The notes under the pieces: model-generated
Database searches by the model: none
What the model was told of the DNA's origin: nothing
The model's input: the letters and a program-made list of their open reading frames with translations, nothing else
Translations under genes and position numbers: made by a program
Part shown: positions 1 through 64,000 of the stretch, in pieces
Numbering within the stretch: position 1 is the stretch's first letter
How the letters are laid out: each line of letters begins with the position of its first letter
DNA from: an uncultured Thermoleophilia bacterium
GTDB lineage: Bacteria > Actinomycetota > Thermoleophilia > UBA2241
Direction: 5' to 3'
Length of the DNA stretch: 64,000 bases
NCBI GenBank assembly: GCA_963735345.1
Contig: CAVTKL010000013.1
Span: 193,130 to 257,129, forward strand

Positions 1-470
1 ATCATGGCCGCGAGCAGCACCAGCGAGACGAGCTCGAACGGCAACACGTACCGGTTGAACAAGAGAGAAGAGAGCTCCCTGACGCCCGGATTGAGCGTCT
101 TCTCGCCGATCGGGCCGATGTCCGCCGCGACGATCGTCACGCTGATCGCGGCGGCGGCGAGCGCGGCCAAGACGGCGGCGGCGATGGCTTGCCGGTTGAA
201 GAACTGCCGATACTCGCCGTCCTGCACCTCGGTGAGCATGATCGCGAAGAGGATGACGATCGAGATGGCCCCGACGTACACGAGGATCTGCATGATGGCG
301 ATCAGCTCGGCGTGCAGCAGCGCATAGGCGAAAGCCACGCCGAGGAAGCACAGCACCATCGACACGGCGGAGTACATGACCTTCTTGGAGGCGACGACGC
401 CGAGCGCGCACACGAGCACCCACGCGGCGACGATGACGAACAGCCAAGGATGGAAGTCGCCGCCCGGCAT
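1..470 (-). CDS. nuoJ: NADH-quinone oxidoreductase subunit J (NuoJ), 5' portion; the gene continues past the window start
   Basis: Reverse translation from 470 gives MPGGDFHPWLFVIVAAWVLVCALGVVASKKVMYSAVSMVLCFLGVAFAYALLHAELIAIMQILVYVGAISIVILFAIML..., a multi-TM NuoJ-like sequence. There is an AAGGAG RBS 7 nt upstream. The start overlaps the stop of the upstream gene (TGATG). Confidence 0.7.
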   Translation of the reverse strand, partial: MPGGDFHPWLFVIVAAWVLVCALGVVASKKVMYSAVSMVLCFLGVAFAYALLHAELIAIMQILVYVGAISIVILFAIMLTEVQDGEYRQFFNRQAIAAAVLAALAAAAISVTIVAADIGPIGEKTLNPGVRELSSLLFNRYVLPFELVSLVLLAAM

Positions 471-2953
471 CAGTCTCCTTCGCCGTCAAGGTCGACCGGA
501 TCGCCCTTGATCGGCTCCCAGACGAAGCCGAGACCGAGCTGGGCCTCAAGGACGTGGGGGACCAGGTCGGTGACCGTCTCGCGCAGCACGTCGACGGGCT
601 GTGGCTTCCGCACGTAGAGCGACTCGCCCGCCAGGGCCGTACGGCTGAATCCGGCGAGCTCGAAGAGGCTGGTCTGCTCCAAGGCGTTGTACGGGCAGAC
701 CTCGACGCACTCCCCGCAGAACATGCAGCGGCTCTCGTCGAGCCCATAGCGCTCGAGCTGCCGTGGATTGGTGACGATCGCCCCCGTCGGACACGTCTCG
801 GCGCACTTGCCGCACGACACGCAGCCGACCATCTGCAGAGGCAGGTTGTCGGCCGTACTGACGATCATGTCGAAGCCACGGCCCATGTTGTCGTAGCAGC
901 TCGCGCCCACCTCGCTCCGGCAGACGCGGACGCAGCGTCCGCAGTCGATGCAGCGGTTGGGCTCGCGCATGATGAAATCGTGACGGAAGTCGGCGGCGTA
1001 GTCGTGGGCGTCGCCGCCGTGGAAGCGGTTGCGGAACACCTCGTACTCGATGCCGTGCCGCTGCAGCCAGCAGCTTCCGTTGCTGGGGCAGTAGCAGTCG
1101 AGACAGCGCGCCGCACCCTCCACGGCGCTCGCTTCGCTGAAGCCGAGCTCGACTTGGGCGAAGGTCCCGCGCCGCTCCTCAGGGGCAAGCTTGGGCATCT
1201 CCGACGGCGGGCACGGCTTGCTCACGTCGGTGGTCATGTCGATGAACACCGGGGGGATCTCCGCCATGCGCGCGATGCGCGGGTCGATGTCGCCCTTGGC
1301 GGTCAGGGCGTCGACGAACGGCGTCGCCCGCAGACGCGCGAGCTGCTCGGAGACGGCCGCCATGTCGGCGCCACGCAGGAAGGCGTCGATGCTCCAGGCC
1401 GCCTTCTTGCCCTGCGCCACCGCCTGGATCACGGTCTGCGCGCCGAGCACCGCGTCACCGCCGGCGAAGACGCGCGGATCGGCGGTCTGATAGGTCCAGT
1501 CGTCCACCTTGATGGTGCGCCACTTGGTGCGCTTCACGCCCTGCGCCTCGCTGGTGCCGTCGAGGGCGGGGTAGTGGCCGATGGCGGCGATGACTTGATC
1601 GCAGGCGACGATGAACTCGGAGCCCTCCACGGGCACCGGACGGCGCCGCCCGGAGGCGTCTGGCTCGCCCAGCGCCATGCGCTGCATCTCGATGCCGGTC
1701 ACTCTGTCCGCGGCATGGCGGTGAAGACGGTCGGTGATGATCCTCACGGGTGCGCACAGCAGCTCAAGCTTGACGCCCTCTTCCTCGGCCTCGTCGACCT
1801 CGCTTTCGTGGGCGGGCATCTCCTTGCGCGACCTGCGGTACAGACAGATCACCTCCCTGGCGCCCCTGCGCACTGCGGTGCGACAGGCGTCCATGGCGGT
1901 GAAGCCGCCGCCGATGACGACGACCCTCTCGCCCACGTGCACATCGCCATCGCGCTCCAGGTCCCCGAGGAGACCAGCAGCGGAGACGACCCCGTCCGCG
2001 TCCTCGCCTGGGATGCCCAACGCGTTGCTGCCGCAGGCGCCCAACGCCAGGAAGACGGCGTCGTGGTCCTCGAGCAGGCTCTCGAGCTCATAGTCGACGC
2101 CGAGCCGGATGCCCGCCTGCAGCTTGACGCCCATGCGCCACAGGACATTGATCTCCTTGTCGAGGATCTCGCGCGGCAGACGATAGCTGGGGATGCCGTA
2201 GCGCAACATGCCGCCCGGTTTGGGCATCGCCTCGAAGATCGTGACTGCATGTCCCTCGAGCCGGGCGTAGAAGGCAGCGGCGAGGCCAGACGGCCCGCCG
2301 CCCACGATCGCCAGGCGCTTGCCTGAATCCGGCTTGGGATCGACCGGCAGCAGCAGCTCGCCGTCCTGCTCCTCATCGAGGCACTGGTCGGCCATGAAGC
2401 GGTGGAGCTGGCAGATCGTGATGGACTGGTCGACCAGCTGACGGCGACACGGTCCTTCGCAGGGCCGCGGGCAGACGCGCCCGAGGATGGCCGGGAAAGG
2501 CAGGTCCTCGCGCAGCTTGCGCACACCGTTCTTGTAGTCTTGGTGCGCCACGAAGTCGAGGAACTGCGGGATCTTGATGTGCGTCGGGCAGGCGTCGCGG
2601 CAGGGTGGCGTGCAGAACGAGTTGTGGCTGCTGAGGAGCAGTTCGAGGTACAGATGGCGCATGGCGCGCACTTTGTCGGTGTTGGTGCGCACGACCATGC
2701 CCGCCGCGACGGCGGTCGTGCAGCTCGTCATGACCTTGCGCGCGCCCTCGACCTCGACGATACACAGGCGGCAGGCGCCCGAGGCGGGAAGCCGCGGCTC
2801 GTAGCACAGGGTCGGGATGTGGATGCCGACGCGGCGCGCCGCCTCGAGGACGGTCTCGCCGGGACTGCAGACCACGTCCTGATCGTCGATCGTCACCACG
2901 ATCTCGGTGGATCGGGACTGACTGCGCACGGTCGTGTCGGTGGGAGCGGCCAT
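470..2953 (-). CDS. NuoG/HoxU-like Fe-S subunit lacking the molybdopterin-like domain. Domain order is NuoG-type 2Fe-2S ferredoxin, a complete glutamate-synthase-small-subunit (GltD/NfnB)-like NAD(P)H flavoprotein module, the NuoG His/Cys-cluster and 4Fe-4S region, and a C-terminal NuoI-like 2x[4Fe-4S] ferredoxin
   Basis: 827 aa. N-terminus: CSPGETVLEAARRVGIHIPTLCYEPRLPASGACRLCIVEV (NuoG 2Fe-2S). GltD motifs follow: CTPPCRDACPTHIKIPQF, ILGRVCPRPCEGPC and GKRLAIVGGGPSGLAAAFY...VVVIGGGFTAMDCARTA. NuoG-like segments: CLDCYCPSNGSCWLQ and RCIDCGRCVRVC...GFDMIVST...GCVSCGKCAETCPTGAI. Final RCMFCGECVEVCPYNAL...SLFELAGF...SLY resembles the NuoI C-terminus. The stop overlaps the nuoJ start. Confidence 0.85.
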   Translation of the reverse strand: MAAPTDTTVRSQSRSTEIVVTIDDQDVVCSPGETVLEAARRVGIHIPTLCYEPRLPASGACRLCIVEVEGARKVMTSCTTAVAAGMVVRTNTDKVRAMRHLYLELLLSSHNSFCTPPCRDACPTHIKIPQFLDFVAHQDYKNGVRKLREDLPFPAILGRVCPRPCEGPCRRQLVDQSITICQLHRFMADQCLDEEQDGELLLPVDPKPDSGKRLAIVGGGPSGLAAAFYARLEGHAVTIFEAMPKPGGMLRYGIPSYRLPREILDKEINVLWRMGVKLQAGIRLGVDYELESLLEDHDAVFLALGACGSNALGIPGEDADGVVSAAGLLGDLERDGDVHVGERVVVIGGGFTAMDACRTAVRRGAREVICLYRRSRKEMPAHESEVDEAEEEGVKLELLCAPVRIITDRLHRHAADRVTGIEMQRMALGEPDASGRRRPVPVEGSEFIVACDQVIAAIGHYPALDGTSEAQGVKRTKWRTIKVDDWTYQTADPRVFAGGDAVLGAQTVIQAVAQGKKAAWSIDAFLRGADMAAVSEQLARLRATPFVDALTAKGDIDPRIARMAEIPPVFIDMTTDVSKPCPPSEMPKLAPEERRGTFAQVELGFSEASAVEGAARCLDCYCPSNGSCWLQRHGIEYEVFRNRFHGGDAHDYAADFRHDFIMREPNRCIDCGRCVRVCRSEVGASCYDNMGRGFDMIVSTADNLPLQMVGCVSCGKCAETCPTGAIVTNPRQLERYGLDESRCMFCGECVEVCPYNALEQTSLFELAGFSRTALAGESLYVRKPQPVDVLRETVTDLVPHVLEAQLGLGFVWEPIKGDPVDLDGEGD

Positions 2954-2959
2954 GATCGT

Positions 2960-4873
2960 CTACTCGCCAGGGCCGGCGATCGCCGCCGCCTGCTCGCTGC
3001 CGGTCCAGACCTTGACCGCGCCGAACTTGCACACCTGCCGGCAGGTGTCGCACTTGATGCAGGCGCTGGTGTCGATGACGTGCGGCAGCTTCTTCTCGCC
3101 GGCGATGCAGGAGGTTGGGCATTTGCGGGCGCAGAGCGTGCAGCCGGTACAGGCGTCGGCGTCGATGTAGTACGTGATGAGCGCCTTGCAGCGACCGGCC
3201 GGGCAGCGCTTCTCGTTGATATGCGCCTCCAGCTCATCGTGGAAGTAGCGCAGCGTGGTGAGCACCGGGTTGGGCGCCGTGCCGCCGAGCGCGCACAGCG
3301 AGCCCTCGATGACGTACGCGGAAAGCTCCTCGAGCAGTTCGATGTCTCCCTCGCGCCCGTCGCCGGCGGTGATACGCATGAGCGTCTCGAGCATGCGCTT
3401 GGTGCCCAGACGGCAGGGCACGCACTTGCCGCACGATTCGTCCTGCGTGAACTGCAGGAAGTAGCGTGCCAGGTCGACCATGCAGGTGGTGTCGTCGACC
3501 ACGACCAGGCCGCCGGATCCGACGATCGCGCCCGAGGCGGCCAGCACCTCGTAGTCGACCTGCGTGTCGAGCATCTCGCCGGGCAGGCAACCGCCCGAGG
3601 GCCCGCCGAGCTGCACGGCCTTGAAGGAGCGGCCCGGCAGCATGCCCCCACCGATGTCGAAGATGATGTGCCGCAGCGTGGCGCCCATCGGCACCTCCAC
3701 CAGGCCGCCGTTGGCCACCTTGCCGGTGAGCGAGAAGATCTTGGTGCCGCGCGAGTCGCCCATGCCCATCTCGGCGAAGGCCTCGGCGCCGTGCCGCACG
3801 ATCCAGGGAATGTTGGCGAACGTCTCGACGTTGTTGATGTTGGTCGGCCGACCCCACAAGCCCGACACGGCCGGGAACGGCGGACGCGTGCGCGGCATGC
3901 CGCGCTTGCCCTCGATGCTGGCGATCAGGGCTGTCTCCTCGCCGCAGACGAACGCGCCGGCGCCCTCGCTGATGAACACGTCGAAGGCGAAGCCCGAGCC
4001 GAGGATGTCGGCGCCCAGCAGACCGCGCTCGCGCGCCTGGACGATGGCGGCGCCCAGGCGCTCGACGGCGAAGGGGTACTCGGCGCGCACGTAAACGTAG
4101 CCTTCGTGTGCGCCGATCGCGTACGCCGCGATCGTCATGCCCTCGAGGATCACATGTGGGTTGCCTTCGAGGACCGACCGGTCCATGAAGGCGCCCGGGT
4201 CGCCCTCGTCGGCGTTGCAGATGACGTACTTGATGTCGCCCTTGGCCTTGCGCGCGAAGTCCCACTTCGTCCCGGTGGAGAATCCCGCGCCACCGCGTCC
4301 GCGCAGGCCCGAACGCGCGACCACGGCGATGACTGCCTCGGGATCGTCGTCGGCGAGCGTCTCGGCCAGAGCGGCGTACCCGCCGTTCACGAGATAGTCG
4401 TCGATCGAGTAGGGATCGATCTTGCCGTTGAGCGCCAGCACGAGGCGACGCTGCCCTTTGTAGAAGGGTATGTCGGCCTCGTTGGCCAGCGCCTCGCCGC
4501 TCACGGGATCACGGTAGAGGATCTTGTCGGCCGCGCCCTCGACGCCTTGCACGCCCGCCGCGATGATGGCGGGCACGTCCTGCGGGCGCACGTGCGGGTA
4601 GAAGAGACCCTTGGGATGGACGACGACGATGGGGCCTTGCTCGCAGAAGCCGTGACAGCCCGTCTCGACGATGGGGACGGCATCGGTGAGGCCCAGGGCA
4701 GCCAGCTCCGTTTTGATCGCCTCACGCACCGCCAGGCGCCCCGAGGCGTGGCAGGCGGTGCCGGCGCAGATGCGCAGCTCGAGGGCGCCCTCGTGCGCCA
4801 CGACGCTCTCGGGTCGCAGAGCCCGGCACAGGGCTTCGTCCACAGCCGCGGCCCGTGGCGTGACGGGGCTCAC
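2960..4873 (-). CDS. nuoF: NADH dehydrogenase flavoprotein subunit of HydB/HoxF/FdsB type: NuoF core with an N-terminal thioredoxin-like [2Fe-2S] domain and a C-terminal 2x[4Fe-4S] ferredoxin domain
   Basis: 637 aa (canonical NuoF is ~440 aa). N-terminal CAGTACHASG...CHGFCEQGP (NuoE-like). Core GRGGAGFSTGTKW...ICNADEGDPGAF (FMN/NADH site), SCGKCVPCR (N3 cluster). C-terminal CTGCTLCARKCP...CIKCDTCRQVCKFGA. GTG start overlaps the upstream stop (GTGA). Confidence 0.9.
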   Translation of the reverse strand: MSPVTPRAAAVDEALCRALRPESVVAHEGALELRICAGTACHASGRLAVREAIKTELAALGLTDAVPIVETGCHGFCEQGPIVVVHPKGLFYPHVRPQDVPAIIAAGVQGVEGAADKILYRDPVSGEALANEADIPFYKGQRRLVLALNGKIDPYSIDDYLVNGGYAALAETLADDDPEAVIAVVARSGLRGRGGAGFSTGTKWDFARKAKGDIKYVICNADEGDPGAFMDRSVLEGNPHVILEGMTIAAYAIGAHEGYVYVRAEYPFAVERLGAAIVQARERGLLGADILGSGFAFDVFISEGAGAFVCGEETALIASIEGKRGMPRTRPPFPAVSGLWGRPTNINNVETFANIPWIVRHGAEAFAEMGMGDSRGTKIFSLTGKVANGGLVEVPMGATLRHIIFDIGGGMLPGRSFKAVQLGGPSGGCLPGEMLDTQVDYEVLAASGAIVGSGGLVVVDDTTCMVDLARYFLQFTQDESCGKCVPCRLGTKRMLETLMRITAGDGREGDIELLEELSAYVIEGSLCALGGTAPNPVLTTLRYFHDELEAHINEKRCPAGRCKALITYYIDADACTGCTLCARKCPTSCIAGEKKLPHVIDTSACIKCDTCRQVCKFGAVKVWTGSEQAAAIAGPGE

Positions 4874-5628
4874 TCGACGCCCTCCCGCCGACGCAGGTCG
4901 ATGACTGTCTTGCGCGCCTTGTCCGGGGTCATGCGGCCGAGCGTCTCGCTCTCACCCACGCGCACCACCGGCGCCAGCGCGCAGGCGCCGACGCAGCTCA
5001 CGGCCTCCAGGGTGAAGAGGCCGTCCTTGGAGGTCTTGCCGACCTCCACGCCGATCACCTCCGAGAAGGCCGCGGTGATGAGCGGCGCCCCCGCCACGTG
5101 ACAGGCCGTGCCCTGGCAGACAGTGATGATGTGCTTGCCCACAGCCGAGAGGCGGAACTGATTGTAGAAGCTGACGACGCCGTAGATCTGCGAGAGCGAC
5201 ATCCCGGTCTGCAGGGCGATCTCGTGGATGGCCACGCGCGGCAGGAAGCCGTACACGTCCTGCGTGTTCTGCAGGATGGCGATGAGGCCGGTGCCGCGCT
5301 CGTAGTAGTCGTCGAGCACCGGGCGCAGCAACTGGAGGTCGATGCCGGGCTGCGCGTCCAGACGGGCGCGCGAGATGCGCGCCACGTTGGGCGCCGGGAG
5401 ATGGTACTTGCTGGAGTGCTCGACGCGGATCACCTGCACGGGGCAGTTGGTCTCGCACAGCGTGCACGAGCGACAGCGCGGCGCGCCGGTCTGCGGGTCG
5501 ACGACGACGCTGAAGAGGCCGCGGCTGCGCTCGGGCAGCGTCTCGCGCTGCTCGGGATACTGCACGGTGAGCTTCTTGGTCGGCAGGTGGCGCAGCGTCG
5601 TGCGCATGGCTTTGAGCATGCCGAGCAT
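4870..5628 (-). CDS. In-frame fusion of the N-terminal half of NuoI (one CxxCxxCxxxCP motif) with a complete NuoE/HydC-like thioredoxin-fold [2Fe-2S] domain
   Basis: Starts MLGMLKAMRTTLRHLPTKKLTVQYPEQRETLPERSRGLFSV...CRSCTLCETNCP (NuoI N-terminal signature). It then runs directly into LLRPVLDDYYERGTGLIAILQNTQDVYGFLP...SQIYGVVSFYNQFRL...ITVCQGTACHVAG...VSCVGACALAPVV (NuoE). The ATG overlaps the nuoH stop (TGATG) and the stop overlaps the nuoF-like GTG. Confidence 0.8.
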   Translation of the reverse strand: MLGMLKAMRTTLRHLPTKKLTVQYPEQRETLPERSRGLFSVVVDPQTGAPRCRSCTLCETNCPVQVIRVEHSSKYHLPAPNVARISRARLDAQPGIDLQLLRPVLDDYYERGTGLIAILQNTQDVYGFLPRVAIHEIALQTGMSLSQIYGVVSFYNQFRLSAVGKHIITVCQGTACHVAGAPLITAAFSEVIGVEVGKTSKDGLFTLEAVSCVGACALAPVVRVGESETLGRMTPDKARKTVIDLRRREGVE

Positions 5629-6749
5629 CAGGCGCTCATGACCGACACGCGGGACCGCTGCCGGCGCAGCCGCCACTTGAGGACGGGATCGAGCAGCAGG
5701 ACGAACGCCAGGAGCGCGAGCCAACTGAAGACGGCCAAGCCGTACTTCCACTGCGGCACCCAGAGCATGACGGCGCCGGTGGCCAGGATGTTGAGCAGGC
5801 CGAGGGGGATGAGGATCTTCCAGGCGAAGGCCATGAGCTGGTCGACCTGCAGCCGCGGGAGAGAGAGCCTGATCCAGACCAGCATGAACACCAGGACGTA
5901 CGTCTTGACGAGGAACCAGACGAGCGGCATCCAGGAGACGCCCCAGAAGCTGACCGCGTCCTCGAAGGGGCCGTGCCACCCGCCGAAGAACAGCGTCACG
6001 GTCACCATCGACATGATCGTCAGGCCCGCGTACTCGTTGAGGAAGAACATACCGAAGCGCATGCCTGAGTACTCCGTGCCGTAGCCGGCGACGAGCTCGG
6101 ATTCGGACTCCGGCAGGTCGAACGGGCCACGGTTCAGCTCGGCGATCGAGGCGACGTAGAAGATGAAGAACGTGAACGGCGCATAGAAGGCGATCCACTG
6201 GTAACCGGCCTGCGCCGCGACGACGTCGTCGAGGCGCAGCGAGCCGACGACCATGGCGACGACCAGCAGGGCGAGGATCATCGGGATCTCGTAGCTGATC
6301 ATCTGCGCGGCGCCGCGCAGGGCGCCGACCAGTGAGTACTTGTTGTTCGACGACCAGCCGCCGAGCAGGATCGCCAGTGTCGTGAATCCGGTGATGGCGA
6401 CGATGAAGATGAGGCCGACGTCGAGGTCGGTGGCCACCAGGCCCTTCGCGTAAGGCACGACACTCTGGATCGCCACGGCGCCGACCATGACCATGATCGG
6501 CGCCAGGGTGAAGAGGTAGGGGTCGGCCAGCGTGGGGCGGAAGTCCTCCTTGCCCATCATCTTGATGGCGTCGGCGACACTCTGCAGCATGCCCTGGGGC
6601 CCGGTACGGTTGGGGCCCAGACGATCCTGCATGAGGGCCAGGACGCGGCGCTCGTAGACGATGTTGACGAGCGCCGACACCATCACGACCGTATAGGCGA
6701 TGAGCACGAAGAGGACGGCGCGCAGGACGCCCATGAGGAGGTCGCTCAT
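5628..6749 (-). CDS. nuoH: NADH-quinone oxidoreductase subunit H
   Basis: MSDLLMGVLRAVLFVLIAY...GPNRTGPQGMLQSVADAIKMMGKEDF...EYSGMRFGMFFLNEYA...; polytopic membrane protein. Start chosen at the internal Met that gives an ATGA overlap with the nuoD stop. Confidence 0.9.
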   Translation of the reverse strand: MSDLLMGVLRAVLFVLIAYTVVMVSALVNIVYERRVLALMQDRLGPNRTGPQGMLQSVADAIKMMGKEDFRPTLADPYLFTLAPIMVMVGAVAIQSVVPYAKGLVATDLDVGLIFIVAITGFTTLAILLGGWSSNNKYSLVGALRGAAQMISYEIPMILALLVVAMVVGSLRLDDVVAAQAGYQWIAFYAPFTFFIFYVASIAELNRGPFDLPESESELVAGYGTEYSGMRFGMFFLNEYAGLTIMSMVTVTLFFGGWHGPFEDAVSFWGVSWMPLVWFLVKTYVLVFMLVWIRLSLPRLQVDQLMAFAWKILIPLGLLNILATGAVMLWVPQWKYGLAVFSWLALLAFVLLLDPVLKWRLRRQRSRVSVMSA

Positions 6750-7960
6750 CGGTCGATGCCCCCGAGGACGAGGTCCATGCTGCCCGATATCGCCACGGCG
6801 TCGGCGATCTTGTTGCCGCGCAGGAGCTTGGGGAAGATCTGCAGGTTCATGAAGCAGGGGTCGCGGAACTTGAGGCGGTACGGGTAGCGCGACCCGTCGC
6901 TGATGATGTAGGTGCCGTACTCGCCGCGCGGGTTCTCCTGCGCCGTGTAGCACTCGCCGGGGGGCGGCGTGATGGCGTAGGGGGCGCGCAACGAGCCGTT
7001 CTGGACCGCCCCCTTGGGCAACATGTCGAGCGCCTGCTCCACGATCTTCACGGACTGGCGCATCTCGTCCATGCGCACCTGGTAGCGATCGTAGACGTCG
7101 CCGTGCCGGCCCAGCGGCAGCTCGAAGTCGAGCTCCGGGTAGACGGAGTACGGGCGCGTGCGGCGCAGGTCGTGAGCGACCCCCGAGGCGCGCGCGTTGG
7201 GCCCGGTGATGGCGTAGTCGACCACGTCCTGCTGGGTGATGACGCCCTTGCCCATGCAGCGCTGCAGAAAGATCGCGTTGCGCTGCACCAGGGCCTCGTA
7301 CTCGTCGATGAGTCTGGGCATCTTGCGCATGACCTCGCGGCAGTCCTCGACCCAGCCGTCCGGCAGGTCGTAGCGGACCCCGCCGAAGCGGAAGTAGTTG
7401 AACATCATGCGCGCGCCGCTCACCTCCTCGAGCAGATCGAGGATGGGCTCGCGATCACGGAACATGTAGAAGAGCATGGCCGTCCCCAGCGGCGCCAGAT
7501 CGGCGGTGAACGTGCCGACGGCGACCAGATGGCTGGCGATGCGGTTGAGCTCGGCCATGATCACGCGGATGAACTCCGCCCGCCGCGTCGGCCGTATTCC
7601 GGCCAGCCTCTCGACGGTCATGACGTAGCCCCACTCGCAGTTCATCCCCGCCAGGTACTCCGTGCGATCGACGATGGGGATGTACTGGTAGTAGGTGCGC
7701 TTCTCGGCGATCTTCTCTTTGCAGCGGTGGAGATAGCCGACCACCGGGATCACGTCCTTGACGAGCTCTCCGTCAAGGGTGACGACGAGCCGCAGGACTC
7801 CGTGCGTCGAGGGATGCTGCGGCCCCATGTTGACGATGACCTCGTTGAACGTGAGGCCCTCCAGGTTCGAGCCCTCGCCGAGGGCGTACGCCTCGTCGAT
7901 GCGCCGCTGCGCGAGCTTGACGGCCTCGTCGGGAAGGGCTGTGGCGAACTGGTCAGACAT
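6746..7960 (-). CDS. nuoD: NADH-quinone oxidoreductase subunit D
   Basis: 404 aa; NMGPQHPSTHGVLRL..., NCEWGYVMTVERL..., RxxDPCF... Confidence 0.92.
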   Translation of the reverse strand: MSDQFATALPDEAVKLAQRRIDEAYALGEGSNLEGLTFNEVIVNMGPQHPSTHGVLRLVVTLDGELVKDVIPVVGYLHRCKEKIAEKRTYYQYIPIVDRTEYLAGMNCEWGYVMTVERLAGIRPTRRAEFIRVIMAELNRIASHLVAVGTFTADLAPLGTAMLFYMFRDREPILDLLEEVSGARMMFNYFRFGGVRYDLPDGWVEDCREVMRKMPRLIDEYEALVQRNAIFLQRCMGKGVITQQDVVDYAITGPNARASGVAHDLRRTRPYSVYPELDFELPLGRHGDVYDRYQVRMDEMRQSVKIVEQALDMLPKGAVQNGSLRAPYAITPPPGECYTAQENPRGEYGTYIISDGSRYPYRLKFRDPCFMNLQIFPKLLRGNKIADAVAISGSMDLVLGGIDR

Positions 7961-8447
7961 GCGGGTGGTTCTCGATGAGGTCGACGTAGTCCTTGCGCAG
8001 CGGATACCCGACGAAGTCGTCCTTGAGCAGGATGCGGCGCAGGTCGGGATGATCCGTGAAGCGGATGCCGAACATGTCCCACGCCTCGCGTTCGAGCCAC
8101 TCGGCGGCCGGCCACACGTCGCAGACGGTCACCACCTCGGCGTCCGTGGACGGCAGCTCCACGTACAGCTGGAAGTACGTGTTGGTCTTCCAGCTGTAGA
8201 GGTGGTACACGCTTTCGAGACGCGTGACCCGGTCGACCCCGGCGATCCAATTGAGCGTCTCATAGCCGATCTCGGCTTCAGCCTTGAGCCGGCGCGCCAC
8301 GTCCTTGAGCTTCGCCTTGTCGCAACGCGCCACGACCGTGTCCGGTTCCTGCACGCGCACGTCCTCGAGGTCGCCGGCGAAAGCGGCCGCCAGACGCTCG
8401 GCGATCGCATCCATCGCCATGAGGTTCGCGCCGATCTCCAGCGCCAT
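7953..8447 (-). CDS. nuoC: NADH-quinone oxidoreductase subunit C
   Basis: 164 aa; ...YHLYSWKTNTYFQLYVELP...EREAWDMFGIRF... Confidence 0.88.
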   Translation of the reverse strand: MALEIGANLMAMDAIAERLAAAFAGDLEDVRVQEPDTVVARCDKAKLKDVARRLKAEAEIGYETLNWIAGVDRVTRLESVYHLYSWKTNTYFQLYVELPSTDAEVVTVCDVWPAAEWLEREAWDMFGIRFTDHPDLRRILLKDDFVGYPLRKDYVDLIENHPHV

Positions 8448-8452
8448 GCGCG

Positions 8453-9001
8453 TCAGCCCCTTTCGGCGTCGGTCGCCGACGGCAGGATCGGCACGAAGGA
8501 GTGCCGCTCGATCTTCTTCTGCAGTTCGAGAAGGCCCTGGAACAGGGCCTCAGGGCGGGGCGGGCAGCCGGGGATGTAGACATCGACCGGTACCACCTTG
8601 TCGACCCCGTTGACCACGTTGTAGCCATCGTAGAACGGGCCCCCGCTGTTGGCGCAGGCGCCCATGCTCATGACCCACTTGGGCTCGGACATCTGATCGT
8701 AGAGCCGCTTGAGCACGGGAGCCATCTTCTCGTTGAGCGTACCGGCGACGATCATCAGGTCGCACTGGCGCGGGGTCGGCCGGAAGATCTCCATGCCGAA
8801 GCGCGCGATGTCGTAGCGGGCGAACCCGGAGCTGAGCATCTCGATGGCGCAACAGGCGAGCCCGTACTGAAACGGGAAGACGGAGTGCGACCGCGCCCAG
8901 CTGAAGATGAGATCGGTGGTCGTGGTGATGACGTTGGGCTGCTGGAAGTGCTCGAGCTTGGGGTAGCGGATCCGGGCTTGACGGGAGCTGTCGGCGCTCA
9001 T
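8453..9001 (-). CDS. nuoB: NADH-quinone oxidoreductase subunit B
   Basis: Starts at the internal Met MSADSS... (ATGA overlap with nuoA). [20 protein letters not shown] and PGCPPRPEA are the N2 cluster ligand motifs. Confidence 0.9.
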
Positions 9002-9366
9002 GCCCACTCGAGGGCACCCTTGCGCCACGCATAGACCAGGCCGAAGCCCAGCACGGCGACGAAGATCACCATCTCGACGAACCCCGCCGTCCCCAGGCCG
9101 CGGAACACGAGCGTCCACGGGAAGAGAAACACGGCTTCGACGTCGAACACGAGAAAGAGCAAGCCGAACACGAAGTAGCGCACGGCGAACGGCGACCAAG
9201 GGCGCCCGACCGGGGGGATCCCGCACTCGTAGGACGCGAGCTTCTCAGGCGTGAGGTGCTCCGGGTTCACCAGCTTCGAGAACAGAAGGATGAGCACGAC
9301 GAGGGCACCGCCCGCAGCGATGAAGAGCCCGATGTACACCCAATTGATGAGGTATGCGTCAGTCAT
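8998..9366 (-). CDS. nuoA: NADH-quinone oxidoreductase subunit A
   Basis: 122 aa; ...[53 protein letters not shown]... Confidence 0.9.
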
Positions 9367-9436
9367 CCGAACCCGCCACGAGAAAAGTCAAGGACCCGCA
9401 CACCGGAAGGAACCCGGGGCGAGTCGCTGGAGCGTC

Positions 9437-9466
9437 AATATACCAAAAGCGGCTTCGGCCACGCAA
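9437..9466 (-). promoter_or_regulatory. Candidate sigma-70-type promoter for the nuo operon
   Basis: The minus strand reads TTGCGT-18 nt-TATATT about 75-100 nt upstream of the nuoA ATG. Confidence 0.3.
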
Positions 9467-9551
9467 ATTAACCGGCTCCGCGGAGACCGCCGACGCCGCA
9501 TGAGTGACTTGCAGGTGTTTTCCAGCACCGCCCCGCCGCGGCGACGCCGCG

Positions 9552-9580
9552 TTGACCGCCCCTTCCGCCCCGCCTAAGAT
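9552..9580 (+). promoter_or_regulatory. Candidate sigma-70-type promoter for tatA-tatC
   Basis: TTGACC-17 nt-TAAGAT, 35 nt upstream of the tatA GTG; AAGGAA RBS follows. Confidence 0.45.
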
Positions 9581-9614
9581 GGGTTGACTCATTCCCGGCG
9601 CAAGGAACCACCCC

Positions 9615-10172
9615 GTGAACATCGGCCCCATGGAGATCGCGATCGTGCTCATCCTCGCGCTCCTCGTCTTCGGCCCCAAGCGCCTGCCACAGGCGGGCCG
9701 CAGTTTGGGCCAGGCGCTGCGTGAGCTCAAGAAGGCGACGTCATCGGCGCGCTCCGAGCTCGGTCTCGACGACGTCGCCGCGGATGTCAAGGATCTCAAG
9801 TCCAGCCTCACCATCGACCTCAAGGCGACCGACGCGCCCGCACCGCCGCGGCCCGTCGACAGCCCCGCCGGAATGGCCGCTGCCGCTACGACCGCGGCCG
9901 TCGTCGACGTGCTGCCCGCCGCCGCGGCCCCGCCGGAGGCGGAGGCCGCGACCGCTGAGGCACCGGACGAGACCGAGCCCGCCACCCCGGACACGGCCGA
10001 GCTCGTCGCCCCGGAGGAGACCGAGCCCGTCGCCCCGGACACGGCAGCCGCGCCCGCCGAGGCCCCCGAAGCCGTGGTGGGACCGGAGGCGGAGGCGACC
10101 CTCGCCACGGAGACCGCGCCGCCGGAGCCCGAAGACGCATCTACGACACCCTCCGGGCAAAGCGCGCTCTGA
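9615..10172 (+). CDS. tatA: Twin-arginine translocase TatA/TatB-family protein with a long acidic Ala/Pro/Glu-rich C-terminal tail
   Basis: MNIGPMEIAIVLILALLVFGPKRLPQAGRSLGQALRELKK is the TatA/E signature. The tail carries repeated ETEP(A/V)(T/A)PDTA segments. Confidence 0.85.
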   Translation: MNIGPMEIAIVLILALLVFGPKRLPQAGRSLGQALRELKKATSSARSELGLDDVAADVKDLKSSLTIDLKATDAPAPPRPVDSPAGMAAAATTAAVVDVLPAAAAPPEAEAATAEAPDETEPATPDTAELVAPEETEPVAPDTAAAPAEAPEAVVGPEAEATLATETAPPEPEDASTTPSGQSAL

Positions 10173-10180
10173 GGCGCTCT

Positions 10181-10972
10181 GTGGCGGCCTCCCCCGAAGA
10201 CACCTTCACCGTCCTCGAACACCTGGACGAACTGCGCAAGCGCATGTTCTGGGTGATCGTGGTGCTGATCGCCGGCGTCATCGGGGCGGCCATCTTCAAC
10301 GACCGCCTCTTCGATCTGCTGCTCTATCCGCTCAATCAGGTGTCGGGCCTCGATGTCGACTCATACAAGATCATCACGCTGAGCCCGACTGAGCCATTCA
10401 TGGTCAGCCTCAAGGTCTGGGTCGTGGCGAGCCTGCTCATCACCTCTCCGTTCCTCATCTGGCAACTCTGGGCGTTCGTCGGGCCGGCGTTCACGAGCAC
10501 CGAGAAGCGCTATTTCTATCCCGTGGTGCTGGCGACCATCGCCCTGTTTCTCGGCGGGGTGGCCTTCGGCTACCTCATCGTGCTTCCCAAGGGCCTCTCG
10601 TTCCTGCTCAACTTCGGCGGTTCGACCTTCAACGTGCAGAACCGCGCCTCGGAGTACTTCACCTTCGTGGCTCTCTTCATCCTCGCCTTCGGCGCCATCT
10701 TCGAGCTGCCGGTCATCCTCGTGCTGCTTGCCAAGGTCGGGGTGATCGACGACAAGTTCCTGCGCAAGAACCGCCGCTATGCGATCGTCATCAGCGCCCT
10801 CGTGGCGGCCATCCTCACCCCGGGCCAGGATGCGTTCTCGATGGTCGCGATGCTCGTCCCTCTCCTGGTCCTCTACGAGGTCTCGATTCCTATCGCGCGT
10901 CTCGTGCAGCCCAAGCCGGAGGGATCAGCAGGCGCGAAAGACGCGGACGACCTCGCCGCGGGGGCGACCTGA
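10181..10972 (+). CDS. tatC: Twin-arginine translocase subunit TatC
   Basis: 263 aa, 6-TM; LEHLDELRKRMFWVI...; adjacent to tatA. Confidence 0.88.
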   Translation: MAASPEDTFTVLEHLDELRKRMFWVIVVLIAGVIGAAIFNDRLFDLLLYPLNQVSGLDVDSYKIITLSPTEPFMVSLKVWVVASLLITSPFLIWQLWAFVGPAFTSTEKRYFYPVVLATIALFLGGVAFGYLIVLPKGLSFLLNFGGSTFNVQNRASEYFTFVALFILAFGAIFELPVILVLLAKVGVIDDKFLRKNRRYAIVISALVAAILTPGQDAFSMVAMLVPLLVLYEVSIPIARLVQPKPEGSAGAKDADDLAAGAT

Positions 10973-11122
10973 CCCTTCGCGACGTTCTGCCGCGGCGCGT
11001 GGCCGGGATGCGTCTCGCGCCGGCGAAGCGAACGCCGGCGGACGCTCGCGCGTCTCATGAAGGACCGGCGTTCGAGCGCCGCACGCAGGTGCGCGCCGCC
11101 ACATCGAGTACAATGAGGATAC

Positions 11123-13348
11123 ATGGCTGATCAGGAGCGACATCGCGACACCCCTGAAGAGCTCCGGCGCCAGCATCGGCAGCGCGAACGACGCCGGCCC
11201 AAGCCGCGCAAGCGGGTGTGGCTCAGGGTCATCTTCCTTGTGTTCGCGCTACTCGTCATCGCCGCGATCGGGATGGGCGCCGGCGGCATCTTCGCCCTCT
11301 CGCGCAACTTGCCGTCCCTCGAGAATCTCGAGCGCCGACCGAACGCCGTCAACACGACGATCTACGACCGCAACGGCGTGAAGTTCGCCGAACTGCACGG
11401 CGCCGAGAACCGTGTCATCGTCGCGAGCACCAAGATCCCCGACGCGATGAAGCAGGCGACGGTCGCCACCGAGGACGCGCGCTTCTACACCCATCACGGC
11501 GTCGACATGCAGGGCATCGCCCGCGCCCTCGTCGAGAACCTGCGGGCCGGCGGCATCGTCCAGGGCGGTTCGACCATCACCGAGCAGTACGTCAAGAACG
11601 CCTATGTGGGCAACGAGCGCACGTACACACGCAAGCTGCGCGAGGCGGTGCTCGCGTGGGAACTGGAAGACAAGTGGTCGAAAGACAAGATCCTCACCGA
11701 GTACCTCAACACCGTCTACTACGGCGCCGGCGCCTACGGCGTCGAGGCGGCGGCGCGCACCTACTTCCACAAGCGCGCCTCACAGCTCACGCTGGAGGAG
11801 TCGGCCCTGCTCGCGGCGCTGCCGAAGTTCCCGACCCGCTACTCTCCGACGACCGACCCCAAAGAGGCCAAGAAACGCCGCAACATCGTCCTCGACCTCA
11901 TGGCCACGCACGGCTACATCACCGCCGAGAAGGCGGCCTCCGCCAAGAAGCGCAAGCTGGGCGTCTACAAGCACCCGCCCTCGCTGAACAACAGTCTGGC
12001 CGACTACTTCACCGACTACGTGACGCGCGTGCTCACCAAGCGCTACGGCACGCGCCAGGTGTTCGAGGGCGGTCTCAAGGTCTATACCAGCATCGACTTG
12101 AAGTGGCAGCAGGAAGCTATCGACATCATCAAGGGCACCACCGACCCACTGAACTTCGGATTCAAGCCTTCAGCGGCACTGGTGGCGATCGACCCCAAGA
12201 ACGGCTACATCCGCACGATGGTCGGCGGTCTCGACTACAAGAAGCAGAAGTTCAACCTGGCCTGGCAAGCCAAGCGCCAACCGGGGTCGTCGATGAAGCC
12301 CTTCGTGCTCACCGCCGCCGTGCTCCAGGGTATGAACCCTGACACCACGTACTACTCGTCACAGAGCCCGATCGTCATCCCGATGGGGTACGCGGCGCCG
12401 TGGATCGTGAACGGTGACGGCCCCGGCGGGCCGGAGACCGTGTCGCAGGCCACGACCATCTCCGACAACGTCGTCTACGCTCAACTCTCAGTCGATGTCG
12501 GCCCTGCGAACACGGCCGCGATCGCCCGCAAGATGGGCATCACCAGCAAGCTCGATGAGGTACCCTCCATCACGCTCGGAACCTCCGTCGTGAGCCCGCT
12601 CGAGATGGCCGACGCCTACGCCACGCTGGCGAGCGGCGGCATCCATCACCCACCGCAGGCGATCGTCAAGGTCGTGCTGCCCAACGGCCGCGTCGACTGG
12701 AGGCCCAAGACGAAGGGCAAGCGCGTTCTTCCGGCCGGCGTCGCCTCAGTCGTCACACAGTGCCTCGAGCGCGCCGCCACGAGCGGTACCGGCGCGCCCT
12801 CCGGGGCGTACTACCCGTACCCGCGCGCCGGCAAGACCGGCACCACCGAGAACGGCTGGGACGTCTGGTTCTGCGGCTACACGCCACAACTCGCCGCCGC
12901 GGTCTGGATGGGCGACTCGGAGAAGAACTCGCCCATGGACGGTGCTTACGGCGGAACGTACTGCGCGCCGATGTGGGCCAAGTTCTTCGCCAACGCGTTC
13001 GCAAACCAGGCGCACCCGGGGTTCACATACACACCCTGGTCCTTCAGCCCTTGGGACGGGGCATACTCCAAGATGTCGCCGTCCGCCTCACCGTCACCGT
13101 CGGGGAGTGGCGCGCCGACGCCGACGCCGACACCGACCAAGACGATCAAGCCGACACCGACCAAGACCCCGACGCCGACACCGACGCCGACACCGACCAA
13201 GACCCCCACGCCGACCCCGACGCCGACCCTCTCCGCGCCGGCGCGCGGCGAGGGCAAGGCCATCGCCGTCGAGTCGCGGACGGGTGACGGCTCGACCGGG
13301 ATCACGGGAGCCTTCGCCGGCTGGCTCTCGAGCCTCTTCGGCTTCTGA
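11123..13348 (+). CDS. Class A penicillin-binding protein (PBP1A): GT51 transglycosylase plus transpeptidase, with a C-terminal Pro/Thr repeat tail
   Basis: EDARFYTHHGVD...GGSTITEQYVKN (GT51); SSMKPF (SxxK); PT/PTK repeats at the C-terminus. Confidence 0.9.
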   Translation: MADQERHRDTPEELRRQHRQRERRRPKPRKRVWLRVIFLVFALLVIAAIGMGAGGIFALSRNLPSLENLERRPNAVNTTIYDRNGVKFAELHGAENRVIVASTKIPDAMKQATVATEDARFYTHHGVDMQGIARALVENLRAGGIVQGGSTITEQYVKNAYVGNERTYTRKLREAVLAWELEDKWSKDKILTEYLNTVYYGAGAYGVEAAARTYFHKRASQLTLEESALLAALPKFPTRYSPTTDPKEAKKRRNIVLDLMATHGYITAEKAASAKKRKLGVYKHPPSLNNSLADYFTDYVTRVLTKRYGTRQVFEGGLKVYTSIDLKWQQEAIDIIKGTTDPLNFGFKPSAALVAIDPKNGYIRTMVGGLDYKKQKFNLAWQAKRQPGSSMKPFVLTAAVLQGMNPDTTYYSSQSPIVIPMGYAAPWIVNGDGPGGPETVSQATTISDNVVYAQLSVDVGPANTAAIARKMGITSKLDEVPSITLGTSVVSPLEMADAYATLASGGIHHPPQAIVKVVLPNGRVDWRPKTKGKRVLPAGVASVVTQCLERAATSGTGAPSGAYYPYPRAGKTGTTENGWDVWFCGYTPQLAAAVWMGDSEKNSPMDGAYGGTYCAPMWAKFFANAFANQAHPGFTYTPWSFSPWDGAYSKMSPSASPSPSGSGAPTPTPTPTKTIKPTPTKTPTPTPTPTPTKTPTPTPTPTLSAPARGEGKAIAVESRTGDGSTGITGAFAGWLSSLFGF
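13116..13233 (+). repeat. Tandem CCGAC(N)CCGAC-type repeats encoding a (PT)n/PTK low-complexity tail within the PBP gene
   Basis: Direct inspection: ccgacgccgacaccgaccaagac... is reiterated. Confidence 0.7.
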
Positions 13349-13354
13349 CGCAGA

Positions 13355-13398
13355 GACGGCGACGGGCCGGGCAGTACTCAGCCCGGCCCGTCGCCGTC
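13355..13398. terminator. Perfect 18-bp GC-rich hairpin with an 8-nt loop between the convergent PBP and paaK genes; a probable bidirectional terminator (no U-tail)
   Basis: gacggcgacgggccgggc-agtactca-gcccggcccgtcgccgtc. Confidence 0.5.
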
Positions 13399-13424
13399 CA
13401 TTCGCGCCTGTCGAGCTACGTCTG

Positions 13425-14771
13425 TCAGAGAGCCGTGCGCCGGTCGACGACGCGCACGGCTTTGCCCTCAGAACGCTGGATCGTGCGCGGCTCCTTCAGC
13501 TTGACCGCCACCTGGATGTTGAGCACGCTGAAGATCCGCGACTGCACCTTTCTCTGGAAGCGTTCGAGGTCCCCCATGGTCTCCGGGAAGACGCCCTCGC
13601 CCACTTCCACCCAGACCTCGATGACGTCCAGGAAGCCCTCGCGATCGACCACGATCTGATAGTGCGGCTCGATCTCCGGTATGCTCATCAGGACTTCCTC
13701 GATCTGACTCGGGAAGACGTTGACGCCTCTGATGATGAGCATGTCGTCGCTGCGCCCGATGGGCTTGCTCATGCGCAGGGACGTGCGCCCGCAGGCACAC
13801 GGGCTCGAGTCCAGACTGCAGAGGTCGCGCGTACGGTAGCGGATGAGCGGCTGCGCCTGACGCGAGAGGGTCGTGAAGACGAGCTCGCCGACCGTTCCCT
13901 CGGGCAGAGGCTGCAGCGTCTCGGGGTCGATGATCTCGGCAAGGTAGTGGTCTTCGTTCACGTGCATGCCGGCCTTGCAGAGGCATTCGAAGGCCACGCC
14001 CGGGCCGCCCATCTCAGAGAGACCGTAGATATCGAGAGCATCGATGCCGAGCGCGGCCTCGATGAGCGTACGCATCTCGTTGGTCCAGGGCTCGGCGCCG
14101 TGGAAGCCCACGCGGATCGGCAGATCCTCCGGCCGCAGGCCGCGGTCGCGGGCGGCGTCGCCCAGATACATCGCGTACGACGGCGTGCAGCTGAGCGCCG
14201 TGGCGCCGAAGTCGCGCATGATCTTGAGTTGACGCTCGGTGTTGCCCCCCGAGATCGGCACCACCGTGCAGCCCAGCCTCTCGGCGCCGAAGTGGAGGCC
14301 GAGGCCGCCCGTGAAGAGCCCATAACCGTAGGCGTTCTGAAGCAGATCGCCCGGCTGGATCCCTCCGGCGGCCAGCGTACGCGCGATCAGATCACCCCAC
14401 GTGTCGATGTCGGCGCGAGTGTACCCGACGGTGGTCGGGTTCCCGGTCGTGCCCGATGAGGCGTGTACTCGCACGATCTGCGCGCGCGGCCGGGCGAACA
14501 TGCCGAACGGGTAGTGGTCGCGCAGGTCGGTCTTGGTGGTGAAGGGCAGACGCGAGACATCGGCGCGCGAGGCCACGTAGTCGGGGGCGATCCCGGCCTG
14601 CTCCAGGCTCTTGCGATAGAACGGTACGTTCGCGCGGGCGTTCTCGAGGACGGCCCGCAGACGCTCCATCTGCACCTCGGCGAGCGCCTCACGCGGCAGT
14701 GTCTCGGCCTCCGGCTCCCACATCAAGCCGCCGCAGAGGTCGGGGAGGAGATGCTCGTCGTGAGCGCTCAC
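13425..14771 (-). CDS. paaK: Phenylacetate-CoA ligase family protein (PaaK / arylacetate-CoA ligase)
   Basis: ...VPFYRKSLEQAGIAPDYVASRADVSRLPFTTKTDLRDHYPFGMFA...SSGTTGNPT...; ATGA overlap with the upstream ACT gene. Confidence 0.85.
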   Translation of the reverse strand: MSAHDEHLLPDLCGGLMWEPEAETLPREALAEVQMERLRAVLENARANVPFYRKSLEQAGIAPDYVASRADVSRLPFTTKTDLRDHYPFGMFARPRAQIVRVHASSGTTGNPTTVGYTRADIDTWGDLIARTLAAGGIQPGDLLQNAYGYGLFTGGLGLHFGAERLGCTVVPISGGNTERQLKIMRDFGATALSCTPSYAMYLGDAARDRGLRPEDLPIRVGFHGAEPWTNEMRTLIEAALGIDALDIYGLSEMGGPGVAFECLCKAGMHVNEDHYLAEIIDPETLQPLPEGTVGELVFTTLSRQAQPLIRYRTRDLCSLDSSPCACGRTSLRMSKPIGRSDDMLIIRGVNVFPSQIEEVLMSIPEIEPHYQIVVDREGFLDVIEVWVEVGEGVFPETMGDLERFQRKVQSRIFSVLNIQVAVKLKEPRTIQRSEGKAVRVVDRRTAL

Positions 14772-15181
14772 AGCGCGCGCACCTCCTCGTCGCTCAGCAG
14801 TGTCACCTTGCCGCGCAGCAAGTCGATGGCGCGGTCGATGTCGTGCACCGCGAAGCAGATGTTCTGGAAGGAGATGCTGTAGAGATAGTCGATGGAGACG
14901 CCGGCGGCGGCAAGCGTGTCGAGCACCTCCGCGAGGCCGCCCGGCTGGTCAGGCACGCGCACGCACAGCACCTGCGAGAAGTGGGTCGTGAAGCCGGCAT
15001 CGTGCAGGAGCGCCCGCGCGGTTGCGGGATCGGTCACGATGAGCCGCAGAATGCCGTACTCGGCGGCTTCCGTGGTGGAGAACCCGCGGATGTTGATGCC
15101 CGCCTTCCCCAGAAGGTCGGCCACCTCAGCGAGACGGCCACTTCGATTCTCGAGAAACAGGGTGAGCTGTGTGACCTTCAC
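14768..15181 (-). CDS. ACT-domain protein (small regulatory partner common in ior/paaK clusters)
   Basis: Only the C-terminal 137 aa of the 340-aa ORF is protein-like (VKVTQLTLFLENRSGRLAEVADLLGKAGINIRGF...). The GTG start overlaps the iorB stop. Confidence 0.65.
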   Translation of the reverse strand: MKVTQLTLFLENRSGRLAEVADLLGKAGINIRGFSTTEAAEYGILRLIVTDPATARALLHDAGFTTHFSQVLCVRVPDQPGGLAEVLDTLAAAGVSIDYLYSISFQNICFAVHDIDRAIDLLRGKVTLLSDEEVRAL

Positions 15182-15771
15182 TGGCTGACCTCCTCGCTGC
15201 CGAAGGCGCGCCCAAGAGCGAACGCCCGCTGATTGACGGTCAGGATCTTCGCCGGGACGGCGGCCGCGAGGCCGCGCTGCCAGGACTCCTCGCTGAAGGG
15301 CAGCACAGCGCTGGCCGCCCCAAGAAGTGCGACATTGGCGGCCTTCTCCGTGCCGGCCTGCCGCGCCAGGTCCGTGGCGTCGACCGCGATGACGCGCACG
15401 CCGCGTTGCTCGGCGGCCGCGGCGAGATCCTCTGGGTACTCGGCCTCGCGCCGCAGGACGCAGCCCGGAGCGATGCGGGTGGTCACGGCGCAGACGAGCG
15501 TCCCGTGCGGCCCCAGGAGGTCGAGACCGCGATGCCCCTCCAGCAACTCGACACCGATGACCACGTCGGCGTGACGCGAGACGGGCGACCACACATGATC
15601 GCCGAAACGCACGGAGCTGAGCACGCTGCCGCCGCGCTGCGACATGCCCTTGACCTCGCTGGCCTTCACGTCGAAGCCCTCGGCGGCCGCGGCCGCGGCA
15701 AGGACGGCGGAAGCCAGGAGGATACCCTGCCCGCCGACGCCGACCAGCGAGACCGTCGTGACCCCGCTCAT
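15178..15771 (-). CDS. iorB: Indolepyruvate:ferredoxin oxidoreductase beta subunit
   Basis: MSGVTTVSLVGVGGQGILLASAVLAAAAAAEGFDVKASEVKGMSQRGGSV...; ATGA overlap with iorA. Confidence 0.85.
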   Translation of the reverse strand: MSGVTTVSLVGVGGQGILLASAVLAAAAAAEGFDVKASEVKGMSQRGGSVLSSVRFGDHVWSPVSRHADVVIGVELLEGHRGLDLLGPHGTLVCAVTTRIAPGCVLRREAEYPEDLAAAAEQRGVRVIAVDATDLARQAGTEKAANVALLGAASAVLPFSEESWQRGLAAAVPAKILTVNQRAFALGRAFGSEEVSQ

Positions 15772-17594
15772 CCCAGGCCTTCGTCGCCATCTACGGACCC
15801 GGCGACGAAGCTCAGAGAGCCGCGCCGGCAGACCTCGACGCAGAGCGCGCAACCTGTGCACGCCGCGGAGATGGAGATCGACGTCTCACCGGGGACGAGC
15901 GCCGGACAACCCAGCTTGAGGCAGACGCCGCAGAGGTTGCAGCGATCCTCGTCGACGAGGATCGCGCCGCGCTTCTCGCGCACCGCGAGCACGCACGGCG
16001 CCAGCGCCACGATGACCCCCAGCCCGGGCGCGTCGATCGCGTCTCTGATGGCGCGCTCGAGCGCCGTGTAGTCGTTGGCGTCGACGGTCTCGCAGCGGAC
16101 GCCGATGCCCTCGCACAACCGCTGGATATCCGTCGCCGGACCGTACGTTCCCTGCGCCTGCAGACCGGTGCCGGGGTGACCCTGGTGACCAGTCATGGCC
16201 GTCGTGCGGTTATCGAGCACCATGACCAGGCCCTCGGCTTGGTTGTAGAGCGCGTCGATGAGGGCGGTGATGCCGGAGTGGAAGAAGGTCGAGTCGCCGA
16301 TGACCCCCACGGCCGCCTTGCGGCCCAACGCCTTGTTGAACCCGGCCATCATCCCGATGCTGGCGCCCATGCACAGGCAGGTGTCGAGCGCCAGGACGGG
16401 CGGCAGCGCGCCCAGGGTGTAGCAGCCGATGTCGCCCATGGAAGCGAGCTTGTGACGGCGCAGCGCGGTATAGACGGAGCGATGAGAGCACCCCGGGCAC
16501 AAGACGGGTGGACGGACGGGAAGAGCCGCCGGCGGCGGCGCGGCCGATACCCTCGGCGGTGCCGGCAGCTGCACGCGGCGGCGGCGCGGCGGGCGGCGCA
16601 GCAGGAAAGGCTCCAGGGCGTTGAACACGATCTCCTGATCCAGCTCTCCGTCGGCGGGGATGGCCTGCTTGCCGACCACGGGCAGGTTGAGAGCCCGCAC
16701 CTGATCTTCGATGAACGGGTCCAGCTCCTCGACCACAGCCACGCGTGACACATGCTGATACAGGTCTGCGACCTTCCTGTAGGGCAGCGGGTGCGACATC
16801 CCCAGCTTCAGGAACCACGCCTGTGGGAAGGCCTCCCGGCAGTAAGCGTAGGCGATGCCGGAGGCGATGATGCCGAGGTCGGCGCTGCCGGCCTCGAGGA
16901 CGTTCAGCGGCGATTCCTCGGAGCGCGCGCGAAGCCTCTCGAGGCGCTCCAGGACGACCCGGTTGCGCGCCCGGGCATGCGCCGGGATCATCACGTACTT
17001 GCCGCCGTCGCGCTCGTAGTCGCGCGGCTCCAGATCGATCGGCACGCGCGGCAGAACACGGCCACGGCCGTGGGAGATCCGCGTGGTCGTACGCAGCAGG
17101 ACCGGGGTGTCGAACTCCTCGGAGAGAGCGAAGGCCTCCGCGAGGAAGTCGTACGCCTCCTGGCTGTCTGACGGTTCCAGCATCGGCACTCTGGCGAACT
17201 TGGCGTAGGCCCGATTGTCCTGCTCGTTCTGCGAGGAGTGCATGCCCGGATCGTCGGCGTTGACGATGACGAGGCCGGCGTTCACTCCGGTGAGCGACAG
17301 GGTCATGAGCGGATCGGCGGCGACATTGAGCCCGACATGCTTCATCGTGACGAGGCTGCGAACCCCGGCCAAGGAAGCGCCCACCGCCGTCTCAAGCGCG
17401 ACCTTCTCGTTGATGCACCACTGCGCGTGGATGCCGTCTATCTTGGCGGCCGTCTCGATGATCTCGGTCGACGGCGTGCCCGGGTAACCGCAAGCGAAAC
17501 CCGCCCCGGCGCGCACGGCTCCGTAGGCGATGGCTTCGTTACCGGAATAGAAAAGGGCTCTCTCCACGGGGCACCTATTATAGCGAGCGGTCAT
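15768..17594 (-). CDS. iorA: Indolepyruvate:ferredoxin oxidoreductase alpha subunit (TPP and 2x[4Fe-4S])
   Basis: ...ALFYSGNEAIAYGAVRAGAGFACGYPGTPSTEI...; C-terminal CxxCxxCxxxC ferredoxin motifs. Start at MTARYN (an alternative GTG 27 nt downstream has an AGGTG SD). Confidence 0.85.
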   Translation of the reverse strand: MTARYNRCPVERALFYSGNEAIAYGAVRAGAGFACGYPGTPSTEIIETAAKIDGIHAQWCINEKVALETAVGASLAGVRSLVTMKHVGLNVAADPLMTLSLTGVNAGLVIVNADDPGMHSSQNEQDNRAYAKFARVPMLEPSDSQEAYDFLAEAFALSEEFDTPVLLRTTTRISHGRGRVLPRVPIDLEPRDYERDGGKYVMIPAHARARNRVVLERLERLRARSEESPLNVLEAGSADLGIIASGIAYAYCREAFPQAWFLKLGMSHPLPYRKVADLYQHVSRVAVVEELDPFIEDQVRALNLPVVGKQAIPADGELDQEIVFNALEPFLLRRPPRRRRVQLPAPPRVSAAPPPAALPVRPPVLCPGCSHRSVYTALRRHKLASMGDIGCYTLGALPPVLALDTCLCMGASIGMMAGFNKALGRKAAVGVIGDSTFFHSGITALIDALYNQAEGLVMVLDNRTTAMTGHQGHPGTGLQAQGTYGPATDIQRLCEGIGVRCETVDANDYTALERAIRDAIDAPGLGVIVALAPCVLAVREKRGAILVDEDRCNLCGVCLKLGCPALVPGETSISISAACTGCALCVEVCRRGSLSFVAGSVDGDEGLG

Positions 17595-17640
17595 TCGGCT
17601 GCCAGCCGGCCGACGCCGACCCGCCTTCCCAGCCCGTCCT

Positions 17641-18711
17641 TTGAAGGGGATGACGCGGCGCGCCAGAACTCTTCTGCATGCACTGCGCCTCCTCCAGCCA
17701 AAGCCCGATCCGCACGGTCGCGCGTTGAGTCGCCCTCCGCGCCGACGCCGCAGCCAGGCGCTTCTGCGCAGCCGCTTCCGTACGTTCTTCTTCCCGTTGC
17801 TCGCCGTCCTCGCCTGCGCCGTCGGCCATCCGGCGGCGGCGGCGCCGGCGGTTCTCGGCGTCCTCATCGGCCTTCTTTCCGGCGCCGTCGCCCGTCGCCA
17901 AGGGCAACGCCTCGCGCTCAGCTTCGCCGTGCTCGACTGGCTCCTGCTGGGCTGCGTCCTGGCACTGGCAGGAGGCGTCCACAGCTGGCTGCTGGGGGCC
18001 GTGCCCATCCTGACGGCGGGTCAACTGGGGGTTTCCCCTCACCATGACTGGCCGTATCTCCTCGCCCCAGCGTCCCTCCTGGTCATCGTCCTCGCCATCG
18101 CCGACCCCAGCCTCGGCGGCAACAAGATGGTCAGCGTCGCGGTGTTTCTCCTTCTCGTGATTGGTGGCGTGGCCGCGGCGTACCGCATCGACCCGACTCG
18201 CGCGCGGCGCGCGCGGACGGCCCGCACCGACGCGGTCACCGGCTTCCATACCGCACGGCGCCTGAAGGAGATGGCGGCGCCGCGCCTGCAGGTCGCCGCG
18301 GCCGAACAACAGCCTCTCAGCCTCGTCTACGTTCAGCTCGAGCATTTCGAGGGCGGCCGTGGCTTCCTCGGCGCCCGCGGCGGCGAGGCTCTCATCAAGG
18401 GCGTGGCCCAGCGCCTGCGCAGCCAGCTCGGGCCCGATGACCTCGCATTCCGGCTGGCCCCGGACGCGTTCGCGCTCGTCTTGCCTGGACGCTCGCTGTC
18501 CGAGGCCCGCGCCCTCGCCGCAGCCGCGGCACACGAGGTCTCCGGCGGCCTGATCGCGGGCCGCCGGCAGACCTTGGCGACCGGCGCCGCAGCCTTCCCC
18601 GCGGTGGGCTCCGTCGACGGATTGCTGTCCGCCGCGCGCAGTGCAACGCGACGCGCAGCGCTCGATGAGCAGTCGAGTCCGCAGGTCGCCAAGCTGGCCG
18701 CTGCGCAGTGA
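17641..18711 (+). CDS. Membrane protein with a degenerate GGDEF domain (RLAPDAF in place of RYGGDEF)
   Basis: DAVTGFHTARRL...LSLVYVQLEHFEGGRGFLGARGGEALIKGVAQRLRSQLGPDDLAFRLAPDAFALVLPG aligns to the GGDEF fold (PleD-like). N-terminal TM helices. Exact start uncertain. Confidence 0.6.
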   Translation: MKGMTRRARTLLHALRLLQPKPDPHGRALSRPPRRRRSQALLRSRFRTFFFPLLAVLACAVGHPAAAAPAVLGVLIGLLSGAVARRQGQRLALSFAVLDWLLLGCVLALAGGVHSWLLGAVPILTAGQLGVSPHHDWPYLLAPASLLVIVLAIADPSLGGNKMVSVAVFLLLVIGGVAAAYRIDPTRARRARTARTDAVTGFHTARRLKEMAAPRLQVAAAEQQPLSLVYVQLEHFEGGRGFLGARGGEALIKGVAQRLRSQLGPDDLAFRLAPDAFALVLPGRSLSEARALAAAAAHEVSGGLIAGRRQTLATGAAAFPAVGSVDGLLSAARSATRRAALDEQSSPQVAKLAAAQ

Positions 18712-19073
18712 GGCAACGGCCCCCCGAGGGCCCCGTCTTGCCAGCTCTCACGCGCCTCGCTACTCTTCGTGATGTGGAGATTGACATCGCCAAAGAGCCG
18801 CTCCATCACGGAGTGACGGTTCGCGTGCAGGTCAGGCTCACGGGACGCGAGTCCAGCCGCCTCTTCCTGGCCGGCGACTCACTCATCCAGCTGCCGCTGG
18901 ACGGCGCCTTGGCGGAGACCGAGCGGGCGCCGCTGCCGCGCGCAAGCATCTACCTCAGCGAGCTGGTGGGCACGCGCCAGGGCCTCACGCGTGCCTTCAG
19001 CGACGAGGCGTCGGCCGATAGCTTCGCCGCAGCCGTGCGCGCCCACCTCGAGACTGCCTTGGAGGAGTCGTGA
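18708..19073 (+). CDS. Hypothetical protein (121 aa), translationally coupled between the degenerate-GGDEF gene and the roadblock gene
   Basis: ORF with 4-nt overlaps at both ends; no recognisable family. Confidence 0.45.
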   Translation: MRQRPPEGPVLPALTRLATLRDVEIDIAKEPLHHGVTVRVQVRLTGRESSRLFLAGDSLIQLPLDGALAETERAPLPRASIYLSELVGTRQGLTRAFSDEASADSFAAAVRAHLETALEES

Positions 19074-19411
19074 CCGATCAAGTCGACACCCTGGCTCGCA
19101 CCCTGGCTTCCTACCGGCAGACGCCCGGGATGGTCGCCGCCCTCCTCGTTTCGCGCGACGGGTTCGTGATCGCCGCCGACGCCGATCCGGGGTTTGACGT
19201 CGCCGCCTTCGCCGCCCAAGCGGGCGGAGTCATCAGCTATGTGGCGACCCTGGGCGCCGAGCTTGGCGAACACGCCGCCAAGTACGTCTCGGTCGAGTTC
19301 GAGGGGGTGACCATGGTCCTGGCGCCGTTCGGCGACGAGCTCCTGCTCGCACTGCTGGGACATCCCTCGGCCCTCATCTGTCAGTACCGGCTCAACAACA
19401 CCGTCGCATGA
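19070..19411 (+). CDS. Roadblock/LC7 (MglB-like) domain protein
   Basis: LARTLASYRQTPGMVAALLVSRDGFVIAADADPG...AAQAGGVISYVATLGAELGE...VSVEFEGVTMVLAPFGDELLLAL is the roadblock pattern. Confidence 0.7.
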   Translation: MTDQVDTLARTLASYRQTPGMVAALLVSRDGFVIAADADPGFDVAAFAAQAGGVISYVATLGAELGEHAAKYVSVEFEGVTMVLAPFGDELLLALLGHPSALICQYRLNNTVA

Positions 19412-19466
19412 CAGCGCCGGCCTCGCCGCAGCGCGGCCTTGCCGGCACCTCAAACAGAAGGGACCC

Positions 19467-20063
19467 ATGATGGAAGACGCAGCCGAACAGCTCGACAAGC
19501 TGGCGCTGAGCGTCGGTGAGTGCGTCCGATGCCAGGAGCTCGTCGCTCAGCGCCTGCGTGCCGTCCCCGGAGGAGGTCACCCGCACTGCACCGTGATGGT
19601 CGTCTCCCTGGATCCCGACCCCGCCGACGAAGCAGAGGGGAAGCGAGCCGGCGCGACCCGCGTCGAGCAGCTCTCCGAGTTCATGCCGGCGCTTACCGAC
19701 GCCGGCGACAAGGTCTACGTGACGACGCTGCTCAAGTGCGTCGCGCGCAGCGCCGACGGAGCGCGATCGCCCGAGACTGAGGAGCTCGACAGTTGCTTCC
19801 CGTACCTCTCGAAGGAGCTCTCCATCACCACGCCGCACTACATCCTCACTGTGGGGGAGCAAGCCACGCGCTACATGCTGCATCGGCTGTTCAAGGATCA
19901 GCCCTACCGGGAAGGCGATTCGCTGGAGCTCCGCGTCTTCGACAACCCGGCCTTCAGGATCGTCCCCGTCGCCGACCCGGATGAACTGCGGGCGCGCAGC
20001 GCCGACGAGCGCAAGGAGTACGGCGATCGTCTCAAGACACTCGCGCAACTGATGGGCATCTAG
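19467..20063 (+). CDS. Uracil-DNA glycosylase superfamily protein, family-4-like with a non-canonical motif A (SLDPD in place of GEAPG)
   Basis: GECVRCQEL...VPGGGHPHCTVMVV...KVYVTTLLKCVARS...CFPYLSKELSITTPHYILTVGEQA. Confidence 0.6.
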   Translation: MMEDAAEQLDKLALSVGECVRCQELVAQRLRAVPGGGHPHCTVMVVSLDPDPADEAEGKRAGATRVEQLSEFMPALTDAGDKVYVTTLLKCVARSADGARSPETEELDSCFPYLSKELSITTPHYILTVGEQATRYMLHRLFKDQPYREGDSLELRVFDNPAFRIVPVADPDELRARSADERKEYGDRLKTLAQLMGI

Positions 20064-20067
20064 GGTC

Positions 20068-20958
20068 TTACGGAACCACGACGAGCAACGCGCGAGGCAC
20101 GATCCCGCAGCTGAGGGGGAGACGACCGGCAGCCTCGCCGTCCACCTGCACCGGGACTTCTCTGCTCTCGTCCAGGCAGGTGACCGTGGCATGCTCCGTG
20201 CGGAAGTACTCGACCTTCGGGTGTTTCATATGCGCGCTGAGTAGCGCCGCGCTCCAGAACGTGGCGGTGCTGAAGAACGACTTGTCCTTGAGCACGCAGA
20301 CGTCGAGCAAGCCGTCGCGCATGTCGGCCAGCGGCGTGATGCCGAAGGCGCCGGCGTAGTTCGGCGAGTTGCCGAAGACCACGAAGTAGCCCTCGACCGT
20401 GCGCTCCTCCGCGACGACGCGGAGGCGCGGGTCGTTCGAGCCGATGACGTGCGCCACCCCCTGCAGGGCGAAGGCCGCCTCCTTGAACGCTCGCTTCATG
20501 GTGGGATGCGGTGAGGCGACGACGGCAGCGTCCATGCCCACGCCGGCCATGAGGCCGAAGTAGCGATCGTTCGCCAGGCCGAGATCGATGGACGTGATGT
20601 TCCCAGCCTCGAGCAGCCGCACCGCATCCGGCGGGTCGAGAGGGATGCCGAGTTCCATGGCGAGCACATTGACGGTGCCGGTGGGAATGATGGCAAGCGG
20701 CACGTCACTGCCGACCAGACCGTTGAGCACCTCGTTGACGGTGCCGTCGCCACCGATCGCGCAGACGACGTTGAAGCCCTCGCCGGCGGCCTCCCGCGAG
20801 AGTGCTGTCGCGTGCCCGACCGCCTCGGTCTCGCGCTCCTCGACCTCGTAGCCGAGCCCGCGAAGAGCGTCGATGATGAGCGGGAGGTCGCGCCTGTACC
20901 CGCCTCCGGAGGCGTGCGGGTTGTGGATCACCATCAGACGTCGGCCGGCACCTATCAT
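20068..20958 (-). CDS. Diacylglycerol kinase catalytic-domain lipid kinase (YegS/DagK family)
   Basis: LMVIHNPHASGGG...VCAIGGDGTVNEVLNGL...LAIIPTGTVNVLA. Confidence 0.85.
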   Translation of the reverse strand: MIGAGRRLMVIHNPHASGGGYRRDLPLIIDALRGLGYEVEERETEAVGHATALSREAAGEGFNVVCAIGGDGTVNEVLNGLVGSDVPLAIIPTGTVNVLAMELGIPLDPPDAVRLLEAGNITSIDLGLANDRYFGLMAGVGMDAAVVASPHPTMKRAFKEAAFALQGVAHVIGSNDPRLRVVAEERTVEGYFVVFGNSPNYAGAFGITPLADMRDGLLDVCVLKDKSFFSTATFWSAALLSAHMKHPKVEYFRTEHATVTCLDESREVPVQVDGEAAGRLPLSCGIVPRALLVVVP

Positions 20959-21755
20959 GGCAGCATCTCCACCATGCCGCTGGAGAGACGCAGGACGCCG
21001 GCGTAGCCGCACTCTCGCGCCAGCGTCGCGGCCCGGGCGAAGTCGGCGCCGACATCGGCCGGATGATGGGCATCGGAGCCGAAGGCGAGCGGGATGCCCA
21101 GCGCAGCGGCCTGAGCCAGCAGATCCGGCGCCGGGTAGGCTTCGCCGACCGGCTTGCGCCAGCCGGCGGTGTTGAGCTCGATGGCGACACCGGCCGCCTT
21201 GATCGCCCTCAGGGTCGCGGCCGCCGCGGCGGCGACACCCTCCGTATCGACCGGCCGATGGCCGTGCTTCTTGGCGAGGTCGAGATGCCCGATGATGTGG
21301 AACAGGCCGGTCGCGGCGGCCTTGGCGGCGAGCTCGTAGCTGGCCCGATACACGCTGTCGATGCCGTAGCGCCCGAACTGATCGCGGCTCCTGGGATGAT
21401 CGTAGGCGAAGCCGTCTCCGACGAAGTGCACGGACCCGATCGCATAGACGAAGGGGTACTCGGCGAGGAGCGCCGCATCCTTCTCCACGGACTGCTCGAA
21501 GAAGTCGACCTCCGCGCCGAGAAGGACACGGATCTGCGGCGCGTACTCTCTGGCCAAGGCCTGCACGGTCGTGACGTATCCCTCGACCTCGTCGCGGCGC
21601 ATCGCGTACCCCGGCTGCTCGTACATGGAGAGCGGCAGGTGATCGGCGAAGCCCATCTCGGTGATGCCGAGCTCGATGGCGCGCTCGACATACTCGCGTG
21701 GCTCACCGTCGGCGTGCCCACAGAGGGCTGTGTGAATGTGATAGTCGGCGATCAT
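20955..21755 (-). CDS. hisK: PHP-family histidinol-phosphatase (HisK type)
   Basis: MIADYHIHTALCGHADGEPREYVERAIELGITEMGFADHLP...; ATGA overlap with the downstream kinase gene. Confidence 0.65.
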   Translation of the reverse strand: MIADYHIHTALCGHADGEPREYVERAIELGITEMGFADHLPLSMYEQPGYAMRRDEVEGYVTTVQALAREYAPQIRVLLGAEVDFFEQSVEKDAALLAEYPFVYAIGSVHFVGDGFAYDHPRSRDQFGRYGIDSVYRASYELAAKAAATGLFHIIGHLDLAKKHGHRPVDTEGVAAAAAATLRAIKAAGVAIELNTAGWRKPVGEAYPAPDLLAQAAALGIPLAFGSDAHHPADVGADFARAATLARECGYAGVLRLSSGMVEMLP

Positions 21756-21902
21756 GGATGGAGTGGATACTACCTCCCGCGCCGTATGGTTACACCTCAG
21801 CTGCGCCCACCCGGTCGGCATCATGCGCGTGCCGGGCGGCCACTTGCCCCATGCACGTTACTACGGTAGCATGACGTTTCGGTATCCGAAGTAAGGTGAT
21901 TC

Positions 21903-22382
21903 GTGGCACACCCACTGCAGAACCAGGAACGCCCGGCCGACAGCGTCATGGAGCTCGTGCGCATGCTGCCCGACTTGGCCGTGACCCTCTATCAGGCCGT
22001 TCCGCACGACCATCACGGGCTGCCCGCCGCGGCGGCGCTCACGAGCGGGCAGATGAGGGCCGTCGTCCACCTCGCTCATCACGGCAGAATGACGATGGGC
22101 CAGTTTGCCGGCGGCCTTGCGATCAGTCCGGCCGCCGCCACCGAGCTCATCGCGCGGCTCTCCGAGAAAGGCTTCGTGCGCCGCGAGCACGACGACGCCG
22201 ACCGGCGCATCGTCTTCGTAAGCCTCGCCGGCCGCGCCGAAGGATACGCCGACACGATGCTCGCGGAGTGGCGAGAGAACGTGGAGGCGACCTTGAGGGG
22301 TTTCCCGGAGATAGACGCCGCGACCTTGGTCGCCTTCCTCAGCGCCCTCGTGCTGCGCTGGAAGACCGCGGCGGGAGCATGA
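21903..22382 (+). CDS. MarR-family transcriptional regulator
   Basis: ...LTSGQMRAVVHLAHHGRMTMGQFAGGLAISPAAATELIARLSEKGFVRREHDDADRRIVFVSLAGRAEGY... Confidence 0.8.
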   Translation: MAHPLQNQERPADSVMELVRMLPDLAVTLYQAVPHDHHGLPAAAALTSGQMRAVVHLAHHGRMTMGQFAGGLAISPAAATELIARLSEKGFVRREHDDADRRIVFVSLAGRAEGYADTMLAEWRENVEATLRGFPEIDAATLVAFLSALVLRWKTAAGA

Positions 22383-24040
22383 GCGCCCGCCACGCCAGCA
22401 CCCGCGCCGCCGGCGGCGAGCGAAGCCCCTGGGCGATCCTCGCCGTGCTCTGCATCGGTCTCTTCATGATCCTGCTGGACGGCACGATCGTGAACATCGC
22501 CATCCCGCACATCATGACGTCGCTCGACACAGGCCTGAGCGGTGTCGAGTGGGTCATGAACGCGTACATCCTCGCCTTCGCGGTCACGCTGGTGACCTTC
22601 GGGCGGCTCGGCGACTTGTACGGGCGGCGCAGGCTCTACGTGACCGGCATGGCGCTGTTCACGCTCGCCTCGCTGGCCTGCGGTCTGGCGCCGAGCATCT
22701 CTTGGCTCATCGTCTTCCGCGTGGTACAGGGGCTTGGTGGAGCCGCGATGATGCCGGCCACGCTCAGCATCGTGGCCGCAGTGTTCCCCCCCGGCAGACG
22801 CGGCGCCGCTATGGGCGTCTGGGGAGGCGTCTCCGGGCTGGCAACGGCCATTGGGCCAAGCCTCGGGGGCCTTATCGTCGACAGCGCGAGCTGGCGCTGG
22901 ATCTTCCTCATCAACATCCCCATCGGCATGCTGGGCGTGCTCCTCGCCCTGCGTATCGTGCCCGAGAGCAAGAACCGTGGCGCCGTGGAGACCCTCGATC
23001 TTCCCGGAGTGGGTCTCTTCTCCGTCGCCCTCTTCTGTCTGACCTTCGCGCTGATCGAGGGCCAGAACTACGGGTGGACCTCGCTCACCATCCTCGGCTT
23101 GTTCGCGGCAGCGCTCGTCGGACTCTTGCTCTTCTACCTGCAGGAGCGCCGTGTGCGCCAGCCTCTCATCGACTTCTCGCTGTTTCGCAAGATCGACTTT
23201 CTCGCCGGCAACATCACCGGCCTGCTGCTGAGCGCCAGCATGATGGGCGTGTTCTTCATGATCCCGATCTTCCTGCAGACGGTGCTCGGCTTCAGCGCCC
23301 TCAAGGCAGGCCTCGTGATGAGCCCCATGTCCGTGGTCATCATCTTCGCGGCGCCCCTCGCCGGCATGATGTCCGACAGAGTCGGCAGCAAGTGGATCGT
23401 CGCCCTCGGCATGCTGTTGCTCGCCTTCGGCATCGCGTGGATGGCCGGCCTCACACCGTGGCACGAGCAACTCAACCCCGACACCACGCCGATGATGCTG
23501 CTCTTTCCCTTCATCGTCGCCGGCATCGGCATCGGTTTCGCGGTCGCCCCAGTCACCTCGGCGGTCATGGCCACGGCGCCTCCTGAGCGTGTCGGCAACG
23601 CCTCGGGTGTGCTCAGCACCATGCGCCAGGTGGGCAGTCTGATGGGGATCGCCATCCTTGGGGCGGTGCTGCAGAACCGCATCACCGCCAACGTCACGGC
23701 GGGCCTTGAGACAGTGAAGGGGCTTCCCGAAGCTCTCAAGCAGACCATTCTCGATGGTCTCTCCGCGGGCGGCATGCAGATGGGCATGCCCGGCGCGGAT
23801 ACCGCGCCGGGCGCCGTGCAGCAGGTGATGGCGACGCTGTTCAAGACCTGGTTCACGGACGCCATTAACACGACGTTCATCGTCGGCGTGGCGTTCGCCC
23901 TCGGCGGCGCTTTCTGCGCGCTGCTGCTGCGCGGACAGCCGCAAAGGGCGTCGCAGAACACGAGCTCGGCGGAGACGCAGGGCGCAGCCTCACCTCCCAG
24001 CACGGAGAGTGCGCCCGTTGTCATGCCTGACCACACTTGA
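22379..24040 (+). CDS. MFS drug:H+ antiporter, 14-TMS (EmrB/QacA, DHA2 family)
   Basis: ATGA overlap with marR. LDGTIVNIAIPHI...GRLGDLYGRRRLY...; 14 hydrophobic segments. Confidence 0.88.
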   Translation: MSARHASTRAAGGERSPWAILAVLCIGLFMILLDGTIVNIAIPHIMTSLDTGLSGVEWVMNAYILAFAVTLVTFGRLGDLYGRRRLYVTGMALFTLASLACGLAPSISWLIVFRVVQGLGGAAMMPATLSIVAAVFPPGRRGAAMGVWGGVSGLATAIGPSLGGLIVDSASWRWIFLINIPIGMLGVLLALRIVPESKNRGAVETLDLPGVGLFSVALFCLTFALIEGQNYGWTSLTILGLFAAALVGLLLFYLQERRVRQPLIDFSLFRKIDFLAGNITGLLLSASMMGVFFMIPIFLQTVLGFSALKAGLVMSPMSVVIIFAAPLAGMMSDRVGSKWIVALGMLLLAFGIAWMAGLTPWHEQLNPDTTPMMLLFPFIVAGIGIGFAVAPVTSAVMATAPPERVGNASGVLSTMRQVGSLMGIAILGAVLQNRITANVTAGLETVKGLPEALKQTILDGLSAGGMQMGMPGADTAPGAVQQVMATLFKTWFTDAINTTFIVGVAFALGGAFCALLLRGQPQRASQNTSSAETQGAASPPSTESAPVVMPDHT

Positions 24041-24138
24041 TGGCCCGCTGAGGCCCCTCCCAAGGAGATCCAGCCGTCTGCGGCGAATCCCGCCGTATGC
24101 GCGGTGCTAATCTGATGATGTGTCAGAGGAGGTGGGAC

Positions 24139-24396
24139 ATGTCCGCGACGACACAGAGCGCCCAGACCCGAACACTGGTGATCCCGTGTCAGCTTGAGGA
24201 GTTCTTCTACGAGCGTCTGACGCGGCGTTTCGCGGGGCGCGACGACGTGCGCGTGATCGTCGATCGTCGCGCCGGACAGCGGCGGCGTCAGCGCTGGATC
24301 AGCGGTCACGGCCCTCTCACCGACCGCCGCCGCCATGAGCGGCGCGAGGCCGGCCCCAGCTGGAGACTCGCCGACATGCCGGTCGCGACGTCCTGA
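24139..24396 (+). CDS. Hypothetical small basic protein (85 aa)
   Basis: Strong SD GAGGAGGTG 7 nt upstream of the ATG; no family recognised. Confidence 0.35.
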   Translation: MSATTQSAQTRTLVIPCQLEEFFYERLTRRFAGRDDVRVIVDRRAGQRRRQRWISGHGPLTDRRRHERREAGPSWRLADMPVATS

Positions 24397-24408
24397 GCGC
24401 GCCCGCGC

Positions 24409-25044
24409 CTACCACGTGACGATGGTGACCGCCACAGGGATGTCGTACACGTAGTAGGCGGTCGTGAAGCCCGTGTAGGTGACCGTCAGCAGGACGTGCG
24501 GACGGTAGGTCTGACCGACGACCCATCCGGTGCCGCTCGCCCTCATGCGGATGTTGGCCTGACGCTGAAGGCTGCGGGCGACCGCCAGCGGGTTGCTGCC
24601 GCCGGTGGTCGTGGTGGCGCTGAAGCGCACATCGTAGATCGGCTGCTTGCCCGTTGCCGCGTCGGCGACGTACGTCGCCGTGATCGTGACTTGAGTCACG
24701 GCAGCGTCGGGGAAGGCGGCCGGAGTCCGGACCGTGAAGGCGCGGTTGAACGTGTACGTCGTGGTACCGACCTTGATGCCCCCCATGGCGAGCGCCAGCG
24801 TCTCGTCCAAGCCGGTGGCGCACAGCGGGGCGACCCCGGACTGCACACGCTGCGTCGCGTATGCGGTCGTCCCGGCGGGATCGGTGGACTGCGAGTACAG
24901 GCGCAGCCAGCTGTGCACGTGGGCCGCGGTGGCGGCGATCTGTGTCTGGCTGGTCGTCGTGAAGGACGCCCCGGAGAAGCCGGTCAACCCCACAGCGAGT
25001 GCGGTGAGGGCGAGAGCGAGCAGCAACAGGAGGCGTCGGTTCAC
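24409..25044 (-). CDS. TasA/camelysin-like exported protein with a SipW-cognate-class signal peptide (paralog 1)
   Basis: N-terminus LLLLLALALTALAVGLTGFSGASFTTTSQTQ...; GTG start overlaps the sipW stop. Confidence 0.7.
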   Translation of the reverse strand: MNRRLLLLLALALTALAVGLTGFSGASFTTTSQTQIAATAAHVHSWLRLYSQSTDPAGTTAYATQRVQSGVAPLCATGLDETLALAMGGIKVGTTTYTFNRAFTVRTPAAFPDAAVTQVTITATYVADAATGKQPIYDVRFSATTTTGGSNPLAVARSLQRQANIRMRASGTGWVVGQTYRPHVLLTVTYTGFTTAYYVYDIPVAVTIVTW

Positions 25045-25595
25045 GCCTGACTCCCAGCATCGTCCGGATCGGCCTCGAATTCCCGCCTCGCCAGCTCGTC
25101 ACCAGCCTGACTCCACAACGACCAGAGCATCGAGATGGCGATGACGAGCGCGGGCAGACCGATGAGCACGATGCGCACTTCACGGATGGCCAGAGCGGCC
25201 AGGGCGTAACCGACGTAAGGGATGTGCAACACGTAGCGCGCCTGCTGGGGCTCGACGAGATGGACGCTCCACGGATCGGCGGCCTCGTTGAAGTCTCCCT
25301 TGGTGCGATAGACGGACCTGCCGTCCTGGCCTGGGACGATGTCGATGATGCGGTGCGTCAGCGTCGATTCGTACCCTGGCGGACGGAACGTGATGATGTC
25401 GCCCACCCGGAGCTGGTCTGTCGGCGTGCGATCGCAGTAGATGACCGAGCCTTTGGCGATGGTCCCGGTCATCGACCCGCCCGTGATCACGTAGCGCTGC
25501 ATGCCCAGCAGCGCCGGCACGACGATGACCACAACGACGATCGCCAGCGCGACGCCATAGAGCACAGTGACGAGCGCCCTGAAGACGCGCCTCAC
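25041..25595 (-). CDS. sipW: Signal peptidase I, SipW (archaeal/ER type, S26B)
   Basis: VITGGSMTGTIAKGSVIY...GDIITFRPPG...THRIIDI...; N-terminal TM. Confidence 0.85.
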   Translation of the reverse strand: MRRVFRALVTVLYGVALAIVVVVIVVPALLGMQRYVITGGSMTGTIAKGSVIYCDRTPTDQLRVGDIITFRPPGYESTLTHRIIDIVPGQDGRSVYRTKGDFNEAADPWSVHLVEPQQARYVLHIPYVGYALAALAIREVRIVLIGLPALVIAISMLWSLWSQAGDELARREFEADPDDAGSQA

Positions 25596-26140
25596 GGCGT
25601 CATTCCCCTGAACTGAAGCTGGACGGACATGCTCGCGCCCTGCAGGCTCCGAGTCGCCGAGGCAGCCGGGAACGTCAGGGTGAAGCGGTACTGCCGCGTG
25701 GCGCCTGGGGCGATGCTGCCCAGGCTGACCGTGGCGAAGGCCGCGACCGTCCCGCTGAACAGCGTCGCGGGCGTGCCCGTCGTGTCTTCGATCAGCAGCG
25801 TGAGCGTGTTGGAGAGGCCCGGTGAGGCCGGCGCATCGACCACGGCGGCCTTCGACAGCGTGTATGCCCCAGCGACGTCCCCGCCGCCGGCGAGCGATAG
25901 CGTCCCCTGCGAGCTCTGGCCGGGCCGCAGATCGGCGGCGCTGATCACGAAGGCGCCGCTCTTGCTGTTGACGTGCGTGAGGGTGCCGGCCGCGAATGCG
26001 TTGACGGGGTTCCCCCTCGCGACCGTGAAGCTGGCGCCCGAGAACACGAGTGACTGGAGCACGACGGCGAGCAGAGCGAGCACGAGCAGTGTCAGAAGGG
26101 CCTTCTTCGCCTTTGTCCGCGCTGTCGTCCTACTCGTCAC
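25592..26140 (-). CDS. TasA/camelysin-like exported protein with a SipW-cognate signal peptide (paralog 2)
   Basis: GTG start with a GGAGGGG RBS. ...KKALLTLLVLALLAVVLQSLVFSGASFTVARGNPVNAFAAGTL...; the ORF upstream of the GTG overlaps paralog 3 and is an artefact. Confidence 0.7.
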   Translation of the reverse strand: MTSRTTARTKAKKALLTLLVLALLAVVLQSLVFSGASFTVARGNPVNAFAAGTLTHVNSKSGAFVISAADLRPGQSSQGTLSLAGGGDVAGAYTLSKAAVVDAPASPGLSNTLTLLIEDTTGTPATLFSGTVAAFATVSLGSIAPGATRQYRFTLTFPAASATRSLQGASMSVQLQFRGMTP

Positions 26141-26216
26141 GTGCCACCCCTCCCCGGAGGACCGGGGGCGGACCACAGGTGCGGTCCGCCCCCATCGCAG
26201 TTTCCCGTCAGGAGGG

Positions 26217-26774
26217 TCAGTTGATCGTGCTGTTGGCGATCGCCGTCCAGTCGAAGCGATAGGTGCAGGCCTTGCCCATGAGGGCGGTGTCGGCGGCGTC
26301 GCTGGTCGGGGGGTCGTTCGGCCAAGTGACCGTGAACGTATACGTGTGACTGCCTGCCGGCTGCCAGATGCCCAGGCCTTGCGTCCCCATCGCACTCAGT
26401 TTGCCGCTGTAGATCGTCGTCGACCCCTCCTTGACTGCAAGGTCAAGAGCCGCGCCGAGATTGTCCGGGTCGGAGGTGGCCGTCTTGGAGAGCGAGAACT
26501 GGCCGGGGACATCACCTGTGTTCGAGAGCGTGACGGTGCCGCTCGAGACGTCTCCGGGACGCATCTTTGAGGGTGTACTGAGGAAGATCGCGCCTGGGGC
26601 GGCACTGTTGCTCATACTGAGCGCGCCGGCGGTGAACGCGTTGCCGGCGTTGGCCGAAGTGGCCGTGAAGTTGGCTCCGGATCCGATGGTCACGCCTGCC
26701 GCGACGAGCAACCCCGCCAAGGCGACCAACGTATGCAGGCGGCGTGGTCCGAACAGGATCTTCATGCGCTTCAT
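26217..26774 (-). CDS. TasA/camelysin-like exported protein with a SipW-cognate signal peptide (paralog 3)
   Basis: GGAGG RBS. ...AGVTIGSGANFTATSANAGNAFTAGALSMSNS...MRPGDVSSGTVTLSNTG... parallels mature TasA (AFNDIK...ATFASGTLDLS...LKPGD...). Confidence 0.75.
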   Translation of the reverse strand: MKRMKILFGPRRLHTLVALAGLLVAAGVTIGSGANFTATSANAGNAFTAGALSMSNSAAPGAIFLSTPSKMRPGDVSSGTVTLSNTGDVPGQFSLSKTATSDPDNLGAALDLAVKEGSTTIYSGKLSAMGTQGLGIWQPAGSHTYTFTVTWPNDPPTSDAADTALMGKACTYRFDWTAIANSTIN

Positions 26775-27202
26775 TCTTGCCTCCGCTGTGCCCCGCTCTC
26801 GCTACCCGGGCCCTTCCGGGGGCTTCCCATGCCCCGTTGACCCCCGCTCGAGCGTCACCTTTCCTCCCGCGCTCGGCGTTTCCCGCCGGCGCCGGAGCAT
26901 GACCAGGCCGATCTGCATCGACCCCGTGCACCGCTGATCTGCCCCCTCGTCCCGTGGACGACCCGAAGCAGATGGAGGGCGGAAGGCGACAAGACGTCTC
27001 CACCCCTGACAACGACGCCTGAAGGGTATCGGCCCCCCTGCTCGCAACTTGAGCAGAAAAGGTCCGCATTAGCGAAGGGACCAGATGCCCGCGCGACGCG
27101 AGGGCAAGGAGGCAGCAGATCAGCAGGCCGGTCCACCGCGCCGCCGAACGGCCGCTTCGCCCGCGCGGCGGCAAGCGTGCGCATGGTCGCTCCCCGCCTC
27201 CT

Positions 27203-28156
27203 TCAGCCGCGCGGCGGGACCCCGTCGGCAGGCTTCCCGCCGCGCGGCGGAGCAGCGCTACCGTGCCGCCGCCGCGACCCCGGAGACATCCCGCCGCGGC
27301 GGGGCTGGCACGCTGGGCAGTAGTGGGTGCCGCGACCGCCCACCTCGAGTCTCAGGATCGTCGCGCCGCACACCCGGCACGGCTCGCCTGTCCGTTGGTA
27401 GACGTTGAGGATCTCCTGGAAGCTGCCGCGCATCCCGGCGGGGTCGACGAAGCTCTCGATCGACGAGCCCTCGTGGTCGATGCTGGCCTGCAGAGTCTCA
27501 AGCAGGGCCGCGTGCAGCCGCTGCGCCTGCAGCGGCCTAACGCTCCCGGCGGCGCGCAACGGGTGCAGACGCGCCCGGAAGAGCGCCTCGTCGGCGTAGA
27601 TGTTGCCGACGCCGGCGAGGCGCCGCTGATCGAGGAGGAACGACTTGAGCGGCGCCGTCCGCCCGCGCAGTTCCTCGATCAGATACGCGACAGTGAACTC
27701 AGCGCCGAATGGCTCGGGCCCCATGCGCGCGAAGAAGTCGTCCTCGGCCGCCGGCCGCAGAGCCCACAGGCGACCGAAGCGTCTGACGTCCTGGAAGTGC
27801 AGATACGCTTGCGGCTCGAGGCGCCAGACGAAGCGCGGCGGCCGCTCCGCCGGCCCCGGATCGAACAGCAGCTGACCAGTCATGCGCAGGTGGATGATCG
27901 CCATGGAGGGGCCGACGGACAGTTCGTCTGCCGCGCGGCTTGCGGCACTCGATTCCGCGGCGCTCAGATCGACGATCAGGTACTTGCCGCGGCGACGCAA
28001 GCCCAAGATCCGCCGATCGACGAGCAAGGCGCGTAGCTGCGCCTCGTCCTGCGCGCTGACGCTCGCATCGTTGACGACGACGTCGCGCAGCACCCGCCCG
28101 GTCAGGCAAGCGACCAGCCTGCGGCGCACCGTCTCGACTTCCGGCAACTCAGGCAT
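27203..28156 (-). CDS. mutM: Formamidopyrimidine-DNA glycosylase (Fpg/Nei family)
   Basis: MPELPEVETVRRRL... with catalytic Pro2/Glu3; zinc finger CRVCG...CPACQ. Confidence 0.88.
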   Translation of the reverse strand: MPELPEVETVRRRLVACLTGRVLRDVVVNDASVSAQDEAQLRALLVDRRILGLRRRGKYLIVDLSAAESSAASRAADELSVGPSMAIIHLRMTGQLLFDPGPAERPPRFVWRLEPQAYLHFQDVRRFGRLWALRPAAEDDFFARMGPEPFGAEFTVAYLIEELRGRTAPLKSFLLDQRRLAGVGNIYADEALFRARLHPLRAAGSVRPLQAQRLHAALLETLQASIDHEGSSIESFVDPAGMRGSFQEILNVYQRTGEPCRVCGATILRLEVGGRGTHYCPACQPRRGGMSPGSRRRHGSAAPPRGGKPADGVPPRG

Positions 28157-28169
28157 CAGATGTCCTCAC

Positions 28170-29621
28170 TCACGGATCGGCGTCGCTCGAGTGCGCCAAC
28201 CGCCATTCGCGCAGGAAGACCCGTGCCTCGGTGGCCGTCGTGATCTCGCCCGCCCCGACCTCCTCTTCGAGGGCATGGAGGGCGGCGCCGACGGCGGGGC
28301 CCGGCGGCAGATCGAGCAGCTCCATCACGTCCTCACCGCTGAGGAGCCTCGGCACTGGCGCCTTGCTCACCGTCGTCCACATCGAGCGCGCCAGCCGATA
28401 GTGACGCGCGATCGAGACGCGCGATGTCTTGTCCCCCCGTGTGGCCAGGCGGTCGCAGAGCGACACCACGACGGATTCGAGCACCCACGGGCTGACGTCG
28501 CGCTGATACCGGGTCACGGCGCGCTGCGTCAGGGGCTGCTCGCGCACGAGGAACCCGAGGCGCAGATGCTGGCGCACGAGTGTACTCAGATAGGAGGCGA
28601 ACCGGCTGCTCATGCGCAAGCGCCGCGCGAGGGCGCCGACCATACGGCTGCCGATCTCATCGTGATACCAGAACCCGATCCGTCCGTCGGCGCCGACCGC
28701 CCGCGCCGTCGGCTTGCCGATGTCGTGGAGCAGCACGGCCCAGGAGAGTGGCACGAGCGGCCCGACGCCGGGCAGGCCGGCCTCCACTGGGGAGGCAAGG
28801 TGCTCCCGGCCGCCAAGCTGCTCCACCACGCCGCGCACGTACCCAAGTGCCTCAAGCGTGTGCTCGAACACGTCCCGATGATGGTACTCGTTCTGACCCA
28901 CTCCCTTGAGCCCGTCGACCTCGGGGAGAACGACGGCCAGCGCACCCCAGTCGGCCAGATCGCGCAGCGCGGAGGCGCCGTCCTTGAGGGCAAGCAGCAA
29001 CGACAGTTCCTCGCGCAGCCGCTCGCCGCTGACCCGCGCCAAGCCGGGAGCGGCGCCGGACGCAGCGGCGAGCGCCGCCTCCTCCGGCGCCAGGCCATGC
29101 CCACGAGCCAGGCGCGCCAGGCGCAGGATGCGCAGCGGATCGTCGTCCAAGGCGTCCGGCGAGCACAGGCGCAGGCGGTGGGCGCGCAGATCGTCGCAGC
29201 CGCCGAGCGGGTCGATGAGGGTGCCGCCGGCGAGCGGCCGCGCCATCGCATTGACGGTGAAGTCCCGCCCCAGGAGGTCGCCGGTGAGACGCTCGTCGGG
29301 TCCGCCGCCTCGACCTGCATCCGCGACGGGCCTCAGCGCCGCCACGTCCACGTGCAGTTCGCCGACGACGACACGCCAGGCGCCGAACGCGTCTGACGCC
29401 ATGTAGGCGCTGCCGCCGAGCCGGTCCGCGAGTGTCCGCGAGAACCCCTCAGCGTCACGTTCGACGACGACGTCGATATCGCGTACGGGGAGACCCAGCG
29501 CCTCGTCGCGCAGGCAACCGCCGACGAGCCAGGCGGCGGCGCCGGGCGGCAGGGACGCGCGCGCCGCCGTGAGGAGGTCGTGCGACGACGGCAGTCTGTT
29601 GCTCTGCCGGCGAGTACTCAT
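28170..29621 (-). CDS. cca: CCA-adding tRNA nucleotidyltransferase / poly(A) polymerase-family protein with an HD domain
   Basis: GGCLRDEALGLPVRDIDVVVE... (polymerase beta head domain); LLHDIGKP (HD domain). Start at the internal Met MSTRRQ. Confidence 0.8.
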   Translation of the reverse strand: MSTRRQSNRLPSSHDLLTAARASLPPGAAAWLVGGCLRDEALGLPVRDIDVVVERDAEGFSRTLADRLGGSAYMASDAFGAWRVVVGELHVDVAALRPVADAGRGGGPDERLTGDLLGRDFTVNAMARPLAGGTLIDPLGGCDDLRAHRLRLCSPDALDDDPLRILRLARLARGHGLAPEEAALAAASGAAPGLARVSGERLREELSLLLALKDGASALRDLADWGALAVVLPEVDGLKGVGQNEYHHRDVFEHTLEALGYVRGVVEQLGGREHLASPVEAGLPGVGPLVPLSWAVLLHDIGKPTARAVGADGRIGFWYHDEIGSRMVGALARRLRMSSRFASYLSTLVRQHLRLGFLVREQPLTQRAVTRYQRDVSPWVLESVVVSLCDRLATRGDKTSRVSIARHYRLARSMWTTVSKAPVPRLLSGEDVMELLDLPPGPAVGAALHALEEEVGAGEITTATEARVFLREWRLAHSSDADP

Positions 29622-29628
29622 GATGGCG

Positions 29629-30789
29629 CTAGGATCTCGACCGATCGGTGGGCGCGCCTGACGCCACGCCGCGATAGCGACGCACGACGCGCGGCGCCAC
29701 GTGGCAGACGACCTCGTAGTTGATCGTCTCCAGCAGTCGCGCCGTCTCCTCGCAGAGGATGCGCGGCGCGGCAGAATCCAGGTCTCCGGCGGGGACGTCG
29801 CCGGACGGACCGAAGAACACGACCTCGTCGCCGGCCCTCCCCCAGTCGGCGGGCAGACGCACGGTGAGCTGATCCATGCTGATGGTGCCGGCGATGCGAC
29901 AGCGACGTCCCGCGACCAGCACATCGCCACGGTTCGTGAGAAGCCGGTTCACGCCGTCGGCGTACCCGATCGGCACGATGCCGACTCTCGTCGGCTCGTC
30001 GGCCACGAAGCGCCGACCATACCCTACGGACTCCCCGGGGGCCACGACGCGCACCCCGGCGATGTACGAGCTGAGCTTCATCGCCGGCCGCAGTCCATGT
30101 CGGGACGGATCGTCGTTGGCCGGCGCCAGCCCGTACATGGCGATGCCGGTACGCACCATGCCGAAGTGAGAGCGCGGCCCACGCAGCGTCGCCGCGCTGT
30201 TCGCCGTGTGGCAGAGGAGATCCGGGTAGGTCCCCGCCAGATCCCCGGCAAGCGCCCCGAAGCGCCCAAGCTGGTACTCGAAGAACGCGGTGTCCTCTTC
30301 GTCGGCCGTCGCGAAGTGACTCATGAGGCCGCTGAGGAGCCCGCCCGCCGCCGCCCGCGCGCACAGCGCGCGCGCCTCCGCCTCAGTGACGCCAAGGCGG
30401 CCCATCCCCGAGTCGAACTTGATGTGCATGCGGGCGCCGAGCTGCAGCGCGGCATCCAGGAAGGATGCCGACCACACGACGACCTCGGCGCCGGCCGCGA
30501 CCGCGCGCCCCAGTTCCACGCCGGTCATGGGGCCGAAGATCAGGATCGGCGCCGCAAACCCGGCCGCGCGCAACTCCTCGGCCTCTCCGGGAGTCGCGAC
30601 ACCCAGCCATGTGGATCCGGCCGCGAGGGCGGCGCCGGCGACCGGCACCGCGCCGTGTCCATAGCCGTTGGCCTTCACGACGGCGCAATGCACGGCCCCA
30701 TCCGGCAGGTCGCGCATGAGCCGGCGCACGTTCGCACGGACGGCCTCGAGATCGACCTCGGCCAGCGCGCGCTCGCGGCCGGCCAGCAT
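29629..30789 (-). CDS. alr: Alanine racemase
   Basis: AVVKANGYGHG (PLP Lys) ...; start chosen at MLAGRERALAEVDL. Confidence 0.85.
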   Translation of the reverse strand: MLAGRERALAEVDLEAVRANVRRLMRDLPDGAVHCAVVKANGYGHGAVPVAGAALAAGSTWLGVATPGEAEELRAAGFAAPILIFGPMTGVELGRAVAAGAEVVVWSASFLDAALQLGARMHIKFDSGMGRLGVTEAEARALCARAAAGGLLSGLMSHFATADEEDTAFFEYQLGRFGALAGDLAGTYPDLLCHTANSAATLRGPRSHFGMVRTGIAMYGLAPANDDPSRHGLRPAMKLSSYIAGVRVVAPGESVGYGRRFVADEPTRVGIVPIGYADGVNRLLTNRGDVLVAGRRCRIAGTISMDQLTVRLPADWGRAGDEVVFFGPSGDVPAGDLDSAAPRILCEETARLLETINYEVVCHVAPRVVRRYRGVASGAPTDRSRS

Positions 30790-30790
30790 C

Positions 30791-31270
30791 TCAGAGCTCC
30801 AGGAGCTTGATGATGTCGTGCCGCGAGACGACGCCCACCACCTTACCGTCGTCCTCGACGGGGACGCGATCGAACCCATGCCTCGACATCAGCGTCGCCG
30901 CCGCGCGCGCCGGATCGTCCGGCTTCACCGTGAGCGGCGCCGGCGTCATGAGGTCCGCCACGGTCGCGGCGACGGCCTTCTGCAGGTGCTCCTTGAACTT
31001 CTTCTGGCTGCCCAGATAGATGATGCTGTCGAAGAGCTCGAAGTAGTGGGGCATCGGCACGTCTGAGTCCAGCGCCATCAGGTCGCCTTCGGTCACGATG
31101 CCGACCAACTCATCTTTCGCGTTGACGACGGGGACGCCGCCCACGCGATGCTCCCGGAACACGGCGACGAGCTCCTTGACGCTCAACTCGGGGTGAACGG
31201 TGATGGCCGGCGTGGTCATGATATCGCGGGCCAGGACCTCGCCCGGACCAGGTTTGTCAGTGGTGGACAT
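30791..31270 (-). CDS. CBS-domain pair protein
   Basis: Two CBS motifs (ARDIMTTPAITVHPE..., VADLMTPAPLTVKPD...). Confidence 0.8.
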   Translation of the reverse strand: MSTTDKPGPGEVLARDIMTTPAITVHPELSVKELVAVFREHRVGGVPVVNAKDELVGIVTEGDLMALDSDVPMPHYFELFDSIIYLGSQKKFKEHLQKAVAATVADLMTPAPLTVKPDDPARAAATLMSRHGFDRVPVEDDGKVVGVVSRHDIIKLLEL

Positions 31271-32838
31271 GTGCCTCCTCCTGTGGGCCGGCCTTGAGCC
31301 GCTCGACGGCGGCCGGCAGGAACTGGAACAGATCGCTGGCGATCATGCCTTCGGTGCCCACCGCGTTCTCGGCGGCGAGGTCGGCGGCGAGCCCGTGCAG
31401 GTACGCTCCGAGGCAGGCCGCGTCGGTCGCGGCAAGCCCCTTGGCCAGCTGCGCGGTGATGACCCCGCTGAGCACGTCGCCCGTACCGGGCGTCGCCAGG
31501 CCGGGGTTGCCGGTCGGGACGACGAAGGCCCGTCCCGACGGATCCGCGACGATCGTCCCCTCGCCCTTGAGGACCACCGTCGCGCCACTGCGCTGCGCCG
31601 CCGATCGGGCACACGTGAGGCGCTGGGCCGAGACATCATCGGCGGGCAGACCCAGCAGGCGGCCCAGTTCGCCCTCGTGCGGCGTGAGCACCGTGGGCGC
31701 CGTACGGTCCGCCAGCAGCTCCGGCCGGTCGCCCAGCGCGTACAGCGCGTCGGCGTCGAGCAGCAGCGGACGCTCGACGGCGACGAGCTCCCGGACCAGC
31801 AGTTGCGCCGCGTCGGCCCGGCCCAGGCCGGGGCCCATGGCCACGGCCTGCAGCCCCGCCGTCTCGGCGAACAGCGCGCTCCGCCCGGCCATCGCGAACT
31901 GCCCGTCGGCGCCGGGCACCTCGACGGTGATGACCTCCGGGTAAGGCTTCTCGCCGCCCGCCCCCTGCGGGCAACGCGACGTGCACGAGGCCGGCGCCGC
32001 TGCGCAACGCCGCCATGGCGGTCATGTGGGCGGCGCCGGTCATGCCGCGCGAGCCGCCCACCACGAGCACCGTGCCGACCGAGCGCTTGTGGTCCAGCGC
32101 GCCCTTCGGCACGATCAGGTCCTCGAGCCCGTCCTCCGTGAGCAGCAGGACCTCGGCGTCGCGGTCGCAGCACGACGGGATGCCGATGGACACGACCATC
32201 ACTTCCCCGCTGAAGATACCGCCCGGCGTCACGAAGTGGCCGATCTTGGCGGCGTGCAGCGCCACCGTGAGATCGGCGATGACGGCCGGCCCGTGCACGG
32301 TGCCGGAGCCGGCCCCCACGCCGCTGGCGATGTCGATGCTCACGACCGTGCCCGGCGCCTCGTTGATGAGCTCGATGGCCGCCGCCGCCGTCCCCTTGGC
32401 GGCGCCGGTGAAGCCGGTGCCGAAGAGCGCGTCGACGACCACGTCGGCGCTGAGAAGAGCCTCGAGGGCCTCAGGGGCCAAAGCGCACTCGGCGTCGAAG
32501 CACGCGAGGACGTCGACGCCGATCGCGTCGAGGATCTCGCGGTTCAGCCGCGCGTCGCCGCTCAAAGCGCCGGCGTCCGGCAGCGTCAGAACGCTGACGT
32601 CCACGCCGGCCTCATGCAACTCCCGGGCGACGACGAAGCCGTCGCCGCCGTTGTTGCCCTTGCCGGCCACGACGACCGCAGCCTCCGGCTCGTAGCGCTC
32701 GAGGATCTCGCGGGCCACCGCCATCCCGGCGCGCTCCATGAGGTGGCCGCCGGGGATGCCCACCCCTTGGATGGCGGCAGTGTCGATCTGTCGCATGGCG
32801 TCGGCGGTGTGCAGGCCGATCAGCAACGACTCATCCAT
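31257..32838 (-). pseudogene. nnr: Bifunctional NAD(P)H-hydrate repair enzyme Nnr (YjeF-N epimerase plus YjeF-C dehydratase) interrupted by a 1-nt frameshift in a G-run near 31955
   Basis: The N-terminal part runs to ...SGAGLVHVALPAGG in one frame. The C-terminal part ...EKPYPEVITVEVPGADGQ...GPGLG...LLDADAL...GTGDVLSG... is in another frame. The junction lies in gcagggggcgggcgg. Confidence 0.7.
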
Positions 32839-33265
32839 TGGCGCTCTCCTTCAGAGCGGCGGCCACGGCGTACGCCATGCCGCCGGTATGGCTCAGCGAG
32901 ACCTCGACGCGCGTGACGCCCAAGCGGCGCGCCACCTCGGCGACATCTCCGTGCAGCGCGATCCGCGGCTTACCTCCCGAGAGGACCTCGATGTCGCGCC
33001 ACACAAAACCGATGATACCGATTCCCAGGGCTTTGCCGACAGCTTCCTTCGCGGCAAACCGCGCCGCGTAGCGGGGGAACGGATCGGCGAACCCGTCCGC
33101 GTAAGCGCGCTCCTGCTCGCTGAAGAGCCTCTCGTAGGCTCTGGGCAGACGCTGCAGCAGGCGAGCGATGCGCGCAGCCTCCACAACATCGATGCCGAGT
33201 CCCAGCAGCAGGCCCCCGGGTGGGATGACTGGAACGAACGAACGCCTCGCGTCAGCGCCGCTCAC
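32831..33265 (-). CDS. acpS: Holo-[acyl-carrier-protein] synthase (4'-phosphopantetheinyl transferase)
   Basis: LLGLGIDVVEAARIARLL...FSEQERAY...; the true start is probably an internal GTG/TTG near LLLGLGIDVV. Confidence 0.75.
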   Translation of the reverse strand: MSGADARRSFVPVIPPGGLLLGLGIDVVEAARIARLLQRLPRAYERLFSEQERAYADGFADPFPRYAARFAAKEAVGKALGIGIIGFVWRDIEVLSGGKPRIALHGDVAEVARRLGVTRVEVSLSHTGGMAYAVAAALKESANG

Positions 33266-33271
33266 GCCGCA

Positions 33272-35098
33272 TCACTCGACCGTGACTGTCTTGGCGAGGT
33301 TGCGCGGCTGATCCACGTTGAGCCCCTTGATGACGGCGATGTGATAGGCGAGCAGCTGCAGGGGCACCACCGTGAGAATCGGCGCCAGATGGTAGTCGCT
33401 CTTCGGCACCCAGAGGACGTCGCGCGAGAGCTCGGCGATGGTCTCGTTGCCGTCGCTGGCAACCGCGATGATGTCGGCGCCACGCGCCCGCACCTCTTCG
33501 ATGTTGCTCACCAGCTTCGCGAACACGGGGCTGTCGTCGGCGACCACGACCACCGGCGACTCCTCGTCCAGGAGGGCGATCGGTCCGTGCTTCATCTCAC
33601 CCGCCGCGTAGGCCTCCGTGGGGATGTAGCTGATCTCCTTGAGCTTCAGGGCGCCCTCGAGGCACACGGCGAACCCCATGCCGCGCCCCAGGTAGAGGAA
33701 GAAGCGTTCGTCGTGGTAGCGCTGCGCCACCGCGGTCACCGCGCTGTCACGCTCGAGGAGTTGCGCCACCTTGTTGGGGATGGAGCGGAGCTCACGGCCG
33801 AGACGCTTGAGCTCGGCCTCGGGCTGCATGCCGCGAGCCCACGCGAGGCGCAGGGCCAGGAGCAGCATGGCGGCGACCTGTGCGGTATGCGTCTTGGTCG
33901 CCGCCACCCCGATCTCGAGCCCGGCGCGGGTGTACAGCACGTAGTCGGCGTCGCGCGACGCCTGGCTGCCCATCACATTGGTGAGAGCCAGCACGGGCGA
34001 GCCCGCCTGCCGGGCGAGCCGCATCGCCGCCAGCGTGTCCGCGGTCTCTCCCGATTGCGTGATGCCGATCACCAGCGTCTCGGGGTCGAACACCGGCTCG
34101 CGGTAGCGGAACTCGCTGGCCACGTCGATCTGGACCGGCACGCGGGCGAGCTGTTCGATGGCGTAGCTGACGATCAGACCGGCGTGATAGGACGTGCCGC
34201 AGGCGACGATGAAGACGCGCCGCAGGCGACGCAGCATCTCGTCGCTGATCCCCACCTCGCCGAGGTCGACCGTGCCGTCGGCGAGAAGGCGGCCGGCAAG
34301 CGTCTCCTGCAGAGCCGCCGGCTGCTCGTGGATCTCCTTGAGCATGAAGGTCTCGAAGCCGCCCTTCTCGGCGGCGGCTTCGTCCCAGTCCACGACCGAG
34401 TGCGGGCGCTCCAGCGGTTGGCCGGCGACGTCACAGATGGCGACGCCGTCGGCGTCGATGGTGGCGACGTCGCCGTCATCCAGGATGACGATGGTCCGCG
34501 TGTGCGCCATGAAGGCGGGGATCGCCGACGCGAAGAACATCTCATGGTCGCCCACGCCCACGACGAGCGGAGCCTGCTTGCGCGTACCGACGATGATGTC
34601 GGGCTCGTCGGCGGAGACCGCACAGAACGCGTAGTAGCCTTCGAGCCTCCCCAGGATCACCCGCACGGCGGCTGTAAGACCGTCCGCAAGATTCTCCTCG
34701 ATGAGGTGCGCGATGACCTCGGCGTCGGTCTCGCTGTGGAGCGTGTGGCCACGCCCGCGGAGCTCGGCGCGCAGCTCCTTGTAGTTCTCGACGATGCCGT
34801 TGACGACGATCGACACACGCCCAGTGCAGTCCTCGTGGGGATGGGCGTTCTCTTCACTGGGTCGGCCGTGTGTCGCCCAGCGCGTATGGCCGAGACCCGT
34901 GGTGGCCTGCGAGCCGTTCGGGCCCGCTGCCGCGAAGAGCGCGTCGAGGTTGCCCACGGCGCGCACCGCGTCGAGACCCTCATGGTCGACCAGCACAAGG
35001 CCCGCGGAGTCATAGCCGCGGTACTCGAGCCGACGCAGTCCGTCGAGGAGGATTGGCTTGCTCGGGCGCCGCCCGGCGTAGCCTACGATGCCGCACAT
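33272..35098 (-). CDS. glmS: Glutamine--fructose-6-phosphate aminotransferase
   Basis: MCGIVGYAG... (N-terminal nucleophile Cys); 608 aa with SIS domains. Confidence 0.95.
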   Translation of the reverse strand: MCGIVGYAGRRPSKPILLDGLRRLEYRGYDSAGLVLVDHEGLDAVRAVGNLDALFAAAGPNGSQATTGLGHTRWATHGRPSEENAHPHEDCTGRVSIVVNGIVENYKELRAELRGRGHTLHSETDAEVIAHLIEENLADGLTAAVRVILGRLEGYYAFCAVSADEPDIIVGTRKQAPLVVGVGDHEMFFASAIPAFMAHTRTIVILDDGDVATIDADGVAICDVAGQPLERPHSVVDWDEAAAEKGGFETFMLKEIHEQPAALQETLAGRLLADGTVDLGEVGISDEMLRRLRRVFIVACGTSYHAGLIVSYAIEQLARVPVQIDVASEFRYREPVFDPETLVIGITQSGETADTLAAMRLARQAGSPVLALTNVMGSQASRDADYVLYTRAGLEIGVAATKTHTAQVAAMLLLALRLAWARGMQPEAELKRLGRELRSIPNKVAQLLERDSAVTAVAQRYHDERFFLYLGRGMGFAVCLEGALKLKEISYIPTEAYAAGEMKHGPIALLDEESPVVVVADDSPVFAKLVSNIEEVRARGADIIAVASDGNETIAELSRDVLWVPKSDYHLAPILTVVPLQLLAYHIAVIKGLNVDQPRNLAKTVTVE

Positions 35099-35104
35099 AC
35101 GTGC

Positions 35105-35290
35105 TCCCTTCCCTGGGTGCGAACGCAGGCAGACGCGTCGCGGACGGCACCTTCGAGCCTTTTTGTGCCGCCGTTACCGGCGGGTTTTGTGGGCTCGATC
35201 ACGACCGTGCCGGGCCGGGAGGCATCCGCCGAACTCTTCGATGAACCTCCACCTCGTCGCCCAGATGTGGTCCTGGGCCTGGCGCTCGGG
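35105..35290 (-). ncRNA. glmS ribozyme (GlcN6P-responsive self-cleaving riboswitch) in the glmS 5' leader
   Basis: The minus-strand RNA reads ...A|GCGCCAGGCCCAGGACCACAUCUGGGCGACGAGGUGGAGGUUCAUCGAAGAGUUCGGCGGAUGCCUCCCGGCC.... This matches the conserved glmS core GACGAGGAUGGAGGUUAUCGAAUUUUCGGCGGAUGCCUCCCGGCUG, and the AGCGCC cleavage-site motif is present. Confidence 0.8.
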
Positions 35291-35352
35291 TTGCCTGCGG
35301 GTGTCCGCTCCGCCGCTCTGCGTGTGTGCGGCTATAGTACAGGTTCGGCGGG

Positions 35353-36690
35353 TCAGCCGAGGTGCTCGTCGACGAGCTCGGCGAGACGTCCGCAGACGTC
35401 CTCGACCTCGGCGTCGGTAGGCGCCTCCACCATGACCCTCACCAGCGGCTCGGTACCGGAGGGACGCACCAGCACGCGGCCGCGCCCGTCCAGGCGGTGG
35501 GACTCCTCGTCGACCGCTGCCCACACCTGCGTCGCGCCCTCCAGCGCGCCCATATCGCGCACCCGCACGTTGACGAGCTTCTGCGGCAGGCGGGTCATGA
35601 CGCGCGCCGCCTCGGCAAGGGGCGCCCGCATCTCGCTGAGCGCCTGAAGAAGCAGGAAGGCGGTCGCAAGGCCGTCACCAGTGCTGCAGACGTCGCGATT
35701 GATGATGTGCCCCGACTGCTCGCCGCCGAGGACGTGGTCGCCCCTGAGCATCTCGGCGACCACATAGCGGTCGCCCACCGCCGTGACCAGCACCTCGATG
35801 CCCTCCCGCCGCATGGCGTGATGGAAGCCGAGGTTCGTCATGACCGTGGTCACCACCGTGTCGTTGCGCAGCATGCCGCGAGCCTTGAGATGCCGGGCGA
35901 GGATGGCGATGATGAAATCGCCGTCGACCAGTTCGCCCCCGGCATCGACGGCCAGGACGCGGTCGCCGTCGCCGTCGAAGGCGAGACCAAGATCGTAGCC
36001 GTCGCCGGCCACCATGGTCTGCAGACCGGCGATGTGCGTGCTGCCGCACCCCGCATTGATGTTGATGCCGTCCGGGGCGGCGCACACCACGGTGACGTCG
36101 GCGCCCGATTGAGCCAGAGCCATTGGCGCTGCCTGCGACATGGCGCCGTTGGCGCAATCGACGGCAATGCGCATGCCGCGCAGATCGAGCGGGATGCGCC
36201 GCACGATCTCCTCGACATAGCTGTCGAGAGCTCCATCGAGCATCGAGTGCGAGCCGAACCCGCGACCGACAAGAGACTGTAGGTCGTGATAGGCGATGTG
36301 CGCCTCGATCTCCGCCTCTTCCTCGTCGCTGAGCTTGAGCCCAGCTGAGGAGAAGAACTTGATGCCGTTGTCGGCGAAGGGGTTGTGCGAGGCGCTGATC
36401 ACGACGCCGGCCTGCGCACCACGCCGGCCGACGAGCATCGCAAGGCCTGGCGTGGGGATCACTCCGGCGAGTTCGACCCGGGCTCCGCCACTGGTGAGGC
36501 CGGCGGTGAGCGCCGCCTCGAGCATGGGCCCGGACAGGCGCGTGTCGCGGCCGATCACGAAGAGCGGCGGCCGGCCGGACGTCTTGCCCACGACCACGGC
36601 TGCGGCGCGGCCGACCTGCACGGCGAACTCCGGAGTCAGCAGTTCGCCGGCGATGCCGCGGATGCCGTCCGTGCCGAAGAGTGTTCCCAT
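35353..36690 (-). CDS. glmM: Phosphoglucosamine mutase
   Basis: MGTLFGTDGIRG...; phosphoserine loop SHNP (SASHNPF...). Confidence 0.9.
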   Translation of the reverse strand: MGTLFGTDGIRGIAGELLTPEFAVQVGRAAAVVVGKTSGRPPLFVIGRDTRLSGPMLEAALTAGLTSGGARVELAGVIPTPGLAMLVGRRGAQAGVVISASHNPFADNGIKFFSSAGLKLSDEEEAEIEAHIAYHDLQSLVGRGFGSHSMLDGALDSYVEEIVRRIPLDLRGMRIAVDCANGAMSQAAPMALAQSGADVTVVCAAPDGININAGCGSTHIAGLQTMVAGDGYDLGLAFDGDGDRVLAVDAGGELVDGDFIIAILARHLKARGMLRNDTVVTTVMTNLGFHHAMRREGIEVLVTAVGDRYVVAEMLRGDHVLGGEQSGHIINRDVCSTGDGLATAFLLLQALSEMRAPLAEAARVMTRLPQKLVNVRVRDMGALEGATQVWAAVDEESHRLDGRGRVLVRPSGTEPLVRVMVEAPTDAEVEDVCGRLAELVDEHLG

Positions 36691-36875
36691 AGAAGTGCGA
36701 TCCCGGTGTTCGCGGATGGACGACGCCTCGACGCCGCTGACTCGCGTCATGCTACGCGGCCACTCCAGTGGCCGCAAACCCACCGCGCCGCGAGCGCACG
36801 CAGGGCTCCGTCACGCCCCATGGTATCCTCTCGGCAGCTCCTCACACCGCCTCCGGAGCCGAAAGAGATCAGCCA

Positions 36876-39035
36876 ATGGCGCTTGTCCCATCGGATATGA
36901 GGTCACCGATCCCCGAGACGGCGCGGTTCTCGCGTGCGCCGGTGGTGCTCGCCTTCGCGGCCATCATCGCGCTCGCTCTCATCAGCACCGTCTCGTACAT
37001 GCTCTTCCACACCTTCGCCGAGGTCCTCTACGCAGTCATCGGCTTGGGCATCTTCCTCATGTCCTGGACCTTGCGCCAATTCCAGGACGACGACTTCGCC
37101 GCCTTCATCGGCATCGCGCTTCTGGCCACCTCGCTGCTGCACCTCGTGCATGCCGTCGACTTCCCCGGGATCGACATGATCAGCACGAGCCTCGACCCGC
37201 CGACCCAGATCTGGGTGGCGGCGACGCTCATCCAGGCACTGTCGTTCGCCGCGGCGCCCTTCGTGCTGGGGCGCCGCCTTCCACTGCGCCCGCTGCTGGT
37301 CGCCTATCTCCTCCTGGACGTGCTCGTCCTGGCCAGCATCTACGTGTGGCCGGTCTTTCCCGCAGACGCTCACCAGTGTGGGCCTCACGCACCTTCAAGA
37401 TCGCCGCCGAGTACGCCGCCTGCGGCATTCTTGTGGTCGCCATCTTACTGCTCTCTCGCAAGCGCACCGCGCTGCAAGGCGCCGCCTTCCCGCTCCTGAC
37501 GGCTGCTTGGACGCTCAACATCGCCGCGGAGCTGGCCCTCACGCTCTACTCAGGCCCTCAGACATGGGCGAACATGCTCGGTCACATCCTCCTGGTCGCT
37601 TCCATGGTGTTCATCTACTTCGCGGTGGTCCAGGACACGCTGGCGCGCCCGCACGCCCTGAGGGTCGCGAACCTGGAGTTGAGCGAGAGAGCGGAGCGCC
37701 TGGCGCGGCGGCAGGAACAGCTCATGCGCGAAGCGCTCGAGCAACTGCTCAGCCTCACCCCCTCGTTCCACGACGAGAAGGGCGAGCCCGAGATCGCGCG
37801 CGCCGTCTGCCGCGCTGCGCGCGACGTCTTCGGCGCCGATCAGGCGACGTTGTACGACGTCGACGTCGCCGAACTTGGTCGTTCTGGGGCAGGACCCCCT
37901 CGAGCAGTCGATCCGCCCCGGCCTGAGGCTGCCACTCGCCGCCGACGTGGAGGCACGGCGAGCCATCGAACAACGACAGCCCGTCTTTCGCGCCCTCGCC
38001 GCCGACGACGAGTCGGCGGCTCGCGAGGGCGTCGACGACAGCGCAGATGAGGATGCCGGGCAAGGACTCCGGGCGCTGCTGACGGCGCCTATCGGGCTGG
38101 CGCCTTCGCCGACACGCCTCTTGGTGCTCGGCTGGGCCAACGATCATGAGAAGCCTGACGCCCGCCTTCTCGCCATGGTCCAGAGATTCGGCGACCACGT
38201 GGATGTGGCGCTCACCCAGGCCCGCCGGCGCGCCGTGCAGACCGAGGCCGAAGACCTGCACCGGAGTTTCGAGCGCAGCCTCCTCCCGACCATGCCGGTC
38301 TCCCTTCCCGGCCTGCACGTGCATTTCCACTCCCGGCCGGGAGAGCACCGTCTCGAGTTGGGCGGCGACTTCATCGACGTCCTCGAGCGGAACGACCGGA
38401 GCCTCTCTATCATCGTCGGCGACGTCACCGGGCACGGCCCGAGCGCGGCGGCGCTGGGCGCGACGCTGCGCGCCGCCTGGCAGGCCCTCGAGACGGCCGG
38501 GGTAGAGCCCCTCGCAGTCGTCGACAGCCTGCGACAGGTCCTGCGCCGGGAGCGCAGCGGCCCCGACATCTTCGCCACGCTGTGTCTCGCATGGATCGAC
38601 CCCACGGACGATCACGTGTCGCTGCTCAACCTCGGCCACCCGCCGCCGCTTCTCGTCGCCGGCGACGTCCGCCGCCTCGAGGCGCCCTCACAACCGCCAC
38701 TCGGAGCGTTCGACCTGCCCCTGGAGGACGTCGTGCGCCTGCGTCTGCCCGAGAGCTGGAACCTGTTCTTCTACACGGACGGACTCATCGAGGGTCGCCT
38801 GCGGCCCGGCTCGGCGGAGCGCTTCGGAGAGATGCGGCTGGTGCACGCGCTGGAAGGGCTGCCGCATGGCCCTCTGGATGAGGCAGCCCTCGCGTCGCTG
38901 ATCTCGGATGTCGAAGCGGCGGGGGCCGAGCCGTTCGGCGACGACGTGACGGTGGTGGTCGTCACACGGACGAACACCACCGTCACGACGTCGCCAGATC
39001 CCGGCCTGCAGCGCTTCGCTGCTGCCCCGCGATAG
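36876..39035 (+). pseudogene. Membrane sensor (multi-TM MASE-like domain)-GAF-PP2C/SpoIIE phosphatase (RsbU-like), requiring two compensating frameshifts (0 to 2 near 37378; 2 to 0 near 37872)
   Basis: Frame 0: MALVPSDM...FHTFAEVLYAVIGLGIFLMSW...VWPVFPADAH. Frame 2: FKIAAEYAACGILVVAILLL...ATLYDVDVAELG. Frame 0 again: LVVLGQDPLEQS...GGDFIDVLERNDRSLSIIVGDVTGHGPSAAALGA... Confidence 0.65.
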
Positions 39036-39045
39036 CAGGCCGCCC

Positions 39046-39861
39046 TTGCCGATCATCGACATGCACACGCACGTCTTCCCTGACCAGCTCGCGGCGACCG
39101 CCGTCGCCGGCGTATGCAGGGCCTGCGCCATCGCCCCCTGCTTCGACGGCACACTCAGTGGGCTGCACTCCTTCATGCGCCACGCGGGCATCGCGCGCAG
39201 CGTCGTCCAGCCGGTGGCGAGCAAGGCCACCCAGGTGCGATCGATCAACGACTGGGCGGCCGCCCTCGCCGACGACTCGATCATCCCGTTCGGGGCGATG
39301 CACCCCGACCTCCCGGACCTCGTGGCGGAGGTTGAGCGCCTCGTCGCGCTCGGTATCCGCGGCTTCAAACTGCACCCCGAATACCAGTCATTCAGCCCGG
39401 ATGAGGAGCGCCTGGACCCGCTCTATGTCGCGGCCACGGAGCACGGGCTCATCGTCTACTTCCACGCCGGCGAGGACATCGCCCTGCCGGATGTGCATTC
39501 GACGCCACAGGCCTTCGCTCGCCTGCTGGATCGGCACCCGGACCTCATCGTCGTGCTCGCCCACATGGGGGGCTGGCGGCAATGGGATGAAGTGCTGCAC
39601 CACCTCGCGGGGAGAGACGTGTACCTGGACACGTCGTTCACGCTCCCGTACCTCGACGAGGAACGCTTCGTGGAGCTCGTGGCGGCGCACGGGGCCCACA
39701 GGATCCTCTTCGGCAGCGACGGGCCCTGGGGCGACCTCAGCCGCGACGTGGCGCAACTGAGAGCCATGCCCTTCTCAGATGATGCCCTCGACGCCATCCT
39801 CTGGGGCAACGCCGCGCGCCTGCTCGGGCTGCCGGCGGAGGCGCTGCTGACGTCGGACTGA
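39046..39861 (+). CDS. Amidohydrolase-2 family metal-dependent TIM-barrel hydrolase
   Basis: MPIIDMHTHVFPD...FKLHPEYQSF...VYFHAGE...VLAHMGG...ILFGSDGPW. Confidence 0.65.
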   Translation: MPIIDMHTHVFPDQLAATAVAGVCRACAIAPCFDGTLSGLHSFMRHAGIARSVVQPVASKATQVRSINDWAAALADDSIIPFGAMHPDLPDLVAEVERLVALGIRGFKLHPEYQSFSPDEERLDPLYVAATEHGLIVYFHAGEDIALPDVHSTPQAFARLLDRHPDLIVVLAHMGGWRQWDEVLHHLAGRDVYLDTSFTLPYLDEERFVELVAAHGAHRILFGSDGPWGDLSRDVAQLRAMPFSDDALDAILWGNAARLLGLPAEALLTSD

Positions 39862-39991
39862 CCTCGGGGGGCAGCCACGCCACATGGCGTGGCGTGGCGA
39901 TGACCCGCAAGGGCTGCCACGTCCGCCTCCGCGGTCTCCCTTGACGGTCGCCGAGATGCGCCGCGCCTCTCATCCGTGTACGGTGCATCCT

Positions 39992-40990
39992 ATGTTCGCG
40001 ATCCTCACTCGATGCGCCCTTGCCGGAGCCGTCCTCCTCTTGGCTTTCGCAGCCGGCGTCGCGGCCGTGGAAGGCGCCCCGGCCTGGGCTGCAGGACCCG
40101 CGGTCGTCGCGGTCGCGAGTGAGTCCGGCGACGAAGCCGCCAAGCCCCAGCCTCTCGGCCCTTTCGACGCCATCATCCTCGGCGTGGTCGAGGGCGTCAC
40201 CGAGTACCTGCCGGTCAGCTCCACGGGGCATCTTCTGTTCACCGAGCACCTGCTCGGCATCTCCGATGATCCCCAGCTGAAGACAGCCGCTGACTCCTAC
40301 GCCATCGCCATCCAGTTCGGCGCCATCATGGCAGTCGTCATCCTGTACTGGCGCCGCCTCATGTCGATCCTGCGCGGCATCCTGGGACGCGACCGCGACG
40401 GCAGACGGCTCGCGGTCGTCCTCGTCTCCTCGTTCGTGCCCGCGGCTGTGATCGGGCTGCTGGGCGAGAAGCTCATCAAGGGGTATCTGTTCGCCCTGTG
40501 GCCGATCACGGCCGCCTGGCTGGTCGGCGGCGTCGTCATCCTCCTGGTCGCGCGCCACGATCGAAAAGGCGGCTTGCGGCCCAACGAAGGCGCCGGCATG
40601 GAGGATCTCACCATCGGCCGGGCCATCATCGTCGGCCTCCTGCAGTGCATCGCCATGTGGCCGGGGGTGAGCCGCAGCCTCGTCACCATCCTCGGCGGGC
40701 GGCTCGTCGGCCTGAGCACGATCGCCGCCGTCGAGTACAGCTTCCTTCTGGGGCTTGTCACCCTGACCGCCGCGACGGTGTTCGAAGCCGCCAGCGAGGG
40801 GGGGACGATCATCGCGACCTTCGGGATCGTGACCCCGCTCATCGGCATGATCGCCGCCTTCATCTCCGCGGCTCTGGCGGTGAAGTGGATGGTGGGCTAC
40901 CTCAGCAGGCACACCCTCGCGATCTTCGGCTGGTACCGCCTCGGGCTGGCGCTCGTCGCCGCCGGACTCATCCTCAGCGCGACCGTCTGA
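39992..40990 (+). CDS. uppP: Undecaprenyl-diphosphatase (UppP/BacA)
   Basis: EGVTEYLPVSSTGHL...; GVSRSL...; 8 TM. Start uncertain (ORF opens at 39884). Confidence 0.85.
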   Translation: MFAILTRCALAGAVLLLAFAAGVAAVEGAPAWAAGPAVVAVASESGDEAAKPQPLGPFDAIILGVVEGVTEYLPVSSTGHLLFTEHLLGISDDPQLKTAADSYAIAIQFGAIMAVVILYWRRLMSILRGILGRDRDGRRLAVVLVSSFVPAAVIGLLGEKLIKGYLFALWPITAAWLVGGVVILLVARHDRKGGLRPNEGAGMEDLTIGRAIIVGLLQCIAMWPGVSRSLVTILGGRLVGLSTIAAVEYSFLLGLVTLTAATVFEAASEGGTIIATFGIVTPLIGMIAAFISAALAVKWMVGYLSRHTLAIFGWYRLGLALVAAGLILSATV

Positions 40991-40993
40991 CCC

Positions 40994-42718
40994 TCAGCTG
41001 TGTGTGGTCACGCTTCGTGTGGACGTCGCCGGACGCTCCGAGAGCGCCGCCGGCGAGGCGAGCGGCGGGACGGCGATCAAGGGTTTCGCTGTCTGCAGCG
41101 GCGCCAGGGCCACGCGATTGCGACCGTCGCGCTTCGCCTTATAGAGGGCGCCGTCCGCCGCCTCGATGAGGCCGCTCACCGTGCTCGGGGCACGAACCCC
41201 CGCGACCGCCACTCCGACACTGACGGTCACGCGGAGCAGCTTGTCGTCGCACCAGACTGACAACCCGGAGACGACGGCGCGCAGACGCTCGGCCACGACA
41301 AGCGCCTGGTCGGCATCGAGGCCCGGCATGAAGGCGCACATCTCGTCGCCGCCGTAGCGGCCAAGCCGGTCAAAGGCGCGCAGTTGCTCACTACAGGCAG
41401 CCGCGACGGCGCGCAGGACCTGATCGCCGGCGGCGTGACCGTGCAGATCGTTGACCAGCTTGAAGTGGTCGAGGTCGATGACGAGGACCGCCAAGGGCCG
41501 AGCCTCGCGCTGGCAACGCGCGACCTCTTCGTCGCCAAGCTGGAGAAGCTGGCGTCGTGCGAGCAGGCCGGTCAGATCGTCCGTGGTCGCCAGGCGACGC
41601 ACGCTGCGGAAGAGTTCGACGCGACTGGTCACGTCGTGCAACACAAGAGCCTCCCCGACACAACGTCCGTTGCGTCGCAGCACCGATGCCACGCGCACAC
41701 TGAAGTGGCGCACTTCACAACTCGCGGGGAACGCTGGGTCGGCGACCTCAAGCGTCAGCGTGTCCTCGTCGTCGCCCACCCGCCGGTCCTGGGAAGCCAG
41801 ATGCCGCGTGTGCTGCTCAGTCGCGAGGCGCGCCGCTGCGCGTGCCGTGGAAAACCCCTCACGGCCGGCAAGCAGTGTGTCCAGCGGACTGCCGAGCGCC
41901 GCCGACGTGATCTCCGGAAGGATCGCGTGAGCGGCGGGGTTGAAGTCGACGAGGAGGCCGGCGGCGTCACTCACGATGATCCCGTCCATGAGCTGTTCGA
42001 TGATCGTGTCACGCGCCAGGGGGGTCAGCTCCAGCAGTCGATATCGCAGCAGCGCGACGGCACAGAAGACGGCGGCCACGGAGAGACTGGCCACGGCCGG
42101 GTTGAAGTTGCGCCAAGGGAGGAGCCCCGCGGCGTAGAGGACGCCGGCGACCATCGGCAGCAGCGTGGCCACGAGCAACAGCCGGCTGCGCCCGCGCACC
42201 AGTACGTTGTCGTGGCGCACCCCGCGGATGAGAACGAACAGCGAGGCCAGGAGGAGACCCCAGGCGAACGGCGCCCAGCCGAAGTAGTACGCGACGCCGT
42301 AATCGGCGGCGACGAAGGGGATCGGCCCCGTCGTGTCGAGACTCGGTTGCCCCCTGAAGAGCCGGCCGGGATTCACGTAGACGCAGGCGATGATGGCGAA
42401 GGCGGCCAGCCAGATGCCACCGATGAGCCATCGGGGCAGCGGCGGAGCTCCGGCGGCGATGCGCATGGTCAGGAGCCACAATACCGGCAGGATCGTCGCC
42501 GCGATGAATTGCACGTTGGCCCAGAAGAGCTTGTCAGAGAGCCCGGCGGCGGCCAATTCGAGCGCGTAGGCGACGGTCCACAACAGCAACACCCCGAAGA
42601 CACCGCCCAGCCATGGCGCCACGGACTCGCGCCGATTGACGAGGACGAGGGTCAAGAGCGCGACGAGTGCGACCCCCGAAGCGGTGTGCAACAGCAGCAG
42701 GAATGTGTACTCAGACAA
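40994..42718 (-). CDS. Membrane-anchored diguanylate cyclase (multi-TM sensor, PAS-like, GGDEF with a GGDEM variant)
   Basis: DDLTGLLARRQ...LAVLVIDLDHFKLVNDLHGHAAGDQVL...RYGGDEMCAFMPG. Confidence 0.8.
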   Translation of the reverse strand: MSEYTFLLLLHTASGVALVALLTLVLVNRRESVAPWLGGVFGVLLLWTVAYALELAAAGLSDKLFWANVQFIAATILPVLWLLTMRIAAGAPPLPRWLIGGIWLAAFAIIACVYVNPGRLFRGQPSLDTTGPIPFVAADYGVAYYFGWAPFAWGLLLASLFVLIRGVRHDNVLVRGRSRLLLVATLLPMVAGVLYAAGLLPWRNFNPAVASLSVAAVFCAVALLRYRLLELTPLARDTIIEQLMDGIIVSDAAGLLVDFNPAAHAILPEITSAALGSPLDTLLAGREGFSTARAAARLATEQHTRHLASQDRRVGDDEDTLTLEVADPAFPASCEVRHFSVRVASVLRRNGRCVGEALVLHDVTSRVELFRSVRRLATTDDLTGLLARRQLLQLGDEEVARCQREARPLAVLVIDLDHFKLVNDLHGHAAGDQVLRAVAAACSEQLRAFDRLGRYGGDEMCAFMPGLDADQALVVAERLRAVVSGLSVWCDDKLLRVTVSVGVAVAGVRAPSTVSGLIEAADGALYKAKRDGRNRVALAPLQTAKPLIAVPPLASPAALSERPATSTRSVTTHS

Positions 42719-42834
42719 CGAGGCGGCCCCCAGAACCCCTGGACGAACGGCGCCCCAAGGCGCCTGCAGGCTCCTATCGGCCAGAAACGGGGAGTGCTTG
42801 AACCCGCGTCGGCAACGTCGCCGCTGACGGATGC

Positions 42835-43416
42835 CTAAACGCTGGTGTCAGGCGCGGGCGGCCACACACGCTGTTCGCGTGCGCGCCGGCGGCGCCGCGA
42901 ATGGGTCGTCAGGATCCTCTGAGACACGGCGATGACGACAGCCATCAGCACCACGCTCGCGGTCGTCACGTAGAGCGGTCTGGATGCATCAGTGCCTGCC
43001 AGGGCCCCGTGGATGGTCGTCAGCCAGAACGTCGCGTAGCTCGCGAGATGGACGCCCCGCCACCACCTTCGGGGAAGCCGCTTCACGGCCACGGAGGTCA
43101 GCGCCACAGCGATCACGAGCCAGAAGGCGATGATGCCCAGCGCCACCGCCACCGGTCGCCACTGGCTGGCGAAGGGGAGCAGGATGTCGAGAGGGCCAAA
43201 CTGCACGTAGCTGTCCGCCAGAAGTGAGACGAGGTGGACCCCGAGGAATGCGACCGTGAGCCCGCCGAGCCAGCGGTGCAGGTCGAGGAGCCACGCCGCG
43301 CGACGCTTGAGCAGCCCATCCGCAAGGACGATGCCCCAGAGCACCGTGGCGGTCAGCAGCAGCCACGCCACGATCCCCGAGGCCCGCGACATGTACCACC
43401 AGATCTCGGGACTCAT
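42835..43416 (-). CDS. Ferric-reductase-like transmembrane domain protein (MsrQ/YedZ-like haem-binding 6-TM protein)
   Basis: 193 aa, about 6 TM, with conserved His in TM helices (LDLHRWLG, VHLVS, VHLASY, TIHGA). Confidence 0.55.
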   Translation of the reverse strand: MSPEIWWYMSRASGIVAWLLLTATVLWGIVLADGLLKRRAAWLLDLHRWLGGLTVAFLGVHLVSLLADSYVQFGPLDILLPFASQWRPVAVALGIIAFWLVIAVALTSVAVKRLPRRWWRGVHLASYATFWLTTIHGALAGTDASRPLYVTTASVVLMAVVIAVSQRILTTHSRRRRRAREQRVWPPAPDTSV

Positions 43417-44312
43417 GCCGTACTCCTCTCAGCGACGAGGGCGCTCTCCAGCGCCGGGCTCATTGTGGTGGTGCCGTTCAGGGTCGTCGCGATGCCGGAA
43501 AGCGCGTGGCCGCCGAGGTAATCCAGCGCCTTATCGGCGCCGCAGAGAAGGGCGGCGGTGGCCTGCACCTCCGCCTCCCACCCGGTGCCGGCGATCACAG
43601 TCACAGCGGCGAGATCGGTCGTGGCGCAGGTGCTCGTTGCGGGATCGATGACGTGATGGCGGCGACGCCCATCCTGGAACCAAGCCCGCGAGAGAGTGCT
43701 GGAGGTGGCGACTCCGCCGGCGTCGATCGCCAGCGCCACGATGCTGCAGGAGGGGTCGGCCGGATCCTCGACGAGGACGCACCACCCCTCGACTGCCGGC
43801 GCACGGCCTCCCGCCGAGAGGTCACCGCCCAGGCTGACCAGAGCGCCTCCCGTGCCCTCTTCGAGCAACTCAGTCACGACGATGTCCGCCGCGAGGCCCT
43901 TGCCGATCCCGCCGGGGTCAAGACCGAGACCGGCGGGGAGGATCACCGCCGAGAGCGCGCTGTCGATCGTCATATCCTCGAGCGAGGCCTTGGCGGCGGC
44001 CGGCCCAGCCTGCACGCTCACTCGGCCGGACCCATCGACGCTCCGCGTGTATCCCGCCGCGTTGATCGCGCCGAGCACCGTCGGATCGTAGCGACGATGC
44101 GTGAGACGCCACGCCCGACGCATCGCCGTGAGAAGCGTGATGGTGTCCGACGAGACGGGTACCCAGGCCTCCGTCGCGGTGGTGAGTCGCGCGATCTCGC
44201 TGTCCGGACGGAACCGGCTCCAGCGACGCTCAAGTTCCTCCAGGCGGCTGCGGGCGTGGTCGGCAGCGCCCGGCGCAGGGTCGACGAGGATCACCTGCGC
44301 CGCGCTGGCCAT
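43413..44312 (-). CDS. apbE: FAD:protein FMN transferase (ApbE family)
   Basis: ...YDPTVLGAINAAGYTRSVDGSG...IDAGGVATSSTLSRAWFQDG..HHVIDPATS... is the ApbE pattern. Start uncertain (ORF opens at 44432). Confidence 0.75.
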   Translation of the reverse strand: MASAAQVILVDPAPGAADHARSRLEELERRWSRFRPDSEIARLTTATEAWVPVSSDTITLLTAMRRAWRLTHRRYDPTVLGAINAAGYTRSVDGSGRVSVQAGPAAAKASLEDMTIDSALSAVILPAGLGLDPGGIGKGLAADIVVTELLEEGTGGALVSLGGDLSAGGRAPAVEGWCVLVEDPADPSCSIVALAIDAGGVATSSTLSRAWFQDGRRRHHVIDPATSTCATTDLAAVTVIAGTGWEAEVQATAALLCGADKALDYLGGHALSGIATTLNGTTTMSPALESALVAERSTA

Positions 44313-44328
44313 GACCCGGAACCGCAGC

Positions 44329-44790
44329 TCACTGACTGCCACTGGTCGTCGCCGTAGGGGTGGAGGCGGCCGGCGGAGCGGAGTAGGCGCGCACCGCAGG
44401 GCCGCTCGACATCGACGCGACCGCTGAACCACTGACCGCGCCGGTCACGGTGTGCACCACACGGCGCGCCGTCAGAGCGATCGGACCGGCTGAGGGAGCG
44501 TGGTCGGGACCAGCCTTCTCCTGACTCGCACGATGAACGACCACCACGTGCTGAGGAGCAGCGGCCGGCGCAGGGGCGAGGTTCGTCGTCTTGGCTTCCG
44601 GACTCACGGCGCCCATGCCGGCCATCAAGCCCAGCATCGCCGTGACGCCGATGCCGGCAGCGGCGACGCGCGAACCTCCGGCGGGGCGCCGCCGCGCCCG
44701 ACGAGCCGGATGCGAGCCCGCTTCGGCGATCACGCGAGCTTGTTCCTCACTCAAGGCCGGAGCAGGCCTCGGTGTGCCGTCAGTCATCAT
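44329..44790 (-). CDS. Hypothetical single-TM protein
   Basis: ORF with one hydrophobic helix (VAAAGIGVTAMLGLMAGMGAV). The start is placed after the stop of the upstream gene. Confidence 0.3.
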   Translation of the reverse strand: MMTDGTPRPAPALSEEQARVIAEAGSHPARRARRRPAGGSRVAAAGIGVTAMLGLMAGMGAVSPEAKTTNLAPAPAAAPQHVVVVHRASQEKAGPDHAPSAGPIALTARRVVHTVTGAVSGSAVASMSSGPAVRAYSAPPAASTPTATTSGSQ

Positions 44791-45364
44791 CGCCGCCTCC
44801 CTCATGGTCCTGGGCTTCGTCATCGTGGGCGTCACCGTGGCCGGCGTCGGTACTCGTCGAAGGTGGAACCGGAATGATGACCCTGGTCGTCGAACTCGCC
44901 GGCCCGCCGGCCCCCGCAGTCCCAACGGTTCTCGTGACCGGCTGGACGACCCGAGCCGTGAGCTTGCCGTCCGCACCGAGGATGGCGACGAACCTGTAGG
45001 TGATGGACCTGGACTTGAAGGTCACGGTCAACCGCTTCTGAGCGTTCTGTACCAACGTCCACTTCCAGCCCGGCTTCACAGATACATCGTCCAGACGCAC
45101 GCCCTTCTTCGTCGCCACGACGCCGATCGTGCCGGCCTTCTCGACCTTGTACTGCTGGGAGGTGGTCCCCTTGGTGTCGTCGATGTAGACGTCGACGACC
45201 TCCGGGCCATTCGCCCGGGGCGCAACCGCGGTCGCCGAGAGATCTCCGACCGGCCCTGCGTCGGCGACAGTGAGAATGCCGAGGTTGGCTCCCACGGCGG
45301 CGGCGCTGGCGAGGACGACAGCGACGATGGAGACTGCGGTGATCAGGGCGGTCCTGTGGGCCAT
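44780..45364 (-). CDS. Hypothetical exported/anchored protein with an acidic His/Asp-rich C-terminal tail
   Basis: N-terminal signal-anchor ALITAVSIVAVVLASAAAVGA; tail GHGDAHDDEAQDHEGGGDDD. Confidence 0.5.
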   Translation of the reverse strand: MAHRTALITAVSIVAVVLASAAAVGANLGILTVADAGPVGDLSATAVAPRANGPEVVDVYIDDTKGTTSQQYKVEKAGTIGVVATKKGVRLDDVSVKPGWKWTLVQNAQKRLTVTFKSRSITYRFVAILGADGKLTARVVQPVTRTVGTAGAGGPASSTTRVIIPVPPSTSTDAGHGDAHDDEAQDHEGGGDDD

Positions 45365-45554
45365 GCGTCATTCCCTCTCTTCGTATCGAGGATGAGGCTC
45401 GTTGGCACGGAGCGTAGAGACCGGCGAGCAAGGGCGCCGCCAACACGAGGCAAAGGTTTGGCAAAGACCGGCGGCTCCCGAGTACACTGAGGGCGCCGAC
45501 CACCAAGGACTCGACCGATGGAGACCCATGCTTCCCAGCGCCGCCGGAGAGAAC

Positions 45555-46235
45555 ATGCCCGTGCGCCTGCTGATCGTCGAGGATGACCCGACCATCGCCG
45601 AGCCGCTCCGCACGGGCCTGCGGCGCGAGGGGTTTGCGGTCGCGGTCGTCGACACCGGGGCGGCGGCGCTCGAAGCCGCCGATTGCGAACTCGTCCTCCT
45701 CGACCTCGGTCTTCCCGACCTCGACGGACGCGTCGTGTGTCGGCGTCTGCGCGAGCACTCGCGCGTCCCGATCATCGTGGTCACCGCCCGTGGTGACGAG
45801 ATCGACCGCGTGAGTCTTCTCGAGCTTGGCGCCGACGACTATGTCGTGAAACCGTTCGGGTTCCGCGAGCTCGTCGCACGGATCCGCGCAGTTCTGCGGA
45901 GAAGCGGCGACCAGACGGCTGACGAACGAGCGTGCGCCCAGATCGATGTCGGGCTCCTCGGGATCGACACGCGCACGCGAGCCGTGACGTACGACGGCCG
46001 ACCCGTCGCGCTCACCCCAAAGGAATATGATCTGCTCGTCTACCTCGCGCGTGACCCGGAGGCCGTCCACACGCGCGAGCAGATCATCGACCACGTCTGG
46101 GACGAGAACTGGTGGGGTTCCACCAAGACCCTCGACGTCCACGTCGCGTCGTTGCGCAAGAAGCTCGCCCCTGAGATCGTCGAGACCGTGCGCGGCGTGG
46201 GATTCCGCCTCGTCGCCAGCCCTGCCTCCTCGTGA
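45555..46235 (+). CDS. OmpR-family response regulator
   Basis: MPVRLLIVEDDPTIAEPL...LLDLGLPDLDG... with a winged-helix C-terminus. Confidence 0.88.
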   Translation: MPVRLLIVEDDPTIAEPLRTGLRREGFAVAVVDTGAAALEAADCELVLLDLGLPDLDGRVVCRRLREHSRVPIIVVTARGDEIDRVSLLELGADDYVVKPFGFRELVARIRAVLRRSGDQTADERACAQIDVGLLGIDTRTRAVTYDGRPVALTPKEYDLLVYLARDPEAVHTREQIIDHVWDENWWGSTKTLDVHVASLRKKLAPEIVETVRGVGFRLVASPASS

Positions 46236-47602
46236 CACGGCGCGTCCTTCTCAGTTACCTCACGATCACCGTGATCGTGCTGCTCGTCCTCGAGATCCCC
46301 CTGGCCATCTTCTTCCAGCAACGCGAGACCGACCGCCTCGCGGTGAACGTGGAACGGGATGCGACTGCTCTGGCGTCTCTCTACGAAGACGCGCTCGAGC
46401 GCCGCCTGTCACTCGACGCGCAAGCTGCCTCTGATTATGCCGCCCGCACCGGGGCCCGCGTCGTGGTCGTGGGACCGAACGGGCTCTCTCAGGTCGACAC
46501 CGGCGCCGCGATCGATCGCGACTTCTCCACGCGGCCCGAGATCCAGGAGGCACTCCGCGGACAACGCGCCACGGGGATGCGCCGCTCGGACACCCTCGGG
46601 ACGGACCTCCTGTACGTGGCCGTACCCGTTGCCTCCGGCGGGACGGTGCACGGCGCCATTCGTGTGACCCTCGACGCCAAGGACGTGAACGCCACCGTGC
46701 GCCGCTTCTGGCTTGGTCTGGCAGGCGTGGCGGCCGTCGTCCTGACGGCCATGGCCGGCATCGGCTGGGCGATCGCCCGCTCCGTGACCCGGCCGCTCCG
46801 TACGCTCCGCGACATGGCGGATCGGTTCGCCACCGGCGACCTCACCCCCACCGCCGCAGACCCCGACGCGCCCCCCGAGATCGCCGCCCTGGAGGCGACC
46901 CTGAATGCAATGGCGCATCGTCTCGACCAGCTTCTCGCCGAGCAACGTGCCTTCGTCGCCGACGCCTCCCATCAGCTGCGCACGCCACTCACCGCTCTCA
47001 GACTGCGCCTTGAGAACCTGCAGAGCAGCCAAACCACGCTCGAGGGTGCGGAAGACCTCGGCGCAGCGATCGAGGAGACGAACCGGTTGGCCCACCTCGT
47101 CGGCGACCTCCTGAGACTTGCGCGCGCCGAGCAGACCGCGGCCCCGGAACCGGCAGATCTCGCGGAGATCGCCCGTGACCGCGTCGATACGTGGTCGGCG
47201 GTGGCCGATGCTGCCGGCGTCAGCCTCGACTTCGTATCGCCGGCCGTGCCGGTGCTCGTGAGCGCGGTACCCACGGGCATCGAACAGATCCTCGACAACC
47301 TCATTGACAACGCGATCACGGCTTCACCACCGGGCGCGAGCGTCACCGTGACCGTCACGTCCGGTCAAGAGCACCATCACCTCACGATCGCCGATGCGGG
47401 ACCCGGGCTCAGCGACGAGCAGAAGGCCCGTGCGCTCGACCGATTCTGGCGTCTCGGGGGAGTCACACCGGGCACTGGTCTGGGACTCCCCATCGCCTGC
47501 GCCCTCGCTGTAGCCTCCGGGGGATCTCTTCGACTGGGTGACAGTCCGGCGGGCGGCCTCGCCGTCACGGTCGCCCTGCCGGTGGCCGCTGCCCGTCCTT
47601 GA
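46232..47602 (+). CDS. Sensor histidine kinase (TM-HAMP-HisKA-HATPase)
   Basis: GTGA overlap with the RR gene. ...FVADASHQLRTPLTAL... (H-box); ...DNAITASPPG...GTGLGLPI... Confidence 0.85.
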   Translation: MTRRVLLSYLTITVIVLLVLEIPLAIFFQQRETDRLAVNVERDATALASLYEDALERRLSLDAQAASDYAARTGARVVVVGPNGLSQVDTGAAIDRDFSTRPEIQEALRGQRATGMRRSDTLGTDLLYVAVPVASGGTVHGAIRVTLDAKDVNATVRRFWLGLAGVAAVVLTAMAGIGWAIARSVTRPLRTLRDMADRFATGDLTPTAADPDAPPEIAALEATLNAMAHRLDQLLAEQRAFVADASHQLRTPLTALRLRLENLQSSQTTLEGAEDLGAAIEETNRLAHLVGDLLRLARAEQTAAPEPADLAEIARDRVDTWSAVADAAGVSLDFVSPAVPVLVSAVPTGIEQILDNLIDNAITASPPGASVTVTVTSGQEHHHLTIADAGPGLSDEQKARALDRFWRLGGVTPGTGLGLPIACALAVASGGSLRLGDSPAGGLAVTVALPVAAARP

Positions 47603-47649
47603 GCCGGAGCGTGGTCGCGGCGGGACAGTCGCGATACCGCCGGCTGCCG

Positions 47650-48123
47650 TCAGTGGTGCCCGTGAGTGCCGACGATCACCACCGGGACTCTCGCGTTTCT
47701 CGCGACCTTCTCGGCGATGCTGCCGCCGCCCAGAAAGCCTTCCAGGCGACCCATCCCCCTGGCCCCGATGACGATGAGGTCGGCGTTCGTCTCCTGGGCG
47801 TACTCCAGGATCTCCGCCGTCACGTCCCCGCGCCGCACGGCCATCTGCGCCTTGGGCGCAGCACCAGACGCGTATGATCGCTCCATGTGGCCGAGTGCCG
47901 TGGATTCCTCGAGCTCTCTCTGCGTCTCCGGTACCGCTCGCGCCGTCTCGCCGAGGCCCGCATGGATCACATGGAGCAAGGACAGGGAGGCGCCCGCCAG
48001 GCTCGCGATGTACGCGGCCTCCTCGAACGCGACATCCGCATTGTGCGAGAAGTCCGTGCAGAAGAGGATGTTCGAGTATTCCGGCAAGTCGCCCCCCTCG
48101 TCGTGACGCGCCAAGCCTAGCAC
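47650..48123 (-). CDS. Universal stress protein (UspA family)
   Basis: ...ILFCTDFSHNADVA...LLHVI...IVIGARGMGRLEGFLGGGSIAEKVARNARVPVVIV. The start is an uncertain internal GTG. Confidence 0.7.
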   Translation of the reverse strand: MLGLARHDEGGDLPEYSNILFCTDFSHNADVAFEEAAYIASLAGASLSLLHVIHAGLGETARAVPETQRELEESTALGHMERSYASGAAPKAQMAVRRGDVTAEILEYAQETNADLIVIGARGMGRLEGFLGGGSIAEKVARNARVPVVIVGTHGHH

Positions 48124-48199
48124 CGGATGCTCGGGGGTCAACGTTGAGGGCCGGGCCGAGTGCCGGCGGCGCCGGCCGGGCCGACGTCGGCGCGGCTCG

Positions 48200-49360
<1,161 letters not shown>

Positions 49361-49562
49361 GAGGATGGCCAGTGCGGTGGCGACGGACCAACGCCACGCC
49401 GGGGCCAAGCGAATCTCCAGTATAGCAGAGGAGGCTGCAGATCGTCGGGGAGCGCCGCTCGCTGAGGCGGCATCGAAGGCGCGCGCGCATGCACGACCCG
49501 CGACGATGCAGCCGTTCACGAGCGGCGGCGGCGCCGACCGCGCCGCGACCGCGGGGGCGAGG

Positions 49563-51641
49563 TCAGCCGCGCACGAGCTCCAGGAAGCGCCTGGCGTCGA
49601 CATGCAGCGCCAACTGCCGGCGTGCCGGCAGGCTCGAGCGTTCGAAACGAGGTTTGCCGCTCAAGGTACTCATCTCGACGATGGCCTGCATGGAGCGCGC
49701 GCCGTGAATGTACTCGTCGATGGCAAGAAAGGCGCGCAGCACCCCTTCATCGATCTCGAGACGCGGCCCCTCTGCGTCGCCGCGCATCATCTGCGGCGCC
49801 CGGCGCGCGATCAGCGAGCGCAGCAACAGCGCCCGGCGCAGCGGCCAGGCGACGTCGGCGGGGCCCCGCCGGTTCGGGCCCGTGACGTCCACGTAGCCGC
49901 GCAGCCGGCTGACGAAGTCAGGCTTCTTCGCGGCGCGCTCGGCGCGCTCGTCTCCGTACGAGATGAAGTCCTCGAAACGCGCGACGGTGCCCCCGGCGAA
50001 AACGAAGATCGCGCCGCCCAGGGGATGGAAGCTCGCCCCGTCACGAAAGCGTCCGTCCTCCATAGGGGCGAGAAAGTGCTGGAGCCAGCCCAACGGCACG
50101 CCGTCAAGGGGTGCGTCGAACTCGTCCCAGAAGACCAGCGGCAGATCGCCTTCAAGAGCGACGTCGCGCACCTCGTGGAAGGCCAGCCCCAGGTCTGCCG
50201 CCGAGCGCAGCTGTGAGAGGTTGAACTCCAGGGTACGGAGCTGGCCGGAAAGCAGTACCGTGGCCAGCTGCCGAACGGCGAACGTCTTACCCGCCCCTGG
50301 AGGGCCGAACACGGCCACGGGCAGGGGCCGATAGACGGGGCCGCCGTGCAGCCTCTGCTGGATGTACTCCTCGAGGATGTTGCGCACGCTCCTCAGGCTC
50401 TGGATCTCGATCCTGTCGACAGAGGCCCACTCACCGACGGTCTCCACTGGGATGCCTGCCGGCAGGCTCGCGATCCCGCGTACCGCGGCGGCCGCGGCGA
50501 CCGCCGCGAGTTCCTCCTCGGCGTAGGTCTGCGCGAGGATGGAGGCGCCCGCAGCCGGCCGATAGGCGATGCTCGCGAACTGATCGGTGTCATCGACGAG
50601 CGCCCGAGCCACCACGTCGAACGGAAACGGCTCGGCGCGCGCCGTGAGATCGAAGTCCACCACGAAGCCTGTGATGTGAGCGGCGCGGGCGGCGGCGAGG
50701 CCGCGCCTGACGGAGTCGACCAGCGCGGCCTCGCCGGCCGTCGCCAGCCCCAAGGCCACGGCGGCGTCGATGCACTGCCCGTACGCCGCGCCGACGCCGG
50801 GGTGACGCTTGCCCCAGTCGCCTTCTTGTGACCGAGGGTCGAAGACGAGAGTGTCCTCCCCGTCGCGCTCGACGATCACGGCGCCGGCGGCGCCGACGAT
50901 GACGATGACGCGCCGCGCGCGCGAGACCGGATTGGCGCGGACCGCGACAAGGATCTCCTCCGTGAGTTGCTCCCAGGACAGCGCGTAGCTGACCTGCTCA
51001 CCCGTCTTGCGCAGCTCGTCGGACGAGGTGATGACGGTCAGCTTGTCGGCGTACTCATCGAGCAGCGTGTCGGCGAGCGCCGACCCGGCAAGCGGTGCCC
51101 CGGTCTGCCAGACGATGGAGCGCGGCTGCTTCGCCAGCAGTTCCTGCAGCCCGACAGGGTGATGACGGAAGCCCAATTCGTGGTCGACGATCATCAGCGT
51201 GTCGACAGTCTGCGGCGCCGGGACGCCTGCGGCGACCGGCGCCTCTCGTGCCGGATTGGTCCCCAGGAACTGGGCGATGCGCCAGGCGCGTGCGTCGCCG
51301 CCGCGTCTGCAATCCCGTTCGAACTGCCGGATGCTCGCGAACGTGTGCGTGTACCCGGGATGGAAAGGCGAAGCCAGCGCCCCGGCAGGCACCGCCGGCC
51401 CGACCACGAGCACGTCGCGCAGACCCGCCTCTGAGACGGCCGCGCGAAGGATCTCCGCGTGCGAGGCGGCGCCACCGCTGCTCGAAAGCGCACGGCACGT
51501 GTAATCGCCGCCCCACATCCAGATGAAGTCGACGGCGCCGCGACCCTCGTCGGCGGAGGACAGCAGCATCCAGTCGATGCTGAGGTCGCCGGTCACGGCG
51601 ATGGTGCGCGTCTGGCTGGGCATGGCATCAGCTCCACTCAT
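49563..51641 (-). CDS. AAA+ ATPase with a large (~480 aa) uncharacterised N-terminal domain (possibly a degenerate PfkB/ribokinase-like fold)
   Basis: Walker [16 protein letters not shown]; Walker [10 protein letters not shown]. The N-terminal region is not assignable. Start at MSGADAM or MPSQTRT. Confidence 0.6.
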
Positions 51642-51720
51642 CGGGGTCGGACTCACGGCAGTGTACCCGGCGTCATCGGGGTCGACACGAGCGACGCCGT
51701 CGATGACCGGCGTGCCTCGT

Positions 51721-53073
51721 TCATGGCCGCGCGTCGGCTTCGGCATAGGCCAGCTCGGGACGACCGGCTCGTCCGGTCCCGAGCGCATGCCTGGGCGCCA
51801 TGTCGCGGCTCGCGGCCGCGACGTCGCGGGCGGCGCGGAGGCGGCGCAGCGCAAGGCCGGCCGCGACCGCGGTGAGGACTGTGGCCACACCGCCCAGGGC
51901 CAAGGCCAGACGCACGCCGAACTGCGCCGCGACGAAGCCCGTCAGCGGGGCGCCGATCGGCGTCGAACCGAGGAAGACCATGGCCCACAACGCCATCACC
52001 CGGCCACGCATGGCGTCGCTGGAGTTGAGTTGCAGCAGCGAGTTGACGGTGGTCATGAAGAAGACACTGACAGCCCCCAGGGGCGCCACCAGGAGCATCA
52101 TGAGCGGCAACGACGGCGCCCAGGCGACGGCGACGAGACACACGCCGAAGGCCAGCGCGATGACCACGAGCTGACGGTAGCTGGGCCGATGCCGGGCGGC
52201 GGCGGCCAGGGCGCCGACGAGGGCGCCGCCGCCCATCGCGGTCATCAGAGCGCTGTAGCTGCCGGCGCCGCGGTGAAAGAGCTGCGCGAGGAGCGGCAGC
52301 GTGACTGTGAAGTTGTAGGCGAGCGCGCTGATCACGGCCACCATGAGCAGCGGGATGCGCAGCTCCCACGCCGCCCACGCGTAGTGGAAGCCGGCGCGGA
52401 TCTGGCCCTTGGCCCGGGGGAGCCGCGGCGCCGGATGCAGATCGGCGGGGCGCATGACCCAAAGAGCGGCCAGCACGGCGAGAAAGGACGCCGCGTTGAG
52501 CAGGAATGTCCATGACATGCCGACCGTGACGATCAGGAGGCCGGCGATCGCAGGCCCCACCATGCGTGACGCATTGACGATGACGCTGTTGAGGCCGACG
52601 GCGTTGGTCAGGGCATCGGGGCCGACCATCTCCCCGACGAAGCTCTGCCGAGCCGGGGCGTCGATCGCGTTGATGGTCCCCATGAGCAGCGCGAGCAGCC
52701 ACACCATCCAGAGTTGCGCCGAGCCACTCGCGACCAGGAGTCCCAGCGCCAGGGCCTGCGCCGCGAAGCTGGCTTGGGTGAACAGCAGCAACCGGCGCCT
52801 GTCGAAGCGGTCCGCCAGAAGTCCGCCGACGGAGCCCAACACCAGCACCGGTCCGAACTGGAGGGCGGCGGTGATGCCGAGGTCGAGGGCGCTGCCGTGA
52901 AGCTGGAAGAGCACGAGCGCGTTCTGAGCGATCGCCTGCGTCCAGGTGCCGCACTGAGAGACCGTCTGGCCGAAGAACCAGAGACGGTAGTTGCGCGTGC
53001 GCAACGAACCGAAGAGACGCCCGACGAGGACCCGTGGACCCCGGGTGAGTCGCGCGAGGCCGAGGCTGCTCAA
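51721..53073 (-). CDS. MFS transporter, 12-TMS (EntS/MFS_3-like)
   Basis: 450 aa, 12 hydrophobic segments; ...GLLADRFDRRRLL... Confidence 0.8.
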   Translation of the reverse strand: MSSLGLARLTRGPRVLVGRLFGSLRTRNYRLWFFGQTVSQCGTWTQAIAQNALVLFQLHGSALDLGITAALQFGPVLVLGSVGGLLADRFDRRRLLLFTQASFAAQALALGLLVASGSAQLWMVWLLALLMGTINAIDAPARQSFVGEMVGPDALTNAVGLNSVIVNASRMVGPAIAGLLIVTVGMSWTFLLNAASFLAVLAALWVMRPADLHPAPRLPRAKGQIRAGFHYAWAAWELRIPLLMVAVISALAYNFTVTLPLLAQLFHRGAGSYSALMTAMGGGALVGALAAAARHRPSYRQLVVIALAFGVCLVAVAWAPSLPLMMLLVAPLGAVSVFFMTTVNSLLQLNSSDAMRGRVMALWAMVFLGSTPIGAPLTGFVAAQFGVRLALALGGVATVLTAVAAGLALRRLRAARDVAAASRDMAPRHALGTGRAGRPELAYAEADARP

Positions 53074-53552
53074 GGTTCGTCCTCGAGCAGCTGCTCGAGG
53101 ATCGGCAGAGCGTCGCGCAGCACGGCGAGCTGCCCAGCGTCGAGCGTGCGCAAGCGTTGGGCAAGGTAGGCCGTCTTGCGGGTGCGCGTGCGGCAGAGGG
53201 CGCGGCGCCCATGCGCCGTAAGACTGATGCGGGCGATGCGGCGGTCGACGGCGTCCGCCGCGCGCCGCACCAGGCCATGCTCCTCGAGCGCGGCGACCAT
53301 GCGCGTCACGCTCGGCGGGGTGACCATCTCGTGAGCCGCAAGCTGCCCCAAGGTCATCGACCCGTGAAGCTCGATGCTGGCGAGCGCGGAGACGAGAGAA
53401 GGACTCAGATCATCGCCGGCCTGGCGACGAAGTCGTCGCGCCAGGCGGCCCAGGACGAGGCGCAAGCGCGCCGCAAGCTCAGGATCGGCGCCGGGAAGCG
53501 ACATCATTCCCGCCGGCGCCGTCGCAGTCCTCTTCTCCTGTGCCCTCTTCAC
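53070..53552 (-). CDS. MarR-family transcriptional regulator
   Basis: ...LSPSLVSALASIELHGSMTLGQLAAHEMVTPPSVTRMVAALEEHGLVRRAADAVDRRIARISLT... Confidence 0.8.
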   Translation of the reverse strand: MKRAQEKRTATAPAGMMSLPGADPELAARLRLVLGRLARRLRRQAGDDLSPSLVSALASIELHGSMTLGQLAAHEMVTPPSVTRMVAALEEHGLVRRAADAVDRRIARISLTAHGRRALCRTRTRKTAYLAQRLRTLDAGQLAVLRDALPILEQLLEDEP

Positions 53553-53781
53553 GAAAGATAGTTTACCACACTAACCATCTAAGCGGGCGAAGCCCGGCGG
53601 GGACGAGACCCACCTCTGCCTCCCGCACCGCGCCCTCCTGAGCCGGCCGCCGCTGTGGGGTTCGCTCGCCCCCGCTCACGCGCGGGGGCGGCTACGCACT
53701 ATCATAGGAAGCAGACCAGCGAATGGGAACAGATCGCGGGCGACGTGGGCGATCTGGTCCGGGGCGAAGGAGACGGCAGCG

Positions 53782-54558
53782 GTGGACATCAAGGACTTCA
53801 CAATGGGCTGCTTCTCCCTCGAGGGCAAGAACAGCATCGTGACCGGCGGCAACACGGGACTCGGGTGCGCGTTTGCCCTGGCGCTCGCCAAAGGCGGCGC
53901 CAACGTCTTCGTCCCGAGCATCATCGACGACGACGGCTCCACCCGGGAGATGATCGAGGCCGAGGGCGTCCGCTACGAGTTCATGAAGACCGACATCACG
54001 GCGCCGGGCGCCCCCGCGCAGATCGTCGACGCCTGCGTGGACAAGCTCGGTTCACTCGACATCCTCATCAACAGCGCGGGCATCTGCCCCCTCGCCGGCG
54101 TCCTCGACTTCGGCCGTCCACAGTGGGATGCGACGGTCGCCGTCAATCTCACCGCCGCCTTCGAGATGGGCCACGAGGCGGCCAAGAGGATGATCCCTCA
54201 GGGCAGTGGCAAGATCATCAACATCTGCTCGCTCTTCTCCTACCTCGGCGGTCAGTGGTCGGCGGCCTACGCGGCCACCAAGCACGGCCTCGCCGGCTTC
54301 ACCAAGGCCTACTGTGACGAACTCGCCCAGTACAACGTCCAGGTCAACGGCATCGCCCCCGGCTACTACGCGACTGAGCTCACGACGGCGACGCGCAGCG
54401 ACCCGGAGACCAACAAGCGCGTGCTCGACCACATCCCGGCGGAGCGCTGGGGCGAACCTCAGGATCTGATGGGCGCGGTGGTCTTCCTCGCCAGCCGGGC
54501 ATCGGATTACGTCAACGGCCACGTCTTGGTGGTGGACGGCGGCTACCTCGTGCGCTAG
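53782..54558 (+). CDS. Short-chain dehydrogenase/reductase, KduD-like (2-dehydro-3-deoxy-D-gluconate 5-dehydrogenase family)
   Basis: LEGKNSIVTGGNTGLGCAFALALAKGGANV...NSAG...YAATKHGLAGFTKA... Confidence 0.8.
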   Translation: MDIKDFTMGCFSLEGKNSIVTGGNTGLGCAFALALAKGGANVFVPSIIDDDGSTREMIEAEGVRYEFMKTDITAPGAPAQIVDACVDKLGSLDILINSAGICPLAGVLDFGRPQWDATVAVNLTAAFEMGHEAAKRMIPQGSGKIINICSLFSYLGGQWSAAYAATKHGLAGFTKAYCDELAQYNVQVNGIAPGYYATELTTATRSDPETNKRVLDHIPAERWGEPQDLMGAVVFLASRASDYVNGHVLVVDGGYLVR

Positions 54559-54598
54559 CGAAAGCCGCCGCACAGCACGGAAAGAGAGCAACGACGCG

Positions 54599-56037
54599 AT
54601 GTCGGGTAAGTACATCATCGGCGTGGACGGGGGCTCCCAGAGCTCGAAATTCGTCATCTTCGATCTTGAGGGAACCGTCGTCTGCCAAGGCCGGCAGACC
54701 CTGCGCCCCATGAGCCGCCCCCGCTATGGGATCGTGGAGCACCCAGACGACGACCTCTGGGACTCGATCGTGACGGCGAGCCGGCAGGCCATGGCCAAGT
54801 TCACCGGCGACCCGAGAGACATCGTCGCCGTCGGGCTGTGCACGATCCGCTGTGAGCGCGCCTTCCTCAAGGCTGACGGGTCGCTGGCGGCGCCGGTCAT
54901 GAGCTGGATGGACAGCCGCGCCTACCGGCCGTATGTGCAGGAGAACCCCGAGACCGCCTATGTGACCACGTCGTCGGGGTACATCACCCACCGCTTCACC
55001 GGACGCTTCCGCGATTCCGCCGCCAACAACATCGAGGGGCAGTGGCCCATCGATACCGACACCTGGCAGTGGAGTGAGGATCCCGCGACCCTCGCGCGCT
55101 GGAACATCCCCCGGGAGATGCTCTTCGAACTGCAGATGCCGGGAGACATCGCGGGGTACGTGACCCCGGAGGCCGCCGTCGCGCTGGGCATTCCCGCAGG
55201 GCTCCCCGTGGTCGCCACCGCGAACGACAAGGCGACCGAGGCCCTGGGTTCCGGGGCCCTCGACGAGACCACGGCGCTGATCTCTCTGGGCACGTACATC
55301 TCCGCGATGGTGCACGGGCACGAGAACCGCGAGGCGCCCGTCGATTTCTGGACGAACTTCGCCTGCATCCCCGGCAAGTACCTCTACGAGAGCCACGGCA
55401 TCCGCCGGGGGATGTGGACGCTCACCTGGTTCCTGGACCTTCTGGGTGAGGAGTTCGCGGACGCCGCGGCCGCCAAGGGGATCTCCAGAGAGCTGTACCT
55501 CGAGCGCGAGGCGGAGAAGGTCGCCCCGGGCAGCGACGGCCTGATGACCGTTCTGGACTGGCTCGCCCCGGACGACAAGCCCTTCCGCAAGGGCGTGATG
55601 ATCGGGTTCGATGCGCGCCACACCAGAGGCCACGTCTGCCGCTCGATCCTTGAAGCTATCGCCCTGACGATGAAGAACTACGTCGACACGATGTGCGAGG
55701 AGCTCGGCATCACCCTCGAGCAGATCGTCATCTCGGGGGGCGGCGCCGGCAGCGAGTTGTTCATGCGCATCTTCGCGGACGTCTTCGAGATCCCGGACGT
55801 CGCGCAGCGTGGCCAGCGGTGGGGCGAGCCTCGGCGCGGCCATCTGCGCGGCGGTGGGAACGGGTGATCTACCCGGACTTCCCGACCGCCGTGGCCCTGA
55901 TGACGAAGCCTCGCGAGTCGTTCGCCCCTGACGCCGCCAACACCGATGTGTACCTGCGGATGAACGAGACGGTCTACCAGACGATCAGCACCGCCACCGA
56001 TGACCTCCTCGAGCGCTCCTACCCGATCTTCCACTGA
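54599..56037 (+). pseudogene. FGGY-family carbohydrate kinase with two +1 frame changes within ~60 nt near the 3' end (~55797 and ~55857)
   Basis: MSGKYIIGVDGGSQSSKFVIFD...; the conserved C-terminus ...RSVASGGASLGAAICAAVGTG / VIYPDFPTAVALMTKP... is spread over three frames. Confidence 0.7.
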
Positions 56038-56050
56038 AAAGGATCACCTC

Positions 56051-57494
56051 ATGGACCTGAGCAGAGCCGCCCTCGTCGAGAGGCCTCCAGCGCATCGCCG
56101 GAGCGGAGAACGTCATCACCGACGAGACCGTGCTCAGGGAGAGCAGCATCGACAACTTCCGCAAGCTGGAGCACATCTTCGGCGTCTACACCCGGCCGCT
56201 GCCGGCCGCCGTGGTGATGGCGCAGAGCACGGCGAAGGTGGCCGAGATCCTCGCCTTCGCCGACGAACACCGCGTCAACGTGATCCCTCGCACGGGAGCG
56301 ACGGCGACCGAGGGCGGTCTTGAGTCTGTCGTGGCCGACTCCATCGTCCTCGACGGCTCGGCCATGGATCAGATCCTGAGCATCGACGCCTGCAACATGC
56401 AGGCCACGGCGCAATGCGGCGTGCCGCTCCAGGTGCTGGAGGACCGCGCCCGCGAACAGGGGCTCACCACGGGGCACTCTCCGCAGTCGAAGCCCGTGGC
56501 CCACATGGGCGGCCTCGTGGCCACCCGCAGCATCGGCCAGTTCTCGACGCTCTACGGCGGCATCGAGGACATGGTCGTGGGCCTCGAGGCCGTCTTCCCC
56601 GGCGGTCAGGTGACGCGCATCAAGAACGTCCCCCGCCGCGCGGCGGGCCCCGACATCCGCCACGTCGTCATCGGCAACGAAGGCGCCCTGTGCTTCATCA
56701 CCGAGGTCACGGTGAAGCTCTTCCCGTACTTCCCCGAGAACAACACGTTCCTCGGCTGGACCTTGAAGGACATGAAGACCGGCTTCGACGTCTTGCGCGC
56801 GGTCATGGTGAGCGGCTACAAGCCGTCGGTGGCGCGCGTCTACGACCCGGGCGACGCCGGCCTGCACTTCTCCCACTTCGCCGCGGAGGACGACTGCGTC
56901 CTGCTCTTCATGGTCGAGGGACCGGCCGGCATCGTCACGGCGACGGCCGAGGGCATCGCGGCCATCGTCGCAAACCATCCGGAGTGCAAGCAGGTCGACA
57001 GCGAGTACATCGCCACCTGGTTCAACGACCTGTGCTGGGGCCCTGAGAAGATCACCCAGGAGGACGAGCGCATCCGCCAGACCCACAACGTCAATCGCAC
57101 CACCGAGATCTCGGCCGGCTGGAGTTGCATCAACGACATCTACCAGGCCGCCCGGGCGCGCATCGTCAGCGAGATCCCCGACATCACCATGGCCGGCGGC
57201 CATTCCTCCCACAGCTACATCAACGGCACCAACATGTACTTCAACTACTTCTACAACGTCGTCGGCTGCGGGCCGGAGGAGGAGGTCACCAAGTACTACC
57301 TCCCGATCATCGGCATCATCTGCGAGGAGACACTCAAGCGCGGCGGCTCGATCGTCCACCACCACGGCATCGGCAAGGCGCGCACCCCGTGGGTCAAGGA
57401 GGAGTACGGCTCCTCGTACTGCGTCCTCGAGACGCTCAAGCACGCCTTCGACCCCAACGGCATCATGAACACGGGGACGATCATCCCCAGGTGA
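56051..57494 (+). pseudogene. FAD-linked oxidase (GlcD/D-lactate dehydrogenase-like, FAD_binding_4) with a 1-nt frameshift near 56075
   Basis: MDLSRAALVER is in one frame and LQRIAGAENVITDETVLRESSIDNFRKLEH...VIPRTGATATEGG... in the next. An extra C in aggcctcc explains the shift. The rest of the 454-aa frame is intact. Confidence 0.7.
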
Positions 57495-57499
57495 GCGCC

Positions 57500-58322
57500 A
57501 TGAGGATCCTCGTCTCGTTCAAGGTCACCCCCGACTTCGAGGCGCTGCGCGAGGCGGATTGGGCTGCCGGAGCGGCGGACGGCGTGCGGACCCGCTACGT
57601 CCGCCGTATCCTCAACTGCTTCGACGAGAGCGCTCTGGAGCTGGCGCTGCGCTTGTCCGAGGCGCTCGCCGGTCAGGGAGACGCGACGGACCTCAGCGCC
57701 TTGTCGGTCGGCGGCAGAGAGACCGATCCGTACCTCAAGACGCTGCTGGCGCTGGGCTACGGACGGGCGACCCGGGTGGAACCTGAGGCCGCCCTGGACT
57801 TCGCCCCTGCCGTCACGGCAGAGCTCATCGCGCGCTACGTGCAGCAGATCGACCACAGCGATCTCCTGCTGGTCGGCTGCCGCAGCGGCCCCGGAGACGG
57901 CGGGACCATGCCCTTCCGGGTGGCCGAGAACCTGGGCTGGCCGTGCCTGACGCAGGTGGTCGACATGGCGCCGCTGGCTGACGACCGCGTCCGTGTGGCC
58001 TGCATGGTCGAGGAGGGTCTTCTGCGGGCGACCATCCGGCCGCCTTGCGTGCTGGCCGTCGGCAACGCCGTCGTGTCGCGCCTGCGCGTGCCGACGCTGA
58101 CGGATCGGCTCGCGCAACGGGGAAAGCCCATCACCGTCCTGTCGGCCGGGGATCTCGGCGTCGACATCGCCGAGGAGCTGAGCCGCGAGACCTGTGCGCT
58201 CACGGGACTCGACGGTGATCGATCGCGCCCGTCCAGGCGTCGTCGTCGATGGGGAGACGCCGCGCGCGAAGGCGCAGTCCCTCTTCGCGGCGCACCTCAA
58301 GACCAGGATCGAGAAACGATGA
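57500..58322 (+). pseudogene. Electron transfer flavoprotein beta-subunit-like protein (divergent EtfB) with a frameshift near 58190
   Basis: MRILVSFKVTPDFEAL...; after ...AEELSRET the C-terminus ...VIDRARPGVVVDGETPRAKAQSLFAAHLKTRIEKR continues in another frame and ends in an ATGA overlap with etfA. Confidence 0.65.
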
Positions 58323-59287
58323 GGTCCGCCGCGATCCTGGACGGGACGCTCGGCACGGCGGCCCGGCAGGCCCAAGCCCTCGCGGGCTTTCTGCGCGAGG
58401 GCCTCAGCGGCGACCCGGTCGCGGAGACGCTGATCCTCTACCACGACGAATGCGACCGGACACGGCTCGTGGAGCTGGCGCCGACCCGCGACGTGCGGCT
58501 CGTCAAGACGACGGCGCGGCGCCCCGACCGGATCGTCGAGATCCTCGCCGCGGCCGCGACGGACGAGCAGACCGAGTTCCTTCTCTTTGCAGGCGGCGCC
58601 GCGGGAACGGAGACGGCCACGCGCGTCGCCTGTCGCGCCGGCGGCGCCGTGCTGACAGACGCTTTGAGCATCGAGGTGCGGCCGGGTCTTCTGGTCGGCC
58701 GCAAGAACGTCTACTCGAATCACCTCGTGGGGCGCTTTGAGCTCTCGGCGCGCCCCCGGTGCGTCAGCATCGACGCCGGCTGGAGCGACGCGGGACGTCC
58801 CGCCAGCCTCGAACACCGCGTCCTCTCCGACACCGACGCGACAGACGGGGCGGGCCCGGCGCCGTTTGAGGACCTGGAGCTCGTTGCCGCGCCCTCGAAT
58901 GGGGATCTCGCGGAGAGCCGGTTCCTCGTGGTCGCGGGATACGGCGCCGGCAGGCGCGAGCACGCAGACCGCATCGCGTCGGCGGCCCGGAGCATGGGTG
59001 CCGCCTTCGGCGTCACGCGCCCCGTGGCCATGAACGCCTGGGCTCCGATGGACCGGCTGATCGGCGTCTCGGGCGTCCGCACCGCCCCTGATCTGTGCGT
59101 CGTCGTGGGAGCCTCGGGCGCGCCGGCCTTCTTCTGGGGCATCGAGAAGGCCGGGTTCATCGTCGCGATCAACCCGGATGCGCAGGCGCCGATCGTCCGC
59201 AACGCGGATGTGGCGGTCCTCGACGACGGCGTGGCCATCATCGAGGAGCTGGCGCGGATCGTCGGCGAGGACCGCGGGGACCCATGA
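58319..59287 (+). CDS. etfA: Electron transfer flavoprotein alpha subunit (EtfA), copy 1
   Basis: ...VAGYGAG...AFGVTRPVAMNAWAPMDRLIGVSGVRTAPDLCVVVGASGAPAFFWGIEKAGFIVAINPD... (FAD-binding C-terminal domain). Confidence 0.8.
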   Translation: MRSAAILDGTLGTAARQAQALAGFLREGLSGDPVAETLILYHDECDRTRLVELAPTRDVRLVKTTARRPDRIVEILAAAATDEQTEFLLFAGGAAGTETATRVACRAGGAVLTDALSIEVRPGLLVGRKNVYSNHLVGRFELSARPRCVSIDAGWSDAGRPASLEHRVLSDTDATDGAGPAPFEDLELVAAPSNGDLAESRFLVVAGYGAGRREHADRIASAARSMGAAFGVTRPVAMNAWAPMDRLIGVSGVRTAPDLCVVVGASGAPAFFWGIEKAGFIVAINPDAQAPIVRNADVAVLDDGVAIIEELARIVGEDRGDP

Positions 59288-60705
59288 CTCGGCAGGTGAT
59301 GCACGAGCTCGACGAGCGGTACCAGACCTACCTGTGCGACGAGTCCCGCCTGCTCGGCGCCGCGGAGAGCGTCTCGTTCCCGGAGCGTGAAGACGAGATC
59401 GTCGCGGTCATCGCCGAGATGCGGCGCGAGCGGGTCTCTGTCACCGTCCAAGGCGGGCGGACAGGCCTCGCCGGCAGCGCCGTACCGCTGAGGGGACACG
59501 TCATGAACCTCTCCCGCATGAACCGGGCCGAAGCACCCCAGCGCCGCAAGGACGGCACGTGGGTCATGACGGTCGAGCCCGGAACGACCCTGATGGACCT
59601 CCGCCGCGCGATCGAGGGGGCGAAGGTCGAAGCCCCGCTGTTCTGGCCCCCCGACCCGACCGAGACCACGGCGACCGTCGGCGGCGTGGTCTCCTGTAAC
59701 GCCCGGGGGCTCACCGCCATGCGCTACGGCAGCACCCGGGATCATGTCGAGGCGCTGCGCCTGGTGTCGGCGGATGGCGCCGCGAAAGCGGTCGTCCGGG
59801 GAGAGGGGGCGTTTCAGCCAGACTGCGGTCTGGGTGCCCTCGATCTCGCCGTCGGCGGCGAGGGCATGTTCGGGGTCATCACGGCGCTCACGCTGCGCCT
59901 CGTCCCGAAGCCGCCGGAGATGTGGGGGATCTGCTTCTTCTTCGGCGGTCGGCAGAGCCTCTGCGCCTTCGCCGACCGCCTCGCGAGCGTCCCCCCGCAC
60001 GCGGGTGCGAGCCTCGCCGCCATGGAGTACCTCGACCGGCGAGCCATCACCATGGTCGAGGAGCGCAAGACCACCGTCACCAGCATCCAGGGCCTTCCCG
60101 CCGTCGACCCGGCGGCGCTGGCCATGGTGTACGTCGAACTGCACGGGGACGACGAGGAAGCGGTCGCGGAGCTCGCCACAAGCCTCATGGAGATCGCCGT
60201 CGAGGCCGGCGCCGATCCCGACAGGGCCTGGGCGGTCTCCGGCGAGGCGGAGGTCGAGCGCCTGCGCGCGTTCAGGCATGCGGCGGCCGAAGCGGCCAAC
60301 CTGCTGATCGAGCGCGCCCGCCGGTCCGATCCGTCGATCGTGAAGTTGAGCACGGACATGAGCCTGCCCGGACTGCCGTTCTCCGCCGCCCTCGATCTGT
60401 ACGAGTCTGGTCTGGCGCGGGAGGAGCTTGACGCCTGTGTGTTCGGCCACCTCCGCGAGAACCGCCTCAACGTGAACCTGCTGCCCAGGGATGCGGACGA
60501 GTACCTCCGGGGACGGCGTCTCATCGCAGAATGGGCCGCGCAGGTGATCGCCCTGGGGGGGCAGCCGGTGAACGAACACGGGGTCGGCAAGCTGAAGAAG
60601 GACCTCGTGGCCGAGGGCTCCGCGGGAACGAGATGGCGTGAGTTGCGCCGCTGCAAGACGGCCCTCGACCCCGAGGAGTTCTGGAACCCCGGCAACATGT
60701 TCTGA
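59284..60705 (+). CDS. FAD-linked oxidase (GlcD/D-lactate dehydrogenase-like), copy 2, intact
   Basis: ATGA overlap with etfA. ...VSVTVQGGRTGLAGSAVP... (FAD_binding_4); ...HGVGKLKKDLVAE... in the C-terminus. Confidence 0.8.
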   Translation: MTRQVMHELDERYQTYLCDESRLLGAAESVSFPEREDEIVAVIAEMRRERVSVTVQGGRTGLAGSAVPLRGHVMNLSRMNRAEAPQRRKDGTWVMTVEPGTTLMDLRRAIEGAKVEAPLFWPPDPTETTATVGGVVSCNARGLTAMRYGSTRDHVEALRLVSADGAAKAVVRGEGAFQPDCGLGALDLAVGGEGMFGVITALTLRLVPKPPEMWGICFFFGGRQSLCAFADRLASVPPHAGASLAAMEYLDRRAITMVEERKTTVTSIQGLPAVDPAALAMVYVELHGDDEEAVAELATSLMEIAVEAGADPDRAWAVSGEAEVERLRAFRHAAAEAANLLIERARRSDPSIVKLSTDMSLPGLPFSAALDLYESGLAREELDACVFGHLRENRLNVNLLPRDADEYLRGRRLIAEWAAQVIALGGQPVNEHGVGKLKKDLVAEGSAGTRWRELRRCKTALDPEEFWNPGNMF

Positions 60706-60723
60706 GGCGAGGAGACCAGCACG

Positions 60724-61527
60724 GTGGTGCGGATAGCGGTGTGCGTGAAACAGGTGCCGGCCCGGTCGGAGGGGATGATGGATCCCGCGACGGGGACGAT
60801 CCGTCGCGAGGGCCTCGCGGCCGTCATCAACTCCTGCGACCTGCCGGCCATCGAGACCGCCCTGCGCGTGAAGCAGGCGGTCACCGCGGAGGTCGACGTC
60901 TTCACCATGGGACCCATGAAGGCGGCCGCCGTGGTCCGGGAGGCCCTCAGCATGGGGGCGGATCGCGGCTATCTGCTGAGCGATCCCCGCTTCTCGGGCG
61001 CCGACGTGTACGCCACCGCCTACACCCTGGTCCAGGGCATGCGCACGGTCGGCGCCTACGATCTGCTCGTCTGCGGGAAGCAGACCACCGACGGCGGAAC
61101 GTCACAGGTGGGCGGGACGATCGCCCAGATGCTGGGCGTACCGCACATCGGCCGGGTGACGAAGCTGGTCGAGGCCGACGGGCAGGGGGTCACGATCGTG
61201 CAGGAGCTTGAGCGGGAGCTCCTGACTCTGCACGTCGGCTTCCCCTGCGTCGTCTCGGTCGAGCCCGGCATCTTCACGCCGCGCCTGCCCAGTCTGAAGT
61301 CGAAGCTGGCCGCCGGCAGGCAGCAGGTGACGGTCCTGTCACTGGAGGATCTCAGCGACACAGACCCGACACACTACGGCGTCAAGGGCTCTCCGACCAA
61401 GGTCGAGAAGGTCTACCCGGCGGCGCTCACGCCACGCCGCGACCTGAGCGCCATGGACGCCGAGGCGGCCACCGACCTCATCCTCAGTCAGGTACGGCGC
61501 TTGACGCATCCCGGGGGCACCAGATGA
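60724..61527 (+). CDS. etfB: Electron transfer flavoprotein beta subunit (EtfB/FixA), copy 2
   Basis: GTG start; VRIAVCVKQVP... Confidence 0.85.
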   Translation: MVRIAVCVKQVPARSEGMMDPATGTIRREGLAAVINSCDLPAIETALRVKQAVTAEVDVFTMGPMKAAAVVREALSMGADRGYLLSDPRFSGADVYATAYTLVQGMRTVGAYDLLVCGKQTTDGGTSQVGGTIAQMLGVPHIGRVTKLVEADGQGVTIVQELERELLTLHVGFPCVVSVEPGIFTPRLPSLKSKLAAGRQQVTVLSLEDLSDTDPTHYGVKGSPTKVEKVYPAALTPRRDLSAMDAEAATDLILSQVRRLTHPGGTR

Positions 61528-62600
61528 CGCCGCCGCCGCTGCCACCGCCGCCTGCACCGGCGGCGCTCCACGGCCTAGACGACTTGGACGAGTGGAAGCG
61601 CCAGTGGAAGCACATCCTGATATACCTCGAGTGCCGCGATGGGGCCGTCCACCCCGCGAGCCTTCAGGTGCTGAGCAAGGCCCGTGAGCTCGCGCTCGAG
61701 GCCGGCTTCGAGGTCCACGGCATCGCGATCGGCGAGGATCGCGAGCTCCTGCGCGCGCTGCTCGCTCCCTATCCGCTGGAGAGCGTGTACCTTTGCCAGA
61801 CCAAGGAAGGGCACTTCCTGACGGAGGCGCACAGCGAACCCTTCATCCGGTGCGTGCGGCGACTCCGACCCTCAGTCGTCCTCCTCGCCGCCACCCCTGT
61901 GGGCAAGGCCATCGCTTCACGCGTGGCGACCGCGCTCGGCAGCGGCCTGACCGCCGACTGCACCGGTCTTGGGATGCGGGAGAACACCGATCTGGTGCAG
62001 GTTCGCCCCGCCTACGGCGGCGACATCATGGCGCGCATCGTCACGACCCGCTCGCGGCCTCAGTTCGCCACGGTGCGCCCGGATGGCAAGCCGGCGCGGG
62101 CCGCGCCGACCCATCCGGGCGTCGAGTTCGTGCTCGAGGAGTCCGACTCGTCGCGCCAGACGGCCGTGACGCTGCTCAAGGCGGAGCCGCGACGAGAGAC
62201 GCACGACATCGCGCGCTCGCAGATCCTCGTCGTGGCAGGCAAGGGGCTGCGTCACTTGGAGGACCTCGACGTACTCCGCGAGTTGGCCGAGCTCCTGGGC
62301 GGCGAGCTGGCCGCGACCCGGGGCATCGTGGAGCGGGGATGGCTGCCCGCCGACAGACAGATCGGGCTGTCGGGAAAGAGCGTGACCCCTGAGCTACTGA
62401 TCGCCTGCGGGGCCTCGGGGTCGGTGCAGTTCCTGGAGGGAGTACGGCAGGCGAAGACCATCATCGCGATTGACTCGGACCCCGACGCGCGCATCCTCGC
62501 CGTCGCCCACTACCCCATCCTTGGCGACCTCTACGAGATCGTGCCGGCGCTGATCGCGCGACTCAAGACGAATGGCGAGCGCCTTGACGCTGCGCCCTGA
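61524..62600 (+). CDS. etfA: Electron transfer flavoprotein alpha subunit (EtfA/FixB), copy 2
   Basis: ...VVAGKGL...LAELLGGELAATRGIVERGWLPADRQIGLSGKSVTPELLIACGASGSVQFLEG... Confidence 0.85.
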   Translation: MTPPPLPPPPAPAALHGLDDLDEWKRQWKHILIYLECRDGAVHPASLQVLSKARELALEAGFEVHGIAIGEDRELLRALLAPYPLESVYLCQTKEGHFLTEAHSEPFIRCVRRLRPSVVLLAATPVGKAIASRVATALGSGLTADCTGLGMRENTDLVQVRPAYGGDIMARIVTTRSRPQFATVRPDGKPARAAPTHPGVEFVLEESDSSRQTAVTLLKAEPRRETHDIARSQILVVAGKGLRHLEDLDVLRELAELLGGELAATRGIVERGWLPADRQIGLSGKSVTPELLIACGASGSVQFLEGVRQAKTIIAIDSDPDARILAVAHYPILGDLYEIVPALIARLKTNGERLDAAP

Positions 62601-62781
62601 GCCGCGCACCCAGCCCTTGGCGCCGTTTGCGCCGGTCCGCTCATCGAAACGCCGGCGTGCCTAGCGGTCATCAAGCCCTTCGTAGAGGGCTTCGATCTGC
62701 GGCTCGGTACGCGGGATGGTTGGACGGCTGCATGCGGAAAGGCGGGCGTGTCCGACATCGACGAGGCTGGCCAGAAGTCTG

Positions 62782-63264
62782 CTAGATGAAGAGGTTGACG
62801 TTGGCCTCGTCGGCCTCGCCCAGGTAGGAGGCCACGCCGGCATACTCGAGACCTGGGATCATCTCTTCTTCCTTGAAGCCCAGGATGTCCATGGAGAGGG
62901 TGCAGGCGACGAACTTGACGCCCTGCTCGCGCGCGGTCCGGAAGAGCTCCTCGAGCGACATGCCGCCGACGTCCTTCGTCGCCTTCCTCATCATGGGAGC
63001 GCCCATGCCGGCGAAGTTCATCTTCGACAGACCGAGCTTGCGCGTGCCCTTGGGCATCATCTTGCCGAACATCGACTGCAGCGTGCTCTTCTTGGCCTCC
63101 GACTCGACCTTCCCCGCCTTGCGAAGGATGTTGAGGCCCCAGAACGTGGCGAAGATGGTGACGTCGTCGCCCATCGCGGCGGCGCCGTTGGCGATGATGA
63201 GCGCCGCCATCACTCGGTCGAAGTCCCCGCTGAACAGGATGATCGTCTTCTTGGTCGTATCCAC
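62782..63264 (-). CDS. DsrE/DsrF-like (DrsE_2, COG2210) family protein
   Basis: MDTTKKTIILFSGDFDRVMAALIIANGAAAMGDDVTIFATFWGL... Confidence 0.6.
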   Translation of the reverse strand: MDTTKKTIILFSGDFDRVMAALIIANGAAAMGDDVTIFATFWGLNILRKAGKVESEAKKSTLQSMFGKMMPKGTRKLGLSKMNFAGMGAPMMRKATKDVGGMSLEELFRTAREQGVKFVACTLSMDILGFKEEEMIPGLEYAGVASYLGEADEANVNLFI

Positions 63265-63310
63265 CCCAGCACCTCCAGTGATGCTCAGTCGTGGGCCGGC
63301 CGTCCCGGGC

Positions 63311-63991
63311 TCAGGACGCGTAGGCCTCGCGCAAATAGTACGAAATGTCTTTGAAGCGCATCGTCTCGCCGGCCGCTTGGCTCAGGTTCACGAAGCACAT
63401 CGGGCACATGGTCACGGCGTCGGGTGCCGCGACGCGGAGCTGCGCGACGCGCTTCCCCGCGTTGGCGGCCGCTTTGGCCGGGTAGAGCGACTCGATGGGG
63501 CCACCGCAGCACCAGGTCTGCCGACCCGCGTTCTCCGGGTCGCGGATGGTGACCCCGGTGGCCGCCAGCAGCTCACGCGGCTCGTCGACGATGCCCTCGT
63601 AGCGGGCGAAGACGCACGAGTCGTGAAAGGCGACGTCGCCGGAGAGCGTCGTGCTCGGCGTCAACCCCTTCTCGGCCAGCACCTCCAGGTAGCTGCGCAC
63701 TTCGACGTCGTAGCCCTTCAGGATCTTGGGGTAGACGCTGCGCAGCATGGTCGTGGTGTGCGGGTCGATGGTGATCACGGTCTTGACGTTGTGCTTCTTG
63801 AACATCGCATGGACGCGCCGCGCATGAGCGGCGACCACTTCGTCGGCGCCCAGGTCGTAGGCGAGGGCGCCCGAGTACAGGTCGTCCTCGTAGAGAGCGC
63901 CGAACTCGACGCCGGCCTTGCGCAACAGGTGGACGACGTTGATCGGCACCTGGCTGTAACGAGCGCGCTCCGCTGCCGACGGGCGCGCCAT
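63311..63991 (-). CDS. CCG-domain (cysteine-rich) Fe-S oxidoreductase, HdrB/GlcF/LutA-like
   Basis: ...FHDSCVFARY...TWCCGGPIESLY...CPMCFVNL... is a CCG-domain Cys pattern. Confidence 0.6.
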   Translation of the reverse strand: MARPSAAERARYSQVPINVVHLLRKAGVEFGALYEDDLYSGALAYDLGADEVVAAHARRVHAMFKKHNVKTVITIDPHTTTMLRSVYPKILKGYDVEVRSYLEVLAEKGLTPSTTLSGDVAFHDSCVFARYEGIVDEPRELLAATGVTIRDPENAGRQTWCCGGPIESLYPAKAAANAGKRVAQLRVAAPDAVTMCPMCFVNLSQAAGETMRFKDISYYLREAYAS

Positions 63992-64000
63992 GAAGGCCGA

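Follow-up and report, generated by a model that had tools for sequence, protein, structure and literature searches.

The window, a 64,000-nucleotide stretch of DNA from an uncultured Thermoleophilia bacterium, carries eight + strand genes at positions 53782-62600: an SDR, an FGGY-family kinase and two successive oxidase-EtfB-EtfA units. The first-pass annotation had described these genes in this order, and all eight were found. The KduD/gluconate-5-dehydrogenase-like SDR (53782-54558; 258 aa; Pfam adh_short_C2, 1e-51) is followed by the kinase (54599-56037; 478 aa after removal of two extra bases; Pfam FGGY_N and FGGY_C). Unit 1 consists of oxidase 1, an AGPS-like FAD enzyme (56051-57494; 480 aa after removal of an extra base; Pfam FAD_binding_4 and FAD-oxidase_C), EtfB1, an atypical ETF beta subunit (57500-58322; 273 aa after removal of an extra base; Pfam ETF), and EtfA1, an atypical ETF alpha subunit (58319-59287; 322 aa; Pfam ETF_alpha, 1e-18). 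Unit 2 encodes oxidase 2, a D-lactate-dehydrogenase/GlcD-like FAD enzyme (59284-60705; 473 aa; assigned by Pfam), EtfB2, an Lct/Bcd-type (group-2-like) ETF beta subunit (60724-61527; 267 aa), and EtfA2, an Lct-type ETF alpha subunit without the N-terminal ferredoxin domain (61524-62600; 358 aa).

Operon structure and sequence integrity

Do these genes form a single transcription unit? Four junctions have gaps of 40, 13, 5 and 18 nt; at the other three, stop and start codons overlap as ATGA, as the EtfB1 TGA does with the EtfA1 ATG and the oxidase 2 ATG with the EtfA1 stop. No + strand terminator-like site was seen inside the eight-gene cluster. Because the spacing is tight, with overlapping stops and starts, and because the gene set is kept across two phyla despite rearranged gene order, the proposal of a single operon is supported. 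Upstream lies the divergent pair noted previously, a MarR-family regulator (53070-53552, - strand) and an MFS transporter of the MFS_3 type (51721-53073, - strand; 450-aa ORF), which is the second gene of the pair and overlaps the marR stop by 4 nt. The regulator scores 94 bits against the NCBIfam Rv0880-family HTH model, below the cut-off of 220, and its orthologue in the relative L001 matches Pfam MarR; the 99%-identical L001 orthologue of the transporter matches PF05977/PF07690. An inverted repeat, GGAACAGATCGC-N11-GCGATCTGGTCC (53726..53760; 12-nt arms, 92% complementary), sits 22 nt 5' of the SDR start and is a candidate operator, only partly kept in L001.

Four frameshifts, each a single extra base, interrupt the cluster at ~55797 and ~55866 (FGGY kinase), ~56082 (oxidase 1) and ~58211 (EtfB1). 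The description of a frameshifted first unit and an intact second therefore holds for oxidase 1, EtfB1 and the three genes of unit 2, which are free of frameshifts, but it overlooked the two in the kinase. Is the operon perhaps decaying in this strain, its kinase and first unit genuine pseudogenes and its second unit alone still working? The confinement of the four frameshifts to 2.4 kb (55797-58211), with none in the remaining 6.4 kb of the operon, would fit such a reading. However, all four extra bases are absent from two independent relatives, L001 (96% nucleotide identity) and the short-read contig L090 (93%), in both of which the kinase is intact. Over 6.2 kb, only five indels distinguish the window from L090, four of them at the frameshift sites; L001 has indels of its own elsewhere, for example in oxidase 2, and these assemblies differ from one another throughout by one-base changes of this sort (58 indels in 15 kb). 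The housekeeping gene nnr, elsewhere in the window, is split in the same manner, and dN/dS is 0.15-0.43 across all eight genes and 0.15-0.32 in the frameshifted ones (0.17 for the kinase and 0.15 for oxidase 1). Since unit 2 is elsewhere always accompanied by unit 1 (41/41 loci), a stand-alone unit 2 would also be unprecedented. The absence of the indels in two relatives, the purifying dN/dS and the split nnr indicate that the frameshifts are most probably assembly errors, genuine and very recent frameshifts being less likely, and the decay implied by a frameshifted first unit is very improbable. The eight genes constitute one intact operon, predicted to be functional, for an uncharacterised catabolic pathway.

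Enzymes and electron-transfer flavoproteins

KduD and gluconate 5-dehydrogenase, the best families for the SDR, convert -CHOH-CH2OH to -CO-CH2OH. The SDR reaches 317 bits against the NCBIfam KduD model (cut-off 369) and is 62-76% identical to its clostridial orthologues. The kinase falls under every NCBIfam kinase cut-off, with XylB as the best model (130 bits, cut-off 380) and GlpK at 84 bits (cut-off 590), and glycerol kinases are among its best solved matches. It appears to be a novel member of the FGGY family.

Oxidase 1 had been taken for a GlcD/LctD-type enzyme. This identity is not supported: alkyl-DHAP synthases are its nearest relatives in the PDB (2e-40), and the AGPS residues Arg419/R352, Tyr578/Y508 and His615-617 are retained, the last forming an HHH loop where hydroxy-acid dehydrogenases have their metal-binding E-H. 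In AGPS the HHH loop has a catalytic role. Catalytic roles are described for AGPS Arg352 and Tyr508, which work at C1 of a ketone, not C2 of an alcohol, in a reaction that involves no net redox change and requires oxidised flavin (PMC3509576). Many metagenome homologues of oxidase 1 are >80% identical to it; its AlphaFold model is unusable (pLDDT 49).

The accompanying ETF1 is equally distinct. EtfB1 finds its best PDB matches, the Paracoccus and human ETFs, at only ~1e-14, and reads PGDGGTMPF where bifurcating EtfB reads DGDTAQVGP; EtfA1 (best PDB match 6e-16) carries SGAPAFFWG in place of the SGAxQ(H/F)xxG of other ETFs. In ETF1, neither the bifurcating-FAD motif nor the canonical Q-H of EtfA is present. 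EtfB1 is 36-44% identical to its clostridial orthologues, and the A-F of EtfA1 is kept in those of EtfA1.

A description of both units as LctBCD-like is not supported for unit 1, with its AGPS-like oxidase, but unit 2 does show the resemblance. LctB is the best PDB match of EtfB2 (1.3e-68, 45% identity) and LctC that of EtfA2 (1.9e-71, 39% identity), the latter alignment starting at LctC residue 68. EtfA2 has one Cys in its first 70 residues and no LctC-type ferredoxin domain, and its SGSVQF corresponds to SGAVQF of LctC. The first-pass annotation called EtfB2 FixA-like, but it scores 104 bits against NCBIfam FixA (cut-off 219), and a Thermotoga FixA-type chain ranks only fifth, behind LctB and also Bcd-type EtfB. 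All five of its best solved matches are chains of Lct, Bcd, Car or EtfABCX-type complexes or their ETFs, known as bifurcating. Of the bifurcating motif, absent from EtfB1, EtfB2 retains 6/9 positions (DGGTSQVGG vs DGDTAQVGP), and its clostridial orthologues read DGDTAQVSG. The two ETF pairs are, as had been observed, divergent, and deeply so (24% and 29% identity), and the two units are not duplicates of each other.

Oxidase 2 matches LDHD (2e-29), LctD (2e-27) and GlcD (3e-26) in the PDB. A reading of it as the LctD orthologue was rejected, LctD being no nearer (99 bits) than LDHD or GlcD; homology, proposed as the means of identifying the oxidase substrate, assigns none. Close relatives of oxidase 2 are few in Thermoleophilia, after which identity drops to 41-50% in Clostridia (45-47% for the orthologues). 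The EHG motif is retained, while the second metal-ligand His is Asn in the window's lineage (GHLRENRLN vs GH..NH[LI]H in Clostridia). Because this His is lost and EtfB2 deviates at 3/9 b-FAD positions, the function of unit 2 may have changed in this lineage.

Recurrence of the gene set and a proposed pathway

Each of the eight genes has a 1:1 orthologue in three Clostridia (34-76% identity), among them [Clostridium] hylemonae, and the gene order of Anaeromicrobium sediminis is identical to that of the window; the set is found again in actinobacteria from soil and in clostridia from the human gut. Wherever an ox2-family gene had sufficient upstream flank to be evaluated, ox1-EtfB1-EtfA1 lay immediately 5' of it (41/41 metagenome loci); loci of this arrangement come from gut, fermenter and sediment metagenomes and from cultured Clostridia. 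ETF1 stands between ox1 and ox2 in 49/49 loci with ox2, and ETF2 lies directly 3' of ox2 in 26/42 and is missing in 16/42. More distant Lct-like units (<41% identity) go without ox1, which was found in 1/20. In Actinomycetota, SDR-FGGY is directly 5' of ox1 in 67/67 loci, with ETF1 directly 3' in 26 and no adjacent ETF in 41; oxidase 1 may therefore need no dedicated acceptor, as in a redox-neutral AGPS-type exchange. Only one of these 67 species loci, plus L001, has ox2 beside the module. The recurring gene set comprises an SDR similar to KduD, a novel kinase of the FGGY family and an AGPS-like oxidase 1 with a dedicated atypical ETF1, joined in a subset of genomes by the D-2-hydroxyacid-dehydrogenase-like oxidase 2, with or without an Lct-type ETF2.

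The neighbourhoods of these loci carry further genes. Most clostridial loci (25/28) encode a BCCT or OpuA transporter, and the wide-flank clostridial loci include a GlpP glycerol-3-phosphate-type antiterminator (23/28), a DUF89 phosphatase (17/28) and SurE (16/28). Thermoleophilia-type loci contain MttB-family genes (24/59) and Pyl-type MtbB genes (20/59). Together with BCCT/OpuA, these MttB/MtbB genes hint at a quaternary amine. The window's own locus has no BCCT/OpuA, GlpP or MttB genes, just MarR and an unrelated MFS, for which no homology to the clostridial-cluster MFS was detected at 1e-5.

What might such an operon do? We found neither a publication on the cluster nor an experimental datum on any member in the literature on the cluster or its parts. 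The substrate would be a small compound ending in -CHOH-CH2OH, a 1-substituted glycerol-type diol, with a head group that is probably of the quaternary-ammonium or betaine type. The SDR would oxidise the secondary alcohol to a ketol (-CO-CH2OH), and the kinase would phosphorylate the terminal OH to give a C1-substituted dihydroxyacetone phosphate, the AGPS substrate class. With the AGPS machinery, the Tyr base of oxidase 1 would take the C1 proton and the carbanion attack flavin N5; the enzyme would thereby remove or oxidise the C1 substituent, passing electrons to ETF1 if the step is oxidative. Oxidase 2 would then oxidise a D-2-hydroxy-acid-type product, and in anaerobes its electrons might flow through ETF2 to NAD+ with the help of ferredoxin, in an Lct-like confurcation. 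We infer, rather than prove, a route through a DHAP-like ketol phosphate, and likewise only infer the substrate, the chemistry of oxidase 1 and the direction of electron flow. The AGPS residues kept by oxidase 1, the oxidation typical of the SDR's best families and the GlpP, DUF89 and SurE neighbours in Clostridia speak for this chemistry; the missing BCCT/OpuA, GlpP and MttB genes at the window's own locus, and the loci in which oxidase 1 has no adjoining ETF or oxidase 2 no ETF2, speak against the proposal. An intact operon, a recurring gene set, frameshifts due to error and a DHAP-like ketol phosphate pathway together form what we consider the best explanation, and its chance of being right as a whole is about even.

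Several other readings were weighed. Plain oxidation of glycerol or glycerol-3-phosphate would make the FGGY protein a divergent glycerol (or dihydroxyacetone) kinase, the SDR a glycerol dehydrogenase, oxidase 1 an ETF-linked glycerol-3-phosphate dehydrogenase and oxidase 2 a D-lactate dehydrogenase clearing a methylglyoxal bypass, with the betaine-type transporters incidental. The glycerol kinases among the solved kinase matches, the frequent GlpP and the DHAP moiety bound by the oxidase 1 family speak for it. Against it are the kinase score far below the GlpK cut-off, the action of the AGPS residues at a ketone C1 instead of an alcohol C2 (PMC3509576), and the BCCT/OpuA and MttB/MtbB neighbours, both hard to call incidental; we regard it as unlikely. 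We assign a similarly small chance to a redox-neutral AGPS-type substitution or hydrolysis by oxidase 1 at C1 of a substituted DHAP, yielding DHAP and the released substituent, with ETF1 not the pathway acceptor but only setting or rescuing the flavin redox state or serving oxidase 2. The redox neutrality of AGPS and its need for oxidised flavin (PMC3509576), the 41/67 Actinomycetota loci without an adjoining ETF, the 16/42 ox2 loci in which ETF1 is the sole ETF and the unusual EtfA1 flavin site, with A-F replacing Q-H, all favour this chemistry. Yet ETF1 is invariably placed between ox1 and ox2 where ox2 is present, and the 26/67 loci that have ETF1 and lack ox2 imply that ETF1 is not simply the partner of oxidase 2.

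That both units are dehydrogenases of a hydroxy acid (lactate, glycolate or 2-hydroxyglutarate) coupled to bifurcating or confurcating ETFs, as the first-pass annotation proposed, accords with their common gene order and the LctB and LctC matches of unit 2. It conflicts with the HHH loop of oxidase 1, with the missing b-FAD motif and weak, non-bifurcating solved matches of EtfB1, and with the constant company of an SDR and a sugar-type kinase, needless for a hydroxy-acid dehydrogenase; we judge it quite improbable. Still less can be said for a chance or recent juxtaposition, without functional link, of an actinobacterial SDR-FGGY-ox1(-ETF1) module and a horizontally acquired Lct-like lactate module. 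The rarity of ox2 beside the Actinomycetota module and the steep drop in identity from the few Thermoleophilia relatives to Clostridia would suit it, but the oxidase 2 start overlaps the EtfA1 stop, distant Lct-like units generally lack ox1, and the 41/41 neighbourhood count has already largely refuted this highly improbable reading. The earlier observation at this locus is confirmed, and its interpretation overall partly supported.

Comparison with known systems

The first two genes resemble the KduD/gluconate 5-dehydrogenase SDRs and FGGY kinases such as GlpK, XylB and LsrK, their best family matches, but both fall below every curated cut-off, and kduI/kdgK/eda and glp/xyl genes are absent from the operon context. 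Oxidase 1 shares with AGPS/ADPS (PDB 4BBY, 2UUU), its best solved relatives, the two Pfam domains, the Arg (RVYDP), the H-x-S-H-x-Y...Y-F segment that bears the catalytic Tyr, and the HHHG(I/V)GK loop. It differs in its length (480 aa vs 584-658) and in missing the N-terminal region, the match beginning at residue 205 of the guinea pig enzyme or 135 of the Dictyostelium one. Moreover, it is found in anaerobic Clostridia and Actinomycetota, its gene accompanied by those of an SDR, a sugar-type kinase and an ETF, and no ether-lipid genes lie nearby.

ETF1 has the two-subunit architecture of group 1 ETFs (Paracoccus, human, Methylophilus), which supply the top solved matches of EtfB1. However, PGDGGTMPF shares 1/9 residues with DNDMNATGQ / DDDCNQTGQ, A-F stands for the flavin-adjacent Q-H, and ETF1 is dedicated to one operon where group 1 ETFs are general acceptors. 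Chains of Bcd-EtfAB and CarCDE (PDB 5OL2, 4KPU, 6FAH) are the second- to fourth-best matches of EtfB2 (1e-46 to 1e-41), and the EtfA of C. difficile and A. fermentans lacks the ferredoxin domain, as EtfA2 does; the partner in unit 2 is, however, a dehydrogenase of the VAO/GlcD family instead of one that acts on acyl-CoA. The electron-confurcating lactate dehydrogenase Ldh-EtfAB (LctBCD) of Acetobacterium woodii (PDB 7QH2; PMC9232219) likewise places a FAD dehydrogenase of the same superfamily beside EtfB and EtfA, and it supplies the closest solved chains for both ETF subunits of unit 2 and shares with them the EtfA Q-F signature and, largely, the b-FAD motif. Unit 2 departs from it in the order dehydrogenase-EtfB-EtfA, in an EtfA2 without the [4Fe-4S] ferredoxin domain and, in the window, in the lost second metal His of oxidase 2 and the DGGTSQVGG of EtfB2. 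Unlike LctBCD, it is never found alone but always behind an AGPS-like enzyme that brings a second ETF.

Operon layout and frameshifts

Domain and family searches of the window (68% G+C; nearest relatives, Thermoleophilia MAGs) identify eight plus-strand genes: an SDR (53782-54558), an FGGY kinase (54599-56037), and two units that each comprise an FAD oxidase and an electron-transfer flavoprotein (ETF) pair, namely ox1 (56051-57494), EtfB1 (57500-58322) and EtfA1 (58319-59287), followed by ox2 (59284-60705), EtfB2 (60724-61527) and EtfA2 (61524-62600). Spacers measure 40, 13, 5 and 18 nt, and ATGA overlaps occur at the EtfB1/EtfA1, EtfA1/ox2 and EtfB2/EtfA2 junctions; the last codon of unit 1 is therefore overlapped by the start of ox2. 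A marR-mfs pair (53552-51721, minus strand) diverges from the operon; the 229 nt between the two include a 12-nt inverted repeat (53726-53760). A promoter/terminator scan, uninformative at 68% GC, returned no terminator-like site on the plus strand within the cluster, and no Rfam family matched positions 53000-64000. The gene order agrees with the first-pass annotation, which had described a single operon with MarR and MFS genes divergently placed upstream, and the eight genes constitute one operon.

Are the disrupted genes of this operon pseudogenes? Reading the DNA directly locates two one-base disruptions in the C-terminal part of the kinase (55797 and 55866), one in codon 11 of ox1 (56082) and one in EtfB1 (58211), 37 codons ahead of its stop, where the EtfB1 and EtfA1 frames are fused into a 720-aa ORF. 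The first-pass annotation had assigned frameshifts to the first unit, which is correct for ox1 and EtfB1, whereas two of the four sit in the kinase. A natural EtfB-EtfA fusion at 57500-59287 was rejected, since the other frame gives a normal EtfB C-terminus with the ATGA overlap and the genes are separate in relatives. A 112-kb ENA contig (L001), 95.8% identical to the window over 15 kb, has all eight genes, of which kinase (478 aa), ox1 (480), EtfB1 (273) and EtfA1 (322) are intact and ox2 is broken by two extra bases absent from the window; 58 scattered indels, mostly of one base, separate the two sequences. A JGI contig (L090), 92.9% identical to the window, shows just five indels relative to it over 6.2 kb, four of them exactly at the window's frameshift sites and the fifth in the kinase-ox1 spacer. 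Removing the four bases turns every operon gene into a clean ORF. Against L001, dN/dS from SDR to EtfA2 in gene order is 0.27, 0.17, 0.15, 0.32, 0.39, 0.43, 0.25 and 0.29, and all parts of the operon are under selection.

Frameshifts elsewhere in the window were sought by Pfam tests on overlapping same-strand ORFs, the GC3 frame plot being too noisy for counting. The nnr gene (bifunctional NAD(P)H-hydrate repair, YjeF_N plus Carb_kinase; 31257-32850, minus strand) is split over two frames: the ORF at 31636-32850 stops at position 33 of the Carb_kinase profile, and the ORF at 31257-32021 picks up at position 44. Here, too, a single base disrupts the reading frame, in this case that of a housekeeping gene from the same assembly. 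Very recent real mutations are a less likely source of the operon frameshifts; the intact relatives, the dN/dS values and the similarly split nnr argue that all four are most probably assembly errors. Frameshifts in long-read MAGs should be compared with relatives before pseudogenes are called.

The comparison with L001 yielded several other observations. A protein of 775 aa that weakly matches STAND/AAA NTPases (49563-51890, minus strand) is intact in the window, and the matching L001 region has ~30 one-base indels, which indicates that L001 is the noisier assembly there. Across 51721-62600, dS varies ~15-fold by gene (MFS and MarR, 0.015; ox1 through EtfB2, 0.03-0.07; kinase, 0.19; EtfA2, 0.23), an unevenness suggestive of mosaic recombination in the species cluster. 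A stretch of ~4.4 kb (42858-47316), encoding a ferric-reductase-like membrane protein, an ApbE flavin transferase, an OmpR-type response regulator and three ORFs without Pfam match, is missing from L001 and represents a strain-level insertion or deletion. Synteny stops at 62611; beyond it, on the minus strand (62782-64000), are a DsrE2-like gene (PF13686, 2e-59) and, continuing off the window, the C-terminal CCG domain of an HdrD/GlpC/TfrB-like iron-sulfur protein. Such proteins can serve as ETF- or quinone-linked oxidoreductases; adjacency of this one to the operon is not conserved.

The encoded enzymes and their ETFs

The nearest families to the SDR are KduD and gluconate 5-dehydrogenase, which turn -CHOH-CH2OH into -CO-CH2OH. 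It falls below the curated KduD cut-offs (NF005390, 317 vs 369; TIGR01832, 271 vs 339), and neither kduI, kdgK nor eda was found near the operon in the window and surveyed loci, so that a pectin/hexuronate context is absent. The kinase belongs to the FGGY carbohydrate kinase superfamily (FGGY_N 7e-21 and FGGY_C 5e-20, scored on the frameshifted ORF; intact full-length orthologues have 476-478 aa) and lies under every curated subfamily cut-off tested (GlpK, XylB, LsrK, FucK, RhaB, AraB and GntK; best XylB, 130 vs 380).

The first-pass annotation had taken ox1 for a GlcD/LctD-type dehydrogenase. This assignment gives way to another, because its best solved relatives are alkyl-DHAP synthases (AGPS; 2e-40, against 1e-27 to 1e-19 for GlcD, LctD and LDHD) and the AGPS catalytic residues are kept. 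On the guinea-pig (4BBY) and Dictyostelium (2UUU) enzymes, ARVYDP of ox1 aligns with Arg419/R352, HSSHSY...NMYF with the H-x-S-H-x-Y...Y578/Y508 segment, and HHHGIGK with His615-617, a loop that we take to be part of the AGPS catalytic set. By these alignments ox1 is an AGPS-like enzyme with an intact catalytic set (VAO-type FAD fold, Tyr, Arg and HHH loop). Its AlphaFold model, built with 12 sequences ~80% or more identical, reached pLDDT 49. In AGPS, Tyr508 takes the pro-R proton of acyl-DHAP at C1, the resulting carbanion adds to N5 of the oxidised FAD, and the acyl group departs from a flavin-DHAP iminium; R352 and Y508 are essential (PMC3509576).

A five-group scheme places ETF bifurcation in group 2 alone (PMC6085437), and DGDTAQVGP is the stretch of bifurcating EtfB that recognizes the bifurcating FAD (b-FAD) (PMC9232219); our grouping combines this motif with the five-group summary. 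EtfB1 had been flagged as atypical, and it is: its best solved matches (Paracoccus and human ETF) reach only ~1e-14, and PGDGGTMPF stands in place of the b-FAD stretch, with G(D/S)N..TP in clostridial orthologues. ETF1 thus differs from group 2 in lacking the b-FAD recognition stretch in EtfB1. With the group-1 segment D-x-D-x-N-x-T-G-Q, taken from the Paracoccus and human sequences only, EtfB1 has 1 of 9 positions in common; in group-1 ETFs this EtfB segment binds AMP. EtfA1 reads SGAPAFFWG where other ETFs have SGAxQ(H/F)xxG, and its A-F, kept in orthologues, replaces the Q-H of the group-1 S-G-A-x-Q-H beside the flavin. That Q-H, typical for group-1 EtfA, was directly seen here only in C. 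difficile EtfA. No NCBIfam ETF model matched ETF1 at its cut-off. By the features tested, ETF1 fits neither group 1 nor group 2.

ETF2 has different affinities. EtfB2 matches LctB of the Acetobacterium woodii Ldh-EtfAB complex (LctBCD) best (1.3e-68, 45% identity), then C. difficile EtfB, CarD, A. fermentans EtfB and the Thermotoga EtfABCX subunit (to 6e-34), while canonical ETFs (Methylophilus, Paracoccus, human) score 6e-16 or weaker. The ranking for EtfA2 is parallel, with LctC first (1.9e-71, aligned from LctC residue 68 on). Since these nearest relatives belong to known bifurcating complexes, similarity places ETF2 probably in group 2, the bifurcating type, with three motif positions unorthodox: its b-FAD stretch is DGGTSQVGG in the window (6/9) and DGDTAQVSG in clostridial orthologues (7/9). 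The first reading had proposed a check for bifurcating-group motifs; EtfB2 has the b-FAD stretch in part, and EtfB1 lacks it. The divergence of the ETF pairs is confirmed, at 24% identity for EtfB1 and EtfB2 and 29% for EtfA1 and EtfA2. Unit 2 as a duplicate of unit 1 was rejected on these values together with ox1-ox2 identity of ~29-35% over just 49-87 aa; the two flavoenzyme-ETF units are non-paralogous.

Conservation and neighbouring genes

How widely is this arrangement conserved? A scan of one genome per GTDB species, anchored on ox1, detected relatives on at least 495 contig stretches. The best 80 of these are all MAGs labelled Actinomycetota (Thermoleophilia, Acidimicrobiia/Ilumatobacteraceae and 'Actinomycetes'), except one labelled Bifidobacterium sp. 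SDR and FGGY kinase lie directly upstream of ox1 in 67/67 evaluable Actinomycetota loci; ETF1 lies directly downstream in 26, ox1 stands without ETF in 41, and ox2 is present in only one. Close ox2 relatives are few in Thermoleophilia, and the next, at 41-50% identity, are found in Clostridia, where five contigs carry the full eight-gene set: L082 (with a [Clostridium] hylemonae protein), L084 (Anaeromicrobium sediminis, gene order as in the window), L085 (Caproiciproducens faecalis), L086 and L087. One-to-one clostridial orthologues are 62-76% (SDR), 57-63% (kinase), 61-65% (ox1), 36-44% (EtfB1), 34-37% (EtfA1), 45-47% (ox2), 46-51% (EtfB2) and 46-49% (EtfA2) identical.

Scanning metagenomes with an alignment of the ox2 family yielded 80 loci, 60 at 41% identity or above and 20 below. 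Among the former, ox1-EtfB1-EtfA1 lies directly upstream of ox2 in all 41 loci with enough flank (EtfA1 alone in 49/49), and EtfB2-EtfA2 directly downstream in 26/42, ox2 being without ETF2 in the other 16. The 20 distant relatives are ordinary oxidase-EtfB-EtfA units, with ox1 in only one, so the tandem arrangement is no coincidence. The presence of this ox2 subfamily implies that of unit 1, but not the reverse. ETF1, ox2 and ETF2 are stepwise additions to a core of SDR, kinase and ox1, and the full set is typical of anaerobes. The 28 loci with wide flanks contain SDR (26), kinase (25), a BCCT or OpuA-type transporter (25), a GlpP antiterminator (23), MFS (21), a DUF89/ARMT1 phosphatase (17) and SurE (16). 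At L086 the operon is flanked by a protein that weakly matches Zn-dependent phospholipase C and by a large secreted metallophosphoesterase/5'-nucleotidase (L086:15183-15833 and L086:1-1820), which hints faintly at a connection with phospholipid head groups.

Thermoleophilia loci have other neighbours. Directly upstream of the SDR, 21/59 have a beta-hydroxyacid dehydrogenase; a non-Pyl MttB-family methyltransferase occurs on the same strand within 1.6 kb in 19/59, and 24/59 have one at any position in the locus. Genes for a dimethylamine methyltransferase (Pfam Dimeth_Pyl) are found in 20/59. All 18 of those examined, ~5 kb upstream of SDR-FGGY-ox1 (L012:805-2244, minus strand; L002:703-2118; 16 more Thermoleophilia loci among L003-L054), have an in-frame TAG at the pyrrolysine position. 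The TAG sits precisely between Pfam positions 353 and 355, with in-frame continuation in all 13 loci where that ORF was recovered, and appears to be the signature of pyrrolysine-encoding MtbB in Actinomycetota MAGs. None of these three neighbours occurs at the window's own locus.

Proposed function and comparison with known systems

What might such an operon do? We propose that the SDR would oxidise -CHOH-CH2OH to -CO-CH2OH and that the kinase would phosphorylate the terminal OH, giving X-CH2-CO-CH2-O-P, a C1-substituted DHAP and thus a member of the AGPS substrate class. Oxidase 1 would deprotonate C1, form a flavin adduct, and expel or oxidise X, its electrons passing to ETF1 where the step is oxidative. 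Oxidase 2, found mainly with the full set, would oxidise a D-2-hydroxy-acid-type product, and in anaerobes ETF2 would, as in Lct, deliver the electrons to NAD+. The presence of GlpP is suggestive of an effector resembling glycerol phosphate. DUF89 phosphatases act on ketose phosphates. NCBIfam describes DUF89 enzymes as damage-control phosphatases. Two independent pointers to a putative methylated-amine head group are the BCCT/OpuA transporters of the clostridial loci and the MttB/MtbB genes of the Thermoleophilia loci.

A bolder reading is that ox1 is a new kind of flavoenzyme, linked to an ETF, that cleaves the bond between C1 and its substituent (C-O, C-N or C-O-P) in a substituted DHAP, made by SDR and kinase from a 1-substituted glycerol with a quaternary-ammonium head; we consider this rather improbable. 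Candidates for the glycerol compound are glycerophosphocholine and the deacylated head group of betaine lipids. Counting against the pathway proposed above are the loci with ox1 but no ETF (41/67) or with ox2 but no ETF2 (16/42), and the degenerate unit 2 motifs in the window's lineage. Corticosteroid side-chain metabolism was considered and rejected: the ketol chemistry fits; betaine transporters and soil distribution do not.

Full-text literature searches aimed at the cluster or its parts found no description of the cluster. The operon is conserved across phyla and mechanistically unusual, and its proposed function is tentative. Flavin dehydrogenases coupled to ETFs have a central place in the energy conservation of anaerobes, and to our knowledge only a handful of ETF partner enzymes are known; the operon adds an AGPS-family enzyme as a candidate partner, a deep, undescribed ETF lineage, and a natural case of two different ETFs within one operon. 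Carriers grouped here as cultured gut bacteria are [Clostridium] hylemonae DSM 15053 (ox2, WP_006444274.1), Caproiciproducens faecalis and Anaeromicrobium sediminis (ox2, WP_095132308.1). With such carriers, and with the core module in at least 495 Actinomycetota stretches, the pathway is experimentally tractable and ecologically common. A choline- or betaine-type substrate would bear on gut methylamine metabolism. Should ox1 indeed break the C1-substituent bond, the operon would represent a so far overlooked way of breaking down choline- or betaine-type compounds, widespread among Clostridia of the human gut and Actinomycetota of soil, and would pair two mechanistically different ETFs, one of bifurcating type.

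How does the operon compare with known systems? Relative to AGPS (EC 2.5.1.26), the active site of ox1 is alike; size and gene context are not. In AGPS, the N-terminal region and an AGPS-only domain form a gated channel that takes C16 chains. Oxidase 1 has 480 aa and lacks the N-terminal region, its match beginning with AGPS residue 205 in the guinea-pig and 135 in the Dictyostelium enzyme, and no ether-lipid context surrounds ox1 in 67/67 and 41/41 loci, its neighbours being SDR, FGGY kinase, ETF, transporters and phosphatases. Unit 2 had been likened to LctBCD, a comparison that stands in part. EtfA2 differs from LctC in having no N-terminal ferredoxin domain (C(x)17CxxCxxC; one Cys in its first 70 residues). 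Oxidase 2 is about equally far from LDHD, 3PM9, LctD, GlcD and D2HGDH (1e-29 to 1e-22) and is not an LctD orthologue, LctD (99 bits) scoring below LDHD (106) and 3PM9 (104). It keeps E-H of NEHGVGK; the second His of GH..GN.H is Asn in the window's lineage (GHLRENRLN) and is kept in clostridial orthologues and one 74%-identical relative. These His/His/Glu-His residues of D-2-hydroxyacid dehydrogenases are presumably metal ligands. The likeness that stands is that of the ETF2 subunits to LctB and LctC, including the Q-F that EtfA2 has in common with LctC, and of the gene arrangement: the ox2 domains (Pfam FAD_binding_4 and FAD-oxidase_C) are followed by ETF and ETF/ETF_alpha genes (18-nt gap, ATGA overlap), and in unit 2 as in LctBCD a GlcD/D-LDH-family FAD dehydrogenase is encoded beside EtfB and EtfA.
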